This document shows, in pieces, positions 1 to 64,000 of a stretch of DNA of 64,000 nucleotides. Positions within the stretch are counted from its first letter, which is position 1. Each line of letters starts with the position of its first letter. Under the pieces are notes generated by a model. The model was not told the DNA's origin. It searched no databases and saw only the letters and a program-made list of their open reading frames with translations. This DNA is from an uncultured bacterium. Lineage in GTDB: Bacteria > Acidobacteriota > HRBIN11 > JAKEFK01. The stretch spans positions 1,088,001-1,152,000 of the forward strand of contig CAVZQN010000004.1 of assembly GCA_963777505.1 (NCBI GenBank), written 5' to 3'. A program made the position numbers and the translations under genes.

Positions 1-453
1 CCTGTTAAAGAATTTGCCCAGAAAAATTTGTTCGATCCTTTACACATCAGCGAAAGTCAATGGAAATTTTCACCACTGGGACTTGCTATGACAGGTGGTG
101 GTCTCAGTTTGCAAAGCAGGGACCTTCTAAAATTGGGACAACTTTATTTGAATGGCGGCACCTGGAATGGAAAGCGCGTTGTTTCTGAAGGTTGGGTAAA
201 AACATCGATTCAACCACATGCTAGGATCGACGATGATACGGAATATGGATACTTATGGTGGCTTAAGAAATTCAAAGCCGGCGAAAAAAATCATGGTGCG
301 TACTTAATGTCCGGAAATGGTGGAAACAAGATTGCAGTCTTTCCCGAATTGGAAATGGTAGTCGTGTTAACAAGTACGAATTACGGAACGTCGGGTATGC
401 ATCAGCAAACCGATCGCTTGCTGTCCGAATTTATACTTGTTGAGGTAAAGTAA
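1..453 (+). CDS. Serine hydrolase / beta-lactamase family protein, C-terminal part (5' truncated by window)
   Basis: Frame open from base 1; GGGLSL..RDLLKLGQLYL, YGYLWW and SGNGGNKI motifs typical of class C beta-lactamase-like hydrolases. Confidence 0.85.
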   Translation, partial: PVKEFAQKNLFDPLHISESQWKFSPLGLAMTGGGLSLQSRDLLKLGQLYLNGGTWNGKRVVSEGWVKTSIQPHARIDDDTEYGYLWWLKKFKAGEKNHGAYLMSGNGGNKIAVFPELEMVVVLTSTNYGTSGMHQQTDRLLSEFILVEVK

Positions 454-487
454 GGCCTGAGGATTTTCGGCGTCTTTGCGGTAAAGA

Positions 488-1732
488 ATGGCCTTCAATC
501 GCGATATCGTTCTGCTTTTTGGAAGCCGTATTGTGCGAATGTTTGCTTACGGCTTCTTGTCAGTGGTACTGCTTTTATATCTAACTTCGATCGGTCTAAC
601 AGAAACGCAAGCCGGACTTCTCCTGACTTTAACGCTTGTTGGAGATATCGCCATTTCGCTCTGGATGACAGTGCATGCAGACAGGCTTGGCCGGCGTCGC
701 ATGATGTTACTGGGTGCAGTGCTGATGATTGTTGCAGGGATTGTCTTTGCGTTTACTAATAATTTTGTAATCCTGTTGATTGCTGCTGCGATCGGTGTGA
801 TCAGTCCAAGCGGTCATGAAGTCGGCCCTTTTCTTTCGATTGAACAGGCTTCGCTTGCGCAGTCGATTCCGGATAACAAACGTACCCACTTTTTTGCCTG
901 GTACAATCTGGCCGGATCATTTGCCACTGCGGCTGGAGCACTAGCAGTTGGAGTTTTCAGTGAAGCATTGATGAAGTCGGGGTACAGCGTTATTGAAAGT
1001 TACCGGGCCGTTGTTCTTGGTTATGCAATTTTTGGTGTTCTTCTTGTGATCATCTTCTTGCAGCTTTCAAATGCGATCGAAGTAGGGGCGGGTCTAAGAC
1101 CCGCCCGGACAGACCTCCAATCTAAACTTGGCCTACATCGTTCAAAGAAAGTTGTATTACGCTTATCGGCTCTTTTTGCTATGGACGCTTTTGGCGGCGG
1201 CTTCATTATGCAAAGCATTATTGCCTATTGGTTTCACATTCGTTATGGCGTAGACCCGGCAACACTTGGAACAATTTTCTTTTTTGCAAACCTGCTTGCT
1301 GGAATTTCCGCGCTGGCTGCAGCGCGTCTGGCTGCAAGGATCGGGCTTATCAATACAATGGTCTACACTCACATTCCTGCGAATGCAATGCTATTTCTTG
1401 TGCCATTAATGCCGTCATTTGCCTGGGCGATCGGAGTTTTTGTAGCACGATTCAGCATTTCCCAAATGGATGTGCCGACAAGACAATCGTATTTAATGGC
1501 GGTTGTTGATCCGGATGAACGTTCTGCTGCCGCTGGTGTCACTGCAATTGCGCGGTCTGTTGGGGCGTCCTTGTCACCAATCATCACAGGCCCACTTTTA
1601 GCTAGCTCTGTTTTAATCGGTGCGCCTTTTTTTATCGCAGGCTTTTTGAAAATTACATATGACCTGCTTTTGTATCGCAGCTTTAGAGCTGTTAAGCCAC
1701 CCGAAGAAAGAATAAACTCGGCGATACTCTGA
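488..1732 (+). CDS. MFS transporter
   Basis: About 12 hydrophobic segments; ADRLGRRR (MFS motif A); QMDVPTRQSY. Confidence 0.9.
   Translation: MAFNRDIVLLFGSRIVRMFAYGFLSVVLLLYLTSIGLTETQAGLLLTLTLVGDIAISLWMTVHADRLGRRRMMLLGAVLMIVAGIVFAFTNNFVILLIAAAIGVISPSGHEVGPFLSIEQASLAQSIPDNKRTHFFAWYNLAGSFATAAGALAVGVFSEALMKSGYSVIESYRAVVLGYAIFGVLLVIIFLQLSNAIEVGAGLRPARTDLQSKLGLHRSKKVVLRLSALFAMDAFGGGFIMQSIIAYWFHIRYGVDPATLGTIFFFANLLAGISALAAARLAARIGLINTMVYTHIPANAMLFLVPLMPSFAWAIGVFVARFSISQMDVPTRQSYLMAVVDPDERSAAAGVTAIARSVGASLSPIITGPLLASSVLIGAPFFIAGFLKITYDLLLYRSFRAVKPPEERINSAIL
1082..1106. repeat. GTAG-type REP palindrome inside the MFS coding sequence
   Basis: GTAG followed by GGGCGGGTC-TAA-GACCCGCCC, a perfect 9-bp stem. 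Confidence 0.6.
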
Positions 1733-1749
1733 CGGTAAAAGACACAGAG

Positions 1750-2211
1750 TCATTCCTTGCCGAATGTAGGTTGGTTCGGAATTTCGTCTATATTTTCAGG
1801 CAACGCGGGGAAATATTTACAAAGAATTGCGCCACCTTTGTTGAGGATGATAATTAGTCCTTCGACGAATTCGCCTTTTTTGAAATATTCACTCAACTCC
1901 TGAGCGAGTGTATTCCATCCGTTTTGACCCAGTACTTTATAGATGCCTTCATCGCCAAAAATTGCAAATTTATGATCTTCAACTGCCAGATAAATTAACA
2001 CACCGCTTCGATTTTTCGTGTTGGTAAGTCCGAGTTCTTTCATCAGGACGTATGCACGTTCGAGCGGATCGCCACTGCATTTGCTTTCGATATGGACCAG
2101 AATTTCGCCCTGCGTATTTTTTTCCGCCTCAAAAATGGCTTCGCTGATACGCGCAATTTCGTCTTTCGTAAAAAACAAACGCGGATTTGTAGACCGTTTT
2201 TGTTCTGTCAT
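1750..2211 (-). CDS. TPM domain protein (short type)
   Basis: AEKNTQGEI..GVLIYLAVEDHKFAIFGDEGI..DEIPN; start moved to the ATG at 2211, just after the upstream stop. Confidence 0.85.
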   Translation of the reverse strand: MTEQKRSTNPRLFFTKDEIARISEAIFEAEKNTQGEILVHIESKCSGDPLERAYVLMKELGLTNTKNRSGVLIYLAVEDHKFAIFGDEGIYKVLGQNGWNTLAQELSEYFKKGEFVEGLIIILNKGGAILCKYFPALPENIDEIPNQPTFGKE

Positions 2212-2212
2212 G

Positions 2213-3070
2213 TTACCAGCTTCCGCTCGCGCCTCCGCCGCCTGAAGATCCGCCACCTCCACTGAATCCGCCGAACCCACCTCCTCCACCACCACCTGAA
2301 CCACCGCCCCAGCCACCTCCGTAAAATCCACCACCGCCCCAATGATCATCCCTGCCTCTGGGCATCGGTCCGATCGTAAATCCCCCGCGTTTGTTTAAGC
2401 GATACATAAGAAACAGCAGAACCAGCATTAGTACAATCGCTGCAACAGTTGGGAATTTTTCGGCTTTTTCTTCTGGAGCTGTATATTCACCACGGACTGC
2501 CTTTTCAATTGCAATCACTGTATTTTCAATTCCTTGTTCTGGATTCCCTGCGCGAAATTGCGGAACAAATTCGTCCCTTATGATTCGTCCGGATAACGCA
2601 TCCGGAAGTGCACCCTCAAGACCATAACCAACTTCAATGCGGACTTTTCTTTCGTTTACAAAAATCGCAAGTAACACTCCATTGTCATTGTCTTTTTGAC
2701 CGATTCTCCACGCTTCATACATCCGGTTTGTAAAATCTTCAAGACTTTCATCCTCAAGCGACGGGAAAGTAGCTACAATAATTTGTGTCGATGTTTCCGC
2801 TCCTAATTTCCGTAAACGTTGCTCCAAACGTTCTCTGGCTTCAGGACTTAATAAGGAAGCGTAATCATTTACGTAATTACCGGATGGTGGAGGAATTTCA
2901 AGCGCATCAACTGTAAAGGCGCATGACAATAAGAAGCCGGCAAATATGATCAGCATTTTGTAAACGTGATGGGAGCGCGGACATCTTGTCTGCAAATAAA
3001 TTGCGGACTGGAAGTCCGCGGCCCGTAATGCAGGCTGGAAGCCTGCGCTCCTTAGCGAAGAAGACTGCAT
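2213..3070 (-). CDS. TPM domain protein with TM helix and Gly-rich tail (YgcG-like); start at 3070 or 2956
   Basis: VNDYASLL, IGQKDNDNGVLL, RIEVGYGLEG, C-terminal GGGGASGSW; lemA-TPM-TPM operon. Confidence 0.9.
   Translation of the reverse strand: MQSSSLRSAGFQPALRAADFQSAIYLQTRCPRSHHVYKMLIIFAGFLLSCAFTVDALEIPPPSGNYVNDYASLLSPEARERLEQRLRKLGAETSTQIIVATFPSLEDESLEDFTNRMYEAWRIGQKDNDNGVLLAIFVNERKVRIEVGYGLEGALPDALSGRIIRDEFVPQFRAGNPEQGIENTVIAIEKAVRGEYTAPEEKAEKFPTVAAIVLMLVLLFLMYRLNKRGGFTIGPMPRGRDDHWGGGGFYGGGWGGGSGGGGGGGFGGFSGGGGSSGGGGASGSW
2971..3052. repeat. Cluster of 3 GGGA-type REP-like palindromes
   Basis: One unit forward and two reverse; closely similar cluster at 19460-19560. Confidence 0.8.
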
Positions 3071-3075
3071 GACGA

Positions 3076-3672
3076 TCAGTCGAATTTGACAGCGGGTGGT
3101 TTATCTGCTCCCGCAGCTGCTGAGAAATATGGCACATCTTTAAAGCCGAGTATCCCTGCAATCAAATTCATCGGGAATGAGCGTAGTTTTGTGTTGTATC
3201 CCTGCACAACTTCCGTATATTTGCGCCGCTCAACTGCGATTCTATTTTCTGTGCCTTCTAATTGATTTTGTAACATCAAGAAATTTTCATTCGCTTTAAG
3301 CTGAGGATAGTTTTCAGCTACTGCAAGCAAACGCGACAAAGCTGAACCTAATTGTGCCTGCGCTTCTTCAAACCTTTTGAAGGCTGCGGGATCATTCAAA
3401 AGTTCCGGCGTAATGTTAATTTGACCGGCACGAGAACGAGCTTCCGCAAGCTCTGTATACGTTTCTTTTTCGAATTTCGCTACGCCTTTCACTGTCTCAA
3501 CTAAATTTGGAATCAAATCCATTCTGCGTTGATATACATTTTGCACTTGAGCCCAGGAAGCGTTCACCGCCTCACGTTCTCTTACAAGGCCGTTGTAAGC
3601 AGAGATACCCCACGCACCAATGATCAAAAGGCCTACAACAAGCGCGACAACACAACCAAGTGATTTCTTCAT
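3076..3672 (-). CDS. lemA: LemA family protein
   Basis: QRRMDLIPNLV, ENYPQLKANENF, GTENRIAVERR; SD GAGGAG before ATG 3672. Confidence 0.95.
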   Translation of the reverse strand: MKKSLGCVVALVVGLLIIGAWGISAYNGLVREREAVNASWAQVQNVYQRRMDLIPNLVETVKGVAKFEKETYTELAEARSRAGQINITPELLNDPAAFKRFEEAQAQLGSALSRLLAVAENYPQLKANENFLMLQNQLEGTENRIAVERRKYTEVVQGYNTKLRSFPMNLIAGILGFKDVPYFSAAAGADKPPAVKFD

Positions 3673-3728
3673 GCTTCTACTCCTCTCACACCAAGCTATG
3701 GAAATATTTTCAGATGAATCGGCGGGAC

Positions 3729-4055
3729 TTATTGACCATCTGTCGAACAATCGACGCGTTCCCAACCACCACGAATTCTTGTGCTATTACAGTAGGTTTT
3801 ACCAACAGTAGCAGGCGTATTCAGATACTGCAAAATTCCTTCACAAGTTTCATCTTCCGCGGGAACTACTTCACAGACTCCCTGATAGTTCGAATGAATA
3901 AAACAACACGTAGGTACGGTTTCATTTTGCTGACCTTCCTCAGGCGTAGGTAAGTCAAATGACGGCATATCAGCCCCTATCAAAGAGGAAGAAAGAACGA
4001 TTAGAAGAAACCCTAATCTGAATAACTTTCGATAACTTTGCAGGTCCATATGCAC
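3729..4055 (-). CDS. Small secreted Cys-rich hypothetical protein
   Basis: Signal-peptide-like N-terminus; 6 Cys in the last ~60 aa; GAGG upstream. Confidence 0.7.
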   Translation of the reverse strand: MHMDLQSYRKLFRLGFLLIVLSSSLIGADMPSFDLPTPEEGQQNETVPTCCFIHSNYQGVCEVVPAEDETCEGILQYLNTPATVGKTYCNSTRIRGGWERVDCSTDGQ

Positions 4056-4158
4056 CTCTGCAGAAAACGCGTTATGGATCTAATTTAATCCTGCGATAAC
4101 AAGGTGCTACCCTGGACGGGAAGGTGCAACCTGATTCTTTCAGGTATACGATATAGAT

Positions 4159-4716
4159 ATGGCCTCAGAAGAAACCCTGGTTTTGTTGAAAGCCCTCAAG
4201 TTTTCGGCTAATAAGCACAAGAATCAGCGACGGAAAGATCATGATTTGTCACCCTATATCAATCATCCGATTGATGTCGCTGAGATGCTGCTCCGTGTAG
4301 GAAAGGTTCAAGACATTGATGTGGTTGTAGCGGCTGTTTTGCACGACACCATCGAGGATACCGACACAAAACCCGATGAGATTGAAAAATTATTCGGACA
4401 AAAAGTATTGTCTCTCGTAAATGAAGTTACGGATGATACGACTCTTCCAAAAGAAGTGCGAAAAAACCTGCAAGTCGAGACTGCACCGAAGAAATCTGTC
4501 GGAGCAAAACAAATTAAGATTGCTGATAAAATCAGCAACCTGCGCGATATTGTTCATTCTCCTCCTGCTAATTGGTCACTAGAGCGAAAGATCGAGTATC
4601 TGGATTGGTCTGAACGTGTTGTTGCAGGACTTCGCGGAGTGAATCCCGCACTCGAAAGTCTTTACGATCAGATCTTGATTGAAGCGAAGCAATCACTGCA
4701 TGGCAACCCAAAATAA
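4159..4716 (+). CDS. HD-domain small alarmone hydrolase (Mesh1/SAH-like)
   Basis: H..Q.RK..PYINHP, LHDTIEDT, EVTDD, KIADKISNLRD; no synthetase domain. Confidence 0.88.
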   Translation: MASEETLVLLKALKFSANKHKNQRRKDHDLSPYINHPIDVAEMLLRVGKVQDIDVVVAAVLHDTIEDTDTKPDEIEKLFGQKVLSLVNEVTDDTTLPKEVRKNLQVETAPKKSVGAKQIKIADKISNLRDIVHSPPANWSLERKIEYLDWSERVVAGLRGVNPALESLYDQILIEAKQSLHGNPK

Positions 4717-4731
4717 ATCGCTGAGCCAAAA

Positions 4732-5543
4732 ATGACGAACGAAGCCGAACCCGTTGATTTATATAACAGCACATACGGAAAATTTACAGATCCGATCTTA
4801 GTGGAAATTCGGAATGAAGCATTTGGCAAAGATATCGGTCAGAACAGCTGGATTACCGCATCGGAAGTGCAGCGGCTTTTGCAATGGTTGAAGTTGGGTC
4901 CAGCGAGTCAATTGCTTGAAGTGGCTTGTGGAAGCGGTGGACCTGCTTTGTATGTTGCGGAAACGATCGGCTGCAACATTTGTGGTGTCGATAATAATGA
5001 AAATGGAATTGCAACAGCACGTCAGGCGAGTTCGCAAAAAGGTTTTGCAGGCAAAGTCCGATTTGAAGTTGCAGATGCAAATGGCAGGTTGCCATTCGAC
5101 GCAGAATCATTTGATGCAATCCTGTGCATGGATGCTGTCAATCATTTAACGAATCGATTACAGGTTTTGAGCGAATGGCACAGATTGCTGAAACGCGGTG
5201 GACGATTTCTTTATACCGATCCAATCGTCGTTTCTGGTCCGTTAACCAATGAGGAAATGTCGATTCGAAGTTCGATCGGTTTTTTTCTATTCGTTCCTGC
5301 GGGATGTAATGAACAATGGATAGAACAAAATGGTTTCATATTGTTCATCGTGAGGATGTGACTTCAGATGCTGTACTTATCGCAAAGAGATGGCATGATG
5401 CAAGGGAACGAAGAGAAAAAGAATTAATGTTATTGGAAGGCGAAAATCGTTTTAAAGGCTTACAATTATTTTTCGATACTGTTTACAAGCTTTATAATGA
5501 ACGGCGTTTATCGCGTATTGCCTATGTTGGTGAAAAATCGTAA
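4732..5543 (+). CDS. Class I SAM-dependent methyltransferase (frameshift near 5335)
   Basis: LEVACGSGG motif I; adding one T in GGTTTC joins ORFs 4732..5361 and 5316..5543. Confidence 0.8.
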
Positions 5544-5545
5544 TC

Positions 5546-5785
5546 ATGTGCAGAAGCATTAAAAAGTTAAGAAAACCTCAAGGAATTCCGACTGATGTTG
5601 AGCTTCATGATGCCGCGCGACAGTTTATAAGAAAAATCAGCGGCTTTCGTGAACCATCGCGTACAAATCAGGTCGCGTTTGAACAAGCGATTGATGATGT
5701 CAGTGAAGCAGCGCGAGCGTTGCTGGAAAAGATCGATAAGGCCAGCAATGCAAAAGTTCTAGTCAGTGATGGATCTAAGAATTGA
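5546..5785 (+). CDS. DUF2277 family protein
   Basis: MCRSIKKLR..AARQFIRKISGFREPS signature. Confidence 0.85.
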   Translation: MCRSIKKLRKPQGIPTDVELHDAARQFIRKISGFREPSRTNQVAFEQAIDDVSEAARALLEKIDKASNAKVLVSDGSKN

Positions 5786-6179
5786 TCTGAAGAATACTCA
5801 AATACTTTTGAGTTGTTTCAAGTAGTTCCACTTTTTGTATCGGTTTTTGAACAAAACCATTGCATCCCGCCTGAATACATTTGCTTCTTTCAGTTTCGCC
5901 CGTGTGTCCGGTCAAAGCGATAATTGGAATGTCTCTTCCATTTTGCAGACTGCGAATGTATCTGGATGCTGTATATCCATCCATGACGGGCATTTCCATG
6001 TCCATTAAAATTAATGCAACGGGTTCCTTCATGAAAATTTGAACGGCTTCCGCCCCGTTGTTGGCAAAAATCATCCGTCCAACATGTTTTGCTAACAGTC
6101 GTTCGATCAGTTGTTGATTCATTGGAGCATCATCAACAACAAGAATTGTGCCCTCATTCTTGAGGGTCGCCATGTTCAT
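5775..6179 (-). CDS. Stand-alone response regulator receiver protein
   Basis: LVVDD, LMDMEMPVMDG, IIALT, KP; SD GAGGTG before ATG 6179. Confidence 0.88.
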   Translation of the reverse strand: MNMATLKNEGTILVVDDAPMNQQLIERLLAKHVGRMIFANNGAEAVQIFMKEPVALILMDMEMPVMDGYTASRYIRSLQNGRDIPIIALTGHTGETERSKCIQAGCNGFVQKPIQKVELLETTQKYLSILQINS

Positions 6180-6290
6180 GAGTCCACCTCTTTCCATTAG
6201 TAATGCAAAACTGATTCCAGGTCACTCATCGAGGATGCGGTGCCTCAATTTTGTGCTTTAATCTCGCCGATGTCTGATTTTTGTCCAGCC

Positions 6291-6445
6291 ATAGCCCCCG
6301 GCGTAAGCCGGGGAAAAGAATTGATAGGACACTTTAGCCCGCCTTTGGCGGGCGTAAGAGTAATCACGACAATGGTCTTTCGCCCGCTTGAAGCGGGCTG
6401 GTTCATGTCGCAATCCTCTTACCCCCGGCTTGCGCCGGGGGCTAT
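6291..6445. repeat. 155-bp REPIN/MITE-like element with nested palindromes
   Basis: 23-bp terminal inverted repeats with 1 mismatch (ATAGCCCCCGGCGTAAGCCGGGG) plus two inner hairpins (GCCCGCC..GGCGGGC and GCCCGCTT..AAGCGGGC). Confidence 0.8.
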
Positions 6446-6482
6446 TTTTAGCTTAGATAATTTTTCAAACTAAGGAGTCATT

Positions 6483-7368
6483 ATGAAAATCTTCATCACA
6501 GGTGCAACTGGTTTTATCGGTTCCGCAGTAGCACAAGCGCTCCGAAGAGCCGGACACGAAGTTTGGGGACTCGTCCGAAATCCAGCAAAAGCAAACGAGC
6601 TTCATCGTTCAGAAATCCGAACCGTAACCGGATCCATGCAAGAACCGGAAAAATTCATGGACAAAGCGCGTGAATGCGATGTCCTGATCCATGCTGCATC
6701 GGATCGTGAAGCCGCAATCACCGATCCTGAATTAATCAGGAATTTTTTGACAAGCCGCTGAGAGTGGATCAAAAACGATTGTGTATACAAGTGGAGTTTG
6801 GGTCTACAACAATACTGGAGAAAGTAGTGTTGATGAATCGGCGCCATTGAATCCTCCAAAGCATGTTGCATGGCGTCCTGCGGTTGAGCAAATGGTTTTG
6901 AATGCGCCAGGTGTTCGATCGATTGTCATTCGGCCAGGCTGCGTTTATGGAAAGCAAGGCAGTCTCACTGGAAACTGGTTTAAAGGCGCAGAAAAAGGGG
7001 ATGTCAAAATCATCGGTGACGGAACGAACCATTGGACGATGGTTCACCTTGATGATTTGGCAGATGCATATGTGCGGATTATTGAGAGCAATTCTTCCGG
7101 CGAAATATTCAACGTAACCGATCCTTCGAATTTTACTGTTGCAGAAATGGCAAAGGCTGCATTGCGAGCCTCAGGCCGGGAAGGATCGTTGCGTTTTGTT
7201 CCTGTCGAAGAAGCTACAAAAACAATGGGCACATTCGCAGAATGTCTTGCACTAGATCAACATGTTGATTCAACAAAAGTGAAACGGCTTGTAGGATGGG
7301 AGCCGCGTCACCCAAATTTTGTGGATGATGTAGATACGTATTATCTGGCCTGGAAAGCAAACCAATAA
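6483..7368 (+). CDS. NAD-dependent epimerase/dehydratase family (atypical SDR; frameshift near 6751)
   Basis: ITGATGFIG, YTSGVWVY, RPGCVYG, VHLDDLADAY; removing one A joins the two ORFs; SD AAGGAG. Confidence 0.85.
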
Positions 7369-7818
7369 AATTTCGGATTGCGAGATTCTAAAGATCATTC
7401 CTCGAATGAGTGTTATCAGCTCACTAACTGACTGCGCATTTCTAATGCGCAGCTTAAATTCGTCGATGTCTTCCATGGCTTCCCATAGCTCAGGCGCGCT
7501 ATCAATCACCGTTAGGATTTCTTCTTTAGTTTTTTCGAGAGAGATTTTTGGTAGCTCTTGAAGAACCAACTCAACCCAGATTGTTCGGCCATACATCAGG
7601 TTGAACCCCCAAAATGCGCCATCACTGCCAACCTTGTGAACATCAATTACTCTGATGTAGCGTTCTCGTGAATCGATATAGTAGAGATCTTTGAACCAAC
7701 CATCTTTTAACGCTGACGAGGTGCATCGAGTGAGGTCTGTTGGCTGTTTTGCTACTTCAATGACGCCCTGAGCATAATTCAGATAAAGAAGCGGAAATGC
7801 TAAATCATTGATGGTCAT
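7270..7818 (-). CDS. Hypothetical protein (true 3' end uncertain; overlaps the convergent gene)
   Basis: 182-aa ORF starting 15 nt downstream of the glgA stop; no recognised motif. Confidence 0.6.
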   Translation of the reverse strand: MTINDLAFPLLYLNYAQGVIEVAKQPTDLTRCTSSALKDGWFKDLYYIDSRERYIRVIDVHKVGSDGAFWGFNLMYGRTIWVELVLQELPKISLEKTKEEILTVIDSAPELWEAMEDIDEFKLRIRNAQSVSELITLIRGMIFRISQSEILLVCFPGQIIRIYIIHKIWVTRLPSYKPFHFC

Positions 7819-7833
7819 ACCGCTTTGCCGAGT

Positions 7834-9285
7834 TCAGTGCGCACGTGCGACTGCCCACTCATACAGTTGTTGATAGCCGTAAGCTGATTGCTGCCACGAA
7901 AAGTCGGTGAGCATTCCTTGTCTTTGAATTGCTTGCCATGATTCCGAATCGTTGTAATAAACAAACATGGCACGTTGAATTGCGTTGAAAAAATCATCCG
8001 AGCTGAAGTCATAAAATGTAAAGCCGGTGATGCTATCGCGAACTGTATCGGCAAGTCCGCCAGTTTCTCTGACAACAGGAATACAACCGTATCGCATCGA
8101 AATCATCTGACTGAGTCCGCAGGGTTCAAACAACGAAGGCATGAGGAAGATATCACTACCTCCATAAATTAATGGTGCCAGATCCGGTTCATATGCGAAG
8201 ATGGCCTTCATCTTTTGGTTGTGATAGGAACCCAGTTGAGAAAGCATAATCTCGTATTGTTTTGATCCGCTGCCTAAAACAACAAATTGAGCTTCACCTG
8301 CTTCATGATTCAAAACTCGATGAATTGCATGTCCGACGATATCGAGTCCCTTTTGTTTATCAAGGCGCGTGACCATTGCAAGCAATGGAATGCGATCATT
8401 TTTTGGCAAGCCAAGCCGTTCCTGTAACGCTCGTTTGTTTTTGATCCGTTTTTCGATCTGGCTTGGTCTAAAATGACTGACAAGATTTGGATCGGTAGTT
8501 GGATTCCAGACTTCTGTATCGAGGCCGTTCAGAATGCCATGCAAGTCATTATGTCTGAATCGGAGGAGTCCATCTAATCCCGAACCGCCGCCCGGGGAAA
8601 GAATTTCGCGAGTATAAGTTGGGCTTACAGTATTGATTAACGTGGAATGAAAAATTCCCCGTGCCATAAAATTTATTTCACCGCGGCTTTCTTCATTCAG
8701 TGAATGTGTTTGGACTCCTAAATAGTAAAGAATATCGGCGGAGCTGCGTCCTTGATGTCCCAGATTGTGAATTGTGAAAAGACTTGCGATGCCGCGAAAA
8801 CGTTCATCTGCCTGACCTCTTGTTGCAAGCCAGAGCAAGCCAGGTGCAGCATGCCAATCGTGCGCATGAATAATGTCAGGTCTCCAATTGAGTGCGGGCA
8901 AAAGGTCGAATGCTGCGCGGCAAAAAAATGAGAAGCGGTATGGATCATCGTTATATCCATAAATATTCGGACGGCGGTATAAGTTGCGTTCAGCAATGAA
9001 ATAAACAGGCACATCGCTGCCTGGAATTTCTGCGCGTAATACTCCAGCAGGCAGAATCGTTCCACCAACTGGAACTTGCAAAATCCCTGGCAAAGAGCCA
9101 ATTCCCCATTTTCCTGTTTGATGAGCGTCTTCAATGCTTGGATATGCCGGCATTACGACGCGCACATCGTGTCCAAGCCGCTTCAGCGCTTTAGGAAGTG
9201 ATCCGCAAACGTCTCCGAGCCCGCCGACTTTTGCAAAAGGCGCCGCTTCAGCAGTGAGAAATAAAATTTTCAACGAAACTGCCAT
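7834..9285 (-). CDS. glgA: Glycogen synthase
   Basis: KVGGLGDV, HAHDWH, TIHNL, QKGLD, PSLFEPCGL. Confidence 0.95.
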   Translation of the reverse strand: MAVSLKILFLTAEAAPFAKVGGLGDVCGSLPKALKRLGHDVRVVMPAYPSIEDAHQTGKWGIGSLPGILQVPVGGTILPAGVLRAEIPGSDVPVYFIAERNLYRRPNIYGYNDDPYRFSFFCRAAFDLLPALNWRPDIIHAHDWHAAPGLLWLATRGQADERFRGIASLFTIHNLGHQGRSSADILYYLGVQTHSLNEESRGEINFMARGIFHSTLINTVSPTYTREILSPGGGSGLDGLLRFRHNDLHGILNGLDTEVWNPTTDPNLVSHFRPSQIEKRIKNKRALQERLGLPKNDRIPLLAMVTRLDKQKGLDIVGHAIHRVLNHEAGEAQFVVLGSGSKQYEIMLSQLGSYHNQKMKAIFAYEPDLAPLIYGGSDIFLMPSLFEPCGLSQMISMRYGCIPVVRETGGLADTVRDSITGFTFYDFSSDDFFNAIQRAMFVYYNDSESWQAIQRQGMLTDFSWQQSAYGYQQLYEWAVARAH

Positions 9286-9294
9286 GAATGCTTC

Positions 9295-10119
9295 CTATCG
9301 TTTTTGATCTTGAACCAGTTCGCGTGCGCGCTCCGCTGCTTTAACTACAGCCTTAATCAATGTCACGCGCAATTTTCCTTCTTCAAGCTCGAGCAAGCCA
9401 TCGATTGTACAGCCCGCGGGTGTTGTTACAACATCTTTCAATAATGCAGGATGTCCTTTTGATTCCAATACCATTCGCGCTGCGCCATACATGGTTTGTG
9501 CAGCAAGTAATGTGGAAATATCGCGCGGAATACCAAGCTTCACACCAGCTTCAGCCAGTGATTCAATGACAACATAAAGATAAGCCGGACCACTCGCTGA
9601 CAATCCTGTGGCTCCATCCATTAGGTATTCTTCAAGGAAAACTGTTTTGCCGACACATTGAAAAATGCTTTCAGCAATTTGAAGATGTTCACTCTTCGCA
9701 TGCTGTCCGCCGCACAATGCAGTCATTCCCGCATTTATAACGCACGGAGTATTCGGCATCGCTCGCACAACGGGCAAATCTTTTTGAAGACGTTCTTCTA
9801 CGAAAGTAGTTGGGACTGATGCAGCTACTGTGATCACCAATTGGCCTGCTTTTAGCGCAGGCGCAATTTCGCGAACGACATGATTCATGTTTTGAGGTTT
9901 TACAGCTAGAAGAACAACATCGCGGCCTTCGACTGCTTTGTTATTGTCTATAGTGCATTCGATGCCAAGCCGTTCACGGACTCGAGCAATTGAAGATTCA
10001 TGATTGACTGAACCAATAATGTCTTCTTTGCGAATTGTTGATTCTTTCAAGAGCCCTGAAACGAGGGCCTCTCCAAGTTTTCCAACACCAATAAATGCTA
10101 ATTTCTTTCCTGCTAGCAT
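9295..10119 (-). CDS. proC: Pyrroline-5-carboxylate reductase
   Basis: FIGVGKLG, AVKPQ, RAMPNTP, SGPAY, VTTPAGCT. Confidence 0.95.
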   Translation of the reverse strand: MLAGKKLAFIGVGKLGEALVSGLLKESTIRKEDIIGSVNHESSIARVRERLGIECTIDNNKAVEGRDVVLLAVKPQNMNHVVREIAPALKAGQLVITVAASVPTTFVEERLQKDLPVVRAMPNTPCVINAGMTALCGGQHAKSEHLQIAESIFQCVGKTVFLEEYLMDGATGLSASGPAYLYVVIESLAEAGVKLGIPRDISTLLAAQTMYGAARMVLESKGHPALLKDVVTTPAGCTIDGLLELEEGKLRVTLIKAVVKAAERARELVQDQKR

Positions 10120-10152
10120 TTCAGTCTCCCAACAGGCTTTGCGACTTTGCGG

Positions 10153-10638
10153 TTAAATTTCTTCAAATTCGCCTGTTTCTTTGTTTTTCCGTACATTGTC
10201 CCATTTGAAATATTTACCGTTCATTACAACATACACGCCGTGAGGTAGTGTTTGCACAAAGGCCATTGCACTTCCAAGATTGAACAAACCATCAGAGCTG
10301 CCAAATTTATAAGGAACCATAGCACCAGTAATCACGATTGTTTTTGGAAGTTTAGCAAGACCAAGTGACTTTGCTGTTTGATCCATCGTATCAGTACCGT
10401 GTGTTATTACGATTTTGTTCTCTTTCGCATCCCTGCAATGGTTCCGCGATTGTTTGCCGTCCGTATCTGTCATTTCCAAGCTATCCACAAGCATCAAAGT
10501 TTCTATGTCTACAGTGACCTTGCAACGGCCGAGCTTTAACATTTCCGGAAGATGAGTGTCTTTGAAAAACAGGGCTCCGTTCAGCTCGTTATATTCTTTA
10601 TCGAAAGTTCCGCCTGTTACAAAGATCCGGATTGTCAT
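10153..10638 (-). CDS. Short asparaginase-domain protein (N-terminal catalytic domain only)
   Basis: TGGTFDK and HGTDTM catalytic motifs; possible compensating indel pair near 10442-10460. Confidence 0.88.
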   Translation of the reverse strand: MTIRIFVTGGTFDKEYNELNGALFFKDTHLPEMLKLGRCKVTVDIETLMLVDSLEMTDTDGKQSRNHCRDAKENKIVITHGTDTMDQTAKSLGLAKLPKTIVITGAMVPYKFGSSDGLFNLGSAMAFVQTLPHGVYVVMNGKYFKWDNVRKNKETGEFEEI

Positions 10639-10683
10639 AGACGCGATTCTATCATCTGGTTGGGGTGGCGCCTCCCATCCTCT

Positions 10684-10742
10684 TTTTAACGCCGAGTTCG
10701 CCGAGTTAATTTTTTTAAACTCGGTCGGCCTCTGCGTTAAAA
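10684..10742. repeat. Complete inverted pair of the junction-repeat family
   Basis: TTTTAACGCCGAGTTCGCCGAGTT ... AACTCGGTCGGCCTCTGCGTTAAAA. Confidence 0.7.
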
Positions 10743-10847
10743 GTACACAATCAAACCACGGCGGTTCTTAGACACGCCCATATACGCCACAATATACTTG
10801 CCACAGGTTATGAGATTGTGATAGTTTCACAGAGCCGAGGTTATTAG

Positions 10848-10901
10848 ATGAAAATTAATACATTCGTCAATGTTCCATCGGCCTTTTCCGAACTCGTATA
10901 A
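10848..10901 (+). promoter_or_regulatory. Putative 17-aa leader peptide MKINTFVNVPSAFSELV upstream of the MATE gene
   Basis: GAGG SD 7 nt before ATG; TTGCCA -35-like box at 10798; followed by alternative GC-rich stems and T-rich tracts. Confidence 0.45.
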
Positions 10902-11020
10902 CTCTCGCCTAGTTAAGGGCGCCCCCAGATTGGGGATGAGTTAACGAACCGGGGCAGGCCCTTCAATTCACTTTCAAAATTCTTTTTTTAAACGTTCCCT
11001 TTTTTATAGCGTGAAACTAT

Positions 11021-12442
11021 ATGGACGCAACAACACAAGAACCTAAACTCACATTGAAAGAAACGCTTCAAATCATTCGTGATGCGATCCGCGGTGACAA
11101 GCGTGCCGACTTCACGGAAGGATTTTTAGGCAGAGATGTACTTTTACTTGCAGTACCAATGGTGCTGGAAGTTTGTCTCGAATCGGTATTTGCAGTCATT
11201 AACATTTTCTGGGTATCGCGTTTGGGTGCCGCAGCTACTGCTGCAGTTGGCCTTACCGAAGCAATGCTATCGATCCTTTATGCGCTTGCAATGGGACTAA
11301 GCATGGGAGGCGCTGCGATTGTGGCAAGAAGAATCGGTGAAAAGAATCCTGATGCCGCTGCTGTTGCTGCGGTTCAAGCGATCGTGCTTGGAATCCTGGT
11401 ATCTGTGACTGTTGCAATTGCAGGTGGAACCAACGCCGAACGTTTATTGGGTTTGATGGGTGCATCATCAGAGGTGATTGCAACGGGAACGTCATTCACA
11501 CGCATCATGCTGTTTGGAAATGGAACGATCGTGCTGTTGTTCTTGATCAATGCGATTTTTCGTGGCGCCGGTGATGCTGCAATCGCGATGCGTTGTCTGT
11601 GGCTGGGCAACATCATCAACATCATTCTTGATCCTTGTTTAATCTTTGGCCTTGGTCCTTTTCCTGAATTAGGAGTTACTGGAGCTGCAGTTGCAACGAC
11701 TACAGGAAGAGGTGCAGCTGTGTTGTATCAATTCTACAGACTTTCAAGAAGAGATAGCCGGATTGTCATTCATCGATCGAATTTACGTCTGGATCCTTCC
11801 GTGATGTTGTCGATGATCCGAATCTCCGGATCAGGAATTTTGCAGGCCCTGATCAATACAACAAGCTGGATTGGATTAATTCGCATTCTTTCGGGGTTCG
11901 GTAGTACTGCAGTTGCAGGCTACACAGTTGGAATCAGAATCGTTATTTTTGCGATTCTTCCATCGTGGGGTTTGAGCAATGCGGCTGCAACTCTTGTCGG
12001 ACAAAATTTAGGCGCCGGAAAACCAGAACGTGCTGAAAAAGCTGTATGGCTCACATGCCGTTACAACTTTTTCTTTTTAGGTTCTGTTTGTTTATTGTTT
12101 GAATTATTTGCAGGGGTCCTGATCCGTGCCTTTACAAAGGATGCAGCCGTCGCTGCTTACGGTGTTACTTGTCTGAGAATTGTCAGCGCTGGTTTCATTT
12201 TCTATGCCTTCGGGCTGGTGCTGACACAAGCTTTTAATGGAGCAGGGGATACCTGGACTCCAACGTTGATCAATTTATTTTGTTTCTGGCTGTGGGAAAT
12301 TCCACTTGGATATTTTCTTGCGTATAACGCGGGTCTCGGACCAACAGGCGTATTTATTGCCGTCACAGTTGCGTTTTCCACGTTGGCGGTTGTCAGCGCA
12401 ATTGTATTCAAACGTGGACGCTGGAAGCAGCGTAAGGTGTAG
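11021..12442 (+). CDS. MATE family efflux transporter
   Basis: About 12 TM; LAVPMVLE, NIILDPCLIFG, GVTGAAVAT, VGQNLGA. Confidence 0.93.
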   Translation: MDATTQEPKLTLKETLQIIRDAIRGDKRADFTEGFLGRDVLLLAVPMVLEVCLESVFAVINIFWVSRLGAAATAAVGLTEAMLSILYALAMGLSMGGAAIVARRIGEKNPDAAAVAAVQAIVLGILVSVTVAIAGGTNAERLLGLMGASSEVIATGTSFTRIMLFGNGTIVLLFLINAIFRGAGDAAIAMRCLWLGNIINIILDPCLIFGLGPFPELGVTGAAVATTTGRGAAVLYQFYRLSRRDSRIVIHRSNLRLDPSVMLSMIRISGSGILQALINTTSWIGLIRILSGFGSTAVAGYTVGIRIVIFAILPSWGLSNAAATLVGQNLGAGKPERAEKAVWLTCRYNFFFLGSVCLLFELFAGVLIRAFTKDAAVAAYGVTCLRIVSAGFIFYAFGLVLTQAFNGAGDTWTPTLINLFCFWLWEIPLGYFLAYNAGLGPTGVFIAVTVAFSTLAVVSAIVFKRGRWKQRKV

Positions 12443-12545
12443 GTTCTTTTTTTAACGCCGAGGACGCCGAGTAATTTTTTATTAGGCGCTACCATATCGG
12501 CTTAGGGATTGTTAACATAAAGGAGATAAAGGAGGACGTACTTAT

Positions 12546-13544
12546 ATGAAAAGGGTAGCCATTCATGGTTTTGGCAGAATAGGAAGATCTTTAACACGAG
12601 CAGCATTAAAAAATGGATTATTCGCACCAGTATCAGTTTCCGATATCACAGATCCATCAACACTCGCGGCATTGTTTGCATATGATTCAAATTATGGGGC
12701 ATGGCATGAGAAGGTTGAATTCAAGGACGGCAAATTTCATATAGGTGATCGTCAGGTTTCCTTTTTTAATTCTGCAAAGGCGCTTCCAAACTGGAAAGAG
12801 CTTGAAGTGGATTTAGTTGTCGATTGTACAGGCCGTGCTACAAAACGGGAATTTGCCCAGGCACATTTGGATGCCGGTGCGAAACGCGTTTTGGTGAGCG
12901 CGCCAAGCAAATCGCTGGAAGATTGCGATGCAGTTCTGCTTCCAGGAATTAATGTCGAACAGTTCGATCCATCGAAGCATCATATTGTTAGCATGGCAAG
13001 TTGTACAACCAACGCAATTGCGCCAGTTGTGAAAGTTTTAAGAGACACTGTTGGAATCAAAACAGGATTGTTTACGACAGTTCACGCTTATACGAATACG
13101 CAATCCTTAACAGATCAGCCGATGAAAGATCGAAGGGATTCCTGGGCAGCTGCGGAGAACATTATTCCTTCTGGATCTGGTGCAGCGAAATCGTTGAAGT
13201 TCATCTGGCCGGATCTTTCAATAACTGGCAAAGCCTATCGTGTACCGGTTCGTACTGGAAGCATCGTTGAGTTGAATGTCGTTCTGAATAAAGCATCCAG
13301 TGAGGATGAAATCAAAAACCTTTTTCGAAAAGCGGCCAATGAATCTCCATTGAAGGGGATTATGAGTGTTTTGGAAGAGGAGTATGCGAGTACGCGGATT
13401 CTTGGTGATCCGCATTCTTCGATCATCGATTTGCCGCTTGTTCAAATGATGGAAGGAACGCTTCTTTCAATTGCAGCATGGTACGACAACGAAATGGGTT
13501 ATTCGACTCGACTTGCGGAAACGGCAGCTAAGCTATCCGTTTAA
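12546..13544 (+). CDS. gap: Type I glyceraldehyde-3-phosphate dehydrogenase (divergent)
   Basis: GFGRIGR, ASCTTN catalytic Cys, HAYT, RVP, WYDNEMGYS; SD GGAGG. Confidence 0.9.
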   Translation: MKRVAIHGFGRIGRSLTRAALKNGLFAPVSVSDITDPSTLAALFAYDSNYGAWHEKVEFKDGKFHIGDRQVSFFNSAKALPNWKELEVDLVVDCTGRATKREFAQAHLDAGAKRVLVSAPSKSLEDCDAVLLPGINVEQFDPSKHHIVSMASCTTNAIAPVVKVLRDTVGIKTGLFTTVHAYTNTQSLTDQPMKDRRDSWAAAENIIPSGSGAAKSLKFIWPDLSITGKAYRVPVRTGSIVELNVVLNKASSEDEIKNLFRKAANESPLKGIMSVLEEEYASTRILGDPHSSIIDLPLVQMMEGTLLSIAAWYDNEMGYSTRLAETAAKLSV

Positions 13545-13546
13545 GA

Positions 13547-13631
13547 CAAAAGCAAAAATAAAAAATAAAAAAGCAAAAATAAAGACAGAAAATCATATTT
13601 TTTTGTCTTTTATTTTTAATCGTTGATCTTT
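13547..13631. repeat. A/T-rich heptamer-repeat inverted element (may also act as a terminator)
   Basis: Tandem AAAAATA/AAAAGCA units facing TTTTTAT/TTTTGTC units; similar element at 51462-51525. Confidence 0.6.
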
Positions 13632-13636
13632 ATTTC

Positions 13637-14002
13637 ATGCGGCGTATCGCCTGGTGGTTGATCCTGATCATTGTACTTTTCACTGGAGCCGTAGGTTTAT
13701 ATAATGGTCTTCAGGATTACTTCTATTCAAATCGCTTTGGTGCTCGTCTTCTTGCCGTAGCCGTCACCATATATGGAGTCGCCGGACTCGTTTCGTTTTT
13801 TGGGCTCATAGGCAGACGATCCTGGGCAATGCTTTCGATGATCATTTGGGCAAGCGCGATTTCGTTTGCAGGGACATTTGCATCGATATACTTTTCACCT
13901 CCAGAGGCTAGATTATTTTCCGGCTTAGGTGCTGGGATCACCTGTGTTGCATTGATGGGTTTAATCTTGATCCAGGTGCATCGCGAAATGTCACGATACT
14001 AA
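13637..14002 (+). CDS. Small 4-TM membrane protein
   Basis: Four hydrophobic helices in 121 aa. Confidence 0.7.
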   Translation: MRRIAWWLILIIVLFTGAVGLYNGLQDYFYSNRFGARLLAVAVTIYGVAGLVSFFGLIGRRSWAMLSMIIWASAISFAGTFASIYFSPPEARLFSGLGAGITCVALMGLILIQVHREMSRY

Positions 14003-14050
14003 ACCCAGAGCAGCAGCTCCCCATTTTTGCGGGTAAGATATGGGATTGTC

Positions 14051-17000
14051 ATGATTGGAATCAAACTTGGGAATCGTTATGAGATCGTTCGTTCATTGGG
14101 CGAAGGATCCATGGGCGTGGTCTATTTAGCGCGAGACCCATTACTGGAAAGGGATGTCGCGATCAAGCTTGTAAAAGGAAACATCCTGAGTTCAGAGTCT
14201 TTAGAACGATTTCGCCGCGAGGCGCTCATCGTTGCGAGATTTGATCATCCTTCACTGGTTTCGGTTCATGACACTGGTGAGCATGAAGGTTCTGTGTTTT
14301 TTGTAATGCCATTTGTAGAAGGCGAGAGTCTCCGTTCATTACTTAGAAAAGGCCCGCTTCCAATGAATGATGTGCTCGATATAGGAATTCAAGTTGCTGA
14401 AGCGCTTGAGTACAGTCATATGCGCGGCATCGTTCATCGTGATATCAAGCCTGAAAACGTATTAATCACTTCCGAACCGCAAGGACTTCGTGCGCGCGTA
14501 ACAGATTTTGGACTGGCTCTTACTACTGAAGATCAGCGGATTACTGGAGCGGACGTGGTTGTTGGAACTGTTGCATATTTATGTCCTGAAGCTGTAGGTG
14601 GGAAGAATGCAGATGCGCGATCCGATATTTATTCGCTTGGCGCAGTGCTTTACGAGTGTCTATCCGGACGAACACCTTATGTTGGCGATATTCGCAACAT
14701 ATTGTTCGGGATCACATATGAAGATCCACCTCAACTAAAAGGAATTACGCAGAATATTACAGAAGAATTGAACGCGGTTGTCATGCAATGTCTGCGTCGA
14801 GTTCCTTCTCTTCGACCGCAGCGTGCGCAGGATGTAGCGGATCAGCTTGCGCGATTGCGTTATGATCGCTCGGCCTGGGAACTCTCAACGCGTGCCGGCC
14901 GCAGGGAAGCGAGTGTTGGAAGGACACATGAATATACAGAACTTGTTCGCCGGCTTGAAGCAGCTGCAGATGGTCATGGCCAGCTGGTCCTTATCGGTGG
15001 AGATGCAGGTGTTGGGAAATCATTTTTGGTTGAACAGCTAACGTCTCTTGCGCGTGCACGCAGGATTCCGGTTTATCGCGGCCGTTTTCATGAACGCGAT
15101 CGTGCTTTTCCATTTCAAGGATTTTGCGAAGTCTGTCAGGATTTCTTCCGGGGTCCTGATGCGTCAGGCTCTGGACCTCATGTATCGGGAATTGATTTTT
15201 CAGATCTTGCTAATGAATTAACCAATCTTTTTCCTTCGCTTGCCGATCCGAATGCATTTGTTTTTCCACGATCCGAGCAATTCGCAGAAATTGAAACTGC
15301 TTCCGATGTGGCAGCATTACACGATTTGCTTGCGCGAACGTTGATCCGAATTAGTGCGGGAGGTCCTGCAATTATCGTTCTTGAAGATTTGCAGCATGGG
15401 GCAGAAGCCACAGCTACACTTAAGCCAATTCTTTCAAGATTGGACCGCTCGCCGATGTTAATCATTGGAACTTATAGAAGTAATGAAGTTACCAGGGATC
15501 ATCCTGTCAGCAATTTAATCCGTAGTCTAACAAATGAAAAAAATTTCAGTTTGATTGAATTGAAGCCGCTAGGAGTGCAGGATCACCGCCGATTGGTTGA
15601 ATCGTTGACTATGAATTCGGCGCCTGAAGAAGAATTTCTTGACAAACTTTATGAAGCAACCGAAGGCAATCCATATTTTACGAAAGAGGTGATCCGTTCG
15701 CTCGCTGAATCCGGAGTTTTAGTTCCGGTTGAAAGTGGGAGGCTTGTTGTTTCGGGTGATCTTGAAATGACATTTGATTCTCTGCCGGCCACTGTTCAGC
15801 AAACGATTGAAGCCAGGATGCGCAAGCTTAAGGAGCCGTTGCAGGAAGTTTTATCTGCAGCATCAGTACTGGGGAAAACGTTCGAATCTGAAGACCTAAT
15901 TTTTTTACTTGAGAAGGATGAAAAAGTTGAAGATGCAATTGATGCATTGATTGCCGATGATTTTTTGGAAGAAGATCGCGAAACGTATCGTTCAGATCGT
16001 TTGCGATTTTCCAGCGCGATGGTTCGAGATGCTTCCTATGCGCGGCTTTCCAGAAGGCGGCGAAAGAATTATCACAAAAAGTATGCTCAAGAGCTGGAAC
16101 GCCGGAACGAAAATTTTCTTGAACGAGTTTATCCCAGTTTAATTCATCATTATGCGCGCGCTGGTGAAGCCGAAAAAGTTGTGGATTATGGAATTGATTT
16201 TGCGCGCAAGACTTTGCGGACTTTTGGGACAGAAGAAGTGATCAGAGGCCTTAGAGATGGTGCTTGAATTTGGTCCCGGCGTTCGTGAAGGAGAAGTTCG
16301 GCGTTTGATGGCCAAAGCATATCGCATCAAAGGTGAGCCGATTGAAGCCCTGGAAGAATACGGAAAAGCTGTCGAAATTTTTCAACGTTTTGGTGATACA
16401 CACAGAGCGGTTGAATCGATGGCTCTGGCTGCAGAAACTGCGTGGCATTTCAGGCGAACGGAAGATGCTCGTGTTTGGATTGAAAAAGGAATTCCAGTCG
16501 CACGATCCGCGGGTTCTCAAATGGCTTTGAAAAAATTGTTGTCTCTTGGAGAAACTGCTGCAAACCTGCGTGGCGATCATGAATCCGGCAGACTGTATAT
16601 GAAAGAGCTGGACCGTTTGGAAAAAACCGGCCCAAGCATTGTCGCTCCAAATACTGCAGGAATTTTACATGTGCCTGTTAGCGGACTTGTTCATGGATTG
16701 GATCCATCGCGCGTTTTTTCAATGCAGGAAGAAGAAACAATTCCGCTAATCTTTGAAGCATTAACGCGTCAAGGAAGAGCAGCAGGAATTCGTCCATGGT
16801 TGGCTGCAGAATATTATGCCGAAAATAGTGGGCAAACTTTTCATTTCCGCCTGCGTGAAAATATTCGTTTCCATAATGGCAAAACTCTGACGGCACGAGA
16901 CGTTTCGTATTCTCTTCATCGTTTGACAACTTCAAACTTAAGCCGCAAACGGCATTTGCTTTCAGGCATGAAAGAAATTCAAATCATTACTGATCACGAA

Positions 17001-18098
17001 TTTCGCATTCATCTTGATCGTCCGATTGCATTCTTTCCAGCACTACTCGCGGATACATCATGTGCGATCGTGCCTGAAGGAACTCCAAGGATCGGATTTA
17101 ACTGGAAAGAAGATTGTGCCGGAACCGGACCGTTTCGTGTAACAAGATTTGAACCAGGGAAGATCTTAGAACTCGAACCTTTTCTTGAGTACTGGCGGCC
17201 TGGTCTTCCTAAATGTCAAAGACTGGTTTACACATTCGGTGTTGCGCCGGATCAAATCCTCAGTGGATTCCGTTCTGGTTTGTTTTCGTTAGCCTGGGAT
17301 CTTCATCCAGAGAGTGTAGAAGAGCTGTTGCGCGATACTCTTTTTGGGGCTCAATACAAAGAGAACCCAAGTCTTTCTACTTACTATCTTGCAATGAATG
17401 CAAATCATGGCACTTTAAAGGATGAAAAACTTCGTCATGAGTTAATTCGATCGTTAGACGTTCAATCACTTGTTACGAATTATGCCGGGCGTTCTGCAAT
17501 TCCTGCAGTCGGTCTCATTCCACCAGGTTTGCTTGGATATGAGCCGCCGATTCTGGACAGCCCTGAGGTTGTAAGGACTGACAGTGTTACAACAGAAGCT
17601 CTACGCATTGCGGATCATGAAATAGACTTGTCGGGAAATGTTCATCCAATATTTGACGGGCCTTACGCCACTTTTCAAAGTGAAATATTGAATGCGCTCA
17701 AACATAAAGGATTTACTGTTCATGGAATTGAACAAAAATGTCGTACCGATCAGCCTCCTCCGCAAAATGCCAATTTTGAATTAGGGCGATGGATCGCTGA
17801 TTATCCAGATCCGGATGGTGTGTTTTACTTGTTGTTGCAATCGGAAAATGGATTATTAGGGAAATTTTGTGGATCAAAAGAATTGGATGAATTAATAAAT
17901 CGAGGCCGTTCGGAAATAAATCCACTCGCGCGACATCAACATTATCGCGAAATAGAACGCTATATTTCGGATCACGCGCTCTTGTTGCCTTTGTTTCATG
18001 AACAATCTTATCGATTTGCGTTGAAAGAAGTTCAGGAATTCGAAGTTTCTTATAGCCGCCCCGTCGTTCCTTACGAAAAACTCTGGATCCAACGCTAA
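14051..18098 (+). CDS. Ser/Thr kinase - STAND-type (AAA_16-like) ATPase - TPR - family 5 solute-binding domain fusion (frameshift near 16247)
   Basis: Kinase: GEGSMGVVY, VAIK, HRDIKPEN, DFG. ATPase: GDAGVGKS, IIVLEDL, GNPYF. SBP5: FRLRENIRFHNG..LTARDV, GTGPF, WIADYPDPD. Removing one G gives one ~1348-aa ORF. Confidence 0.8.
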
Positions 18099-18190
18099 CC
18101 TCTCCCGCACCCCTGCTCCTCCGCATCTGATTTAATGAACAACGGTTAATAATTGTATAGAACGCTAGATCGAAAAAGTGGAGGGCTAAA

Positions 18191-18553
18191 ATGAGTAAGC
18201 CAGTTCTAGGAATGATTTTAGGAGCAATACTCGGAGTGTTCGATGGGCTGTCCGCGTTGTTTACGCCTGAAGTAGCTCCGATGATTGTTGGAATCGTGAT
18301 TGGTTCGACTATTAAAGGCCTTATTTCTGGTGTTTTGATCGGTTTGTTTGCCAGGCGATATAAGTCGCTTCCCTTAGGCATTGTTTTTGGATTATTAGTA
18401 GGACTTCTGCTTGCATATTTGATTGCCGCAATGCCATCGGAAGATGGAAAGCATTATTACTTTGAAATCATGTTGCCTGGTGCGATTCTTGGAATCATTG
18501 TCGGTTATGCGACCCAAAAGTATGGCCGTTCCACTTCTGCCTCTTTGCGGTAA
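18191..18553 (+). CDS. Small membrane protein, hypothetical
   Basis: Four Gly-rich TM helices; SD GGAGG. Confidence 0.75.
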   Translation: MSKPVLGMILGAILGVFDGLSALFTPEVAPMIVGIVIGSTIKGLISGVLIGLFARRYKSLPLGIVFGLLVGLLLAYLIAAMPSEDGKHYYFEIMLPGAILGIIVGYATQKYGRSTSASLR

Positions 18554-18567
18554 TACAATGTACACTT

Positions 18568-19455
18568 GTGAAAAGCCATGCAGTCCGCGGTGCAATCAAT
18601 TTAGTATTGAGCACCTTCTTTTTTGGAATTGCCGCAGCCCTGATTAAACTTCTCAGCACTGAATATTCCATTTTTGAGATTGCATTCTTTCGCAACTTCT
18701 TTGGTTTAGTCCCTGCTATTTGGATGAGCAGCCGCCGTGGTATTGCAGGCTTTCATAGCGCTCGTCCTTTTGCGCACTTTATGAGAGGCTTTTACGGCAT
18801 CTTCTCCATGTTTACAATTTTTTATGCTTATTCTTTGATCCCATTGCCAGATGCGACAGCAATTTCATTCGCAGCACCATTATTTATCACTGCGCTTTCA
18901 GTTCCATTGCTCAATGAAAAAGTTGGACGCCATCGTTGGACTGCAGTGCTTGTTGGACTAGTAGGTGTATTGATTGTACTTAGGCCTGGCAGCGGAATGC
19001 TAACGCGTGGTGGAACCGCTGCTTTATCATCAGCATTCTTTTATGCATTGGCAATGATCAGCTTACGCAAACTGCGAGACACAGAAAACACAGAAGTAAC
19101 AACTTTGTATTTCACTTTTTTCGCGAGTGTTGTCACAGGAATCATGGTGCCTTTTTTTTGGAAGACACCAGATTTGCACGGAGGATTAATGCTTACCTGC
19201 GTAGGCTTGCTTTCGGGTGTCGGACAATACTTCATGACAAAAGCATTCGGACAGGCCGAAGTTTCAGCCATAAGCCCGTTCATTTATGCATCCATCATCT
19301 GGTCAACTGTGTTCGGTATTTTGATCTGGAACCATATTCCAATATGGAGCACGCTTCTTGGAACCAGCATCATCATCCTCAGCGGAATCTATATTTTGCA
19401 TCGCGAACGTGTCCGCTCGGTGACTCGTGAAACCGTCCCAGTCCCCGAACCATAG
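18568..19455 (+). CDS. DMT/EamA family transporter
   Basis: Two EamA repeats, about 10 TM; PLLNEKVG..RWTAV. Confidence 0.9.
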   Translation: MKSHAVRGAINLVLSTFFFGIAAALIKLLSTEYSIFEIAFFRNFFGLVPAIWMSSRRGIAGFHSARPFAHFMRGFYGIFSMFTIFYAYSLIPLPDATAISFAAPLFITALSVPLLNEKVGRHRWTAVLVGLVGVLIVLRPGSGMLTRGGTAALSSAFFYALAMISLRKLRDTENTEVTTLYFTFFASVVTGIMVPFFWKTPDLHGGLMLTCVGLLSGVGQYFMTKAFGQAEVSAISPFIYASIIWSTVFGILIWNHIPIWSTLLGTSIIILSGIYILHRERVRSVTRETVPVPEP

Positions 19456-19459
19456 CTCT

Positions 19460-19560
19460 TAGGGAGCGCGGGCATCTTGCCCGCGAGTAAATCATAAATC
19501 CGAAGAATGCGGACTGGAAGTCCGCGGTCCCTAATGCAGGCTGGAAGCCTGCGCTCCCTA
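19460..19560. repeat. Cluster of 3 GGGA-type REP-like palindromes
   Basis: TAGGGAGCGC...GCGCTCCCTA ends; same arrangement as 2971-3052. Confidence 0.82.
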
Positions 19561-19578
19561 TTCCATTGAAACCCTAAT

Positions 19579-19647
19579 CTCTGTGTCTCGAAGCTAACCT
19601 TTGCGTCTCTGCGGTTCTATTTGACCTTTGTGTCTTTGTGGTTAAAA
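19579..19647. repeat. Three tandem copies of the junction repeat upstream of top6B
   Basis: CTCTGTGTCTC, CTTTGCGTCTCTGCGGTT and CTTTGTGTCTTTGTGGTT. Confidence 0.7.
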
Positions 19648-19687
19648 TAGTTCAACAAAAAGCCTGAATACAGGATGGATACTGGAG

Positions 19688-21499
19688 ATGAAAGCTGATT
19701 TGAGGAAAGAGGTGGCGCCTCGACCTGCGCCAAAAAAAATTCAAAAAGTTCACGCTGCCAGCGCGGCAGAAATGGGTGCTCGCCAGCGCGAGATATCGGT
19801 ATCAGAATTTTTCACGAAGAATCGTCATCTTCTTGGTTTTGATAATCCACGTAAAGCTCTACTGACGTGTGTAAAAGAAGCTGTCGATAATTCGCTTGAT
19901 GCTTGTGAAGAAGCTCACATACTTCCTGAAGTTCACGTCCGGATTGATGTGGTTGCTGTCAATGGCACTGTTTTGCCGCCTTCTCAAGCGACTCGTTTCC
20001 GTCTCACCATAACGGACAATGGACCTGGCATCGTGAAGGAACAAATACCCAAGATATTTGCAAAGCTTCTTTACGGTTCCAAGTTCCATCGATTGAGAAT
20101 GAGCCGGGGTCAGCAAGGAATCGGGATTTCAGCAGCCGGGATGTATGGTCAGTTAACAACAGGGAAACCTGTTCGTATTATTTCGCGAACGAGCGATCGG
20201 AAGCCTGCTAACTTTTTCGAAATTCAGATTGATACAAAAAAGAATGAACCGATCATTCACAAGCGCACAGAAATGGATTGGCATCATGCGCGTGGAACAG
20301 AAGTCAGTATTGAACTTGAGGGTCGATATCAAAAAGGACGCGCTTCTGTGGATGAATATTTGGAATTAACAAGTATTTCCAACCCGCATGCAACGCTTTC
20401 TTATCAATCACCGGAAGGTCAAATCATTCAATATCCAAGAACGTTTCATGAATTGCCGCCGCCAACAAGGGAAATTAAACCGCATCCTTACGGCATTGAG
20501 CTTGGAATTTTGTTGAAGATGCTTCATGACACAAAAAGCCATTGGATTTCCGGGTTTTTAACAAGCGATTTTTCGCGAGTCTCACCGCGTACGGCCGGAG
20601 AGATTTGTCAAAAAGCAGGAGTGGATCCGCGTTCACATCCAAGAAAAATTGCACGCGATCAGGCGGAAAAGTTATATCAAGCCATTCAGAATACGAAAAT
20701 TATGGCGCCGCCTACAGATTGTATTTCGCCGATCGGAGAAAAAGCGATTCTTGCAGGATTGTACAAACAAATTCGTGGAGATTTTTATACGGCTGCGACT
20801 CGTCCACCTGCGGTGTATCGCGGAAATCCTTTCGTGATTGAAGTTGGACTTGCCTATGGAACAGGAGATGGATCGACTTCGCTTGAACGTAAAGCGCAGG
20901 CTCTTGCAGAAGGTGAATCCAATGACGAAGACACTGAACAAGCACGTGTGCTCCGTTATGCGAATCGCGTTCCATTGGTGTATCAACAATCGGGATGTTC
21001 TGCGTATAAGTCTGTTATTGATACAGCCTGGAAAAATTATGGCGTACCACAATCACGCGGGGCATTGCCGCAGGGTCCAATTGTGGTCTTCATCCATATG
21101 GCATCCGTATGGGTTCCCTTTACAAGTGAATCAAAAGAAGCAATAGCTGATTATGATGAAATCCGGAAAGAAATGAAGCTTGCGTTGCAGGAATGCGGAC
21201 GCCGGCTGGGTACATATCTACGGCGGCGCGAACATGCAAAAAGCGAATTTAACAGGCGGAATATTTTTGCGCTATATATCGAAGAAGTTGCAGAAGCCTG
21301 CGGACGACTGAAACCAAAGAAGCTTGATATTGAAAAGTTAAAGAAACAACTCTTAAAGATTGCTATCAATAAAACCGGCGGACTAAAAACGGATGAACTA
21401 TTAGGTAAGAAGAAAAAAGATTTACCTGAAGACTTGCCGCATTCGATTATCGTTACGCCTGACGGTGTAGAGGGAGAGGTTCCGGAGAGCGATGAGTGA
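19688..21499 (+). CDS. top6B: DNA topoisomerase VI subunit B
   Basis: ISVSEFF, EAVDNSLDA, DNGPG, LYGSKFH, SRGQQGIGIS (GHKL), RYANRVPL, VPFTSESKEAIA. Confidence 0.95.
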   Translation: MKADLRKEVAPRPAPKKIQKVHAASAAEMGARQREISVSEFFTKNRHLLGFDNPRKALLTCVKEAVDNSLDACEEAHILPEVHVRIDVVAVNGTVLPPSQATRFRLTITDNGPGIVKEQIPKIFAKLLYGSKFHRLRMSRGQQGIGISAAGMYGQLTTGKPVRIISRTSDRKPANFFEIQIDTKKNEPIIHKRTEMDWHHARGTEVSIELEGRYQKGRASVDEYLELTSISNPHATLSYQSPEGQIIQYPRTFHELPPPTREIKPHPYGIELGILLKMLHDTKSHWISGFLTSDFSRVSPRTAGEICQKAGVDPRSHPRKIARDQAEKLYQAIQNTKIMAPPTDCISPIGEKAILAGLYKQIRGDFYTAATRPPAVYRGNPFVIEVGLAYGTGDGSTSLERKAQALAEGESNDEDTEQARVLRYANRVPLVYQQSGCSAYKSVIDTAWKNYGVPQSRGALPQGPIVVFIHMASVWVPFTSESKEAIADYDEIRKEMKLALQECGRRLGTYLRRREHAKSEFNRRNIFALYIEEVAEACGRLKPKKLDIEKLKKQLLKIAINKTGGLKTDELLGKKKKDLPEDLPHSIIVTPDGVEGEVPESDE

Positions 21500-21532
21500 T
21501 GCGGGATGCGGGATGTGAGATGAGAGATGAGT
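21491..21532. repeat. Six GATGnnn heptamers spanning the top6B stop and top6A start
   Basis: GATGAGT GATGCGG GATGCGG GATGTGA GATGAGA GATGAGT. Confidence 0.7.
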
Positions 21533-22651
21533 AAAAATATGAAGACGAAAACGACTGTCAAGAAAGTAAAAAAGGATGTAGAAGGACGGCTCATTTCAGT
21601 AGCCGATGAAGTTGTTTCTGCTGCAAAATCAAATCGAAGTCCTGCGATTCAAATTCCAAGTCGTACATTGTCGAATGTGAACTACAACTCCAAACGCGGC
21701 ATTATCGAAATGGGAAAAGGGAAGCAGGAGCGTTTATTTTTCAACACAGGCATGGCAAAAAAGTTCATGCAAACGGTTCTGGTTGCGGATGCTCTTGCAG
21801 AATTACAGAGACAGGATCTAACGACTTCACTTCGCGAAATTTATTATCGTACAAAACACACGATCAAAGATTCACATGAAAATACATTCGATTCGCAGGG
21901 AGAATCGGATCCGATTATTGAAGATCTTGAGGTAGCTCTAGATTCTTTACGCGAGGAATTGCATGTTCGCGCTGAAAATACAGGAACCGTCGTTGGTCCA
22001 CTCGTTATGGTGGATGATGGCGATACGATTGACTGTACCCGATTAGGCAAAGGCGGATATTCGGTTCCTTCCATCGTTGAACCTGAATACATTCAGATTA
22101 AGAAATGCACAGCGGATTTTGTTTTGCTTGTAGAAAAAGGCACTCAGTGGAACCGTCTATCGGAAGATAAATTCTGGAAAAAACATAATTGCATTTTGTT
22201 AACTGGAAACGGACAACCCCCGCGAGGTGTCCGCAGACTTTCGCGCCGTTTGAATGAGGAATACAAGCTTCCCGTCTATGTGCTTGTTGATAATGATCCA
22301 TGGGGCTATTACATTTTTTCAGTTGTTAAACAAGGTTCCATCAGCCTTGCATATGAATCGCAACGGATGGCTGTGCCTGATGCAAAATTCCTGGGTCTCT
22401 CCAGCGGCGATGCTGAGGAACATGGTCTGCCGAGAAATGTTGGTATCAAGTTGAACGACAAAGATATCGCGCGCGCAAAAGAAATTCTGAACTATCCATG
22501 GTTTCAAAAGAAGCATTGGCAATCTGAAATCAAGCAAATGCTTGCTTCAGGTTTGAAATATGAATTGGATGCGCTTGCGAATAAAAACTTTCGCTATCTC
22601 ACCACAGATTACTTGCCGAAAAAACTGAAAAGCAAAAAGTGGTTGGATTAA
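21527..22651 (+). CDS. top6A: DNA topoisomerase VI subunit A (Spo11 family)
   Basis: SLREIYY catalytic Tyr region; TOPRIM LLVEKG, GNGQP, DNDPWG, YELDAL. Confidence 0.95.
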   Translation: MSKNMKTKTTVKKVKKDVEGRLISVADEVVSAAKSNRSPAIQIPSRTLSNVNYNSKRGIIEMGKGKQERLFFNTGMAKKFMQTVLVADALAELQRQDLTTSLREIYYRTKHTIKDSHENTFDSQGESDPIIEDLEVALDSLREELHVRAENTGTVVGPLVMVDDGDTIDCTRLGKGGYSVPSIVEPEYIQIKKCTADFVLLVEKGTQWNRLSEDKFWKKHNCILLTGNGQPPRGVRRLSRRLNEEYKLPVYVLVDNDPWGYYIFSVVKQGSISLAYESQRMAVPDAKFLGLSSGDAEEHGLPRNVGIKLNDKDIARAKEILNYPWFQKKHWQSEIKQMLASGLKYELDALANKNFRYLTTDYLPKKLKSKKWLD

Positions 22652-22675
22652 GCTTTGACGTCTCTGCGGTAAAAT

Positions 22676-24331
22676 CTACATCGTTGAAGAAGTCAGTTTA
22701 ACGTCGGCGCCAGCCCACGCTTTTTCGAAATCACTTGCGACTGTTGCTGCTTCTTTTGTTTTGCCTTGCGCTTCCAGACTCTGACGTAACCCGATCAGCG
22801 ACCAACCATTCTTTGGAAATTTGGTGAGTTCATCCCGATACACTTTCTCTGCTTCAACAGGCTTTTTCGCTTTTAACAAGATTGCGCCAAGATAATGTCG
22901 TGTTGGATTGTTCCATGGCGGCGGCTCGTCATACGTTAAATTATCTTCAACCTGAACCGCCTCATTGAGATGCTTCAACGCCGCATTCAAATCACCGGAT
23001 GCGCCTGCAACTTCTCCTGCAAGATGAGCTCGAGCAATATGCATCAGATCAACCGTACTGTTGATATCAAACAAAGTCACTTCTTTTAGAACAGGATTTG
23101 CGGCAATTTCAGTTACGGCTTGAAGTTCTTTTTTTGCTTCCTCCAACTTCCCTGTACGGACATACGCAATGCCTCGCGCATAATGATAGACACCGTTTGG
23201 ATAAACTAAAGCTTTGTCTGGGGCCGGTGTTTTGAGAATTTCATTCCATTTTCCAAATCGGATCATCACATAGGTTGGAATCATATGAAAATGTTGAAGG
23301 ACGCCATTACCCTTTTCACGCATTAACTTGGGATCTACTTTTGATCGAGTATTGTTTGCAGCCTCCATCGCAAGTTTGCTATTTCCTTCAAGAGTTGCAC
23401 TGGAGGATAAAAAATGATGGTTATGAGGAACATAAGCCGCAGAATATGGACCCGGCGCATGACATCCGGCTAGATATTCGTTATCCGAGTTGATTGCTTT
23501 TTCATTTGCTGCGGATGCTTTCCGATAATTTCCAGTACGGATGTAAATATGAGCCGGCATATGAACTAAATGTCCTGCAGCTGGTACCAAAACGTTGAGA
23601 CGCTCTGCCATGGGCAATCCTCTTTCAGGATCTTTGGATGCTTCAACAGCGTGAATGAAAAAGTGATTGGCTCCCGGATGGTTTTGATTCCGTTTCATGA
23701 CGGATTCCAGTGTGGAAACAATCTCAGCGGTCCAGGGTTGAGGTGCCCGAGTATCTTTCGTGTAGTAATCCCAGGGATGAACATCCATTAAAGCTTCTGC
23801 AAACAAGGTTGCAGCATCAAGATCATCTGGATATTTCTTCGCAACATCCCGCATCGCATTTGCATATGCGACATTTAATGAAGTGCGATCATCGACAGGT
23901 GTGGATGCATATCTTGTTGCAAGCGCTTTTATATACGCTTGTTCTTTTTCGCTTGCTTTGTTCATCAAAGAAATGGCTTTTTGTATCGCCGCATATGCTG
24001 GAGAAACTGCTTCGTCGTTCATTGCCATGTTGATATTAGGACCTTGTACAAGCGCGATGCCCCAATAACACATTGCACAACTGGGATCGAGGCGGGCTGC
24101 TTCACGAAACGAACGTTCGGCTTCAGCATGATTAAAAGCGTATGAAAGTGTAAAGCCTTGATCAAAAAACTTTTGGGCTTGTGGAACGTTGGTCGAAATT
24201 TTATGGTGATACGAACCGAGTCCTTCCATTAGAGTGGCCGGACCTATTTCCTGAGCAAAGACAATTCCAGATAATAGTACTATAACTATAGTACTATAAC
24301 AAATAAGACTTGCGCCATTCAGTTTTCTCAT
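22676..24331 (-). CDS. Secreted TPR-repeat protein (His-rich GHLVHMPAH family)
   Basis: Signal peptide; AFNHAEA, GPNIN, HPGANHFFIH, HMPAHIY, YDEPPPW. Confidence 0.8.
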   Translation of the reverse strand: MRKLNGASLICYSTIVIVLLSGIVFAQEIGPATLMEGLGSYHHKISTNVPQAQKFFDQGFTLSYAFNHAEAERSFREAARLDPSCAMCYWGIALVQGPNINMAMNDEAVSPAYAAIQKAISLMNKASEKEQAYIKALATRYASTPVDDRTSLNVAYANAMRDVAKKYPDDLDAATLFAEALMDVHPWDYYTKDTRAPQPWTAEIVSTLESVMKRNQNHPGANHFFIHAVEASKDPERGLPMAERLNVLVPAAGHLVHMPAHIYIRTGNYRKASAANEKAINSDNEYLAGCHAPGPYSAAYVPHNHHFLSSSATLEGNSKLAMEAANNTRSKVDPKLMREKGNGVLQHFHMIPTYVMIRFGKWNEILKTPAPDKALVYPNGVYHYARGIAYVRTGKLEEAKKELQAVTEIAANPVLKEVTLFDINSTVDLMHIARAHLAGEVAGASGDLNAALKHLNEAVQVEDNLTYDEPPPWNNPTRHYLGAILLKAKKPVEAEKVYRDELTKFPKNGWSLIGLRQSLEAQGKTKEAATVASDFEKAWAGADVKLTSSTM

Positions 24332-24348
24332 TGAATCCTCATACGATG

Positions 24349-24769
24349 TTATTCCTTAGGTTTGCGGGGAAAAAACAAATATGTAAAAAGTCCTTTTGCT
24401 ACAAGTCGTTCGCCCTGAGTTACCTCCACATCACAGACGCCAATTTTCTTGCCTTTTCTCACAACTGAAGAGCGAGCCGTTAAAGTTCCTCCATCACCAA
24501 GAGCTGGCGATAAGAAATTCAATTTGAATTCAATGCTTGTCATTGTCACATCCGCAGGAAGATCAGGATGAAATGTGTAAACTGCGGCAGTATCTGCGAG
24601 AGCTGCAACGATTGCTCCATGAATGATACCTTCTTCCTGCAAAAGCTCGGCTTTAGGATCCATTGAAATGCATCGCGGATTCGGCCGATCGTGAAATTAG
24701 TTTGAATCCTAAATGACTATTGATCGGAACTTTGTTAAATGATTCAAGTAGTTGTGCTTTTACACTCAT
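24349..24769 (-). CDS. PaaI family hotdog thioesterase (frameshift near 24671)
   Basis: IHGAIVAALADTA, SIEFKLNFLSP; N-terminal part MSVKAQLLESFNKVPINSHLGF lies in another frame from ATG 24769. Confidence 0.8.
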
Positions 24770-24798
24770 AAACTTGAATTTACCGCAGAGACGCGGAG

Positions 24799-25155
24799 CT
24801 ACATATTGATGACTTGTTCGATTTTGCGGACGAGTTCATTGATGGAGAAAGGTTTTAGAACATAATGCTGCGGTTTTCCAGGCACATCGGATTCACGATA
24901 GGTTAGATAAATAACTGTAATCAGAGCTGGATTTTGTGCCGCAAGAGCCTCAGCGGTTTCTGATGGATTCATTGTGCCTTTCAAATAAGTATCCAACAAA
25001 ACAACTTCCGGTGGATTTGCTCCAGATAATCGCAGCGCTTCTGCGCCGGTTTCTGCAACTCCAGTTACTGTAAGTCCCGCAGCGCGAAGTTTGTTAAGCA
25101 GTTCACCAGTCAGAGTACCAATTTCTTGAACCAGCAAAACCTTAGTCCCCGGCAC
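24799..25155 (-). CDS. Atypical stand-alone response regulator receiver
   Basis: VLLVQE (acidic pair degenerate), VLLD, YLT, KPF. Confidence 0.75.
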   Translation of the reverse strand: MPGTKVLLVQEIGTLTGELLNKLRAAGLTVTGVAETGAEALRLSGANPPEVVLLDTYLKGTMNPSETAEALAAQNPALITVIYLTYRESDVPGKPQHYVLKPFSINELVRKIEQVINM

Positions 25156-25265
25156 GCTCTTATTGGCCTCCTTGACCTCGCTTCATTTAAAAAATTATCG
25201 TATGACAACGACTTTCCGTTATTCTAACGGAAAAAGTACGAATGTAATAGTGATAGAATCAAGTT

Positions 25266-25625
25266 ATGGTGAACCTGATTTTACGTTTGATCGTAACAAT
25301 TCTCGCGCTTCTACTTACCGACTTTTTTCTAGCCAATTTCAGTCTTCATGGCAGTTGGGTTCAGATTGGCATTTTTGCGATTGTTTTAGGTTTATCGAAT
25401 TGGCTAATTAAACCGATCCTTGTCTTCTTTTCCTTCCCTTTGATTATACTAACAATTGGCCTTTTGTATTTTGTCATTAATGCACTGGTTTTGTACATTG
25501 CTACATTGATCATGCCCGGTGTTCTTACGGCCACACTTCCGGGAATTCTGTTTGGCAGTATTTTAATTTCATTTTTTCACTGGCTTATTTCATATGTCTT
25601 CCGGATCAAGAAGGACGAAGACTAA
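25266..25625 (+). CDS. YvlD/phage holin superfamily IV membrane protein
   Basis: NWLIKPIL..FPLIILTIGL..FVINA motif; 4 TM. Confidence 0.85.
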   Translation: MVNLILRLIVTILALLLTDFFLANFSLHGSWVQIGIFAIVLGLSNWLIKPILVFFSFPLIILTIGLLYFVINALVLYIATLIMPGVLTATLPGILFGSILISFFHWLISYVFRIKKDED

Positions 25626-25639
25626 CCATCTCGCATCGC

Positions 25640-26071
25640 CTAAAACTCTTCCTTTCCTGTTCCTAATGCAATAGAAGTATGTGTCTCTTTGATTGCCTTA
25701 TGGCTCAACAATTTTTTGATTTGACGATTCATTATGTCTGTATCTTTGAATTTTCCAATAACGAGTAAATCGAAGCCACCGGTAATTTCATAAACATGCG
25801 TTAGTTGGGGATCCGCCATTAAATCTTTCATTAAGGATGGAATTTTTCCGCCAACTGCTTTTATTAAAGTAATTGCAGTTATTCCAAATCCTAATTTTTG
25901 ATAATCCAATAATGGACGAAATCCTCGAATCATTCCGGACTTTTGCATTGCATGAATCCGTCCAGCTACCGTTGTTGTTGAAATTCCAAGATGTTTTCCA
26001 ATCTGACGCGCTGATGCACGTGCATCTTTCTTCAATTCAGCGATGATTTTCAAATCTAAATCTTTGTACAC
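25640..26071 (-). CDS. Lrp/AsnC family transcriptional regulator
   Basis: LDLKII..DARAS HTH; DYQKLG linker; VYEITGGFD RAM domain; GTG start with SD GAGGAG. Confidence 0.9.
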   Translation of the reverse strand: MYKDLDLKIIAELKKDARASARQIGKHLGISTTTVAGRIHAMQKSGMIRGFRPLLDYQKLGFGITAITLIKAVGGKIPSLMKDLMADPQLTHVYEITGGFDLLVIGKFKDTDIMNRQIKKLLSHKAIKETHTSIALGTGKEEF

Positions 26072-26189
26072 TATTTCTCCTCAATTCGACCAAGATTCGA
26101 ACATAATATCAATTATTATCATAATAACTGGATGAACGTCAACATTATAGAGAATAAGCATTCATATGAAGATATTTATTGGAATTCTA

Positions 26190-26219
26190 TTGACAAATGA
26201 CCACGTACGAACATAAAGT
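26190..26219 (+). promoter_or_regulatory. Sigma70-like promoter with no downstream + strand CDS
   Basis: TTGACA-N18-TAAAGT, divergent from lrp. Confidence 0.5.
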
Positions 26220-26369
26220 TAACGTAGATTCGTTAAACGAGGTCAGGTTGCTACGTTCTTAGACTGATGAAAACGGATCGAAGCAATCCATGACTTAGAG
26301 CAAGCCGGGGCGGACTTCCGTTCGCCCCATCATTCTAAGGAAATTCAGTTGGGTGAAGGTCAGCCAATA

Positions 26370-26993
26370 TTATTTTTTCAACAACTTATACGCCATTTCA
26401 GGGCCCATTCCCTGCGCATATGCGAGCTGGACGAAAAGTTCAGCCATCGGCTCAAGATAGCGCGCATTTTTCAAAGGTCCTGAGTCTACTGCTTCAAATG
26501 CCAGATCTGTAATTAATTTTGCAACAATTCTCTTTGCTTCAGGATCATCCCCGCAATAAAAAACTGTGGCAGGGACGGAATTAAAGACAGGTTTCGAAAG
26601 CGTTGCCGAAGACACAGCATTAAAGGCTTTCACAACACGTGCATCAGGTACCATTTTGGCGATTTCTTCACCGGCGGATGTACTAAAGCCAATAACAAGC
26701 TCCAAATAATTTTCTGTTAATGGATTTGTACAATCAATCAAGATTTTTCCTGTTAACGGTCCTGCCATACGTAATGCATTTTCAACTCCATCCCAAGGCA
26801 CAGCCAGCAGAACTACCTCACCGAAACGTGCAGCATCCGCGATCGAACCTGAACTGATATTGACATTAATTCCTGCCATAGTCCGCACGCTTTCTGGATT
26901 TCTGGAGCCGAAAGTTATCTTATGGCCTCTGGATGCCCATAATCTTCCAAGACCATCCCCCATATTTCCTGTACCAATTACGCCGATTTTCAT
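26370..26993 (-). CDS. NADPH-dependent F420 reductase-like oxidoreductase (F420_oxidored family)
   Basis: IGTGNMG, GSR, LAVPW, DCTNP, VVKAFN, GDD, ARYLEP. Confidence 0.88.
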   Translation of the reverse strand: MKIGVIGTGNMGDGLGRLWASRGHKITFGSRNPESVRTMAGINVNISSGSIADAARFGEVVLLAVPWDGVENALRMAGPLTGKILIDCTNPLTENYLELVIGFSTSAGEEIAKMVPDARVVKAFNAVSSATLSKPVFNSVPATVFYCGDDPEAKRIVAKLITDLAFEAVDSGPLKNARYLEPMAELFVQLAYAQGMGPEMAYKLLKK

Positions 26994-27008
26994 GACCCAC
27001 CAAAAAGG

Positions 27009-27045
27009 ATTTTAGATTTGAGATTTCAGGTTTCAGATTTAGAAT
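27009..27045. repeat. GATTTnn heptamer tandem array
   Basis: GATTTTA GATTTGA GATTTCA GGTTTCA GATTTAG; further degenerate heptamers extend to ~27135. Confidence 0.6.
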
Positions 27046-27150
27046 AAAAACGTAAAACGTAATGCGCAGGAGTTGTTTACGTTTTTCGGATTCCGGTTTT
27101 TTATCATATTTCATAAAGCGCAAATCACAAATTGGTGAAGTGGAGGCAAA

Positions 27151-28848
27151 ATGCAGAAAGCATGGATTGCATGCTGTTTCGCAATTGGGATCCTTGTGTT
27201 GTTTAGTAATTTGAGTACAGCGGATGACGCTGGACAATATGACGTTGTCCTTCGAAATGGTGTCATTTATGACGGTGGAGGAAAGGCGCCATTCAAAGGT
27301 GATGTCGCAATAAAAGGCGATCGAATTGCGGCTGTAGGGAACATCGGGAAGATGAAAGGCAAGACGGAAGTCGATGTGGCGGGACTAGCTGTAGCGCCTG
27401 GGTTCATAAACATGTTGAGCTGGGCTGTGGAAAGTTTGATTGTTGATGGCACATCGCTAGGGGACATTCGTCAAGGTGTAACTCTCGAAGTATTTGGTGA
27501 AGGTTCTTCGATGGGGCCTTTGAATGAAAGCATGAGAAAAGAACTCATAGAAAGCCAATCCGATCTTAAATATGACGTTAAATGGACGTCATTTGGAGAA
27601 TACCTGGAATTTTTAGAAAAGAATGGAGTCTCGCCTAATGTTGCCTCTTTTCTCGGTGCAGCAACCGCTCGCATTTATGTTCTCGGTTATGAAGATCGCG
27701 CACCCAATGCTGAAGAGCTTCAAAAAATGAGAACGCTTGTAAAAGATGCGATGGAAGAAGGTGCAATGGGAATCGGGTCTTCATTGATTTATGCTCCGGG
27801 ATTCTATGCAAAAACTGAAGAGTTGATTGAGATGTGCAAAGTCGCCTCACAATATGGCGGCATGTATATCTCACATATGCGGAGTGAAGGGAATTCGCTT
27901 GTCGAAGCAGTAGACGAGCTCATTCGAATATCTCGCGAAGCTAAGCTGCCCGCGGAAATTTATCACTTGAAGGCCGGAGGAACAGTAAACTGGAAAAAGA
28001 TGGATGAAGTTATCCGCAAAGTAGAAGCTGCACAAAAAGAAGGATTAAAAATAACGGCAGACATGTATATGTATCCGGCTGGTGCAACAGGATTGGATGC
28101 GTCAATGCCGCCATGGGTTCAAGAAGGTGGATTTAAAGAGTGGCGAGAAAGACTGATGAAGCCTGAAATCCGCGCCCGCGTGATGAAAGAAATGTCTGAG
28201 CCAACGAATGAATGGGAAAACTTATATTTCCTGGCCGGTTCGCCTGATCGGATCGTGCTTGCAGGTTTTCGTAAAGATGAATTGAAACCACTTACCGGAA
28301 AGACTCTGGCAGAAGTTGCAAAGATGCGTGGAAAATCGCCGCAAGAAACTGCAATGGATCTGGTGATTGAAGATGAAAGCCGTGTCGGGACTATTTATTT
28401 CCTGATGTCTGAAGAAAACATTCGAAAACAAGCAGGTTTGCCATGGGTTAGCTTTGGTTCAGATGAAGGTTCCTACCGTCCGGAAGGAGTTTTTCTGAAG
28501 TTCAATGCACATCCACGCGCATACGGAAATTTTGCGCGCTTGCTTGGCAAATATGTGCGTGAAGAAAAAGCTTTAACATTAGAAGAGGCTGTTCGGCGGT
28601 TAACTTCATTTCCGGCAGGAAACTTGAAAATAAATGATCGTGGTTCATTGAAGTCAGGGAATTTTGCAGATGTTGTTGTTTTTGATCCTGCAAAAGTTGC
28701 CGATCATGCAACTTTTGAAAAGCCGCATCAGCTTGCTACCGGTGTAATTCATGTATTTGTGAATGGCGTTCAAGTATTAAAGGATCAAGAACACACAGGC
28801 GCCAAGCCAGGAAGATTTGTTCGCGGTCCCGGCTACAAACAAAAATGA
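27151..28848 (+). CDS. Secreted N-acyl-D-amino-acid deacylase (amidohydrolase)
   Basis: APGFINM, SHMRSEG, IYHLK, GSD, HPRAYGNF, ADVVVFDP; signal peptide. Confidence 0.9.
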   Translation: MQKAWIACCFAIGILVLFSNLSTADDAGQYDVVLRNGVIYDGGGKAPFKGDVAIKGDRIAAVGNIGKMKGKTEVDVAGLAVAPGFINMLSWAVESLIVDGTSLGDIRQGVTLEVFGEGSSMGPLNESMRKELIESQSDLKYDVKWTSFGEYLEFLEKNGVSPNVASFLGAATARIYVLGYEDRAPNAEELQKMRTLVKDAMEEGAMGIGSSLIYAPGFYAKTEELIEMCKVASQYGGMYISHMRSEGNSLVEAVDELIRISREAKLPAEIYHLKAGGTVNWKKMDEVIRKVEAAQKEGLKITADMYMYPAGATGLDASMPPWVQEGGFKEWRERLMKPEIRARVMKEMSEPTNEWENLYFLAGSPDRIVLAGFRKDELKPLTGKTLAEVAKMRGKSPQETAMDLVIEDESRVGTIYFLMSEENIRKQAGLPWVSFGSDEGSYRPEGVFLKFNAHPRAYGNFARLLGKYVREEKALTLEEAVRRLTSFPAGNLKINDRGSLKSGNFADVVVFDPAKVADHATFEKPHQLATGVIHVFVNGVQVLKDQEHTGAKPGRFVRGPGYKQK

Positions 28849-29476
28849 TCTGAGTTGCGGTTTCTGCGGTTCACGTTAAAAAGGAAAATCAGACTAGCAA
28901 TAATCCACCAGATTCCTACCAAACGGAATACGTGAAGTGTGTTTTGAATTCCTAGCAAAAAGAGGTTGTGAATCGGAAAGGGAAAGTTTGGTGAATCTGT
29001 CTCTTTACCAATCCGCCACAGGAAAGAAATACTGACAACTGTGCATGCGATAAAAAACTGAAATATGAACTGGTTCCACTCCCTTGGAAAGTGGAACACT
29101 TTGATTGCATCCAAAATCATTGTCAGAACATACCAGGCCAACGGTATGAATATTCCAATTCGCAAGATCATTGCGTAATGCGAGCAAAAATCAAAAAATC
29201 TTTTTGCGCGATTGATGCAAAGTTCCTGACAGAATTCAAATTCAATCGGCTTGCCGCATTCTACGGATTGAGCGACACGCGGACGTGAAGTCCTTCCACA
29301 CCATAAGCAGCGGAATTTTCGAAAGCGATTCATAAATGGAATTGCCACAAAGCGATGTGAAATCATAATCGCTATTGCGGCTCCAAAACTGGGAATGATA
29401 CCAAAGGGATATCTTAGAAAAAGAAATAAAACGAGCGGGATGAAGACGAACAGAAGAATGCCACTGAGATGTATCA

Positions 29477-29477
<1 letters not shown>
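28833..29477 (-). CDS. Membrane protein with internal CxxC...FCxxxC motif
   Basis: TM helices flank CLWC..FCQELC; GTG start overlaps the pta stop (start inferred). Confidence 0.65.
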
Positions 29478-30494
<1,017 letters not shown>

Positions 30495-30660
30495 GACAGA
30501 TCGACCATAGTACCACGAATAATAGGGTGGGTTTAGCCCCGGCCGGCCAGATAGCTGGAGGACTTTATCGGCGAGTCTTAAGCACATCTCAACGTATTAT
30601 TTGTCGGTCACTTCGAACTCCAATATAATGGGGGCATTCAAAGAGAGGTAAAGGTCAAAC

Positions 30661-31488
30661 ATGAGAACTCGTATCAGCATGTTCGCTGCTCTGATTGTCG
30701 TTGTTTTTTCAACATTTGTGTTCGCACAAGCTAGAATTCAGGAACGACTCATTGTAGGCGCAACACCCATTTCGCAGGGTGATTTAAAGCTCGGCGAAAG
30801 ACTTACGACCCGGGAGGGGTTTGTAATTGAACCAGGAGTCTATCGGATTTCTGTAAACGTCAATACTCTTGGAGAGTGTCAGTTCATTTTGAGTCCTTAC
30901 AAACAGGATTCGGTAGATTCAAGCAAAGGACTTGAAAAAAATGCGATGAATACTATGCGCAAACTCGATCCGAAATCGTTTGTCGGTGCGCGTATTCAAA
31001 AAAATCTATTGGTTAAAGGGATTGCATCAAATATCGAAGGAACATTCCATGTTCAAAACATTACACCGAGCGAAGCAGTCCTCAATTTCAATTCCAAACA
31101 ATTTTCCGCCGATGCGGTTTTAGGAAGATCGTTGGACAGTAAACTTGTGGATTTGGTTCCAGTGTTCATGAGTTTGGAAGAGACAACCGAGTGTGGAGCC
31201 GATTGTGTTGAAGGCTATGTAAAAGTAACAGTTCGCAATGATGGAAACACTCCGGCTGTTGGAAAGTGGAATGTAGTCGTCATAGATCCTCAATTTTATG
31301 TTGGAACAATTACTGACATCCCACCTGCTGGCGAAAAGTCAGTCGTTTCTGCAGCGCGGATTAAACTTCCTTGTTGCAATCCAGCAAATCTGGATGCTGA
31401 AGTCCATTCTGATTTTTATAACAGTGCTGCAACCGATTCCAATGATAGCAATAACGCCAAGCGTTTTACTCTTAAGTTAAAACCCTAG
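30661..31488 (+). CDS. Secreted hypothetical protein with C-terminal CARDB/Ig-like domain
   Basis: Signal peptide ending AQA; VDLVP..VTVRNDGNTPA..DSNDSNN pattern. Confidence 0.65.
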   Translation: MRTRISMFAALIVVVFSTFVFAQARIQERLIVGATPISQGDLKLGERLTTREGFVIEPGVYRISVNVNTLGECQFILSPYKQDSVDSSKGLEKNAMNTMRKLDPKSFVGARIQKNLLVKGIASNIEGTFHVQNITPSEAVLNFNSKQFSADAVLGRSLDSKLVDLVPVFMSLEETTECGADCVEGYVKVTVRNDGNTPAVGKWNVVVIDPQFYVGTITDIPPAGEKSVVSAARIKLPCCNPANLDAEVHSDFYNSAATDSNDSNNAKRFTLKLKP

Positions 31489-31503
31489 AAGATTAAGACT
31501 TTC

Positions 31504-31533
31504 GGGCAATAGAATTCCTTCTATTGCCCTTTT
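31504..31533 (+). terminator. Intrinsic terminator
   Basis: GGGCAATAGAA-TTCC-TTCTATTGCCC followed by TTTT. Confidence 0.8.
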
Positions 31534-31540
31534 CCTTTTG

Positions 31541-31569
31541 TTGACTTTTTATCCTCTTGTTGATATATT
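31541..31569 (+). promoter_or_regulatory. Sigma70 promoter of the 2-oxoacid dehydrogenase operon
   Basis: TTGACT-N17-TATATT with extended -10 TG. Confidence 0.65.
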
Positions 31570-31682
31570 AAACGATCTCTAACTTATTGCATTTACAAGA
31601 GATTTCTAAATATTCGTTTTACCGCAGAGCTCGCTGAGCCCGCTGAAAAAAAGTAATAAAAATCCGCCTGGAGGTTCTTCAC

Positions 31683-32783
31683 ATGGCAATGGAACTCATG
31701 CAGGTCTTATCAAATGAAGGGATTGTAGATCAAAAGACGGAGCCTTCCATTCCAAAGGAGGATTTGCTTCGTTTATACAGAATCATGTTGCTGAACCGGC
31801 AGCTTGATGAGCGGATGATGAAATTACAGCGGCAGGGGCGTATTGGATTTTATTTGCAATCCATGGGTGAAGAAGCAACTACAGTTGGGACAGCATATGT
31901 TCTGAAGCCGCAAGATTGGATTTTTCCATGCTACCGTGAGCCAGGCGCAGCATTTATACGCGGATTTAGCGTGAAAGATTTTGTCTGTCAGTTGATCGGA
32001 AATGCTGGGGACCCTGTTAAAGGCAGACAGATGCCAAACCACTATGCTTTCAAAGCTGGAAATTACACTTCAATTTCGAGTCCGGTTGGAACACAAATTC
32101 CTCAAGCGGTGGGAGCTGCATGGGCCGCCAAAATAAAAAAAGAGCCAGTCGTTGTTCTGGTTTATTTTGGTGAAGGAGCTACCTCGGAAGGAGATTTCCA
32201 CGTAGGGATGAACTTTGCTGGAGTCTTCAAAACGCCTTGTATTCTTGTTTGTAGAAACAATGGATATGCGATCTCAGTCCCGCGATCCCGCCAAACAGCT
32301 TCCGAATCCATTGCCGTAAAAGCGAAAGCATACGGTTTTCCAGGAGTTCGTGTTGATGGAAACGACATTCTTGCTGTTATAAAAGCAACTCAGGATGCTG
32401 CAAATCGCGCACGATCCGGCGAAGGGCCTACATTGATCGAAGCTGTGACATACAGGCAGGGCGCACATTCTTCAAGCGATGATCCACGAGCGTATCGTCC
32501 AGATGATGAACATGAAAAGTTATTACAAACAGATCCGATCGTCCGTTTTAGAAAATATCTAGAAGAAAAGAAATTGTGGAATGCATCACAGGATGAAGCT
32601 TTGCAACAAGAAATTAATAAAGAAATCTTAACCGCCATTGAAGAAGCTGAAAAGCATGGAGTTCCTCCAGTCGAAAGTTTATTTGATGACGTATTTGCAG
32701 AGCTCACCCCAAACTTGAAAGAACAGAAAGAATATTTGCTTGATTATCGGAAGCGCAACCCGCATGGAGCGGAGGTGGAATAA
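31683..32783 (+). CDS. 2-oxoacid dehydrogenase E1 alpha, paralogue 1 (BCKDH/Gram-positive PDH type)
   Basis: [20 protein letters not shown] ThDP motif, [11 protein letters not shown]. Confidence 0.92.
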
Positions 32784-33762
32784 TGCCTGTAATGAATATG
32801 ATTGGTGCGCTAAATGAAGCTTTAAAAATTGAAATGCGACGTGATCCGCGTGTCGTCCTTCTTGGTGAGGATGTCGGAAAGCTCGGCGGAGTATTTCGTG
32901 TATCGTTGGATTTGCTGAAAGAATTTGGGCGAAGATCGTGTCATTGATACGCCTTTAGCTGAGGCGGGAATTATTGGCGCTGCGATTGGAATGGCGCTTT
33001 ATGGCTTGCGGCCGGTTCCAGAAATTCAATTCTCAGATTTTATTTTTCCTGCATACGATCAAATCGTAAATGAGCTTGCGAAATACAGATACCGAAGCGG
33101 CGGTCAATATAGTTGTCCCGCTTACAATTCGTACTCCTGTCGGTGGAGGAATTCGTGGAGGACATTACCACAGTCAAAGTCCGGAATCGCTTTTTATTCA
33201 CGTTGCAGGTTTGAAAGTGGTGATCCCTTCAAATCCTTATGATGCGAAAGGGATGTTGCTTTCAGCGATTCGTGATGAAGATCCAGTTTTATTTATGGAG
33301 CCGAAAAGAATTTATCGCGCTTCAAAAGGTGAGGTACCTGAGGGCGATTATACAGTTCCAATCGGAAAAGCTGCAGTCTTACGCGAAGGATCAGATGTTA
33401 CTTTAATTTCGTATGGAGCCATGGTTCATACAGTGCTTGAGGCGGCTGAAGCAATTCAAAGTGCAGGCGGAGCTTCGTGTGAAATTATCGATCTCCGTTC
33501 GTTAATGCCGTTGGATTCTGAAACGATGATCAATTCTGTGCAAAAAACTGGCCGCGTTGTTGTTGTTCATGAAGCTCCAAAGACCTGTGGTTTTGGTGCA
33601 GAGTTAATTGCGCAGATTAATGAGAAAGCATTCTTGCATTTGCAAGCTCCACCGGTCCGCGTTACAGGCTTTGATACTCCGTTTCCTTATACACTTGAAC
33701 ATGAATATCTTCCTGATGTTGGAAGAATTCGTGAAGCAGTTGAACACGTAACTAGTTTCTAA
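32783..33762 (+). CDS. 2-oxoacid dehydrogenase E1 beta, paralogue 1 (two frameshifts, near 32928 and 33118)
   Basis: Starts [14 protein letters not shown] with TAATG coupling; GEDVG, DTPLAE, EIQFSDF, HSQSPE, DLRSL across three frames. Confidence 0.85.
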
Positions 33763-33766
33763 TTCA

Positions 33767-33846
33767 GATGCGTGATGCGACATACACGATGTGGGAAAAA
33801 GAACCAAAGTCCCATGTCGCGCATTTCGCATCGCACATCCCGTATC
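33767..33846. repeat. GATGnnn heptamer inverted element
   Basis: GATGCGT GATGCGA..GATGTGG facing TCGCATC GCACATC CCGTATC. Confidence 0.65.
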
Positions 33847-33856
33847 GAGGTTGAAG

Positions 33857-35089
33857 ATGGCTTTTGAATTCAAGATGCCTGACATTGGTGAAGGTGTTGT
33901 AGAAGGCGAAATTGTTAAGTGGCATGTGAAGCCTGGCCAGAGTGTGAAAGAAGATGATCCACTGGTAGAAGTAATGACAGATAAAGCCACGGTGATGATC
34001 CCTTCACCACGGAAAGGAAAGATTTTGGAGACACGTGGTGATGAAGGCGGCATTATCAAAGTCGGCGCTGTACTGTTAACACTCGATACCGGAGACGGAA
34101 AAGCCGTTGCACCCGAAAAGGCTGCTGCAAAACCTGAACCTGCACCACCGCAAGCTGAAAAGAAAGTCGTCAGTGAAGCCACCACAGAACCATCCAAAGG
34201 CCGTGCGCTTGCAACACCCGCATTACGAAAAATGGCTCAGGATATGGGGATTGATATTAATACCGTAACAGGAAGCGGTCCTGGCGGAAGAATCACTCGG
34301 GAAGATATTGTCAATTATTCAAGCCCAGCAAAAGCAAAAACCCCTATTCCTTTTGTTCCTTCAAGGACTCCTTCGGCACCAGGGGAAGAAAAGGTTGAGG
34401 AAATTCCATTTCGCGGGCTGCGTAAGAAAGTTGCAGAAAAAATGGTTGAATCCAAAACACATGCGGTTCATTACACATATGTTGATGAAATCGACATGAG
34501 TGAACTTGTGAAACTTCGGAATTCTGCAAAAGATCTCGCTTCTGAGCGGGGAATCAAACTCACTTACCTGCCGTTCATCATGAAAGCGCTTGTCGAAGGA
34601 TTAAAAAAATATCCGATGTTAAATGCATCGTTGGATGAAAAAGCAGGCAAGATCCTGATCAAACATTACTTTCATCTCGGCATTGGAGTCGCGACTCCCG
34701 ATGGGCTTACAGTGGTTGTTGTTAAACATGCTGATCAGAAAAGTCTCTTTGAGCTTGCGCAAGAAGTAGACAGGCTTAGCGAAGCAGCACGTCAAAATAA
34801 AGTAGCTCTGGAAGACCTGAAGGGAAGCACATTTACGATTACAAGTTTAGGAACGATGGGTGGAATGTTTGCAACACCTGTCATCAATTATCCTGAAGTT
34901 GCAATCGTAGGGATCCACAAAATTGAGAAACGTCCTGTAGTTCATGAAAACCAGATCGTCATTCGCGACAGAATGTACATGAGTCTGTCTTTTGATCATC
35001 GTGTTGTCGATGGTGCTGTTGGCGCTGAGTTTACGCAGTACGTAAAAAACTTTCTTGAAAATCCGGCTTTGATGTTTATTCAGTTTTAG
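33857..35089 (+). CDS. Dihydrolipoamide acyltransferase E2, paralogue 1
   Basis: MPDIGEG, lipoyl-Lys TDKA, E3-binding GSGPGGRI, DHRVVDG. Confidence 0.93.
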   Translation: MAFEFKMPDIGEGVVEGEIVKWHVKPGQSVKEDDPLVEVMTDKATVMIPSPRKGKILETRGDEGGIIKVGAVLLTLDTGDGKAVAPEKAAAKPEPAPPQAEKKVVSEATTEPSKGRALATPALRKMAQDMGIDINTVTGSGPGGRITREDIVNYSSPAKAKTPIPFVPSRTPSAPGEEKVEEIPFRGLRKKVAEKMVESKTHAVHYTYVDEIDMSELVKLRNSAKDLASERGIKLTYLPFIMKALVEGLKKYPMLNASLDEKAGKILIKHYFHLGIGVATPDGLTVVVVKHADQKSLFELAQEVDRLSEAARQNKVALEDLKGSTFTITSLGTMGGMFATPVINYPEVAIVGIHKIEKRPVVHENQIVIRDRMYMSLSFDHRVVDGAVGAEFTQYVKNFLENPALMFIQF

Positions 35090-35096
35090 TCTTCAT

Positions 35097-36161
35097 ATGG
35101 TTCAGGTACTCAATCAATCCACTCCGTCAAAACAACTTGACAAGCCTGATGTAATACGACTCTACAGCGAGATGCTGAAGCTTCGGTTGTTGGATCAAAG
35201 GATGTTGACTCTTCAAAGACAAGGTCGCATCGGATTTTATGGAACTGCAACCGGTGAAGAAGCTGCAGTTATTGGAAGCGCATTTGCATTAAAAAAAGAT
35301 GATTGGATTTTCCCTGCACTGCGGCAGGGAGGTGCAGCTCTTCTTCGCGGTTATCCGTTGGTTGAATACATTTCACAATGTATGGGGAATGTTGCAGATA
35401 AGACGAAAGGTCGCCAGATGCCGAGTCATTATTGTTCACGTCCTGCCAATTTTGTGAGCTGGTCAAGCTGTATCGGTACCCAGATCCCTCACGCAGTGGG
35501 TGCCGCATGGGCAATGAAGATACAAGGACATAAGAATGTAGCGGTTGGATATATGGGTGATGGCGCCACATCACAAGGTGATTTTCATGTGGCAATGAAC
35601 TTTGCAGGCGTCTTCAAAGTTCCAGTTGTATTCTTTTGCCAAAACAATCAGTGGTCGATTTCTGTAAACATCAAACAACAGACTGCATCGGAAACGATTG
35701 CGATGAAGGCCGAAGCATATGGATTTAGCGGTATAACAGTTGATGGCAACGACGCACTCATTGTATATTCCGCGATGCACGATGCTGTCGAAAAAGCCCG
35801 GGCCGGAGAAGGACCTCAATTTGTAGAAGCAATTACATATCGAATGGGCGCTCATTCATCTTCTGATGATCCGCGTCTTTACAGAGAAGATTCGGAAGTC
35901 GAAGAATGGAAACGTAAAGATCCAGTCACTCGCATGTTGAAGTATCTGGAGCAGCAAGGTTTTTGGAGCGCTGCCGAACAGGAAGCTTTAGAAGAAAAAT
36001 TGAATCAAGAAATTCTCGATGCTGTCGCAGAAGCGGAGAAAATTGGCCCGCCACCCGTTGAAACTTTGTTTGAAGATGTATATTCAGTAGAGTTACCGCA
36101 TCTTAAAGAACAAAAGATGAGCTACATGGCTTTAAAAGGTAAAACTGAACGAAAAGGATAA
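35097..36161 (+). CDS. 2-oxoacid dehydrogenase E1 alpha, paralogue 2
   Basis: [29 protein letters not shown]. Confidence 0.92.
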   Translation: MVQVLNQSTPSKQLDKPDVIRLYSEMLKLRLLDQRMLTLQRQGRIGFYGTATGEEAAVIGSAFALKKDDWIFPALRQGGAALLRGYPLVEYISQCMGNVADKTKGRQMPSHYCSRPANFVSWSSCIGTQIPHAVGAAWAMKIQGHKNVAVGYMGDGATSQGDFHVAMNFAGVFKVPVVFFCQNNQWSISVNIKQQTASETIAMKAEAYGFSGITVDGNDALIVYSAMHDAVEKARAGEGPQFVEAITYRMGAHSSSDDPRLYREDSEVEEWKRKDPVTRMLKYLEQQGFWSAAEQEALEEKLNQEILDAVAEAEKIGPPPVETLFEDVYSVELPHLKEQKMSYMALKGKTERKG

Positions 36162-36163
36162 AT

Positions 36164-37567
36164 ATGGCACAGAAAGAATGTGATGCACTTGTAATTGGCG
36201 CAGGACCAGGCGGGTATGTTTGCGCGATCCGTTTGGGACAATTAAAACAAAAAGTAATTCTTGTTGAGAAAGTATGGATCGGTGGAACATGTCTTCATGT
36301 TGGTTGTATTCCATCGAAGGCTCTTATTACCGCAGCAAAATATTTTGAAAAGCTGCATCATCTCTCAGATTGGGGAATTAATGTTTCGGGAGCCACGATC
36401 GATTTTGGGAAAATGGTTCAATGGGAAAAATCAATCATCGAAAAATTTACAGGCGGGATCCGCCAGCTATTAAAAGCGAATAATGTTGAAACGATAATGG
36501 GAACGGCCCATTTTGTTTCTCCAAACGAGGTAGAGGTTGTCAACGGCGACGAAACGACAACGATTAAAGCTAAAAATGTCGTTATTGCAACGGGTTCTGT
36601 TCCTTCCGGAATTCCTCCATTTCCATTTGATGGCGAACGAGTCATCAGCTCTACAGAAGCTCTTGTGCTTCCAGAAATTCCAAAACGCTTGTTTGTAGTG
36701 GGCGGCGGTTACATCGGATTGGAAATGGGGATCATGTATGCGCATCTTGGATCGAAGGTAACTGTCGTTGAAATGATGGATCAGTTACTTCCTGGTTTCG
36801 ATGCGGAGCTTGTTCGTACACTGACTCGAAGTATGCGTGCAAAAGGGATTGAATACTTTGTCAACGCAAAAGCTAAAAGTTTTGAAGGAACTGTAGGAAA
36901 CTTAAAAGCAGTTGTTGAAATTGAAGGTCAGGATCGTGTGTTTGAAACGGATCGAATTCTGGTTACTGTAGGGCGCAAGCCAAATACTTCAGGTCTTGAA
37001 ATTGAGAAAGCTGGAATCAAAACAGATCAACGTGGTTTTGTTCCGGTAAATAATAAATGTCAGACTTCAGTTCCAAGTATTTATGCAATCGGTGATGTGA
37101 TTGGAAATCCTATGCTTGCGCATAAAGCTTCGAAAGAAGGAGAAGTTGTTGCAGAAATCATAGCAGGACACAATCGGGTGGTGGATTATCTGGCAATGCC
37201 AGCTGTGATTTTCACTGAACCTGAAATTGCAACAGTTGGGCTTTCGGAATCGGAAGCAAAAGAGAAGGGCTATGATGCAGTGAGCGGAAAATTTCCATTT
37301 GCTGCTCTAGCGCGTGCAATGACTCAAGGATCGACTGAGGGTTACGTTAAAGTCATTTTTGATAAGGAAAGCAAGCAGGTTCTTGGGTTTCATATCATTG
37401 GTTCGGGAGCTTCCGATCTCATTGGTGAAGCTGCGCTTGCGATTGAGATGGGATCCAGTGTGGAAGACATCGCGCTCACAGTTCATCCTCATCCAACATT
37501 GACGGAATCATTGATGGAAGCGGCAAAAGCTGCTTTAGGTGAAGCCATCCATATTGTGAACCGGTAA
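36164..37567 (+). CDS. lpdA: Dihydrolipoyl dehydrogenase E3
   Basis: GAGPGGY, GGTCLHVGCIPSK, GGGYIG, HPHPTLTE. Confidence 0.96.
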   Translation: MAQKECDALVIGAGPGGYVCAIRLGQLKQKVILVEKVWIGGTCLHVGCIPSKALITAAKYFEKLHHLSDWGINVSGATIDFGKMVQWEKSIIEKFTGGIRQLLKANNVETIMGTAHFVSPNEVEVVNGDETTTIKAKNVVIATGSVPSGIPPFPFDGERVISSTEALVLPEIPKRLFVVGGGYIGLEMGIMYAHLGSKVTVVEMMDQLLPGFDAELVRTLTRSMRAKGIEYFVNAKAKSFEGTVGNLKAVVEIEGQDRVFETDRILVTVGRKPNTSGLEIEKAGIKTDQRGFVPVNNKCQTSVPSIYAIGDVIGNPMLAHKASKEGEVVAEIIAGHNRVVDYLAMPAVIFTEPEIATVGLSESEAKEKGYDAVSGKFPFAALARAMTQGSTEGYVKVIFDKESKQVLGFHIIGSGASDLIGEAALAIEMGSSVEDIALTVHPHPTLTESLMEAAKAALGEAIHIVNR

Positions 37568-37568
37568 A

Positions 37569-37625
37569 GGGACCGCAGGCAGTCTTGCCTGCACTACGGG
37601 ATCGCGCGGACTTCCAGCTGCCGCA
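37569..37625. repeat. Two degenerate GGGA-type REP-like units
   Basis: GGGACCGCAGGCAGTCTTGCCTGCA and GGGATCGCGCGGACTTCCAGCTGCCGCA. Confidence 0.65.
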
Positions 37626-37631
37626 TACACT

Positions 37632-38588
37632 ATGCAAAAACAACAGTACATAGATCTGCTTTTTTACATGAAGCAGACCCGTCGTCTTGAAGAAAAGCTT
37701 GTTGAGTTATACAAACAAGGCAAGATTTTCGGCGGACTTTACAGCAGCTTGGGCCAGGAAGCAATTTCCGTAGGAACTACATATGCATTAGGTCCAGATG
37801 ATGTTGTTGCGCCAGTCATTCGTAACATTGCAACGATTCTTATCAAGGGTTACACCCCTAAAGAAATGTTTTGCCAGTATCTCGCGCGTGTGGATAGTCC
37901 AACTCGTGGAAAAGATACGACTCTGCATTTTGGTGAGATACAACGCGGCACAGTTGCGCCGATCAGCATTATAGGTCCGCAAGTTCCGATCATGGCTGGA
38001 GTGGCTCTTGCCGGAAAAATGAGTGGTAAGAAAATGGTAACACTTACCTACATTGGCGATGGTGGAACATCAACTGGTGATTTTCACGAAGGATTAAATT
38101 TCGCTTCTGTTCAACACCTTCCTTTCATTCTGGTCATTGAAAATAATCAATATGCATATTCAACTCCAGTAAATAAACAATCCAATCTAAAAAATCTTGT
38201 CGATCGTGCAGCCGGATACAACATTCCCTCCGCTTTGGTAGATGGAAATGATGTCATCGCAGTCTATGAGGAAACACTACGGGCCAGAGAAATTTGTCTT
38301 GATGGAAACGGCCCATTTCTGATGGAATGTTTGACTTTCAGGCGCAAGGGACATGCTGAACATGATGACGCGCGATATGTACCGAAAGAAGTTTTACAAG
38401 AATGGATCGAAAAGGATCCCGTCGTAAGTTATACGAAATTTTTGTTGAGTCAAAAAATCATAAAAGATTCGGAAATTATCGAAATGGAAGAAGGGATTGA
38501 AGTTGAACTGGAGCAAGCACGAAAGGAAGCTCTGGAATCCCCATTCCCACCACCCGAAGATGCCTCCCGCGGTGTCTTTGCAGAATAA
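37632..38588 (+). CDS. ThDP-dependent dehydrogenase E1 alpha, paralogue 3 (divergent)
   Basis: GQEAISVG, GDGGTSTGDFHEGLN, ENNQYA, GHAEHDD. Confidence 0.9.
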   Translation: MQKQQYIDLLFYMKQTRRLEEKLVELYKQGKIFGGLYSSLGQEAISVGTTYALGPDDVVAPVIRNIATILIKGYTPKEMFCQYLARVDSPTRGKDTTLHFGEIQRGTVAPISIIGPQVPIMAGVALAGKMSGKKMVTLTYIGDGGTSTGDFHEGLNFASVQHLPFILVIENNQYAYSTPVNKQSNLKNLVDRAAGYNIPSALVDGNDVIAVYEETLRAREICLDGNGPFLMECLTFRRKGHAEHDDARYVPKEVLQEWIEKDPVVSYTKFLLSQKIIKDSEIIEMEEGIEVELEQARKEALESPFPPPEDASRGVFAE

Positions 38589-38610
38589 TCTTTGTGCCTT
38601 TTGTGGTTAT

Positions 38611-40590
38611 TCATTGCAGTCCTTTCAATTCATCAACGACTCGAATCCTGTTTAAGTCACCTGCAGTCAGAGTAAAACTTTGCTGATGTCCGTTCGGGCG
38701 CAGTTTGCTTGGTGGCCAGATGACGCGAACGTTCAATTCTGTGCTTTGTCCTAGTCCGAAATGGAGAACACGTGAAGACTGGCTATAGTTGCCATTCGTT
38801 CCGGTAATAAAACGCCATATTGATTTTCCAGGTTGGTCCATCGGACGCACTTCCACGCGCGCGCCGATTGCATCCCGATTTGTAAAGTCTTTGCCGCCTC
38901 CAACTAATCTAAAACTGACCCATCGATTTGAGTTGTTTGTGCGATTCAAAAACAATTGATAAGGGCCGCGATTTGCGGGCAACAATCCCGCACCGTTCAG
39001 AATAAAAAGATCCTGCCGGCCATCTTTATTGAAGTCTGCAGTCAGACCGCTATCACCACGCCCGAATTGTTCGTATGGTCCTTGCGAAAGAGGATAGCTT
39101 TGAAATCTTCCATCCGTATTTATGAAGCAAACATGCGGTTGTTTCCCGGCGCCATTGAATCCGGCATTCACCTGAAAAAGATCCAGATCAGAATCATTAT
39201 CAAGATCAACCCAAAGTGCGCTTCGGCTATTAGAAGGATCTGATGTTTCGCTTTCGGATGTTCTATTCTGAAAATTTCCGGTTCCAGTGTTTATCAAAAG
39301 GACATTTGGAAAACGTGGTGCTGAAGGCTCCATGTTTGATGTATCAAGACTGCTTAAATCCGCTTCAGTTTCAAGTAGCGCACCCGACACAAGGGGCTCT
39401 CCACCGTTTCCAGTAGCTGTTGCAACAAACCATCGGTTTGTTGAAGGATCTCGCCACAGAAATGTGCCCCGTGCGCTGCCGTCATCACGCCACTGCTGTG
39501 GTTGTCCTTCTGCCGAAAAGAAACCAGGCCCTAGTATGAAATCAGTTTTGTTAGGATTCAGACCTTGAGCCCCAACAAATAGTCTTTGAATATCCAATCG
39601 ATTTTGGGAAAAGCGAACTCGGATCCGCGCTCCTGGAGTTGCTGTAAACGAAAGTAGATCAACGCGATCTGAGCCGGCGCGTGCAATTTGCATAAAATTC
39701 AAGCGATGCTTCGCTATCACTGCACCTTCAGCCAACGCGCCATCAGTTCCACGACTTAGATACAAATCAAGGGCGCCATCATTATTGATGTCTGCTGCGG
39801 CTGCAGACCAAACAGCTGTAACAAATGGAACATTGCGAGCAGATGTCTCATCGCGAAAGGTTCCGTCACCTTGATTGATCATCAGATAAGGACGGTTTTC
39901 TGTATTTGCAAAAAATACATCCATATCTTTGTCATTGTCAAAGTCTGCCGCAATCGCGCCACCTTCGCTATCAATAAAAAGACCAAGGCCGCTTGCTTCC
40001 GTTACATCAACAAAAGTCCCATCACCGTTGTTTTTGTAAATGCGGTTTGGAGCATCCAACCGTTTTTTGTTAACAACAAGAAGATCAAGGAATCCATCTT
40101 GATCGTAATCAAACCAGACTGCCATTCGGCCACGTCCCTTTAAATCAATAATTGAAGGAATCGAGACTTGCTGAAAAGGTAATCCGCGCCCAGGATTTAT
40201 GAAAAAATCATTTGCTTTATCTGCGGTTCCATTGTGAGCGCCACGCAGAAAATAAAGATCTTGATCTCCATCATTATCAAAATCAGCCATCGCAGGTGAA
40301 TGTCGATCTGCAAATCCAAGATCTAATAGATTCCGGGCTTCATGAAACGAACTTCCATTTTTATTGGTGAAGATGCTAGGAGGCAGTCCATGATTTGAAA
40401 TTAATAAATCGGGCCAGCCATCCTGATTTGCATCATAAACTGAAGCTCCAAAAGAGGAACTAATTCGTAAAATTCCAAAAGCCTCTGTAACGTTATCCAG
40501 AAGAACAGGCCCCAGTTGGAACATCAATCCTGCATCTAAAAGAAACGGAGAACCAAGAATGGCGAAAAAAACTGCAAATCGACGTCTCAT
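38611..40590 (-). CDS. CRTAC1/ASPIC-UnbV family secreted FG-GAP repeat protein
   Basis: Several DxDxDGxxDL repeats; NRDAIGARV..LHFGLG UnbV motif; signal peptide. Confidence 0.88.
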   Translation of the reverse strand: MRRRFAVFFAILGSPFLLDAGLMFQLGPVLLDNVTEAFGILRISSSFGASVYDANQDGWPDLLISNHGLPPSIFTNKNGSSFHEARNLLDLGFADRHSPAMADFDNDGDQDLYFLRGAHNGTADKANDFFINPGRGLPFQQVSIPSIIDLKGRGRMAVWFDYDQDGFLDLLVVNKKRLDAPNRIYKNNGDGTFVDVTEASGLGLFIDSEGGAIAADFDNDKDMDVFFANTENRPYLMINQGDGTFRDETSARNVPFVTAVWSAAAADINNDGALDLYLSRGTDGALAEGAVIAKHRLNFMQIARAGSDRVDLLSFTATPGARIRVRFSQNRLDIQRLFVGAQGLNPNKTDFILGPGFFSAEGQPQQWRDDGSARGTFLWRDPSTNRWFVATATGNGGEPLVSGALLETEADLSSLDTSNMEPSAPRFPNVLLINTGTGNFQNRTSESETSDPSNSRSALWVDLDNDSDLDLFQVNAGFNGAGKQPHVCFINTDGRFQSYPLSQGPYEQFGRGDSGLTADFNKDGRQDLFILNGAGLLPANRGPYQLFLNRTNNSNRWVSFRLVGGGKDFTNRDAIGARVEVRPMDQPGKSIWRFITGTNGNYSQSSRVLHFGLGQSTELNVRVIWPPSKLRPNGHQQSFTLTAGDLNRIRVVDELKGLQ

Positions 40591-40644
40591 TTTGTTTCCA
40601 ATTCTACTTTGTGTCTCTGCGGTTCCTGTTACAATTATTTCTTG

Positions 40645-41613
40645 ATGATAACTTACCTGGAAGCGATCCGTGAAGGACTACTGGAGGAGATGGAAGCAGA
40701 TCCCCGCGTCTTTATTTTAGGCGAGGATGTTGGCGCGTTCGGTGGCGCTTTTAAAGTGACTGCAGGCCTGCAGGAAAAATTCGGTGAAGGTCGAGTCATT
40801 GATACTCCTATTTCCGAATCCGCAATTGTAGGTGCTGCAATCGGCGCAGCACTTTACGGCATGCGGCCGGTTGCTGAAATGCAATTCATTGACTTTATTG
40901 CATGTGCTTTCGACATCCTCACCAATTACGCTGCAAAAGCGCATTATTGCTGGGGAGCAGCCATTCCAATTGTCGTCAGAGGACCATCCGGCGGCCTAAG
41001 CAATGCCGGCCCTTTTCATTCACAGAATGTCGAATCCTACTTCGTTCATACTGCCGGTCTTAAAGTTGTAGCGCCAGCAACAGCCGCAGACGCGAAAGGA
41101 CTAATTAAAGCTGCTATTCGGGACCCAAATCCGGTCTTGTTTTTTGAACACAAGTATCTATACAGACGCATAAAGGAAGAAATGCCAAAGGGCGATCATC
41201 TCGTTCCAATCGGAAAAGCAGAATTGAGGCGTGAAGGAAAGCATCTTTCTATTATTACGTATAGCGCAATGGTTCATGTGGCTTTAGAAGCAGCATCAAT
41301 GCTGGCAAAAGATGGGATTGAAGCGGAAGTTCTTGATTTGCGATCTCTTTCACCTTTGGATGAAACTGCAGTTTTGGAAACTGTAAAACGCACAAATAAA
41401 GCGATTGTGTTGCACGAAGCTCCGGGTTTTGGTGGATTCGGAGGAGAGATTGCAGCAATCATTGCGGAAAAAGCATTTGAATTTTTAGATGGACCTGTTG
41501 TGCGCGTAACATCGTTAAATACTCCAGTTCCTTTCAGCCCACCGCTTGAAAAAGCATTTGTGCCTGACGCGGAGAAGGTTTATCAGGCAGCACGGAAGCT
41601 CGTTGAATATTGA
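40645..41613 (+). CDS. 2-oxoacid dehydrogenase E1 beta, paralogue 2
   Basis: TYLEAIREGL, GEDVG, DTPISE, EMQFIDF, HSQNVE. Confidence 0.92.
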   Translation: MITYLEAIREGLLEEMEADPRVFILGEDVGAFGGAFKVTAGLQEKFGEGRVIDTPISESAIVGAAIGAALYGMRPVAEMQFIDFIACAFDILTNYAAKAHYCWGAAIPIVVRGPSGGLSNAGPFHSQNVESYFVHTAGLKVVAPATAADAKGLIKAAIRDPNPVLFFEHKYLYRRIKEEMPKGDHLVPIGKAELRREGKHLSIITYSAMVHVALEAASMLAKDGIEAEVLDLRSLSPLDETAVLETVKRTNKAIVLHEAPGFGGFGGEIAAIIAEKAFEFLDGPVVRVTSLNTPVPFSPPLEKAFVPDAEKVYQAARKLVEY

Positions 41614-41632
41614 GAGAATAGAGGATAGAGGA

Positions 41633-42775
41633 TTGAGTACACGGGTTGTAATACCGCAGGTAGGACAGAGTATTGCTGAAGCGACAATTGTAAAGTGGTT
41701 TAAGAAGGCAGGAGAGAGTATTGAGAAAGGGGAGACACTCGTAGAAATCGGCACCGATAAAATTAATACCGAAATTCCTGCGCCTGAATCCGGCATCGTT
41801 CAATCGATTCTTGTTCCGGAAGGTGAAACGGTTCCAATTCTGACAGAGATCGCTGTCATTTCCGATGGAAAAACAGAATCGGAGATGCCCGCATCAACTT
41901 CGATCCATGTAGTTGAGTCTGGAACTCCGCTCATTTCAGAAAAGTCATTGGGAGATCGACATCACTCTCCAATGGTACGAAGGCTCGCACAAGAACATAA
42001 TGTCGATCTTTCCAAAGTGAAAGGCACTGGCGCGGAGGGACGCATAACCAAGGAAGATGTGTTGCGCTTTGCATCGGAAAGCAAACAAACTTCGAGCGAT
42101 GATGAAGAACGTGTTCCGATGTCACGGATGCGCAAATTAATTGCGGAACACATGAGTTTAAGCCGGCGTACTGCCGCCGATGTCTCCACATTTTTTGAAA
42201 TTGATATGTCAGCCGTTGTCCGTGAACGTGAAAAAATCAAAAACTCAGGGACAAAACTGACGTATCTTCCTTTTGTTGTTAAGGCTGTCTCGCAAGGTCT
42301 TCAAGCTTTTCCTGCATTGAATTCCTCAATACAGGGAGATGAAATTGTTTACAAAAAGCATTCCAATATCGGAGTGGCAGTCGCTCTTGAGAACGGACTT
42401 GTTGTTCCAGTTTTAAAGCAGGTAGAAAAATTGAGTGTTCTTGATATCGCGAGAGGTCTTCAGGATCTTTCGGATCGTGCGCGAAACAACAGGCTTTCTG
42501 CTTCCGATGTTGAAGGCGGAACTTTTACGATCACCAATCCTGGAGTTTTTGGAGCCCTTCTTGGCACTCCAATCATCCATCAACCTCAAGTCGCAATTTT
42601 AGGCTTGGGTGCTGTTGTAAAGCGGGCGGTTGTAGTGAACGATCAGATTGTGATTCGCCCTATGTCTTATTTCAGTCTGTCTTACGATCATCGCGCACTG
42701 GATGGATCAACAGCTGACAGATTTCTTGCATTCATTAAGAACGTGCTTGAAAATGAGTGCCCGGCTGCTGACTGA
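41633..42775 (+). CDS. Dihydrolipoamide acyltransferase E2, paralogue 2 (SucB-like; TTG start)
   Basis: PQVGQSIAEA, TDKI lipoyl site, GTGAEGRI, DHRALDG; SD supplied by GAGGATA repeats. Confidence 0.9.
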   Translation: MSTRVVIPQVGQSIAEATIVKWFKKAGESIEKGETLVEIGTDKINTEIPAPESGIVQSILVPEGETVPILTEIAVISDGKTESEMPASTSIHVVESGTPLISEKSLGDRHHSPMVRRLAQEHNVDLSKVKGTGAEGRITKEDVLRFASESKQTSSDDEERVPMSRMRKLIAEHMSLSRRTAADVSTFFEIDMSAVVREREKIKNSGTKLTYLPFVVKAVSQGLQAFPALNSSIQGDEIVYKKHSNIGVAVALENGLVVPVLKQVEKLSVLDIARGLQDLSDRARNNRLSASDVEGGTFTITNPGVFGALLGTPIIHQPQVAILGLGAVVKRAVVVNDQIVIRPMSYFSLSYDHRALDGSTADRFLAFIKNVLENECPAAD

Positions 42776-42789
42776 AATGCGAAGGCCCT

Positions 42790-43453
42790 ATGTGCGAAGT
42801 GATTAAGCCAGGTTGTTTGCCGTATTCTGCATCAATAGTATTACAAGAATCGTACGTAAAATCTTTACAGAATGGCACAGGAAGCGAGGCATTTATCCTG
42901 CTTGAGCATCCTCATGTGATTACTCTTGGCCGCGGTTTTCATATCGAAAACCTATTGTTTTCCCCGGATCTGCTGCAAGCAAAAAGGCATATCCGTGGAA
43001 GAAACGGCTCGAGGCGGAGATGTGACGTATCATGGGCCCGGCCAGGTGGTTGGCTATCCAATCATAAACCTTGCCGACAAGCCTGATTTGCATTTATACC
43101 TGCGAAATTTGGAAGAGTTGATGATACGAACTGTGGCGGATTTTGGAATTCAAGCCGATCGTAAAGCCGGTATGACCGGAATCTGGGTTGGTGACGAAAA
43201 GATCGGTGCCATCGGCGTACGTGTCGTACGTTGGATTACCACGCATGGCTTTGCACTCAATGTGAATACAGATTTGAAGTATTTCGATTACATTATTCCT
43301 TGCGGAATTAAACAATTCGGAGTCACGTCTTTGCAGAAGCTTCTAGGTCACGAAGTACCAATGGAAGACGTACATCAGTGTTTGATCAGCCATTTTGGCG
43401 ACATTTTCAATCGTGAAATGAAAGAAGTAGAATTCATCGCAAAAAAATCATGA
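42790..43453 (+). CDS. lipB: Octanoyltransferase LipB (frameshift near 42981)
   Basis: EHPHVITLG, RGGDVTYHGPGQ, KIGAIG, HGFALN, IIPCG. Confidence 0.9.
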
Positions 43454-44401
43454 ATTTACAGGAAATAAAGAAGGCTCAACAAGAGATTCGCTCAGTGCTT
43501 CACCGTACACCTGTTTTTACCTCGCGCTATCTTTCGGATCAAAGCGGCAGCAATATTTTTTTGAAAGCCGAGATGTTTCAGAAAACGGGTTCCTTCAAGC
43601 CTCGCGGAACTTTTCATAAACTGCGCAAGCTAACTGCAGAAGAAAAATCAAAAGGAATTGTCAGCGTGTCTGCTGGAAATTACGCGCAGGCAATTGCTTA
43701 TGCTACTTCGATCGAAAAAATTCCCTGCACTGTTGTAATGCCAGAAACAGCGCCTGCAGCAAAACTGGACGCTACAAGAGGCTATGGAGCAACTGTTATT
43801 TTGCATGATGATCGAAAAACGCTATTCGATCGCACAGAACAGGTAAGAAAAGAGAAGAATGCCATTTTCTTGCATCCATTTGATGATCCTGATCTCATTG
43901 CGGGCCATGGCACATGTAGGTCTCGAAATTTATGAAGATGTTCCGGATGTTGAAGTTGTTGTTGTTGGAATTGGCGGCGGTGGTCTGATGGCCGGCGTGG
44001 CGATTGCACTCAAGTCACTCAATCCGCGCATCCGTATAATTGGGGTGGAACCGGAAGGTGCTGCCGGTATGAAGCGCGCACTTGAAGCAGGGAAACCTGT
44101 TCCACTTGAAAAGATTGACACGATTGCAGATGGGCTTGCTGCTCCTTATGCTGGAAAATTGCCGCTGGAAATCGCGCAAAAATATTTAGATGACCTTGTG
44201 ATTGTAAATGACGACGAAATCAGGGCAGCTTGTAGAGTCGTTTTGGAACGAACAAAGTTGCTTGCTGAGCCGGCTGGTGCCGCATCTGTTGCTGCGTTAT
44301 TAGCCGGGAAAATTCCAGCAGCAGCGAAAAAAGTTGTCTTGATTTTAAGCGGTGGTAATGTGGATCTCAAAAAGCTCTTAAACGCAGAGATGCAGAGCTA
44401 A
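43450..44401 (+). CDS. Threonine/serine dehydratase, catabolic type without regulatory domain (frameshift near 43915)
   Basis: [17 protein letters not shown] site, SAGN, GGGGL, ADGL, SGGNVD. Confidence 0.88.
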
Positions 44402-46119
44402 AAGAGTTGGAACAATTTGGGGAGGGCTTCTATCGCGTTGAATATATGGCCTGATGAAATGCTGATGCTGTATCCTTTGCGATCAGCGAGCGTAAAGTCA
44501 CTCGTTTCATCACGCAGCGGAAATGCCAAATCGACTCTGACTACTTTAGAGCTTTGTGATTTTTTCAAAGCGATGCGAAGTCCAACTCCTGCACTCACTC
44601 CAAAATCGCCCAGGGAGAGATGTTCTTCGCTGGACCAGACATAGCCCGCATCTAAAAATGCAGCCAGGCCAACTGCTACCACCCGAAAATCGATCGGTGT
44701 GAATATTCGATCTTCGATGTTAAACAACACTCTATTTTGTCCAGTAAATGATTTAAACGTATAACCGCGCAACCCTTCATTTTCTCCGAGTGAAATCTGG
44801 AAAGGCGCATCTATATCCCTTGTGAGAAGGGAAGACAGATTCACAGCGAGAGTTTGACGCGGAAAAGTTACGTTGCCCACGCTGAATTGTGACATTTTCA
44901 AATAATAGTGAGCATAGGCGTTAAAGAATATGTTGCTAGTAGCTCCATCTACGTGTTTTCTGCCACTGAATTCGCCAAACAAAGAAAAGTATTGCGATGG
45001 ACTGAATTGTGCGCTGTACTGGCTCATTGAGTACAGCTGATAATAATCTGTTGTCGGTGTATTCCGGTTGTTTGAACGGGTTAGCATCCCGCCAACCTGC
45101 AGCCCAACTGGCATATCTTCGATGATTCCGAATTTATCCAGATAAGTTTCTTTAATAAAATTCTGACGATCCCATTTAAACATCCCACCAAGTTGAAAAC
45201 TTTCGCGATCAACAGGCTGTAAGTTTTGTTTAATCGCTTTAACAGAAGCTGCTTCCGGAATGATTACTCGGGCCGGATTGGGATAAAGAATTGAATCGGC
45301 GTTGAATACAACTCCAAAGCGGCGTTTATTGTAACGTTCTCCCCAGGAACGTGCCGTAAAAAACAATCCTGTTCGATGATCTGTATCGATTTCGGCGACT
45401 TTTCGTCCGCCTCTTCTTGAATACAATTGCGTGGAATATGTTCCGGAGTCCCAGCTCATTCCATACGACCATTTTGTATCTTGCGAATAAAATGGCCTCG
45501 TGAAGTCGGTTATATAACGATAGCCATCAGATGCATTAGCAAAACCTGATTGCAATTTCCATCGTGTATTCCAGAATTGCGGATCATAGTACAAGACTTC
45601 ATAGGTGCTTCTTTCGCGATCCTTTTCGTATCCTAAGCGAACTGTTTTTCCCAATCCTAAGAAATTCCCTTCTTCAACTGAAAATTCATAAGTTGAATAA
45701 CCTGCGCTTGTACCTGCTGAGGCATTGATTTGAAGCGTCCATTGATCTTCTGTATGTACAAAAACATCCACTTTGTTTGCAGCTACTTTCTTCTGAGTAA
45801 TGAAAACATCTCCGAGAAAATCGAGGTCGCGTAAACTCCGTTCAGTTTCGTCAAGAAGATCTTCATCGACAAGATCTCCTTTATGAAAAAGCAATTCACG
45901 TTCTAAGAAAGAATCGTTAGTCCGGTTATGAAGTTTATTTAAGAAACGGAATACCCAGGAGCGATATTCGGGAATTTTAGGATCGAAGGCATCGAGGGAT
46001 TCAATATGAATTTCATTCACATAATTCTTATCTTGGGCATACCAACCGGAAATTTGCTCAGCCTGTGCTGCAGAAGGATCGAACGCTAAAAACATGAATA
46101 GTAACGGAAGTTCTCTCAT
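44398..46119 (-). CDS. Omp85/BamA-TamA family outer membrane protein
   Basis: POTRA-like ERELLF..ETERSLR, NFLGLG, LRGY, GVGLR..VRVDLAFP. Confidence 0.8.
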   Translation of the reverse strand: MRELPLLFMFLAFDPSAAQAEQISGWYAQDKNYVNEIHIESLDAFDPKIPEYRSWVFRFLNKLHNRTNDSFLERELLFHKGDLVDEDLLDETERSLRDLDFLGDVFITQKKVAANKVDVFVHTEDQWTLQINASAGTSAGYSTYEFSVEEGNFLGLGKTVRLGYEKDRERSTYEVLYYDPQFWNTRWKLQSGFANASDGYRYITDFTRPFYSQDTKWSYGMSWDSGTYSTQLYSRRGGRKVAEIDTDHRTGLFFTARSWGERYNKRRFGVVFNADSILYPNPARVIIPEAASVKAIKQNLQPVDRESFQLGGMFKWDRQNFIKETYLDKFGIIEDMPVGLQVGGMLTRSNNRNTPTTDYYQLYSMSQYSAQFSPSQYFSLFGEFSGRKHVDGATSNIFFNAYAHYYLKMSQFSVGNVTFPRQTLAVNLSSLLTRDIDAPFQISLGENEGLRGYTFKSFTGQNRVLFNIEDRIFTPIDFRVVAVGLAAFLDAGYVWSSEEHLSLGDFGVSAGVGLRIALKKSQSSKVVRVDLAFPLRDETSDFTLADRKGYSISISSGHIFNAIEALPKLFQLF

Positions 46120-46121
46120 GA

Positions 46122-47853
46122 TCAGTTCGTAATCCGTGTATCTATTTCCCCGATCCTACGAGTCGCATCGCTAAACAAAGATTCCCAGCGGCTTCTGAGT
46201 AAATCGATTGCGCTAAGCTCGTCTTCCCGAGCCGGAGATTCTCTTTTGACAATCAGAATAAACAAATGCTTGAATGATTTTTGGGAATTAACACTATCCG
46301 GAACTCTCTTCCCATTTGAGGCAATAATGTCTTCGATCGTGATAGTGCGTGCAGAACCCTGGAAGTTTACGGTTGGTTCCGGTGATGACTCTGCAGAAAA
46401 AGGAAAGTCTGGAGAAAACCGTCGAGCGTCTTCTACAAGAAATGTTTGACTCACTTCTTCGGGTTTTAAAAATCCCATTAAATACAAGTCCAGTGTCGAA
46501 TAAGCCTGAAAAGGTTTCGAAGTTACAAAATTATTGGCGCCTCTTTTGAAGAGTTCATTGCCTTCCAGATATGATCCATCGGAATCCAGGAAAAAGCTCC
46601 AATGAGTCTTATCGCGACCAAGAATTCTGTCATCACGTCGGCCATCAATCAGAACCGAAATGTAACTTAACCATCGATGTCCAACTTCATGTGCGAGGAC
46701 TTGAAGCAGAGATGTATATGTATCGGGAATTTCCTCCGCTGGATTGGAAGGATACTGATGAATGTTGCCAAGAAATGTAATACTTTGAAGCTTTTCGGCA
46801 CTTCCATATCTTTTTTGATCCCGAAATACTGCACTGCCTGCTTCGGCAGGATTTCCAATTCCACTCACATCGTTTTGAACATTGATTGCAAAAGCTTGAG
46901 CTCCAGGAACCGGAGTTAAATCAAAATTGCTGGATAGAGTTACAAAATCAAAATCGTCTGGAATGCTGGAATAGACAGTGTTCATGAGGTGGGGAATGTC
47001 GACGCTATCATGATCCCTAAAATCCTCGAGGAATGAAGCCGCCGCACGTCCACGCATTGCGGACCTTGAAAAATCGACAAATCGAAGGCTGGATCTTCCA
47101 TAGCCTGGAACGATTCCAATCAGGGCTTGTGTCGCCGAGATTTCACGTGAATAGTTCAGGTGAATGCGGCCATCTCTGAACATAACGATTTGAAATGTGT
47201 TCTGCCCATAATCGAACTGATCGTGATTATAGAATTCAGGAACTTTGAGCCACGTAACGGTAACGTAGTCTGAAGTTTGCTGAACCGTAACTGTACCGGA
47301 TGCTTCTGGATCCAGATCCGCAAAAAATGATGCTATCCGTGGAGGACCTTGCAAGAGAGTGTCAACATTCGGAGGATCAAAATCGCCGCTATCAAAAGTA
47401 ATGTTGCCATTGGAATTAATGAAACATTGTCTGTAATTCTTGCCGCCAAAAGGAAACTCAAAATTATTGAACCTGAGTTCAACGGAATCATCATCTTCGA
47501 GTGACAATGACTCAGAGGCGTCAGTATGAAACCCGTATCGAGCATGAGAATAGCTGTAACGATTTCTGATTGACGGTTTGAATTCGATTGTAGTTCCGTA
47601 AAGATCGAAAGGATTTGGCAGGATCAGCAATTGAGAATCTGCTTCAACAACTACGATATCACCGCTTCTCGAGACGATCGTCTGAGACTTGCTTTGCCGA
47701 GAGAGACGTTTCGGAGCGGCATTCAAATATTGTTGAGCAGTCGCTGGAGAGACACAAACAGGCTTGTGCTTCATTTTCTTCTTTCCGGCAATTCCAATCT
47801 CCGGGTGAAGAAGCGAATGCTATTATTGCGAATACTATAAGTATGCGTTTCAT
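46122..47853 (-). CDS. Secreted zinc metalloprotease-like protein with NIDO-like domain (frameshift near 47801)
   Basis: HEVGHRW..HWS, LDLYLMG; INSNGNITF..IASFFADLD..NTFQ; signal peptide MKRILIVFAIIAFA in the upstream frame. Confidence 0.75.
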
Positions 47854-48368
47854 CCGATTCGCACCATTAATTTGCCGTCTTCAACCTTTAAATCCAGCGT
47901 GCTGGCGCGAAGCGACGGATCTTTCTCGCATTCACCCGTTTTGATATTGAACCGAAATCCGTGCCCCGGACAGCGAACCGTACCATTTTCCAACGTTCCG
48001 CCCGCCAACGCAACTCCGTGGTGCGGGCACAGATTCTTCATTGCATAATATTCCCCATCTACAGCAAAGACAACAATTTCCCGGTTTTGAAGGGGATACA
48101 CTTTATGTTGACCTTTTGGCACATCTTCTATTCCGCCAAGAACTTCGTAATGAACCTGATTTCTCGAATTCAGCCTGCATCGAAATTGAAATTCTTCGTT
48201 TTCTATCAGCTCTAATTCCGATCCGCATGTGATGCAGTCATAAATCATGCCGGCAGACGCACGCATATCAACATAAATCTGAGTCCCACAAGAAGGACAT
48301 TTAATGTCCTGCGACTTCAATACTCGCTTCGGTTCGTGCAACGTTAAGCACCCGATTTTGAGACACAC
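47850..48368 (-). CDS. Rieske [2Fe-2S] ferredoxin with N-terminal zinc ribbon (start uncertain)
   Basis: CPH..CPGH Rieske ligands; CPSC..CITC ribbon. Confidence 0.82.
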   Translation of the reverse strand: MCLKIGCLTLHEPKRVLKSQDIKCPSCGTQIYVDMRASAGMIYDCITCGSELELIENEEFQFRCRLNSRNQVHYEVLGGIEDVPKGQHKVYPLQNREIVVFAVDGEYYAMKNLCPHHGVALAGGTLENGTVRCPGHGFRFNIKTGECEKDPSLRASTLDLKVEDGKLMVRIG

Positions 48369-48429
48369 TATAGCTCATAATCCTTTAAAATTCAATCACT
48401 TCAATGCCATTTCGACTCCCTATGTTACA

Positions 48430-49338
48430 ATGGCGGGCATGAGTTTTTGGCGGTGGGCGATCCTGGTTTTGTCCGGTTTTGGACTGTATTCAATCGCAAA
48501 TTATTCCGCCGAAGTTGCAACTGTCAGAGATCGGAAACGTGTTTTTCAAGACAAACCCTTCTGGGTGATAGCGCATCGCGGCTTTTCGGGTGCCTATCCT
48601 GAAAATACAATGCTTTCGTTTGAGAAGGCAGCAGAACTACCCATTGACGCGCTCGAGCTGGATATACACTCGAGCCGGGATGGAAAACTGGTTGTGATTC
48701 ATGATGCTACGTTGAATCGCACGACAGATATGAGTGGAAATGTCTTTGATTACACCTGGGAAGAACTAAAACGAGCCGATGCAGGCTACCGTTTTGATCC
48801 CGATGGCAATCAAAGTTTTCCTTTCCGAGGTAAAGGTGTACAGATTCCTCTGTTTGAAGACGTATTGCAGCGTTTTTCAGACAAGAAATTTGTTATTGAA
48901 ATAAAACAAACGATGCCTGCCATCGAAGATATTTTGTTACGCGTTCTGCAGAAGCATAAAATGGAAGACAATGTCGTTGTAGCGTCCGGACACCACGAAC
49001 CCCTTGCAAGATTTCGCAGTATGAGCCCGGCAATCGCCACGAACCTTTCTTCAATTGAAGCGCGTGAGTTTTACCGTTTGTTCAGAATGAGAGTTTCTGG
49101 TTTTTATAAAACGACCGGTGATGCTTTGCAAATCCCCAATCGATATCGTGGCGACAAGGTTGTTACACCTGCCTTCGTAGAAGCTTCGCACCGGAAAGGT
49201 TTTATCATGCATATCTGGACAGTCAATGATCCCAGCGAAATGAAACAATTAATCGAAGATGGCGTGGATGGAATTATTACAGACTTTCCCGATCGTCTTT
49301 TGAATATTGTTAACACCGAAAACCGAGAGAATAAGTAA
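48430..49338 (+). CDS. Glycerophosphodiester phosphodiesterase
   Basis: IAHRG..PENT, ELD, HD..L.RTT, EIK, WTVND, GIITDFP. Confidence 0.92.
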   Translation: MAGMSFWRWAILVLSGFGLYSIANYSAEVATVRDRKRVFQDKPFWVIAHRGFSGAYPENTMLSFEKAAELPIDALELDIHSSRDGKLVVIHDATLNRTTDMSGNVFDYTWEELKRADAGYRFDPDGNQSFPFRGKGVQIPLFEDVLQRFSDKKFVIEIKQTMPAIEDILLRVLQKHKMEDNVVVASGHHEPLARFRSMSPAIATNLSSIEAREFYRLFRMRVSGFYKTTGDALQIPNRYRGDKVVTPAFVEASHRKGFIMHIWTVNDPSEMKQLIEDGVDGIITDFPDRLLNIVNTENRENK

Positions 49339-49385
49339 ATAAAATTCTCGGCCGTGTCTGCTTAAGAACAAAATGGAGTAAGCGT

Positions 49386-50012
49386 ATGGATATTGTTGCT
49401 AAAAAGCTTGAAGAATACATGTATCAAATTACCCCGGAAACACATCCCGTATTAAACGAGATGGAGAAATTGGCAGCCGAACGCAGCTTTCCTATTGTAG
49501 GCCCGCTTGTCGGCCGCATTCTTTATCAATTCGGAAATATTCTAAAAGCAAAAAGAATTCTGGAATTGGGCTCAGGCTATGGTTATTCTGCATTTTGGTG
49601 GGCCCTTTCAACACCGGCAGATACGCATATCTACTGCACGGAAGGGTCTGCAGAAAACATTCGACTTGGAATCGATTTTCTTGGCCGCGCCGGTCTTGCA
49701 AATAAAATCGAATACTTTCAGGGTGATGCGTTGGAATCGATCGACCGCATTCAGGGTACATTTGACATTATTTTTATGGACATAGATAAGCATCAATATC
49801 CTGATGGTTTTCGTAAAGCTTTTCCGCGATTGCGTGAGGGTGGATTGTTCATTACGGATAATGTACTTTGGTCAGGCCGAATTGTGGAAGGTGATAACTC
49901 ACCTGACACGAAAGGCGTTCTTGAACTTAATAAGCTGATGTATAACACTCCGAATGCGTTCACTACGATTCTGCCTGTGAGAGATGGTGTAGCTATAGTG
50001 CTTAAGACATAG
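49386..50012 (+). CDS. O-methyltransferase (YrrM/CCoAOMT-like)
   Basis: LELGSGYGYS, FMDIDK, DNVLWSG, RDGV. Confidence 0.9.
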   Translation: MDIVAKKLEEYMYQITPETHPVLNEMEKLAAERSFPIVGPLVGRILYQFGNILKAKRILELGSGYGYSAFWWALSTPADTHIYCTEGSAENIRLGIDFLGRAGLANKIEYFQGDALESIDRIQGTFDIIFMDIDKHQYPDGFRKAFPRLREGGLFITDNVLWSGRIVEGDNSPDTKGVLELNKLMYNTPNAFTTILPVRDGVAIVLKT

Positions 50013-50062
50013 GGACCGCAGACGTCTCGTTTGCATTAGGGATCGCGGACCTCTGGTCCGCA
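50010..50062. repeat. Two tandem GGGA-type REP-like units overlapping the TAG stop of the methyltransferase
   Basis: TAGGGACCGCAGACGTCTCGTTTGCA T TAGGGATCGCGGACCTCTGGTCCGCA. Confidence 0.75.
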
Positions 50063-50079
50063 CTAAAGAGCATTTCTTC

Positions 50080-50790
50080 CTACTTTTCCCGTAGTATCCA
50101 CCAACGTAAATAAACCGAGTCTTGTGGTGGCTTCGTTTTGTGAATGACAACTTTTTTGGCCTGGGAATCTGCCTCCATCCATTGATCTTCATCAAGAAAA
50201 ATCATTACGCGGTTGCTGGAAACCGCAAGATCACCAGGCAGAATTTTGCTCAGTGGATCAATTCTATAAGTGAAGTCATGTTTACTGATAACCAAATCCT
50301 TCGAAGAAACATCAGTCCACCAGAATCGCCATAAGCCAGGCCCTAGCATTTGCGGACTTATCTCACGAAAACCATATTGAAGCATCGCCTTCCAAAAAGC
50401 TGCTCTTGCCAGTCCTGCTTCATCAACTCCTTTCATGGTTTCTCCGCCACTTACATATTGCGCGCGCCCATAAGTTAGGAGTTGTTTCATGTAGAGATCA
50501 CGCATTTGTTGAGTATCGACTGTCCGCTCATAGATCAAGATCCAGATGAATGCGAAAGCGACTACGAGCGCCGCAGGAAATCGTAAAGAAGGAAAAATCA
50601 ACAAAACGCGGATGATATACAGCGCAAAAGATAACAAACCGCATAGAACTGTAACCGCTGTAACAATACGAACTGCGGGCGTAATGACTGAATTGTGAGA
50701 TAGTGCAACCGTGGCTATAAGAAAAAACAAGAACAGTATTCCAAGTAATCCCTGTGAAAATCGGAGGTTGAGAAGTTTTTTATTTATCAC
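50080..50790 (-). CDS. Membrane protein with degenerate NlpC/P60-like domain
   Basis: 3 TM followed by YVSGGE..GVDEAGL and PGDLAV..RVMIFL. Confidence 0.6.
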   Translation of the reverse strand: MINKKLLNLRFSQGLLGILFLFFLIATVALSHNSVITPAVRIVTAVTVLCGLLSFALYIIRVLLIFPSLRFPAALVVAFAFIWILIYERTVDTQQMRDLYMKQLLTYGRAQYVSGGETMKGVDEAGLARAAFWKAMLQYGFREISPQMLGPGLWRFWWTDVSSKDLVISKHDFTYRIDPLSKILPGDLAVSSNRVMIFLDEDQWMEADSQAKKVVIHKTKPPQDSVYLRWWILREK

Positions 50791-50802
50791 GGAGACACAG
50801 AG

Positions 50803-51456
50803 TTAAACAGTGGATGAGGGGCATAAATCATTTAAAACGCAGTCTTCGCATTCGGGGCGAATCGCTTTACAAACATAACGCCCGTGATAAATAAGCATAT
50901 GTGAGAATTTGATCCAATCTTTTTTAGGAACAAGCTTTAGCAGATCTTGTTCTATTTTTTCCGGATCTGAATGTTTCGTGAGTCCCAGCCGTTGTGAGAG
51001 ACGTCTCACGTGAGTATCAACAACAATTCCACCTGCGATTCCAAATGCATTTCCTAAAACTACATTCGCTGTTTTTCTGGCAACACCAGGAAGAGTTAGC
51101 AGCTCATCCATTGTGTGTGGCACCTCTCCCTTAAAATCTTCAATTAACTTCTTGCTGGCACCACGGATACTTTTTGTTTTGTTTCTGAAAAATCCTGTGG
51201 TTCGAATTTCATCCTGCATCTGTTCTTCTGGAACTTTAAGATACTCAGCAGGGGTTCTGTATTTCTTGAACAATGTTTGCGTCACTTTGTTTACGCGTTC
51301 ATCTGTACATTGGGCAGATAGAATTGTCGCAATCAGAAGTTCGAATGCGTTTGTGTAATTGAGTGAGCATTTTGCATCCGGATAAGCTTTTTTTAGCCGT
51401 TGGATGATTTCACCAATTCTTTTAGAAGCTGCTATTTTTGATTCGCGAGTCGGCAT
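50803..51456 (-). CDS. nth: Endonuclease III
   Basis: LSAQCTD, LPGVARKTA HhH, VDTHV, C-X6-C-X2-C-X5-C. Confidence 0.96.
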   Translation of the reverse strand: MPTRESKIAASKRIGEIIQRLKKAYPDAKCSLNYTNAFELLIATILSAQCTDERVNKVTQTLFKKYRTPAEYLKVPEEQMQDEIRTTGFFRNKTKSIRGASKKLIEDFKGEVPHTMDELLTLPGVARKTANVVLGNAFGIAGGIVVDTHVRRLSQRLGLTKHSDPEKIEQDLLKLVPKKDWIKFSHMLIYHGRYVCKAIRPECEDCVLNDLCPSSTV

Positions 51457-51461
51457 GTTTC

Positions 51462-51525
51462 AAGATAAAAAATTAAAAATAAAAGATCAAAGATTAGGGC
51501 GAGCTTTATTTTTAATTTTTTATTT
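51462..51525. repeat. A/T-rich heptamer inverted element containing the DUF2203 stop
   Basis: AAGATAA AAAATTA AAAATAA AAGATCA AAGATTA facing TTTATTT TTAATTT TTTATTT. Confidence 0.6.
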
Positions 51526-51930
51526 GTTTCGCTTCAGTGGTTTCCGTCCGGAGAATCCTTCAGAGTTGCCGTGATAGTAGTCGATCGATGTTTCGCCGTA
51601 GCGCCAGCAAAGTAGAACAGATTCGCCGTCAAGTGTTGCTGGAAAATCAACGAGTCCAATATCAAGATCTTTTGGATGTGCACCCAATTTCTCGATTGAT
51701 TCCAGGCCTTCGCTGATTATTTCAATCAAGAATTCAATTTCAGTTTGCTTGTTTACCAGCGCTGAGGGATCAACTTTAGTGGAGCCGGCTCGCGCTTCTT
51801 TTTGAAGTGCGATGAACTCTTCACCAAGTTCATATGCATTGCGCTTATGTTCCATAATGGAACTCATGATCGGTTCCAATTTTGGAATCATGGCTTCAGC
51901 TTCTTCCACTGTAAAAGTCTTGTCGATCAT
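51520..51930 (-). CDS. DUF2203 family protein
   Basis: FTVEEA, KDLDIGLVDFP, LCWRYGE, GFSGRKPL. Confidence 0.9.
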   Translation of the reverse strand: MIDKTFTVEEAEAMIPKLEPIMSSIMEHKRNAYELGEEFIALQKEARAGSTKVDPSALVNKQTEIEFLIEIISEGLESIEKLGAHPKDLDIGLVDFPATLDGESVLLCWRYGETSIDYYHGNSEGFSGRKPLKRNK

Positions 51931-51937
51931 TTTTTTT

Positions 51938-52849
51938 CTAGCCGCGGAACAGGTTTCGAACCACAAACATCAGATTTGCGGGACGTTCAGCCATGCGACG
52001 CATCAAGTACGAATACCATTCGCTGCCATAAGGAATATAAATCCGAACACGATACCCTTCCTTGATGAGCTGATCCTGGAGATCCCGCCTGATACCATAT
52101 AACATCTGAAATTCGAAACTCTCTTTAGCGATCTGCTCTTGTGACACGAAAAGCTTTGTCGCATCAATCATTTTTGGATCATGCGTTGCAATTCCATGAT
52201 AGATTCCGCTCTTCAAAAGCACTTTCATGAGTTTGATGTAGTTGCTGTCTGTATCTTCTTTCTTTTCAAATGAAATTTCAGGCGGTTCTTTGTAAGCGCC
52301 TTTGCAAAGTCTGATCCTTGATTTTAGAACAAGCATATTTTCAATATCTTTTTCAGATCGAAAAAGGTAAGCCTGAATTACAATTCCTACATTTTCATGA
52401 ACTTTTCGGAGTGCCGAAAAAATCCGTAAAGTAGCTTCAGTATAAGGTGAACCTTCCATATCAATTCGGACAAAGTTGTTCAGTTCCTTTGCGCGAATAA
52501 TAACTCTTTCAACGTTTGACTGGCAAAGGTTTTCATCAAATCCCAGCCCAAATTGAGTTAACTTTAAAGACACATTTGAGTTTGCTTGCGACTTGTCTAT
52601 TTCATCTAGCGCAGAAATGTACTCTTTGCAAGCTCCAGCGGCTTCTTCGACAGTGTTTACCATTTCTCCCAGAAAATCCACAGTTCCTGAAAATCCTTTA
52701 CGGTTTAATTCAAGGACAGCAGGGATCGCTTCCTTGATGTTATCACCTGCGACAAAACGGTGTGCTGTATTTTTGGCGAAACTGAATTTCATCGCAAGGT
52801 CTTTTAGACGTGCGTGTTCGCTCATGTACAGGAGAGTTGTTTTCAGCAT
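51938..52849 (-). CDS. Monofunctional proline dehydrogenase
   Basis: RFVAG, SLKLT, RIDME, RLCKGAY, IATHD, FQMLYG, YLMRRMAERP. Confidence 0.93.
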   Translation of the reverse strand: MLKTTLLYMSEHARLKDLAMKFSFAKNTAHRFVAGDNIKEAIPAVLELNRKGFSGTVDFLGEMVNTVEEAAGACKEYISALDEIDKSQANSNVSLKLTQFGLGFDENLCQSNVERVIIRAKELNNFVRIDMEGSPYTEATLRIFSALRKVHENVGIVIQAYLFRSEKDIENMLVLKSRIRLCKGAYKEPPEISFEKKEDTDSNYIKLMKVLLKSGIYHGIATHDPKMIDATKLFVSQEQIAKESFEFQMLYGIRRDLQDQLIKEGYRVRIYIPYGSEWYSYLMRRMAERPANLMFVVRNLFRG

Positions 52850-52869
52850 AACGTTTACCGGACTATCAG

Positions 52870-53646
52870 TTAGTTTCCCTTAAAAGTTGGGGTGCGTTTT
52901 TCGAGGAAAGCGGTTGTTCCTTCCTGCTTGTCTTCAGATTCGAACAGAATCCCTTGAGCATATTCGTCCAATGTCATTGCAGCTTCAGTAGACAATTCTG
53001 GAACAAGGTTCAATGAATGTTTCGCGAGTCGGATTGCCAATGGTCCGCGCGAAAGAATTTTGGCTGCATATTCTTTTGCCGCAGAAAGCAATTCGCCTTG
53101 TTTTACAATGCGTGATACAAGTCCAAGCTGAAATGCGCGCTGGGCGTCTATGAAATCGCCGGTCATCACCATTTCTTTTGCGACGCCTAACCCGGCAATG
53201 CGGTATAACCGAAATAAACCACCGGCGCCTGGCAGAATTCCAAGCGAAACTTCGGGTAGCCCAAACTTTGCATTCTCAGTGCAGACTCGTAAATCGCACG
53301 CCAGTGCAAGTTCAAATCCGCCTCCCAGAGCAAATCCGTTTACCGCAGCTATAACAGGCTTCGCACAATCTTCCACTGCTTTAAAAAGCCGTGAATTAAT
53401 GCCTCGCAGTGCGTCATGCTTTTTCCTTTCACGAATATCCTTAATATCCGCGCCCGAAACAAAAACTCGATCGCCAGCTCCTGTAATAATCGCAACACCT
53501 GCTTTATCTGAATCGGAAATTTCACGTATTACAGAATGAAGCTCATTAACAGTCTGCAAATCGAGAGCATTTCTAACATCCGGTCTGTTGATTGTAATCA
53601 GTGCGATGCGATCAGAAATTTCAAGGGAGATATTTTTCAGTTCCAT
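52870..53646 (-). CDS. Enoyl-CoA hydratase/isomerase
   Basis: INRPDVRNAL, GADI, ALGGGFEL, PEVSLGILPGAGG. Confidence 0.92.
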   Translation of the reverse strand: MELKNISLEISDRIALITINRPDVRNALDLQTVNELHSVIREISDSDKAGVAIITGAGDRVFVSGADIKDIRERKKHDALRGINSRLFKAVEDCAKPVIAAVNGFALGGGFELALACDLRVCTENAKFGLPEVSLGILPGAGGLFRLYRIAGLGVAKEMVMTGDFIDAQRAFQLGLVSRIVKQGELLSAAKEYAAKILSRGPLAIRLAKHSLNLVPELSTEAAMTLDEYAQGILFESEDKQEGTTAFLEKRTPTFKGN

Positions 53647-53681
53647 TTGTTTCTCTTTTTTTACCACAGAGCCGCAGAGCT

Positions 53682-54527
53682 TCAATACTCATAAACGCCT
53701 TTCTTTGTTTTACGGCCGAGCCGTCCGGCCTTTACATATTGAACGAGAAGAGGGGCAGGACGATATTTTTCACCAAGGGTTTTATGCAAATAATTCAGAA
53801 TGCTGAGTCTTGTATCGAGACCGACGAGATCCACCATTTCAAACGGTCCCATTGGATGATTCAATCCAAGCTTCAATGCTTTATCTATATCTTCTGCGCT
53901 TGCGACTCCTTCCTGAAGCATACAGAAAGCTTCATTCCCAATCAGTGCATTAATTCTGCTCGTAACAAAACCTGGTGACTCGCGGACACTCACAGTTTCT
54001 TTGCCCATCTTGCGTCCAACTTCTTCTGTGGTACGCAGAGTATCCTCATCCGTTTCAAGGCCTTTAATCATTTCAACGAGTTTCATTTTGTGAACTGGAT
54101 TAAAAAAATGCATTCCAATGACTTTGGAAGGACGTCGGGTCACTGCGGCCATTTCGGTGATGCTTAATGATGATGTATTGCTTGCGAAAATTGCATGGGC
54201 AGGTGAGAGTGAATCCAATTTTCCATACGTTTCTATTTTTAAAGCAATATCTTCGGGAATCGCTTCAATAATGAAATCAGCTTGAGAGGATTCTTCAAAG
54301 CTTTGTGAGTAAGTCAAATTTGAAATGGTTGCATCCATTTGAGGCTGCGTGAGTTTATTCAGTTCAATTCCTTTTTTCAGATTCGATTGGATCTGATCGC
54401 GCGCGCGGGAGAGCATTTCCGCACTGATATCAAATAAGCGAGTTGTGTATCCTGCCTGGGCTGATACATGTGCAATACCGGATCCCATGATCCCGGCCCC
54501 CAATACAGTGATTGTCTTCACATGCAT
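53682..54527 (-). CDS. 3-hydroxyacyl-CoA (3-hydroxybutyryl-CoA) dehydrogenase
   Basis: GAGIMGSGIA, EAIPE, SNTSS, GMHFFNP, HPMGP, GRKT. Confidence 0.93.
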   Translation of the reverse strand: MHVKTITVLGAGIMGSGIAHVSAQAGYTTRLFDISAEMLSRARDQIQSNLKKGIELNKLTQPQMDATISNLTYSQSFEESSQADFIIEAIPEDIALKIETYGKLDSLSPAHAIFASNTSSLSITEMAAVTRRPSKVIGMHFFNPVHKMKLVEMIKGLETDEDTLRTTEEVGRKMGKETVSVRESPGFVTSRINALIGNEAFCMLQEGVASAEDIDKALKLGLNHPMGPFEMVDLVGLDTRLSILNYLHKTLGEKYRPAPLLVQYVKAGRLGRKTKKGVYEY

Positions 54528-54530
54528 GAA

Positions 54531-55190
54531 TTAACACCCTGGGATCTGGCAGATACCAAGCTTTTTCTCAGCTAATCCTCGCAATTCTTCTGCAATTGTG
54601 AGCGTTATCTTGATTGCGTCCCTGGCACGTGTCTGTGACTCTTCTGAAGTTGCATATTTTTCAAGCATCGTTTTGCCGAGCAAATGATGATAATTTTCAT
54701 CAGGCTGAATAATTTCGCTGTAAAGTTGAGCTGTTTTATCATCACCGCGCGATTCGCAAAACCGTATGAACTGAAGATTTCGTTTTAATGCTATTTTTTC
54801 GCGCGTAAATTGTCCGGACGCCAGACGCGAAATTGTATCAGGAATTGAAGCAAGAGTTTGATACATCGGGCTGAAACCGGCTTCAAGTGGATTGAAGTTT
54901 GAAAGATCGACACCCATTTCAATCAATCGTTTTTCAATAAGTCTGTAATGTTTTGCTTCATCGCCCGCCTGGCGCGCATATCCGAGCTTTACATCGATTT
55001 CCGGAGTGGTTGCCATCCAGTACGCTGCAAGCTGACTCGCTTCAACTTCGTTTTTTAACGCGATCTTAAGAAGTGGAATAATTTCAACGTTACCTTGAGA
55101 CTCAGACTCAACCAGTTCTAATTTATCGAGTCCGGAAAGTGTACTCTCAAGCAGTTCATCCATCTCGCGAACGAAATCTTGACTCTTCAT
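54531..55190 (-). CDS. Ferritin-like (diiron carboxylate) protein
   Basis: E..(NEVEA), DEAKH, E (REKIA) and DENYH ligand pattern; ends CQIPGC. Confidence 0.75.
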   Translation of the reverse strand: MKSQDFVREMDELLESTLSGLDKLELVESESQGNVEIIPLLKIALKNEVEASQLAAYWMATTPEIDVKLGYARQAGDEAKHYRLIEKRLIEMGVDLSNFNPLEAGFSPMYQTLASIPDTISRLASGQFTREKIALKRNLQFIRFCESRGDDKTAQLYSEIIQPDENYHHLLGKTMLEKYATSEESQTRARDAIKITLTIAEELRGLAEKKLGICQIPGC

Positions 55191-55861
55191 CGTGACGACT
55201 CCGCAGGGTTGATACTCTCTTGCGGACTCGGTGATAAGTATTGATATGCCATCAACTTTTGAATACTTGTACGAAGATCAAGAGTTTTTTGGTTGTCCGG
55301 ATCAGAACTGAACATTGGAAAATGTACGAATGAAAGCACTAAAGAGATTACAAGTATGCTAAACATCAGCGTTCCTGAACGCTTCAACCTGAATCCTATT
55401 CCTGAAGTAATACGATAAAAAAAGAAGGTAATGATTGCAACAAAGGCAAATGCTATTGCCAGGATTCCAGTTCTAAATGCAGGCGTTAAAGTTACGTTCG
55501 AGAAATATGACTGTGTGCAATGATAAACAACTGCCAGAAAGAAAATCCCAAGAATCCCTGCAAGTGTGGCGCTGCGAAAAGTCGGATCATCATGTTTATC
55601 CATTGTGAATAGGACCCATCTCAGCAAACCATATGTCAATACCGCAACTACAGCGGCAATTACGAGATATAAGAAGAAGGATGCAACAAAGATATATGGA
55701 CTCAGCCGAACGGAGTTTTGCGCAAACATCGGGCTTAATGTTTGCCAGTAAAATGCTTCACCAAAGCCCCATATCGTCCATACAAGTATCGAAAAACTCA
55801 AGGCTTCAGTTAGTGGGAATTTGAAACTATCGACAATTTTATCTTTGATTAGAACTTTCAT
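55187..55861 (-). CDS. Membrane protein, hypothetical
   Basis: About 5 TM helices; ATGA overlap with the next gene. Confidence 0.65.
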   Translation of the reverse strand: MKVLIKDKIVDSFKFPLTEALSFSILVWTIWGFGEAFYWQTLSPMFAQNSVRLSPYIFVASFFLYLVIAAVVAVLTYGLLRWVLFTMDKHDDPTFRSATLAGILGIFFLAVVYHCTQSYFSNVTLTPAFRTGILAIAFAFVAIITFFFYRITSGIGFRLKRSGTLMFSILVISLVLSFVHFPMFSSDPDNQKTLDLRTSIQKLMAYQYLSPSPQESINPAESSR

Positions 55862-55890
55862 GGGAGACGGTATTATAGCCCCGTAATAGC

Positions 55891-56775
55891 TCAACCGCCA
55901 AGACGCATAGTTCTTAATAACGCTAGATTCACTACATCTTCGGCGAGATCTTTCCCTTTCGGTGTTTCTAATACCTTTGGGATTTTCTTAAAACGTTCAT
56001 CATTCATCAACAACTGGAAGGCCTGTATTCCAAGATGGCCCTTTCCGATATGTTCATGCCGGTCCACATTTGAATTCAGTTGCGTTTTAGAATCATTTAA
56101 GTGAAACGCTAAGATTTTTCGCGCAGGAACTTTACGTAACAGCTCATTAAATGTGGACTCATAAGCTTCCTTCGTTCTGAGATCATAACCGGCAGCAAAG
56201 AAATGACACGTATCAATGCATACTCCGATCCGGTTTGAGAAGCTGCAGTTATTTAGAATGTATTGCAGATGCTCGATCTTAGATCCAAGACAATTGCCTT
56301 GACCGGCAGTATTTTCAATAGCTATTTTGCATTTCATGCCTTCCGTTTGAGAAAAGACACGGTTTAAAGCAGCGACTACAGACTTGAGGCCTTGCTGTTC
56401 GCCGCAGCCACGATGCGATCCCGGATGTAAAACGATAAAATTAAGCCCTAATTGTTCTGCCCGGATTATTTCAGCGGTCAAGGCAGCAATCGATCGTTCA
56501 TAGAAATCACTTTCACATCCAAGATTAATCAAATAACTACAATGAGCAAAGATTGGAGTAATCCGTGAAGCTTTTCGGGCTTTTCGAAAAAGTGTAATTT
56601 CTTCTGTTGAAATATCTTTTGCAGCCCACCGGCTCGCATTTCGCGTAAATATTTGAATTGTGTTGCAGCCTATGGAATGTCCACGCTCCAGTGCACGGTA
56701 AAGTCCGCCTTCAACCGACATATGTGCGCCAAGTGGTTCGCGAATTTTTGGAGGGTTGGCCTCAATAGTTCTCAA
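55891..56775 (-). CDS. nfo: Endonuclease IV (TTG start inferred)
   Basis: GAHMS, QIF, H.SYLINL, HPG, ENTAG, DTCH, HLNDS, DRHE, ETP. Confidence 0.95.
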   Translation of the reverse strand: MRTIEANPPKIREPLGAHMSVEGGLYRALERGHSIGCNTIQIFTRNASRWAAKDISTEEITLFRKARKASRITPIFAHCSYLINLGCESDFYERSIAALTAEIIRAEQLGLNFIVLHPGSHRGCGEQQGLKSVVAALNRVFSQTEGMKCKIAIENTAGQGNCLGSKIEHLQYILNNCSFSNRIGVCIDTCHFFAAGYDLRTKEAYESTFNELLRKVPARKILAFHLNDSKTQLNSNVDRHEHIGKGHLGIQAFQLLMNDERFKKIPKVLETPKGKDLAEDVVNLALLRTMRLGG

Positions 56776-57760
56776 GAGCTTTGCGAGCCTCAGCAAGTAC
56801 AGTCTGCTCAATTTGTGGAAGGGCCCCAAGTAAACGGATACCAGAGGCATGATTGTGTCCACCACCGCCAAATGTGGATGCGAGCTGGCTTGCGTTAAAG
56901 TTGCCTTTAGCTCGAAGACTGATTTTTACATCATTCGGCACAACTTCTAAGAAAAGAACTGAAAGTATTACACCTTTGCAATTTCTGGCCATATCCACAA
57001 ACCCTTCAACGTCATCTGGATGAATATTATTTTCGGTGAGCATTTGATGCGGAATCGTAATCCAGGCAAGTTTCTGATCACAATCCAATCGAAGAGTTGA
57101 TAAAACTTTTCCCATGAACTTCAAACGTTCAGCAGAGTGATTCTGATAGAGATTTTCAAAAATTAATCTACACGGAAGACCATAATCCATCAATTCAAAA
57201 GCAATTTGATGAGACCGCGCGCTTGTATTGGAGAAACTAAAAGACCCTGTATCAGAGAGTATTGCAGTATATAAAGGTTCTGCGATGGCAGGTGTAATCA
57301 CGATGCTTAAAAATCGAGCAAGGTCATAAACGATTTCGGCGCTGGCGCAGGCTTGAACATTCACCAGATGATAGTCTGCGTGCCCTCCTGTATACGGATG
57401 ATGATCCATGCAGATTTTTGGTTTGCCTGAATCACGGATTACATCAGCAAGTGCACCGAGACGTTCCCAGCGGCTAATATCCAGGATGAAAATTGCATCG
57501 ACATCAGGAAGTGGTTCTCCTTGTTGATAGTGTTTTACTTCCTTACGTGTATCGATAAAGGTGTAGTTGTGTGAAAGCGGCGTCGGGTTCAATATGAGCG
57601 TTTGTTTACCGAGGGATCTTAGCGCTTCAGCTAATGCAATTTCTGAACCTAAAGCGTCAGGATCAGCTTGAACATGTGTTGTGATTAGAAATCGATTTGC
57701 ATTTCCAACTGTTTCGCGAATTGAATTCCAATCGCCGGAGTATTGTGATGCGGGTATCAT
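56762..57760 (-). CDS. nrnA: DHH/DHHA1 phosphoesterase (NrnA-like nanoRNase/pAp phosphatase)
   Basis: H..ADPDALGS, DHH, DTGSF, SLR, GGGHNHASG; SD AGGGGG before ATG 57760. Confidence 0.88.
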   Translation of the reverse strand: MIPASQYSGDWNSIRETVGNANRFLITTHVQADPDALGSEIALAEALRSLGKQTLILNPTPLSHNYTFIDTRKEVKHYQQGEPLPDVDAIFILDISRWERLGALADVIRDSGKPKICMDHHPYTGGHADYHLVNVQACASAEIVYDLARFLSIVITPAIAEPLYTAILSDTGSFSFSNTSARSHQIAFELMDYGLPCRLIFENLYQNHSAERLKFMGKVLSTLRLDCDQKLAWITIPHQMLTENNIHPDDVEGFVDMARNCKGVILSVLFLEVVPNDVKISLRAKGNFNASQLASTFGGGGHNHASGIRLLGALPQIEQTVLAEARKALENY

Positions 57761-57934
57761 TTGAAACTTCCCCCTTTCAAGGAGAGCGTTCCAATATAAC
57801 GTTGTAGTTTCCAAAAATCAACTTGTAGGAAACGATCCTTGTGAACCCGCCTTCATTTCCACTGCTACACCAGGGACGCCCTACAGTTAAAATAATGTTG
57901 TAATATTAACAATCTTGCTGGAGTAATCTTCAAA

Positions 57935-58795
57935 ATGGGACAGATCGTTAACATAGACGGCACACTGTATCCGCCGGAAGACGCAAAAATTTCTGTATTC
58001 GATCACGGTTTTTTATACGGTGACAACATTTATGAGGCGCTTCGAACCTACCGCGGTAAGATTTTCTTAATTGAACGTCACCTCTTCCGCCTTGAAGCTT
58101 CGTCAAAACTAATTCATCTCAAGCTCCCATTCAGTGGTAACGAATTCCGCCGTCAGTTGGAACTCACAATAGCGGCAGCAGGAAATAGTGAATCGTATAT
58201 GCGTTTGATTGTTACCCGCGGAAAGGGAGCAATCAGTCTTGACATGGATCGCAGTGAACGGGCAAGTTTTGTAATTATTGCAGGCCCTCTTGAGCCTTTC
58301 CCAGCCGAACATTATGAAAAAGGTGTCAAGGTTGCGATGGTTGCGATCCGAAGAAATGATAGACAAGCGTTGAATCCGCGAATCAAGTCCGGCAACTTGT
58401 TGAATAATGTTCTTGCTTATGGTCAGGCAAAATCGGAAGGAGCTTTTGAAGGCATTTTATGTAATCTCGCTGGTAATGTAACTGAAGCTACAAGCAGCAA
58501 TGTCTTTATTGTAAAAAATGGGATCCTGATCACTCCTTCTCTTGAATCGGGATTACTTTCAGGTGTAACTCGTGGGCTCGTTTTAGAACTTGCGGCATCG
58601 CAACAAATTCCGATTGAAGAGCGGGATGTCTCACCGTCAGAAATGCAAACCTGCGACGAATGTTTCATTACAAGCACTACAAAAGCTGTGATGCCTGTAA
58701 ATCAGATTAGCGAGAAACCTCTACCCCCCGCACCTGGCCCAGTAACAAAACAGATCATGCTAGCGTATCGGCAGTTTGTTGATGATCGTTACTGA
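57935..58795 (+). CDS. PLP-dependent class IV aminotransferase (BCAT/D-amino acid aminotransferase-like)
   Basis: DHGFLYGD.IYE, HLFRL, IKSGNL, EATSSNVF, LSGVTR. Confidence 0.9.
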   Translation: MGQIVNIDGTLYPPEDAKISVFDHGFLYGDNIYEALRTYRGKIFLIERHLFRLEASSKLIHLKLPFSGNEFRRQLELTIAAAGNSESYMRLIVTRGKGAISLDMDRSERASFVIIAGPLEPFPAEHYEKGVKVAMVAIRRNDRQALNPRIKSGNLLNNVLAYGQAKSEGAFEGILCNLAGNVTEATSSNVFIVKNGILITPSLESGLLSGVTRGLVLELAASQQIPIEERDVSPSEMQTCDECFITSTTKAVMPVNQISEKPLPPAPGPVTKQIMLAYRQFVDDRY

Positions 58796-59385
58796 TCGGA
58801 TTTGCGGCTGTGTCTCCGTTTTTTTCGGGACGCTTTCGGTTCTTCGGATTCAGTAGATGGCGCCGCTGATGCTGGCTGAACTGGAACAATTGCGTGTTGC
58901 GGAGCGCGCTGTCCGATCCAGCCTTGAATTTTCTTTAGAATTGCTTCAGGTACCAGGATCTCTGCATTCTTAATCCCTTTTTGAATTGTTGTAAGAAGAT
59001 CTTTTTTCCCGCGCCAGTGTGAATTTACAATTTCAGGATCAATCCAATTTAGAAGCACATTCATAGCGAAGGCAGCCAGAACAAAGTCATCTGCAATTCC
59101 AAATAGCCCGCTGAAGAGCTCAGGAATAAAATCCAGAGGAGCAAAAATGTAAGCGAGAACGGAACCAACAAAGATTTTTACTTTACGGTCAACCCGTTCA
59201 TCAAGCAAGATTCCAAATAATAAGACGATGAAGTTTCGCAGCGTCAGAGCTGCATCGAACAGACGCGAAACAAACCAGGATCGCTTTTCTTGAAAAGAGG
59301 TTTCCTCGACATTCGAAGTCCCATCTTCATCATTGTCCAGATGCGAGGCACCGGTCATCGATGAAGCATTTGCAATTTCATTCAT
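58789..59385 (-). CDS. YkvA/DUF1232 family protein
   Basis: LAYIFAPLDFIPE..GIADD motif. Confidence 0.85.
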   Translation of the reverse strand: MNEIANASSMTGASHLDNDEDGTSNVEETSFQEKRSWFVSRLFDAALTLRNFIVLLFGILLDERVDRKVKIFVGSVLAYIFAPLDFIPELFSGLFGIADDFVLAAFAMNVLLNWIDPEIVNSHWRGKKDLLTTIQKGIKNAEILVPEAILKKIQGWIGQRAPQHAIVPVQPASAAPSTESEEPKASRKKRRHSRKSDQ

Positions 59386-59496
59386 GAATCTTCCTCCACT
59401 ACAATGGGCGGATCTGAACCGCTCCCAATAAAAGATAAGATACTATTAGTATACGTTCCAGTGGCTGTTGATGTTTCGGAGTGTTCTTAGCAGTGT

Positions 59497-61401
59497 TTAC
59501 GGCACTGTCTCGCTTTGCTCGACTGCGTGCCTTACTACAAATACTTCGACCGGCTGACTTTTGCCTTTCACGGTTAAGGGTTCCATGGGGTCAGCTTTCA
59601 CGAATTCTTTCACTTCTTCATAAGTGCTTGCGCTTATGAGGATTTGACCTCGCTGTGCGTTCGATTGAAGACGCGATGCAAGATTGACTATGTCGCCAAC
59701 GACGGTGTAGTCGAAAAATTCAGCAGAGCCTAGATTTCCTACGATTACATCACCGGTAGAAATTCCAATTCCAACATCCAGCGAGTGTGGCTTGCCGCGA
59801 TCTGCCCATTCTTTCTTTAAGGCTTCTATTTCGTGAATCATTTCAAGCGCCATTTCGACTGCGCGTTTTGCATGATCCGGAAAAGGAATCGGATTACCGA
59901 AAAATGCCATGACGCAATCACCCATGAATTTATCGAGAGTTCCGCCATGTTTGAAAACGAGTTTTGTCATTCGGCTGAAATATTCATTCAATAACTCGGA
60001 CACTTTCTCAGGCTCCATCTGTTCTGACATGGTAGTAAATCCGCGAATATCAGAAAAGAAGACTGTGAGGCGTTCTTTCTTGCCGCTAAACCGGACCAGA
60101 TTTCTGTTGCGAATTAATTCTTGAACAACATTCGGCGCGACATATCTGCCAAAAAGCTGCTCAATCCTTCGCTTTTCTGCGGCTTCTTCAGCCTGACGTC
60201 CTGCAAGTCCGGCAGCAGCAATCGAAAAAATGGAGAGTAAGATCGCCGATCCTTGAATGTATTCTCCCGATTGAAATCTCAAATATTGGAAAAAACAAAA
60301 TGCTAAAGCAAGCAGAACACAAACTCCAGTTGCCAGAAATGCATTCCTTTTCAAACCAAGCATTACGGCAGCAGCAAGAAAAGAAAAAATTCCAAGAAGT
60401 ATCATGACCCATCTCTTTGGAAACGGCGCAATAAAACGTTTGTTAAGAATGGTATGAATCGCATTTGCATGGATTTCAACGCCGTACATGCTTTGCATTT
60501 GGTGAGCTTCGATCGTCTGAACATTTTTCATGCTCTTGATTTGTCTTGGTTTGCGTTTCATCGGAACGGGATAATAGTCTTGTGCCAGTGGATTCATATT
60601 TCCAATCAAAACGATTTTTCCCTTCACTTGATCCGGGACGAAATCCTTTTTTAGAATTTTGTGGAACGCAATTTTGGGGAAGTGCCCGGAAGGCCCGGCA
60701 TAATTGATGTAAAAACCATCAGTGCCTCTCCGTTGAGGGTATGGAATCCGAAGATCGCCTACCTTCATCCATCGGGAGTCTTTGAGATCTACCTTAAAAT
60801 CCCCTTCAGGATAAAGACGAGCCAAAGCGATCTGTAATGCAAAAGGAAAGTCCAGGATTAAATCTCCTTCAGGTGTTGTTCTTGCAAACGGTGGAGGAGC
60901 CGTTCGCATCACACCATCTTCATCGGGAAATAAATTCAAAAAGCCTTCGCCAATTTCCTGCTGTCTGAAGATTTCTAAGGGAACTCTTCGGTTTTGTTCT
61001 GAGGTTTCCGAAACGAGAATTACATTCGCAGCGTCTTCCAGGGCTGACCGCAAAGCTTCATCCTGAAGGGGGTCATTGGGAGAAGGAAGAGCGAAGAGAA
61101 TATCAATGGCGATGATGTCTGAGCCTGCTTCTGCAAGATTTCGAATTGCCTGAGCGTAGTCGGTGCGTTTCCATTCAGCCGATTTTCGTCCCATCGCTTT
61201 TGCGCTTTCTGTGTCAAGTGCGACGATAATAATGTCTTTCCCTGGATCGACCGGGCCTCGAAAGTTAAAGTGCCTGGTGAGAATAAAGTTATCAGCTGAA
61301 AGAAAGGCGCCCTTTAAAAATAAGTAGTACGATAATAGTAGTATTATTAGTATAACAGCTATTGTAACTGTAAGAATCCGTTTATTGGTGATCGCAAGCA
61401 T
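59497..61401 (-). CDS. CHASE2-domain class III adenylate cyclase
   Basis: IIIVALD..W.R, IAIDILF, GKIVLIG, GVEIHA, 3 TM; FSDIRGFT, DKFMGD, YTVVGDIVNLASRL. Confidence 0.93.
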   Translation of the reverse strand: MLAITNKRILTVTIAVILIILLLSYYLFLKGAFLSADNFILTRHFNFRGPVDPGKDIIIVALDTESAKAMGRKSAEWKRTDYAQAIRNLAEAGSDIIAIDILFALPSPNDPLQDEALRSALEDAANVILVSETSEQNRRVPLEIFRQQEIGEGFLNLFPDEDGVMRTAPPPFARTTPEGDLILDFPFALQIALARLYPEGDFKVDLKDSRWMKVGDLRIPYPQRRGTDGFYINYAGPSGHFPKIAFHKILKKDFVPDQVKGKIVLIGNMNPLAQDYYPVPMKRKPRQIKSMKNVQTIEAHQMQSMYGVEIHANAIHTILNKRFIAPFPKRWVMILLGIFSFLAAAVMLGLKRNAFLATGVCVLLALAFCFFQYLRFQSGEYIQGSAILLSIFSIAAAGLAGRQAEEAAEKRRIEQLFGRYVAPNVVQELIRNRNLVRFSGKKERLTVFFSDIRGFTTMSEQMEPEKVSELLNEYFSRMTKLVFKHGGTLDKFMGDCVMAFFGNPIPFPDHAKRAVEMALEMIHEIEALKKEWADRGKPHSLDVGIGISTGDVIVGNLGSAEFFDYTVVGDIVNLASRLQSNAQRGQILISASTYEEVKEFVKADPMEPLTVKGKSQPVEVFVVRHAVEQSETVP

Positions 61402-61422
61402 GTGAAAAAAGACTAACTCAAG

Positions 61423-61474
61423 TGCAGACGGGACGTCTGCGGTCCCTAATGCAGACGGGACGTCTGCGATCCCC
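61423..61474. repeat. Two tandem GGGA-type REP-like units overlapping the 3' end of the upstream gene
   Basis: TGCAGACGGGACGTCTGCG(G/A)TCCC twice, 27-nt period. Confidence 0.8.
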
Positions 61475-62738
61475 TTTCTTGAAGTTTCCCTTCCAGGCCG
61501 CCGACTTCGCTGGAAACGACAACAACAACCTTGCATTCCTTTAGGACGCCATGTTCATCGTCCGCATCCACAATTTTTTGGGCATCTGCTTCGCTTACAA
61601 TCAAAGTTGCTTTCAGTTTCCCATCGGTACCAGCAGCTTTCACAAGCATGGGATTATAACCCTGCCTGCGTTTTTTCTGCTGTGGCTGCGGGGGATCAGG
61701 CGAATAACTCGCGCGAATAATTGTTGCATTCGGATATAATCGCGAAATTTTGACTTCCCGGGCAACGACTGCATACGATGCCATTCCCCGTTTTTGTAAA
61801 TCTTCCTGATTCACTTTGCTGACGCCATAGACTTCACGTTTTTGCGTATCTTGAACTCGCGGAAAAATGGCAGGAGTCGCCGGTATCGCGCGTGCATCAA
61901 TCACAATGCCTGTGAACTGTTCGGGTTTCGGTTCAGTTTTGGAAGGTTCTTTTTTCACTGCTTGTTTTTTGCGGGTCGGAACAATCACTTCGGCAACAGC
62001 AGGAGGTGGCGGAGTATAAAATCCATAAAGAGTCATGCTCAAGCCTTTTACACCACGAACTGGCGCTCGCACTGTAACATTTACAGTGGTGCCCAGTCTT
62101 GAACGTGCAACAACCTCAGCACCCTGAACAAAGCCTTCGAGCGCGAAACTCATTCGTGATTCTTCACCGGCCTTCATCCGGTCATCTACAGGAATGTCAT
62201 GAACAATTTCAAGAAGATGGGCTTTTGCGTCAACTTCTGCTGCACGTGCGGCCTCTTCTTCACTCTGACCATCACCGATTACACCTTTACCATAGGCATG
62301 TATAAATCCTTCACCCCAATTCACTTCACCTTGTGGATATTTCTGCAGATAATTCTGCATCGGTTCGCCAAGCTCTTCTCGTTCTTCGGCTTTGTTCATT
62401 ACATATTCAGAAGGGATCGCAACATTGGCTTGTATTTTTACCCAATATCGATTTCCTCTTTTTTGTTCTGCAAGAATTGAGTAACGCAAGCTTGCGGCAG
62501 ATTGCGCAAAAATAGTGCGGGCATTTGGCAGCTCTTCAACTTTGATGTAAGTTCCATAAGCTTTTTCAACAGCATCTCGTGCAGCTGCTGCAAGTGCCAC
62601 TGTTCTTGCTGCTGCAGTATCTCCCCCTTGAATATCAACTTCCTTTTCAGCAGTCACAGCAACAAGTTTTTCATCTGCAAAGCAAACGTTAAACAATCCA
62701 AGAAGGATCAAAACTGTCAATGCAAAGTGCGTTTTCAT
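61446..62738 (-). CDS. Secreted LPP20-like domain protein
   Basis: Signal peptide; VNWGEG.I.A.G, AARAA..DA, FTGIVIDAR..PAIFPR pattern. Confidence 0.6.
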   Translation of the reverse strand: MKTHFALTVLILLGLFNVCFADEKLVAVTAEKEVDIQGGDTAAARTVALAAAARDAVEKAYGTYIKVEELPNARTIFAQSAASLRYSILAEQKRGNRYWVKIQANVAIPSEYVMNKAEEREELGEPMQNYLQKYPQGEVNWGEGFIHAYGKGVIGDGQSEEEAARAAEVDAKAHLLEIVHDIPVDDRMKAGEESRMSFALEGFVQGAEVVARSRLGTTVNVTVRAPVRGVKGLSMTLYGFYTPPPPAVAEVIVPTRKKQAVKKEPSKTEPKPEQFTGIVIDARAIPATPAIFPRVQDTQKREVYGVSKVNQEDLQKRGMASYAVVAREVKISRLYPNATIIRASYSPDPPQPQQKKRRQGYNPMLVKAAGTDGKLKATLIVSEADAQKIVDADDEHGVLKECKVVVVVSSEVGGLEGKLQERGSQTSRLH

Positions 62739-62740
62739 AT

Positions 62741-64000
62741 TTACTCCGAAAGAACCTGCAGGCGATTGATCATGGAAAGAGCTTCGGCTCCTGAAACTGG
62801 ACGATTCATATGGAATTTCCCATCCACGTCAAGGCTGACGACGCCAGCCGCAATCGTCTTCATCACCATAGAATGGTAAATATTACTATGAGGAACGTCG
62901 GATATGATCATGTCGGCATTTTCCTCGCGGGATTGAATCTTCTTCCCTTCATTGCCTTCTAAAATCTGAAGAATCCTTGCAGCTGCTCGCGTCAACTCAA
63001 TTTTTGTAATCCATCGAGAGGGCTGAAACGTACGATTGGGAAAAACTTCGATCATTCCTAGCTCAACAGCTTTTCGGATGTAATTTGTGGCCCAATGATC
63101 AAATGCATCCACAACAATCACTGAACCTGATGAAGAATATTTTGCGAGAAATTTCAAGTTTGTAAAAATTAAGGCTGCGAGTTGGGCACGCGTAATTTCA
63201 GAAGTTTGCGCAATATTTTTATATTCCTCAGGCATCGCTTCAAAAGCGAGAAGTTTTCTCAGCTCACCAATATGCTGTTGTATAACGGCACTTGGTGCAA
63301 TTTGCTCTACTTTTTCATAAGTTTCTAATGCTTTCTGATATTGATCTAAGTGCACCAGACATTCGGCATAGGCAAGTTGGATAACTGGCTCATCGGAAAG
63401 TTGTTCGCCTGATTGTTCCAATGATGTGATTGCTTCCTCGCACTGTCCTAGTTTTAGCTGGATTGTCGCAATTTCCAGCGGGATCAGAGATATTTCCGGC
63501 GCGAATTTCTGGGCTTCTTTGTATAACTCAATTCCTTTTTCAGGATTCGTTTTTGCTTCCTCACGCGCCTGAGTGAGTAAAAATTCAGTGGCTTTTAACC
63601 GCAAAATCTTTTGTGCCTGGTCTATGCCAGGATATTCAGGCTTAATCCGCTGCAGTTCATCCCAATGTTTTAAGGCTTCCTCATATTTGATCTGCTGTTC
63701 CAAAACAACCGCCAGAGCATAATGAGCCTGAATATAATCAGGATTCTTATCAAGAGCACCACGAATGTAACGCTCGGCGGAATCTAAATCATTTTCTGCC
63801 AAATAGGTGTAACCGATTGCCAGAAAGGCAGGATAATAATTCGGATCTTTTCTTAATGCTTTTTGAAATTCTTCCCTGGCTTTCGGTTGATTCCCTTTAC
63901 TGTATTGAGCGTAGCCTTTGTTGTAATCGGAGGATGCAGCGATCGAAGTTTCATGTGTTGGATTCTGAAGGGGTGTTTTTGGAGGATGTAACTGTACAGC
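62741..64000 (-). CDS. TPR protein with C-terminal SLH-like domains (5' truncated by window)
   Basis: Frame open to base 64000; TPR repeats; ITRAQLA, DHWA..I, FQPSRWITK, FHMNRPVSGAE. Confidence 0.8.
   Translation of the reverse strand, partial: AVQLHPPKTPLQNPTHETSIAASSDYNKGYAQYSKGNQPKAREEFQKALRKDPNYYPAFLAIGYTYLAENDLDSAERYIRGALDKNPDYIQAHYALAVVLEQQIKYEEALKHWDELQRIKPEYPGIDQAQKILRLKATEFLLTQAREEAKTNPEKGIELYKEAQKFAPEISLIPLEIATIQLKLGQCEEAITSLEQSGEQLSDEPVIQLAYAECLVHLDQYQKALETYEKVEQIAPSAVIQQHIGELRKLLAFEAMPEEYKNIAQTSEITRAQLAALIFTNLKFLAKYSSSGSVIVVDAFDHWATNYIRKAVELGMIEVFPNRTFQPSRWITKIELTRAAARILQILEGNEGKKIQSREENADMIISDVPHSNIYHSMVMKTIAAGVVSLDVDGKFHMNRPVSGAEALSMINRLQVLSE

Follow-up and report, generated by a model that had tools for sequence, protein, structure and literature searches.

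A soluble Hanks kinase-STAND ATPase-TPR protein of Acidobacteriota with a family 5 solute-binding domain as its candidate sensor

We examined a 64,000-nucleotide stretch (the window) from the genome of an uncultured member of the Acidobacteriota, and found at 14051..18098 on the + strand a coding region of ~1348 codons that is presented as two open reading frames. Most likely it is one gene with a product of ~1348 aa, broken here by one extra base; the whole reading joins 14051-16246 in frame to 16248-18098. ORF1 starts at ATG 14051 (MIGIKLGNRYEIV), in agreement with the N-termini of the intact relatives P0004-P0006, and stops at TGA 16265-16267. ORF2 runs from ATG 16257 to 18098; its frame is closed before 16242, which confines any change of frame to 16242-16264. 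The extra base (16246..16248, + strand, a +1 shift) is missing from relatives, from a genome of the same genus (G001) and from environmental contigs. It is read as the G in AGA-G-GCC, and read alignment puts the missing letter at 16246. Across the break relatives read ...EEVIRALEMVLEFG..., where the window translates to EEVIR in frame with ORF1 and to ALEMVLEFG in frame with ORF2; locally the sequence is AGAGGCCTTAGAG. An initial annotation had joined the halves by removing one base near 16247, and the relatives' reading across the site shows this placement to be correct. Its domain set (kinase, AAA_16/STAND, TPR-like helices and family 5 solute-binding protein, SBP) is likewise confirmed, by Pfam, motifs and folds. 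A promoter and terminator scan of 13400-18700 gave 4 promoter-like and 5 terminator-like sites, against shuffle means of 8.0 and 5.6.

The Hanks-type Ser/Thr protein kinase domain (14078..14830, +) begins at about residue 10 and matches Pfam Pkinase at 8e-50 (170.1 bits vs a cutoff of 31.7). Motif search found the kinase motifs intact, as first annotated: the G-loop GEGSMGVV at residue 25, the VAIK Lys at 44, HRDIKPEN at 137 and DFG at 160 (positions counted from TTG 14027). With CPE also present the Hanks catalytic set is full, and kinase activity is predicted. The Stk1/PknB PASTA kinase model (NF033483) was rejected as an identity: it scores 287.3 bits vs a cutoff of 450, on the kinase domain only, and PASTA repeats and a TM segment are absent.

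The kinase is followed by a STAND nucleotide-binding oligomerisation module (NOD; 14915..16051, +) comprising an AAA_16 NBD, a helical domain and a winged helix/arm, placed by Pfam, NCBIfam and Foldseek. Pfam AAA_16 matches ORF1 at 1.1e-18 (68.7 bits vs a cutoff of 32.6). Motif search confirmed the Walker A GDAGVGKS (14999-15022, residue 325), the Walker B IIVLEDL (15371-15391, residue 449) and the GNP motif in EGNPY (15662-15676, residue 546), all on the + strand and numbered from TTG 14027. Residues G42, G44 and K45 of the P-loop NBD are invariant in 36 sequences. Compared with the PDB by sequence, the NOD-TPR part gave no match at E<=1e-3. Foldseek on a predicted model of the NOD (pLDDT 82.5) gave as top matches CED-4, the PH0952-type STAND-TPR protein 6mfv, Apaf-1, Avs3, plant NLRs and MalT, at E 2e-9 to 3e-7 and with TM of 0.3-0.5, which is low, as expected for multi-domain chains; ORC/Cdc6 AAA+ proteins are also among the matches. 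By its model, the ATPase part has the STAND fold, with the NBD-helical domain-winged helix order of Apaf-1, CED-4, NLRs and MalT, as had been proposed from the motifs.

A TPR-like helical repeat array (16052..16622, +) spans the end of ORF1 and the beginning of ORF2. Its helices occupy 390-453 of the ORF1 model, and six more lie at 9-122 of the ORF2 model; Pfam TPR_12 matches ORF2 at 2e-6 with 28.4 bits, just below the cutoff of 30.1. The frame break lies inside this array and so cuts one repeat domain in two.

The C-terminal part (16662..18020, +) is a family 5 solute-binding fold of the OppA/DppA/MppA/GsiB/NikA type with both lobes, as judged from Pfam, PDB sequence matches and Foldseek. ORF2 matches Pfam SBP_bac_5 at 4.1e-45 (154.9 bits vs a cutoff of 32.4), over profile positions 2-257 of 368 only in this subgroup; the NCBIfam DppA model aligns residues 176-597, yet no NCBIfam transporter model reaches its cutoff for ORF2 (best 109.9 bits vs 600). 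Because of this partial coverage and the lack of a transporter model at cutoff, the ligand class cannot be read from orthology. The closest PDB sequences are 8upi (5e-29) and MppA (3e-21), and Foldseek on the ORF2 model found 1uqw at 2.8e-31 (TM 0.76), with 470-517 columns aligned to 1uqw, 8upi, MppA, OppA and DppA. The ligands of these closest solved relatives are peptides, murein tripeptide, glutathione or nickel chelates. The motif WIADYPDPD (17790-17816, +) carries D515 of ORF2, found by motif alignment to match the D of WVGDYNEP in MppA, of WLGDFNDP in B. subtilis OppA and of WAADTPDPD in DppA (4qfk). D515 is present in 32/32 aligned sequences and at least 90% keep R511; the pair corresponds in the alignment to the R..WxGD motif of MppA/OppA. 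In OppA-type proteins, according to passages of two papers, Asp419 binds the N-terminal amine of the peptide and Arg413 its C-terminal end, and extended peptides are held largely via backbone contacts plus the terminal amine (PMC5736914, PMC6305025). The modelled C-terminal part is thus a full family 5 SBP fold that keeps the amine-anchoring Asp of OppA-type proteins. In relatives with two SBPs, its orthologue is the second, C-terminal one.

Binding proteins of this family are normally extracytoplasmic. Location was examined by a crude hydrophobicity criterion (Kyte-Doolittle) in the window protein and its relatives: neither has a signal peptide or convincing TM segment, and ORF2 lacks a lipobox. 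The 19-residue mean peaks at 1.57 in ORF1, on the Walker B strand, and in ORF2 at 1.26. In 20 of 122 proteins this mean reaches at least 1.6 somewhere (maximum 2.02), at segments that we rejected as membrane helices: they contain Gly/Pro and are the Walker B strand, SBP core strands (FFPALLA...AIVP) or the first SBP beta-strand at the TPR-SBP junction, for example GGNLVVALAVPV. No ABC permease or ABC ATPase family was found among the 67 window ORFs scanned, and none recurs in 80 loci of relatives. The absence of export signal, TM segment and nearby permease genes noted at first thus holds, and an exported SBP linked to an ABC transporter, named then as evidence that would count against the proposed switch, is not what these scans found. 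The protein is soluble and cytoplasmic as predicted from its sequence, and its SBP shares the fold without being a transporter component.

The split into two ORFs is most likely a single-base assembly or base-calling error, given an in-frame genome of the same genus, in-frame environmental contigs and five more breaks in housekeeping genes. Relatives at 69-89% identity are single chains across the site with the same domain order, which bears out the initial view of the two halves as one gene; its converse, halves never fused in homologues, is contradicted by them. The same-genus genome has an intact, open frame of 1349 codons without the extra base, and its synteny with the window is identical (P5CR-asparaginase-GAPDH-u121-target-u120-EamA-Top6B-Top6A-TPR). 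An environmental contig (X3 rec5; 201 nt, 2 mismatches) bridges the break and lacks one base, as does a second from a different study (X1 rec2; 151 nt, 2 mismatches), which reaches just 15 nt to the left of the break and was not counted as bridging. These contigs come from four public runs with 0.04-0.11 of sampled words, at contig depth 2.1-2.7; they are short, derive from near-identical relatives rather than from the source reads of this assembly, and are uninformative where they do not cover. The five further frame breaks in the same 64 kb lie in four housekeeping genes with contiguous Pfam profile coordinates: Epimerase (profile 1-85, then 103-239), Transket_pyr (3-47, then 47-103, then 98-173), LplA-B_cat (2-54, then 51-199) and PALP (5-146, then 142-295). 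Compared with the same-genus genome, four of the five are single-base insertions, as is the break in the target gene; for the epimerase gene this comparison returned no match. The split here is most likely one of many such errors.

That the frameshift is instead real in this strain, we consider quite unlikely. It would leave either a fresh pseudogene or a functional two-gene version, with ORF1 (kinase-NOD) and ORF2 (TPR-SBP), restarted at ATG 16257, re-associating via the cut TPR array. The extra base is present in the sequence as given, neither half has other stops or shifts, ATG 16257 encodes the Met conserved in ...ALEMVLEF..., and a possibly Shine-Dalgarno-like GAGG arises 8 nt upstream of it through the inserted G, such that the two-protein form would be translatable. 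Kinase-less and NOD-less forms do exist on long contigs (P0009, P0050, P0022), and P0127 (a representative of 610 aa, at 47% identity) begins one residue past the equivalent Met; however, it starts with V rather than M and may be cut by a contig end, and a metagenome scan for its context found only generic SBPs at 19-30% identity. Five other breaks in core metabolic genes within 64 kb are unlikely biology in a free-living genome (here 5.2 Mb, 95.9% complete), near-identical environmental contigs are in frame, and the same-genus genome and all close relatives are fused, so that the early caveat of a genuine split at ATG 16257 loses most of its force. Programmed +1 ribosomal frameshifting could also join both frames, and the local sequence does offer a CTT-AGA context after an AGAGG SD-like element, which we take to resemble the prfB (RF2) frameshift site. 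Yet none of the relatives examined has a shift, the same-genus genome and the near-identical contigs are simply in frame, and similar single-base insertions occur in unrelated window genes that lack this context; we give this mechanism practically no credence.

The architecture is not a singular fusion but belongs to a large family widespread in Acidobacteria. We found 223 clusters (50% identity) at E<=1e-30 among 1.84 billion representatives, and confirmed 193 relatives in species-representative genomes; 70 of the best 80 relatives have titles of Acidobacteriota lineage. Most members have two SBPs in tandem, the commoner form; the window gene carries one. In the window's family, a genome carries several paralogues. 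Among 24 long paralogues, mean pairwise identity is 0.52 for SBP1, 0.53 for SBP2, 0.56 for the NOD and 0.63 for the kinase; conservation of the sensor domains is close to that of the ATPase, without hypervariability.

The gene lies between GAPDH and topoisomerase VI genes, a housekeeping context whose synteny is conserved across the genus. There is no conserved neighbor (each neighbor cluster is found at 8 of 80 loci at most), and no mobile-element or defence family was found in the window scan. In PADLOC-DB v2, 35 families are matched by P0004 or ORF1, all within residues ~1-310, the generic kinase domain; ORF2 gave no matches, nor did anything fall on NOD, TPR or SBP.

Several known systems share parts of this design. 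Passages of one article assign Ser/Thr kinases, M. tuberculosis PknK among them, to the MalT subfamily of STANDs, with inducer-driven NOD opening and multimerisation (PMC4381067); PknK is described as soluble or membrane-associated in part of another (PMC9045387). By description the window protein can be set beside PknK, as a soluble Ser/Thr kinase with a MalT-type (AAA_16) NOD and helical repeats, and the expected logic would be inducer-driven ADP/ATP switching and multimerisation, following the account in PMC4381067. MalT itself (8bob) is among the Foldseek matches of the predicted NOD; it differs in sensing maltotriose by its helical repeats and in its output via a LuxR DNA-binding domain. 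PknK has, to our knowledge, no SBP domain; the protein described here carries a full family 5 SBP behind its TPR array, and most members carry two. Among NCBIfam models, the one that best matches the NOD-arm-TPR part is the TOMM system kinase/cyclase fusion (TIGR03903; residues 289-740 vs model 476-912), which also has a kinase upstream and AAA_16-TPR downstream but, going by its name and model, apparently no SBP. Membership in a TOMM system was rejected, with 282.6 bits against a cutoff of 705.75 and no Guanylate_cyc match in ORF1 or ORF2.

On the SBP side, OppA, MppA, DppA, GsiB (YliB) and NikA have the same two-lobed fold as the ORF2 model (Foldseek E 1e-26 to 3e-31, TM 0.64-0.80 target-normalised), and the W-x-x-D motif with the amine-binding Asp is common to the window SBP and periplasmic family 5 proteins. 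Unlike these, the window SBP is not exported, adjoins no transporter and is attached to a kinase-ATPase; identity is 15-22% and no equivalog model is reached. SgrR, the sugar-phosphate stress regulator of E. coli, sets a precedent, a regulator whose sensor is a cytoplasmic family 5 SBP-like domain, but its output is DNA binding and it has neither NTPase nor kinase; the NCBIfam SgrR model aligns partially to ORF2, over residues 146-312, at 5.8e-14 (51.6 bits vs a cutoff of 476). In the PknG-GlnX-GlnH system of Actinobacteria, as outlined in PMC6069109 and PMC8546545, a soluble Ser/Thr kinase with a TPR domain has its activity set by an amino-acid-sensing SBP. There the SBP is a separate extracytoplasmic protein acting via a membrane protein, and no STAND ATPase is involved, in contrast to the one cytoplasmic chain here. 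Avs and bacterial NLR-related proteins have the same effector-NOD-sensor layout, and Avs3 (8dgc) is a structural neighbor of the modelled NOD; here, by contrast, PADLOC matches are confined to the kinase, the context is housekeeping and the sensor is conserved, and neither the main text of PMC13581612 nor a term look-up in PMC7159879 yielded an SBP sensor of this type. In the open-access papers searched, by their main text, no kinase-STAND-SBP architecture is described, and the look-up in PMC7159879 likewise gave none. The sole paper with both 'SBP_bac_5' and 'Pkinase' (PMC13293324) was rejected, its title and abstract being concerned with the siderophore-binding PBP2. We thus found no description of a STAND switch with a Venus-flytrap solute-binding sensor, each half of which is known separately: kinase-effector STANDs (PknK) and cytoplasmic SBP-like sensors (SgrR).

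Since one gene encodes a cytoplasmic chain with a STAND fold and a full SBP fold, the natural reading is that the SBP serves as sensor in an effector-NTPase-sensor layout. The explanation we favor, with a little more than even confidence overall, is one soluble cytoplasmic MalT/PknK-type STAND kinase of ~1348 residues, artefactually split here, whose TPR-SBP sensor would be gated by a peptide-like ligand, and whose gene would be a vertically inherited chromosomal signalling gene of Acidobacteriota rather than a mobile defence gene. The effector would be the N-terminal Hanks Ser/Thr kinase carried on the STAND ATPase, and the sensor the short TPR array followed by the Venus-flytrap domain. At rest the sensor may keep an ADP-bound NOD closed. 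A small cytoplasmic compound with a free amine, perhaps a di-/tripeptide or a glutathione-like or murein-peptide-like molecule, would close the SBP lobes on binding and release autoinhibition; the NOD would then swap ADP for ATP and oligomerise, and the clustered kinases could trans-autophosphorylate on the Thr-rich activation loop before phosphorylating putative targets.

Three other readings of the SBP and of the protein's role were weighed. ORF2 as an ordinary exported binding protein of an ABC transporter, beside an unrelated kinase gene, agrees with its clear SBP_bac_5 match and with the source names of relatives ('ABC transporter substrate-binding protein'), but ORF2 opens with TPR helices continuous with those of ORF1, lacks any export or membrane signal, corresponds to an SBP fused behind the kinase-ATPase in relatives, has no permease or ABC ATPase gene near it here or recurrently, and stays far below every transporter cutoff; it is extremely improbable. 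The SBP might alternatively be a docking module rather than a sensor of free metabolites. It would clamp an extended peptide segment, N-terminal or internal, in a partner or substrate protein, and would thereby either bring that protein to the kinase or signal the presence of unfolded or processed proteins. The extended peptides taken by OppA-type SBPs (parts of PMC5736914, PMC6305025) would suit this, as would the invariant Asp for the N-terminal amine and the tandem SBPs of most members, which could allow bivalent binding; with no conserved partner gene beside any of the 80 loci, we keep docking as a minor possibility. As to role, the initial annotation had proposed an NLR-like kinase with an SBP sensor in signalling or defence, of which the single cytoplasmic chain, STAND fold and SBP fold are supported and defence is not. 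STAND plus kinase plus many paralogues per genome also resembles some defence systems. An anti-phage or conflict sensor would have its SBP/TPR recognise a phage peptide or protein and its kinase act as toxic or alarm effector; Avs3 and NLRs among the structural neighbors of the STAND fold, at least 270 bits for the kinase domain against the PADLOC PD-T4-6 and mad6 kinase models, and the several paralogues are compatible with it. We find it distinctly doubtful: the PADLOC matches go no further than the generic kinase domain at residues ~6-290, the GAPDH/topoisomerase VI synteny is kept across the genus, no neighbor recurs, mobile-element and defence families are absent from the window scan, the sensors are not hypervariable, and a STAND defence survey does not mention solute- or substrate-binding sensors in its main text (PMC13581612; term search). 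Synteny, neighbors, PADLOC and sensor conservation together favor signalling.

The signalling kinase could be taken further, as a bacterial cytoplasmic counterpart of animal NOD1/NOD2: the MppA/OppA-like domain would bind murein tri-/tetrapeptide or oligopeptides from import or proteolysis, their level would be turned into Ser/Thr phosphorylation through ligand-induced oligomerisation, and tandem SBPs would serve as two-ligand coincidence detectors. We offer this as speculation with a small chance of being right. If true, a Venus-flytrap domain would here gate a STAND protein for the first time, and soil Acidobacteriota would have in it a major signalling route for nutrients and the cell wall. 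The large family is concentrated in these bacteria, which are abundant in soil and whose signalling is, as far as we know, almost unstudied. We also know of no ligand for most bacterial Hanks kinases and STAND switches; SBP pockets are tractable experimentally and offer a direct route to one. The public name 'ABC transporter substrate-binding protein' misleads metabolic reconstruction by inflating apparent peptide-transport capacity.

The target gene of the window (14051–18098, +) is read in two frames. ORF1 (+) opens with an in-frame TTG (14027) and closes with the TGA at 16265–16267, ATG 14051 being the likely true start, and ORF2 (+) extends from ATG 16257 to 18098. Pfam matches are Pkinase at ORF1 residues 18–268 (8e-50), AAA_16 at ORF1 residues 297–480 (1.1e-18), TPR_12 at ORF2 residues 17–83 (2e-6, slightly below cutoff) and SBP_bac_5 at ORF2 residues 178–431 (4.1e-45). 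The G-loop, VAIK, HRDIKPEN, DFG, Walker A GDAGVGKS, Walker B IIVLEDL and EGNPY motifs were all found, in the order stated by the initial annotation; with the Pfam domains they show that its anatomy of kinase, STAND ATPase, TPR and solute-binding protein (SBP) is correct and the feature real. The best NCBIfam model for the ATPase-repeat part is a TOMM kinase/cyclase fusion (residues 289–740, 282.6 bits, cutoff 705.75). The models matched by ORF2 are those for nickel, glutathione, oligopeptide, dipeptide and SgrR, every score far under cutoff.

The ORF2 frame is open only from 16242, so the frame change is confined to a 23-base stretch. The related proteins P0003–P0006 (69–89% identity to ORF2) are single chains of 1252–1347 aa reading ...TFGTEEVIRALEMVLEFGPG... 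over the break, where the ORF1 frame of the window gives ...EEVIR and its ORF2 frame ALEMVLEFG. Alignment to these unbroken relatives thus places one surplus base at 16246–16248 (AGA-G-GCC), bearing out the earlier guess of one near 16247, and the two halves form one fused gene in homologues. The TPR helices start in ORF1 and run on into ORF2, so the break splits one single domain. The same-genus genome G001 has a 1349-codon frame without interruption at the syntenic locus, in a gene order identical to that of the window (P5CR, asparaginase, GAPDH, 121-aa ORF, target, 120-aa ORF, EamA, Top6B, Top6A, TPR protein). The surplus base is also absent in two short environmental contigs of low depth (2.1–2.7), from two different studies and with 2 mismatches each to the window; X3 (201 nt) bridges the break with >31 nt on either side, and X1 (151 nt) reaches just 15 nt to the left of it.

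Five further frame breaks, at about 6756, 32933, 33116, 42979 and 43915, were found in four housekeeping genes of the same 64 kb, recognized by Pfam profile coordinates carrying on from one frame into the next. An epimerase (profile 1–85|103–239), a LipB-like lipoyl transferase (2–54|51–199) and a PLP-dependent enzyme (5–146|142–295) have one break each, and a 2-oxoacid dehydrogenase E1-beta (3–47|47–103|98–173) has two. Compared to syntenic G001 DNA, both E1-beta sites, LipB, the PLP enzyme and the target each show a single base inserted in the window; for the epimerase this comparison returned no G001 match. For a genome of 5.2 Mb that is 95.9% complete, core genes broken in such number indicate base-calling or assembly indels. 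The initial annotation had allowed for a genuine split with a start at ATG 16257; given three independent observations, the G001 frame, the environmental contigs and the other breaks in the window, the surplus base is most likely not the natural state and the split an assembly artefact, and a real, strain-specific frameshift at the target is unlikely. Indel errors seem to occur about once per 10 kb in this assembly, whose other "split genes" should be distrusted. Four of the six insertion sites (16247, 32933, 42979 and 6756) have a GATC no more than 12 nt away, compared to 16% of window positions, in a tiny sample with approximate positions; GATC is dense here (406 sites in 64 kb). Base-calling can make systematic errors near methylated sites, and the nearness to GATC may reflect such errors.

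An exhaustive phmmer search of 1.84 billion cluster representatives, queried with ORF2, yielded 28,062 matches at E<=1e-3 and only 223 at E<=1e-30, a drop that sets the family sharply apart from ordinary SBPs. The best 150 representatives were sorted by module queries cut from P0004, one of the unbroken relatives: 41 are kinase-NOD-TPR-SBP-SBP (NOD being the STAND nucleotide-binding oligomerisation module), 7 have this form with a weak TPR match, 26 have the window's form, kinase-NOD-TPR-SBP, and 76 are shorter pieces or forms without kinase or NOD. A search limited to longer proteins (8000 candidates scored) gave 611 matches at E<=1e-3, the best 120 having Pkinase+AAA_16+SBP_bac_5 or parts thereof: 68 kinase-NOD-TPR-SBP-SBP, 29 two-kinase, 11 NOD-TPR-SBP-SBP, 8 TPR-SBP-SBP and 4 one-SBP forms. 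Kinase-less forms (1599 and 1644 aa) and a form without kinase and NOD (1349 aa), namely the proteins P0009, P0050 and P0022, lie on contigs of 179–490 kb, and P0127 is a 610-aa TPR-SBP protein whose start almost coincides with that of ORF2.

The window's own genome encodes two paralogues, one of 1875 aa with two SBPs and one of 2149 aa with two kinases and two SBPs; the two tandem SBP_bac_5 domains are found at both loci, L020:2058–8507 (contig 1) and L021:2028–7655 (contig 11). The tandem kinase domains of the one paralogue are complete; in other relatives, P0008 and P0011 for example, both keep the whole set of catalytic motifs. Neither paralogue has neighbors related to the ones beside the window gene. 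The window SBP corresponds to the second, C-terminal member of the tandem pair (42–43% identity, versus 32–34% where matches cover the first SBP and TPR).

Of 493 pattern matches in species-representative genomes, 193 could be confirmed as relatives. The best 80 of these loci, all from MAGs, are assigned by record title to Pyrinomonadaceae (26), Blastocatellia (8), Chloracidobacterium (4), Thermoanaerobaculia/-aceae (10), Holophagales (1), unspecified Acidobacteriota (21), a bacterium without further title (8), Nitrospiraceae (1) and Clostridia (1). In 41 related genomes, the matches listed reach the SBP in all seven genomes of the window's family and, outside it, only in G021 and G035; the latter is flagged unpublished, and its share of this count depends on it. 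The acidobacterial family of the target is large and unstudied, and it varies the STAND-kinase theme. Its relatives are publicly named "ABC transporter substrate-binding protein" or "BREX system ATP-binding domain-containing protein", and we found no description of a kinase-STAND-SBP protein by full-text literature searches, nor by term in the main text of STAND surveys. Three known kinds come nearest. PknK and MalT share the switch of the target but not its sensor; SgrR has the same kind of sensor but a different output, and PknG with GlnH combines kinase and SBP, but as separate proteins across the membrane.

In the ORF2 model (pLDDT 80), six helices (residues 9–122) are followed by a low-confidence linker (124–133) and a complete SBP (136–588). 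The nearest PDB structures to this model are YliB/GsiB, a Mesorhizobium peptide-binding protein (8upi), MppA, AapF, OppA, DppA and NikA/NikZ (E 3e-31 to 1e-26, target-normalised TM 0.64–0.80). The model of NOD and the adjoining arm (pLDDT 82.5) is nearest, at low TM scores, to CED-4, the STAND-TPR protein 6mfv, Apaf-1, Avs3, plant NLRs and MalT, with ORC/Cdc6 proteins ranking after these STAND proteins. Invariant across the family are D149-P150, R200, R204, G289-T290-G291, Y376, N381, R393, W512, D515, D518 and D520, and R511 is kept in at least 90% of sequences. In alignments the GR-WIADYPDP of the target is matched by IRASWVGDYNEP in MppA, GRMGWLGDFNDP in B. subtilis OppA and GWAADTPDPD in a DppA. 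In OppA the peptide N-terminal amine is held by the equivalent Asp, Asp419 (PMC5736914), and a docking and simulation study describes ligand contacts at Arg413, Trp416 and Cys417 (PMC6305025). Because the target motif aligns with these OppA-type contact residues, a small ligand with free amine and carboxylate is favored, a class not narrowed to one compound.

The kinase domain stands directly at the N-terminus of the target protein. Hydropathy over 19 residues reaches at most 1.57 and 1.26 in the two halves, the threshold for membrane segments being 1.6; by the same crude test, the most hydrophobic windows of 122 family proteins fall in beta-strands of the ATPase or SBP cores rather than in a linker helix. 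ABC permease and ATPase families have no match among the 67 ORFs of the window, in agreement with the initial remark that no ABC permease genes lie nearby.

MalT and PknK-type Ser/Thr kinases share one STAND subfamily (PMC4381067), in which the resting NOD is ADP-bound and closed, held by arm and sensor, until inducer binding opens it and multimerisation follows (PMC4381067, PMC6468293). By analogy the target would go through the same cycle, closure of the SBP lobes taking the place of inducer binding to a helical sensor, and the output would be kinase domains brought together by induced proximity. The Thr residues of the activation loop, TTEDQRIT, are candidate phosphorylation sites. We infer every step of this mechanism beyond the architecture, and both function and ligand are predicted.

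Signalling or defence had been proposed as its role. Clustering of 671 ORFs from 80 loci placed the target in 79 and the next neighbor clusters in just 8, 7 and 5; with the flanking ORFs shared only with G001, the target stands alone. Those two small ORFs of unknown family (13637–14002 and 18191–18553) keep their positions in G001 (40% and 84% identity) and lie beside none of the other 79 family loci. The lack of recurrent neighbors, the synteny kept across the genus between the GAPDH and topoisomerase VI genes, PADLOC models that match the kinase domain only and never ORF2, and even domain evolution (identity averaged over pairs of 24 long paralogues 0.63 for kinase, 0.56 NOD, 0.61 arm, 0.45 TPR, 0.52 SBP1 and 0.53 SBP2, the first and second tandem SBPs) argue for housekeeping signalling and against a defence protein. 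The latter keeps a slim chance, since the target is multiplied within genomes and evolves somewhat faster than its neighbors (69–72% identity to G001, versus 83–92% for GAPDH, P5CR and Top6). The signalling half of the proposal is favored and the defence half disfavored.

Other features of the window were noted. Topoisomerase VI, mainly an archaeal and eukaryotic enzyme, is encoded three genes downstream of the target (subunit B at 19688–21499, A at 21527–22651; 90–92% identity in G001). A MatE efflux gene is intact at 11021–12442, where G001 (L022 about 16594–16888) keeps no more than two short remnants, with matches of 48 and 52 aa. An unusually dense 2-oxoacid dehydrogenase set at 31683–42775 (three E1-alpha-like genes, the one broken E1-beta, two E2 acyltransferases and one E3) is followed by a lipoyl transferase gene. 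Another signalling protein, a CHASE2-adenylate/guanylate cyclase, is encoded at 59497–61536 (-).
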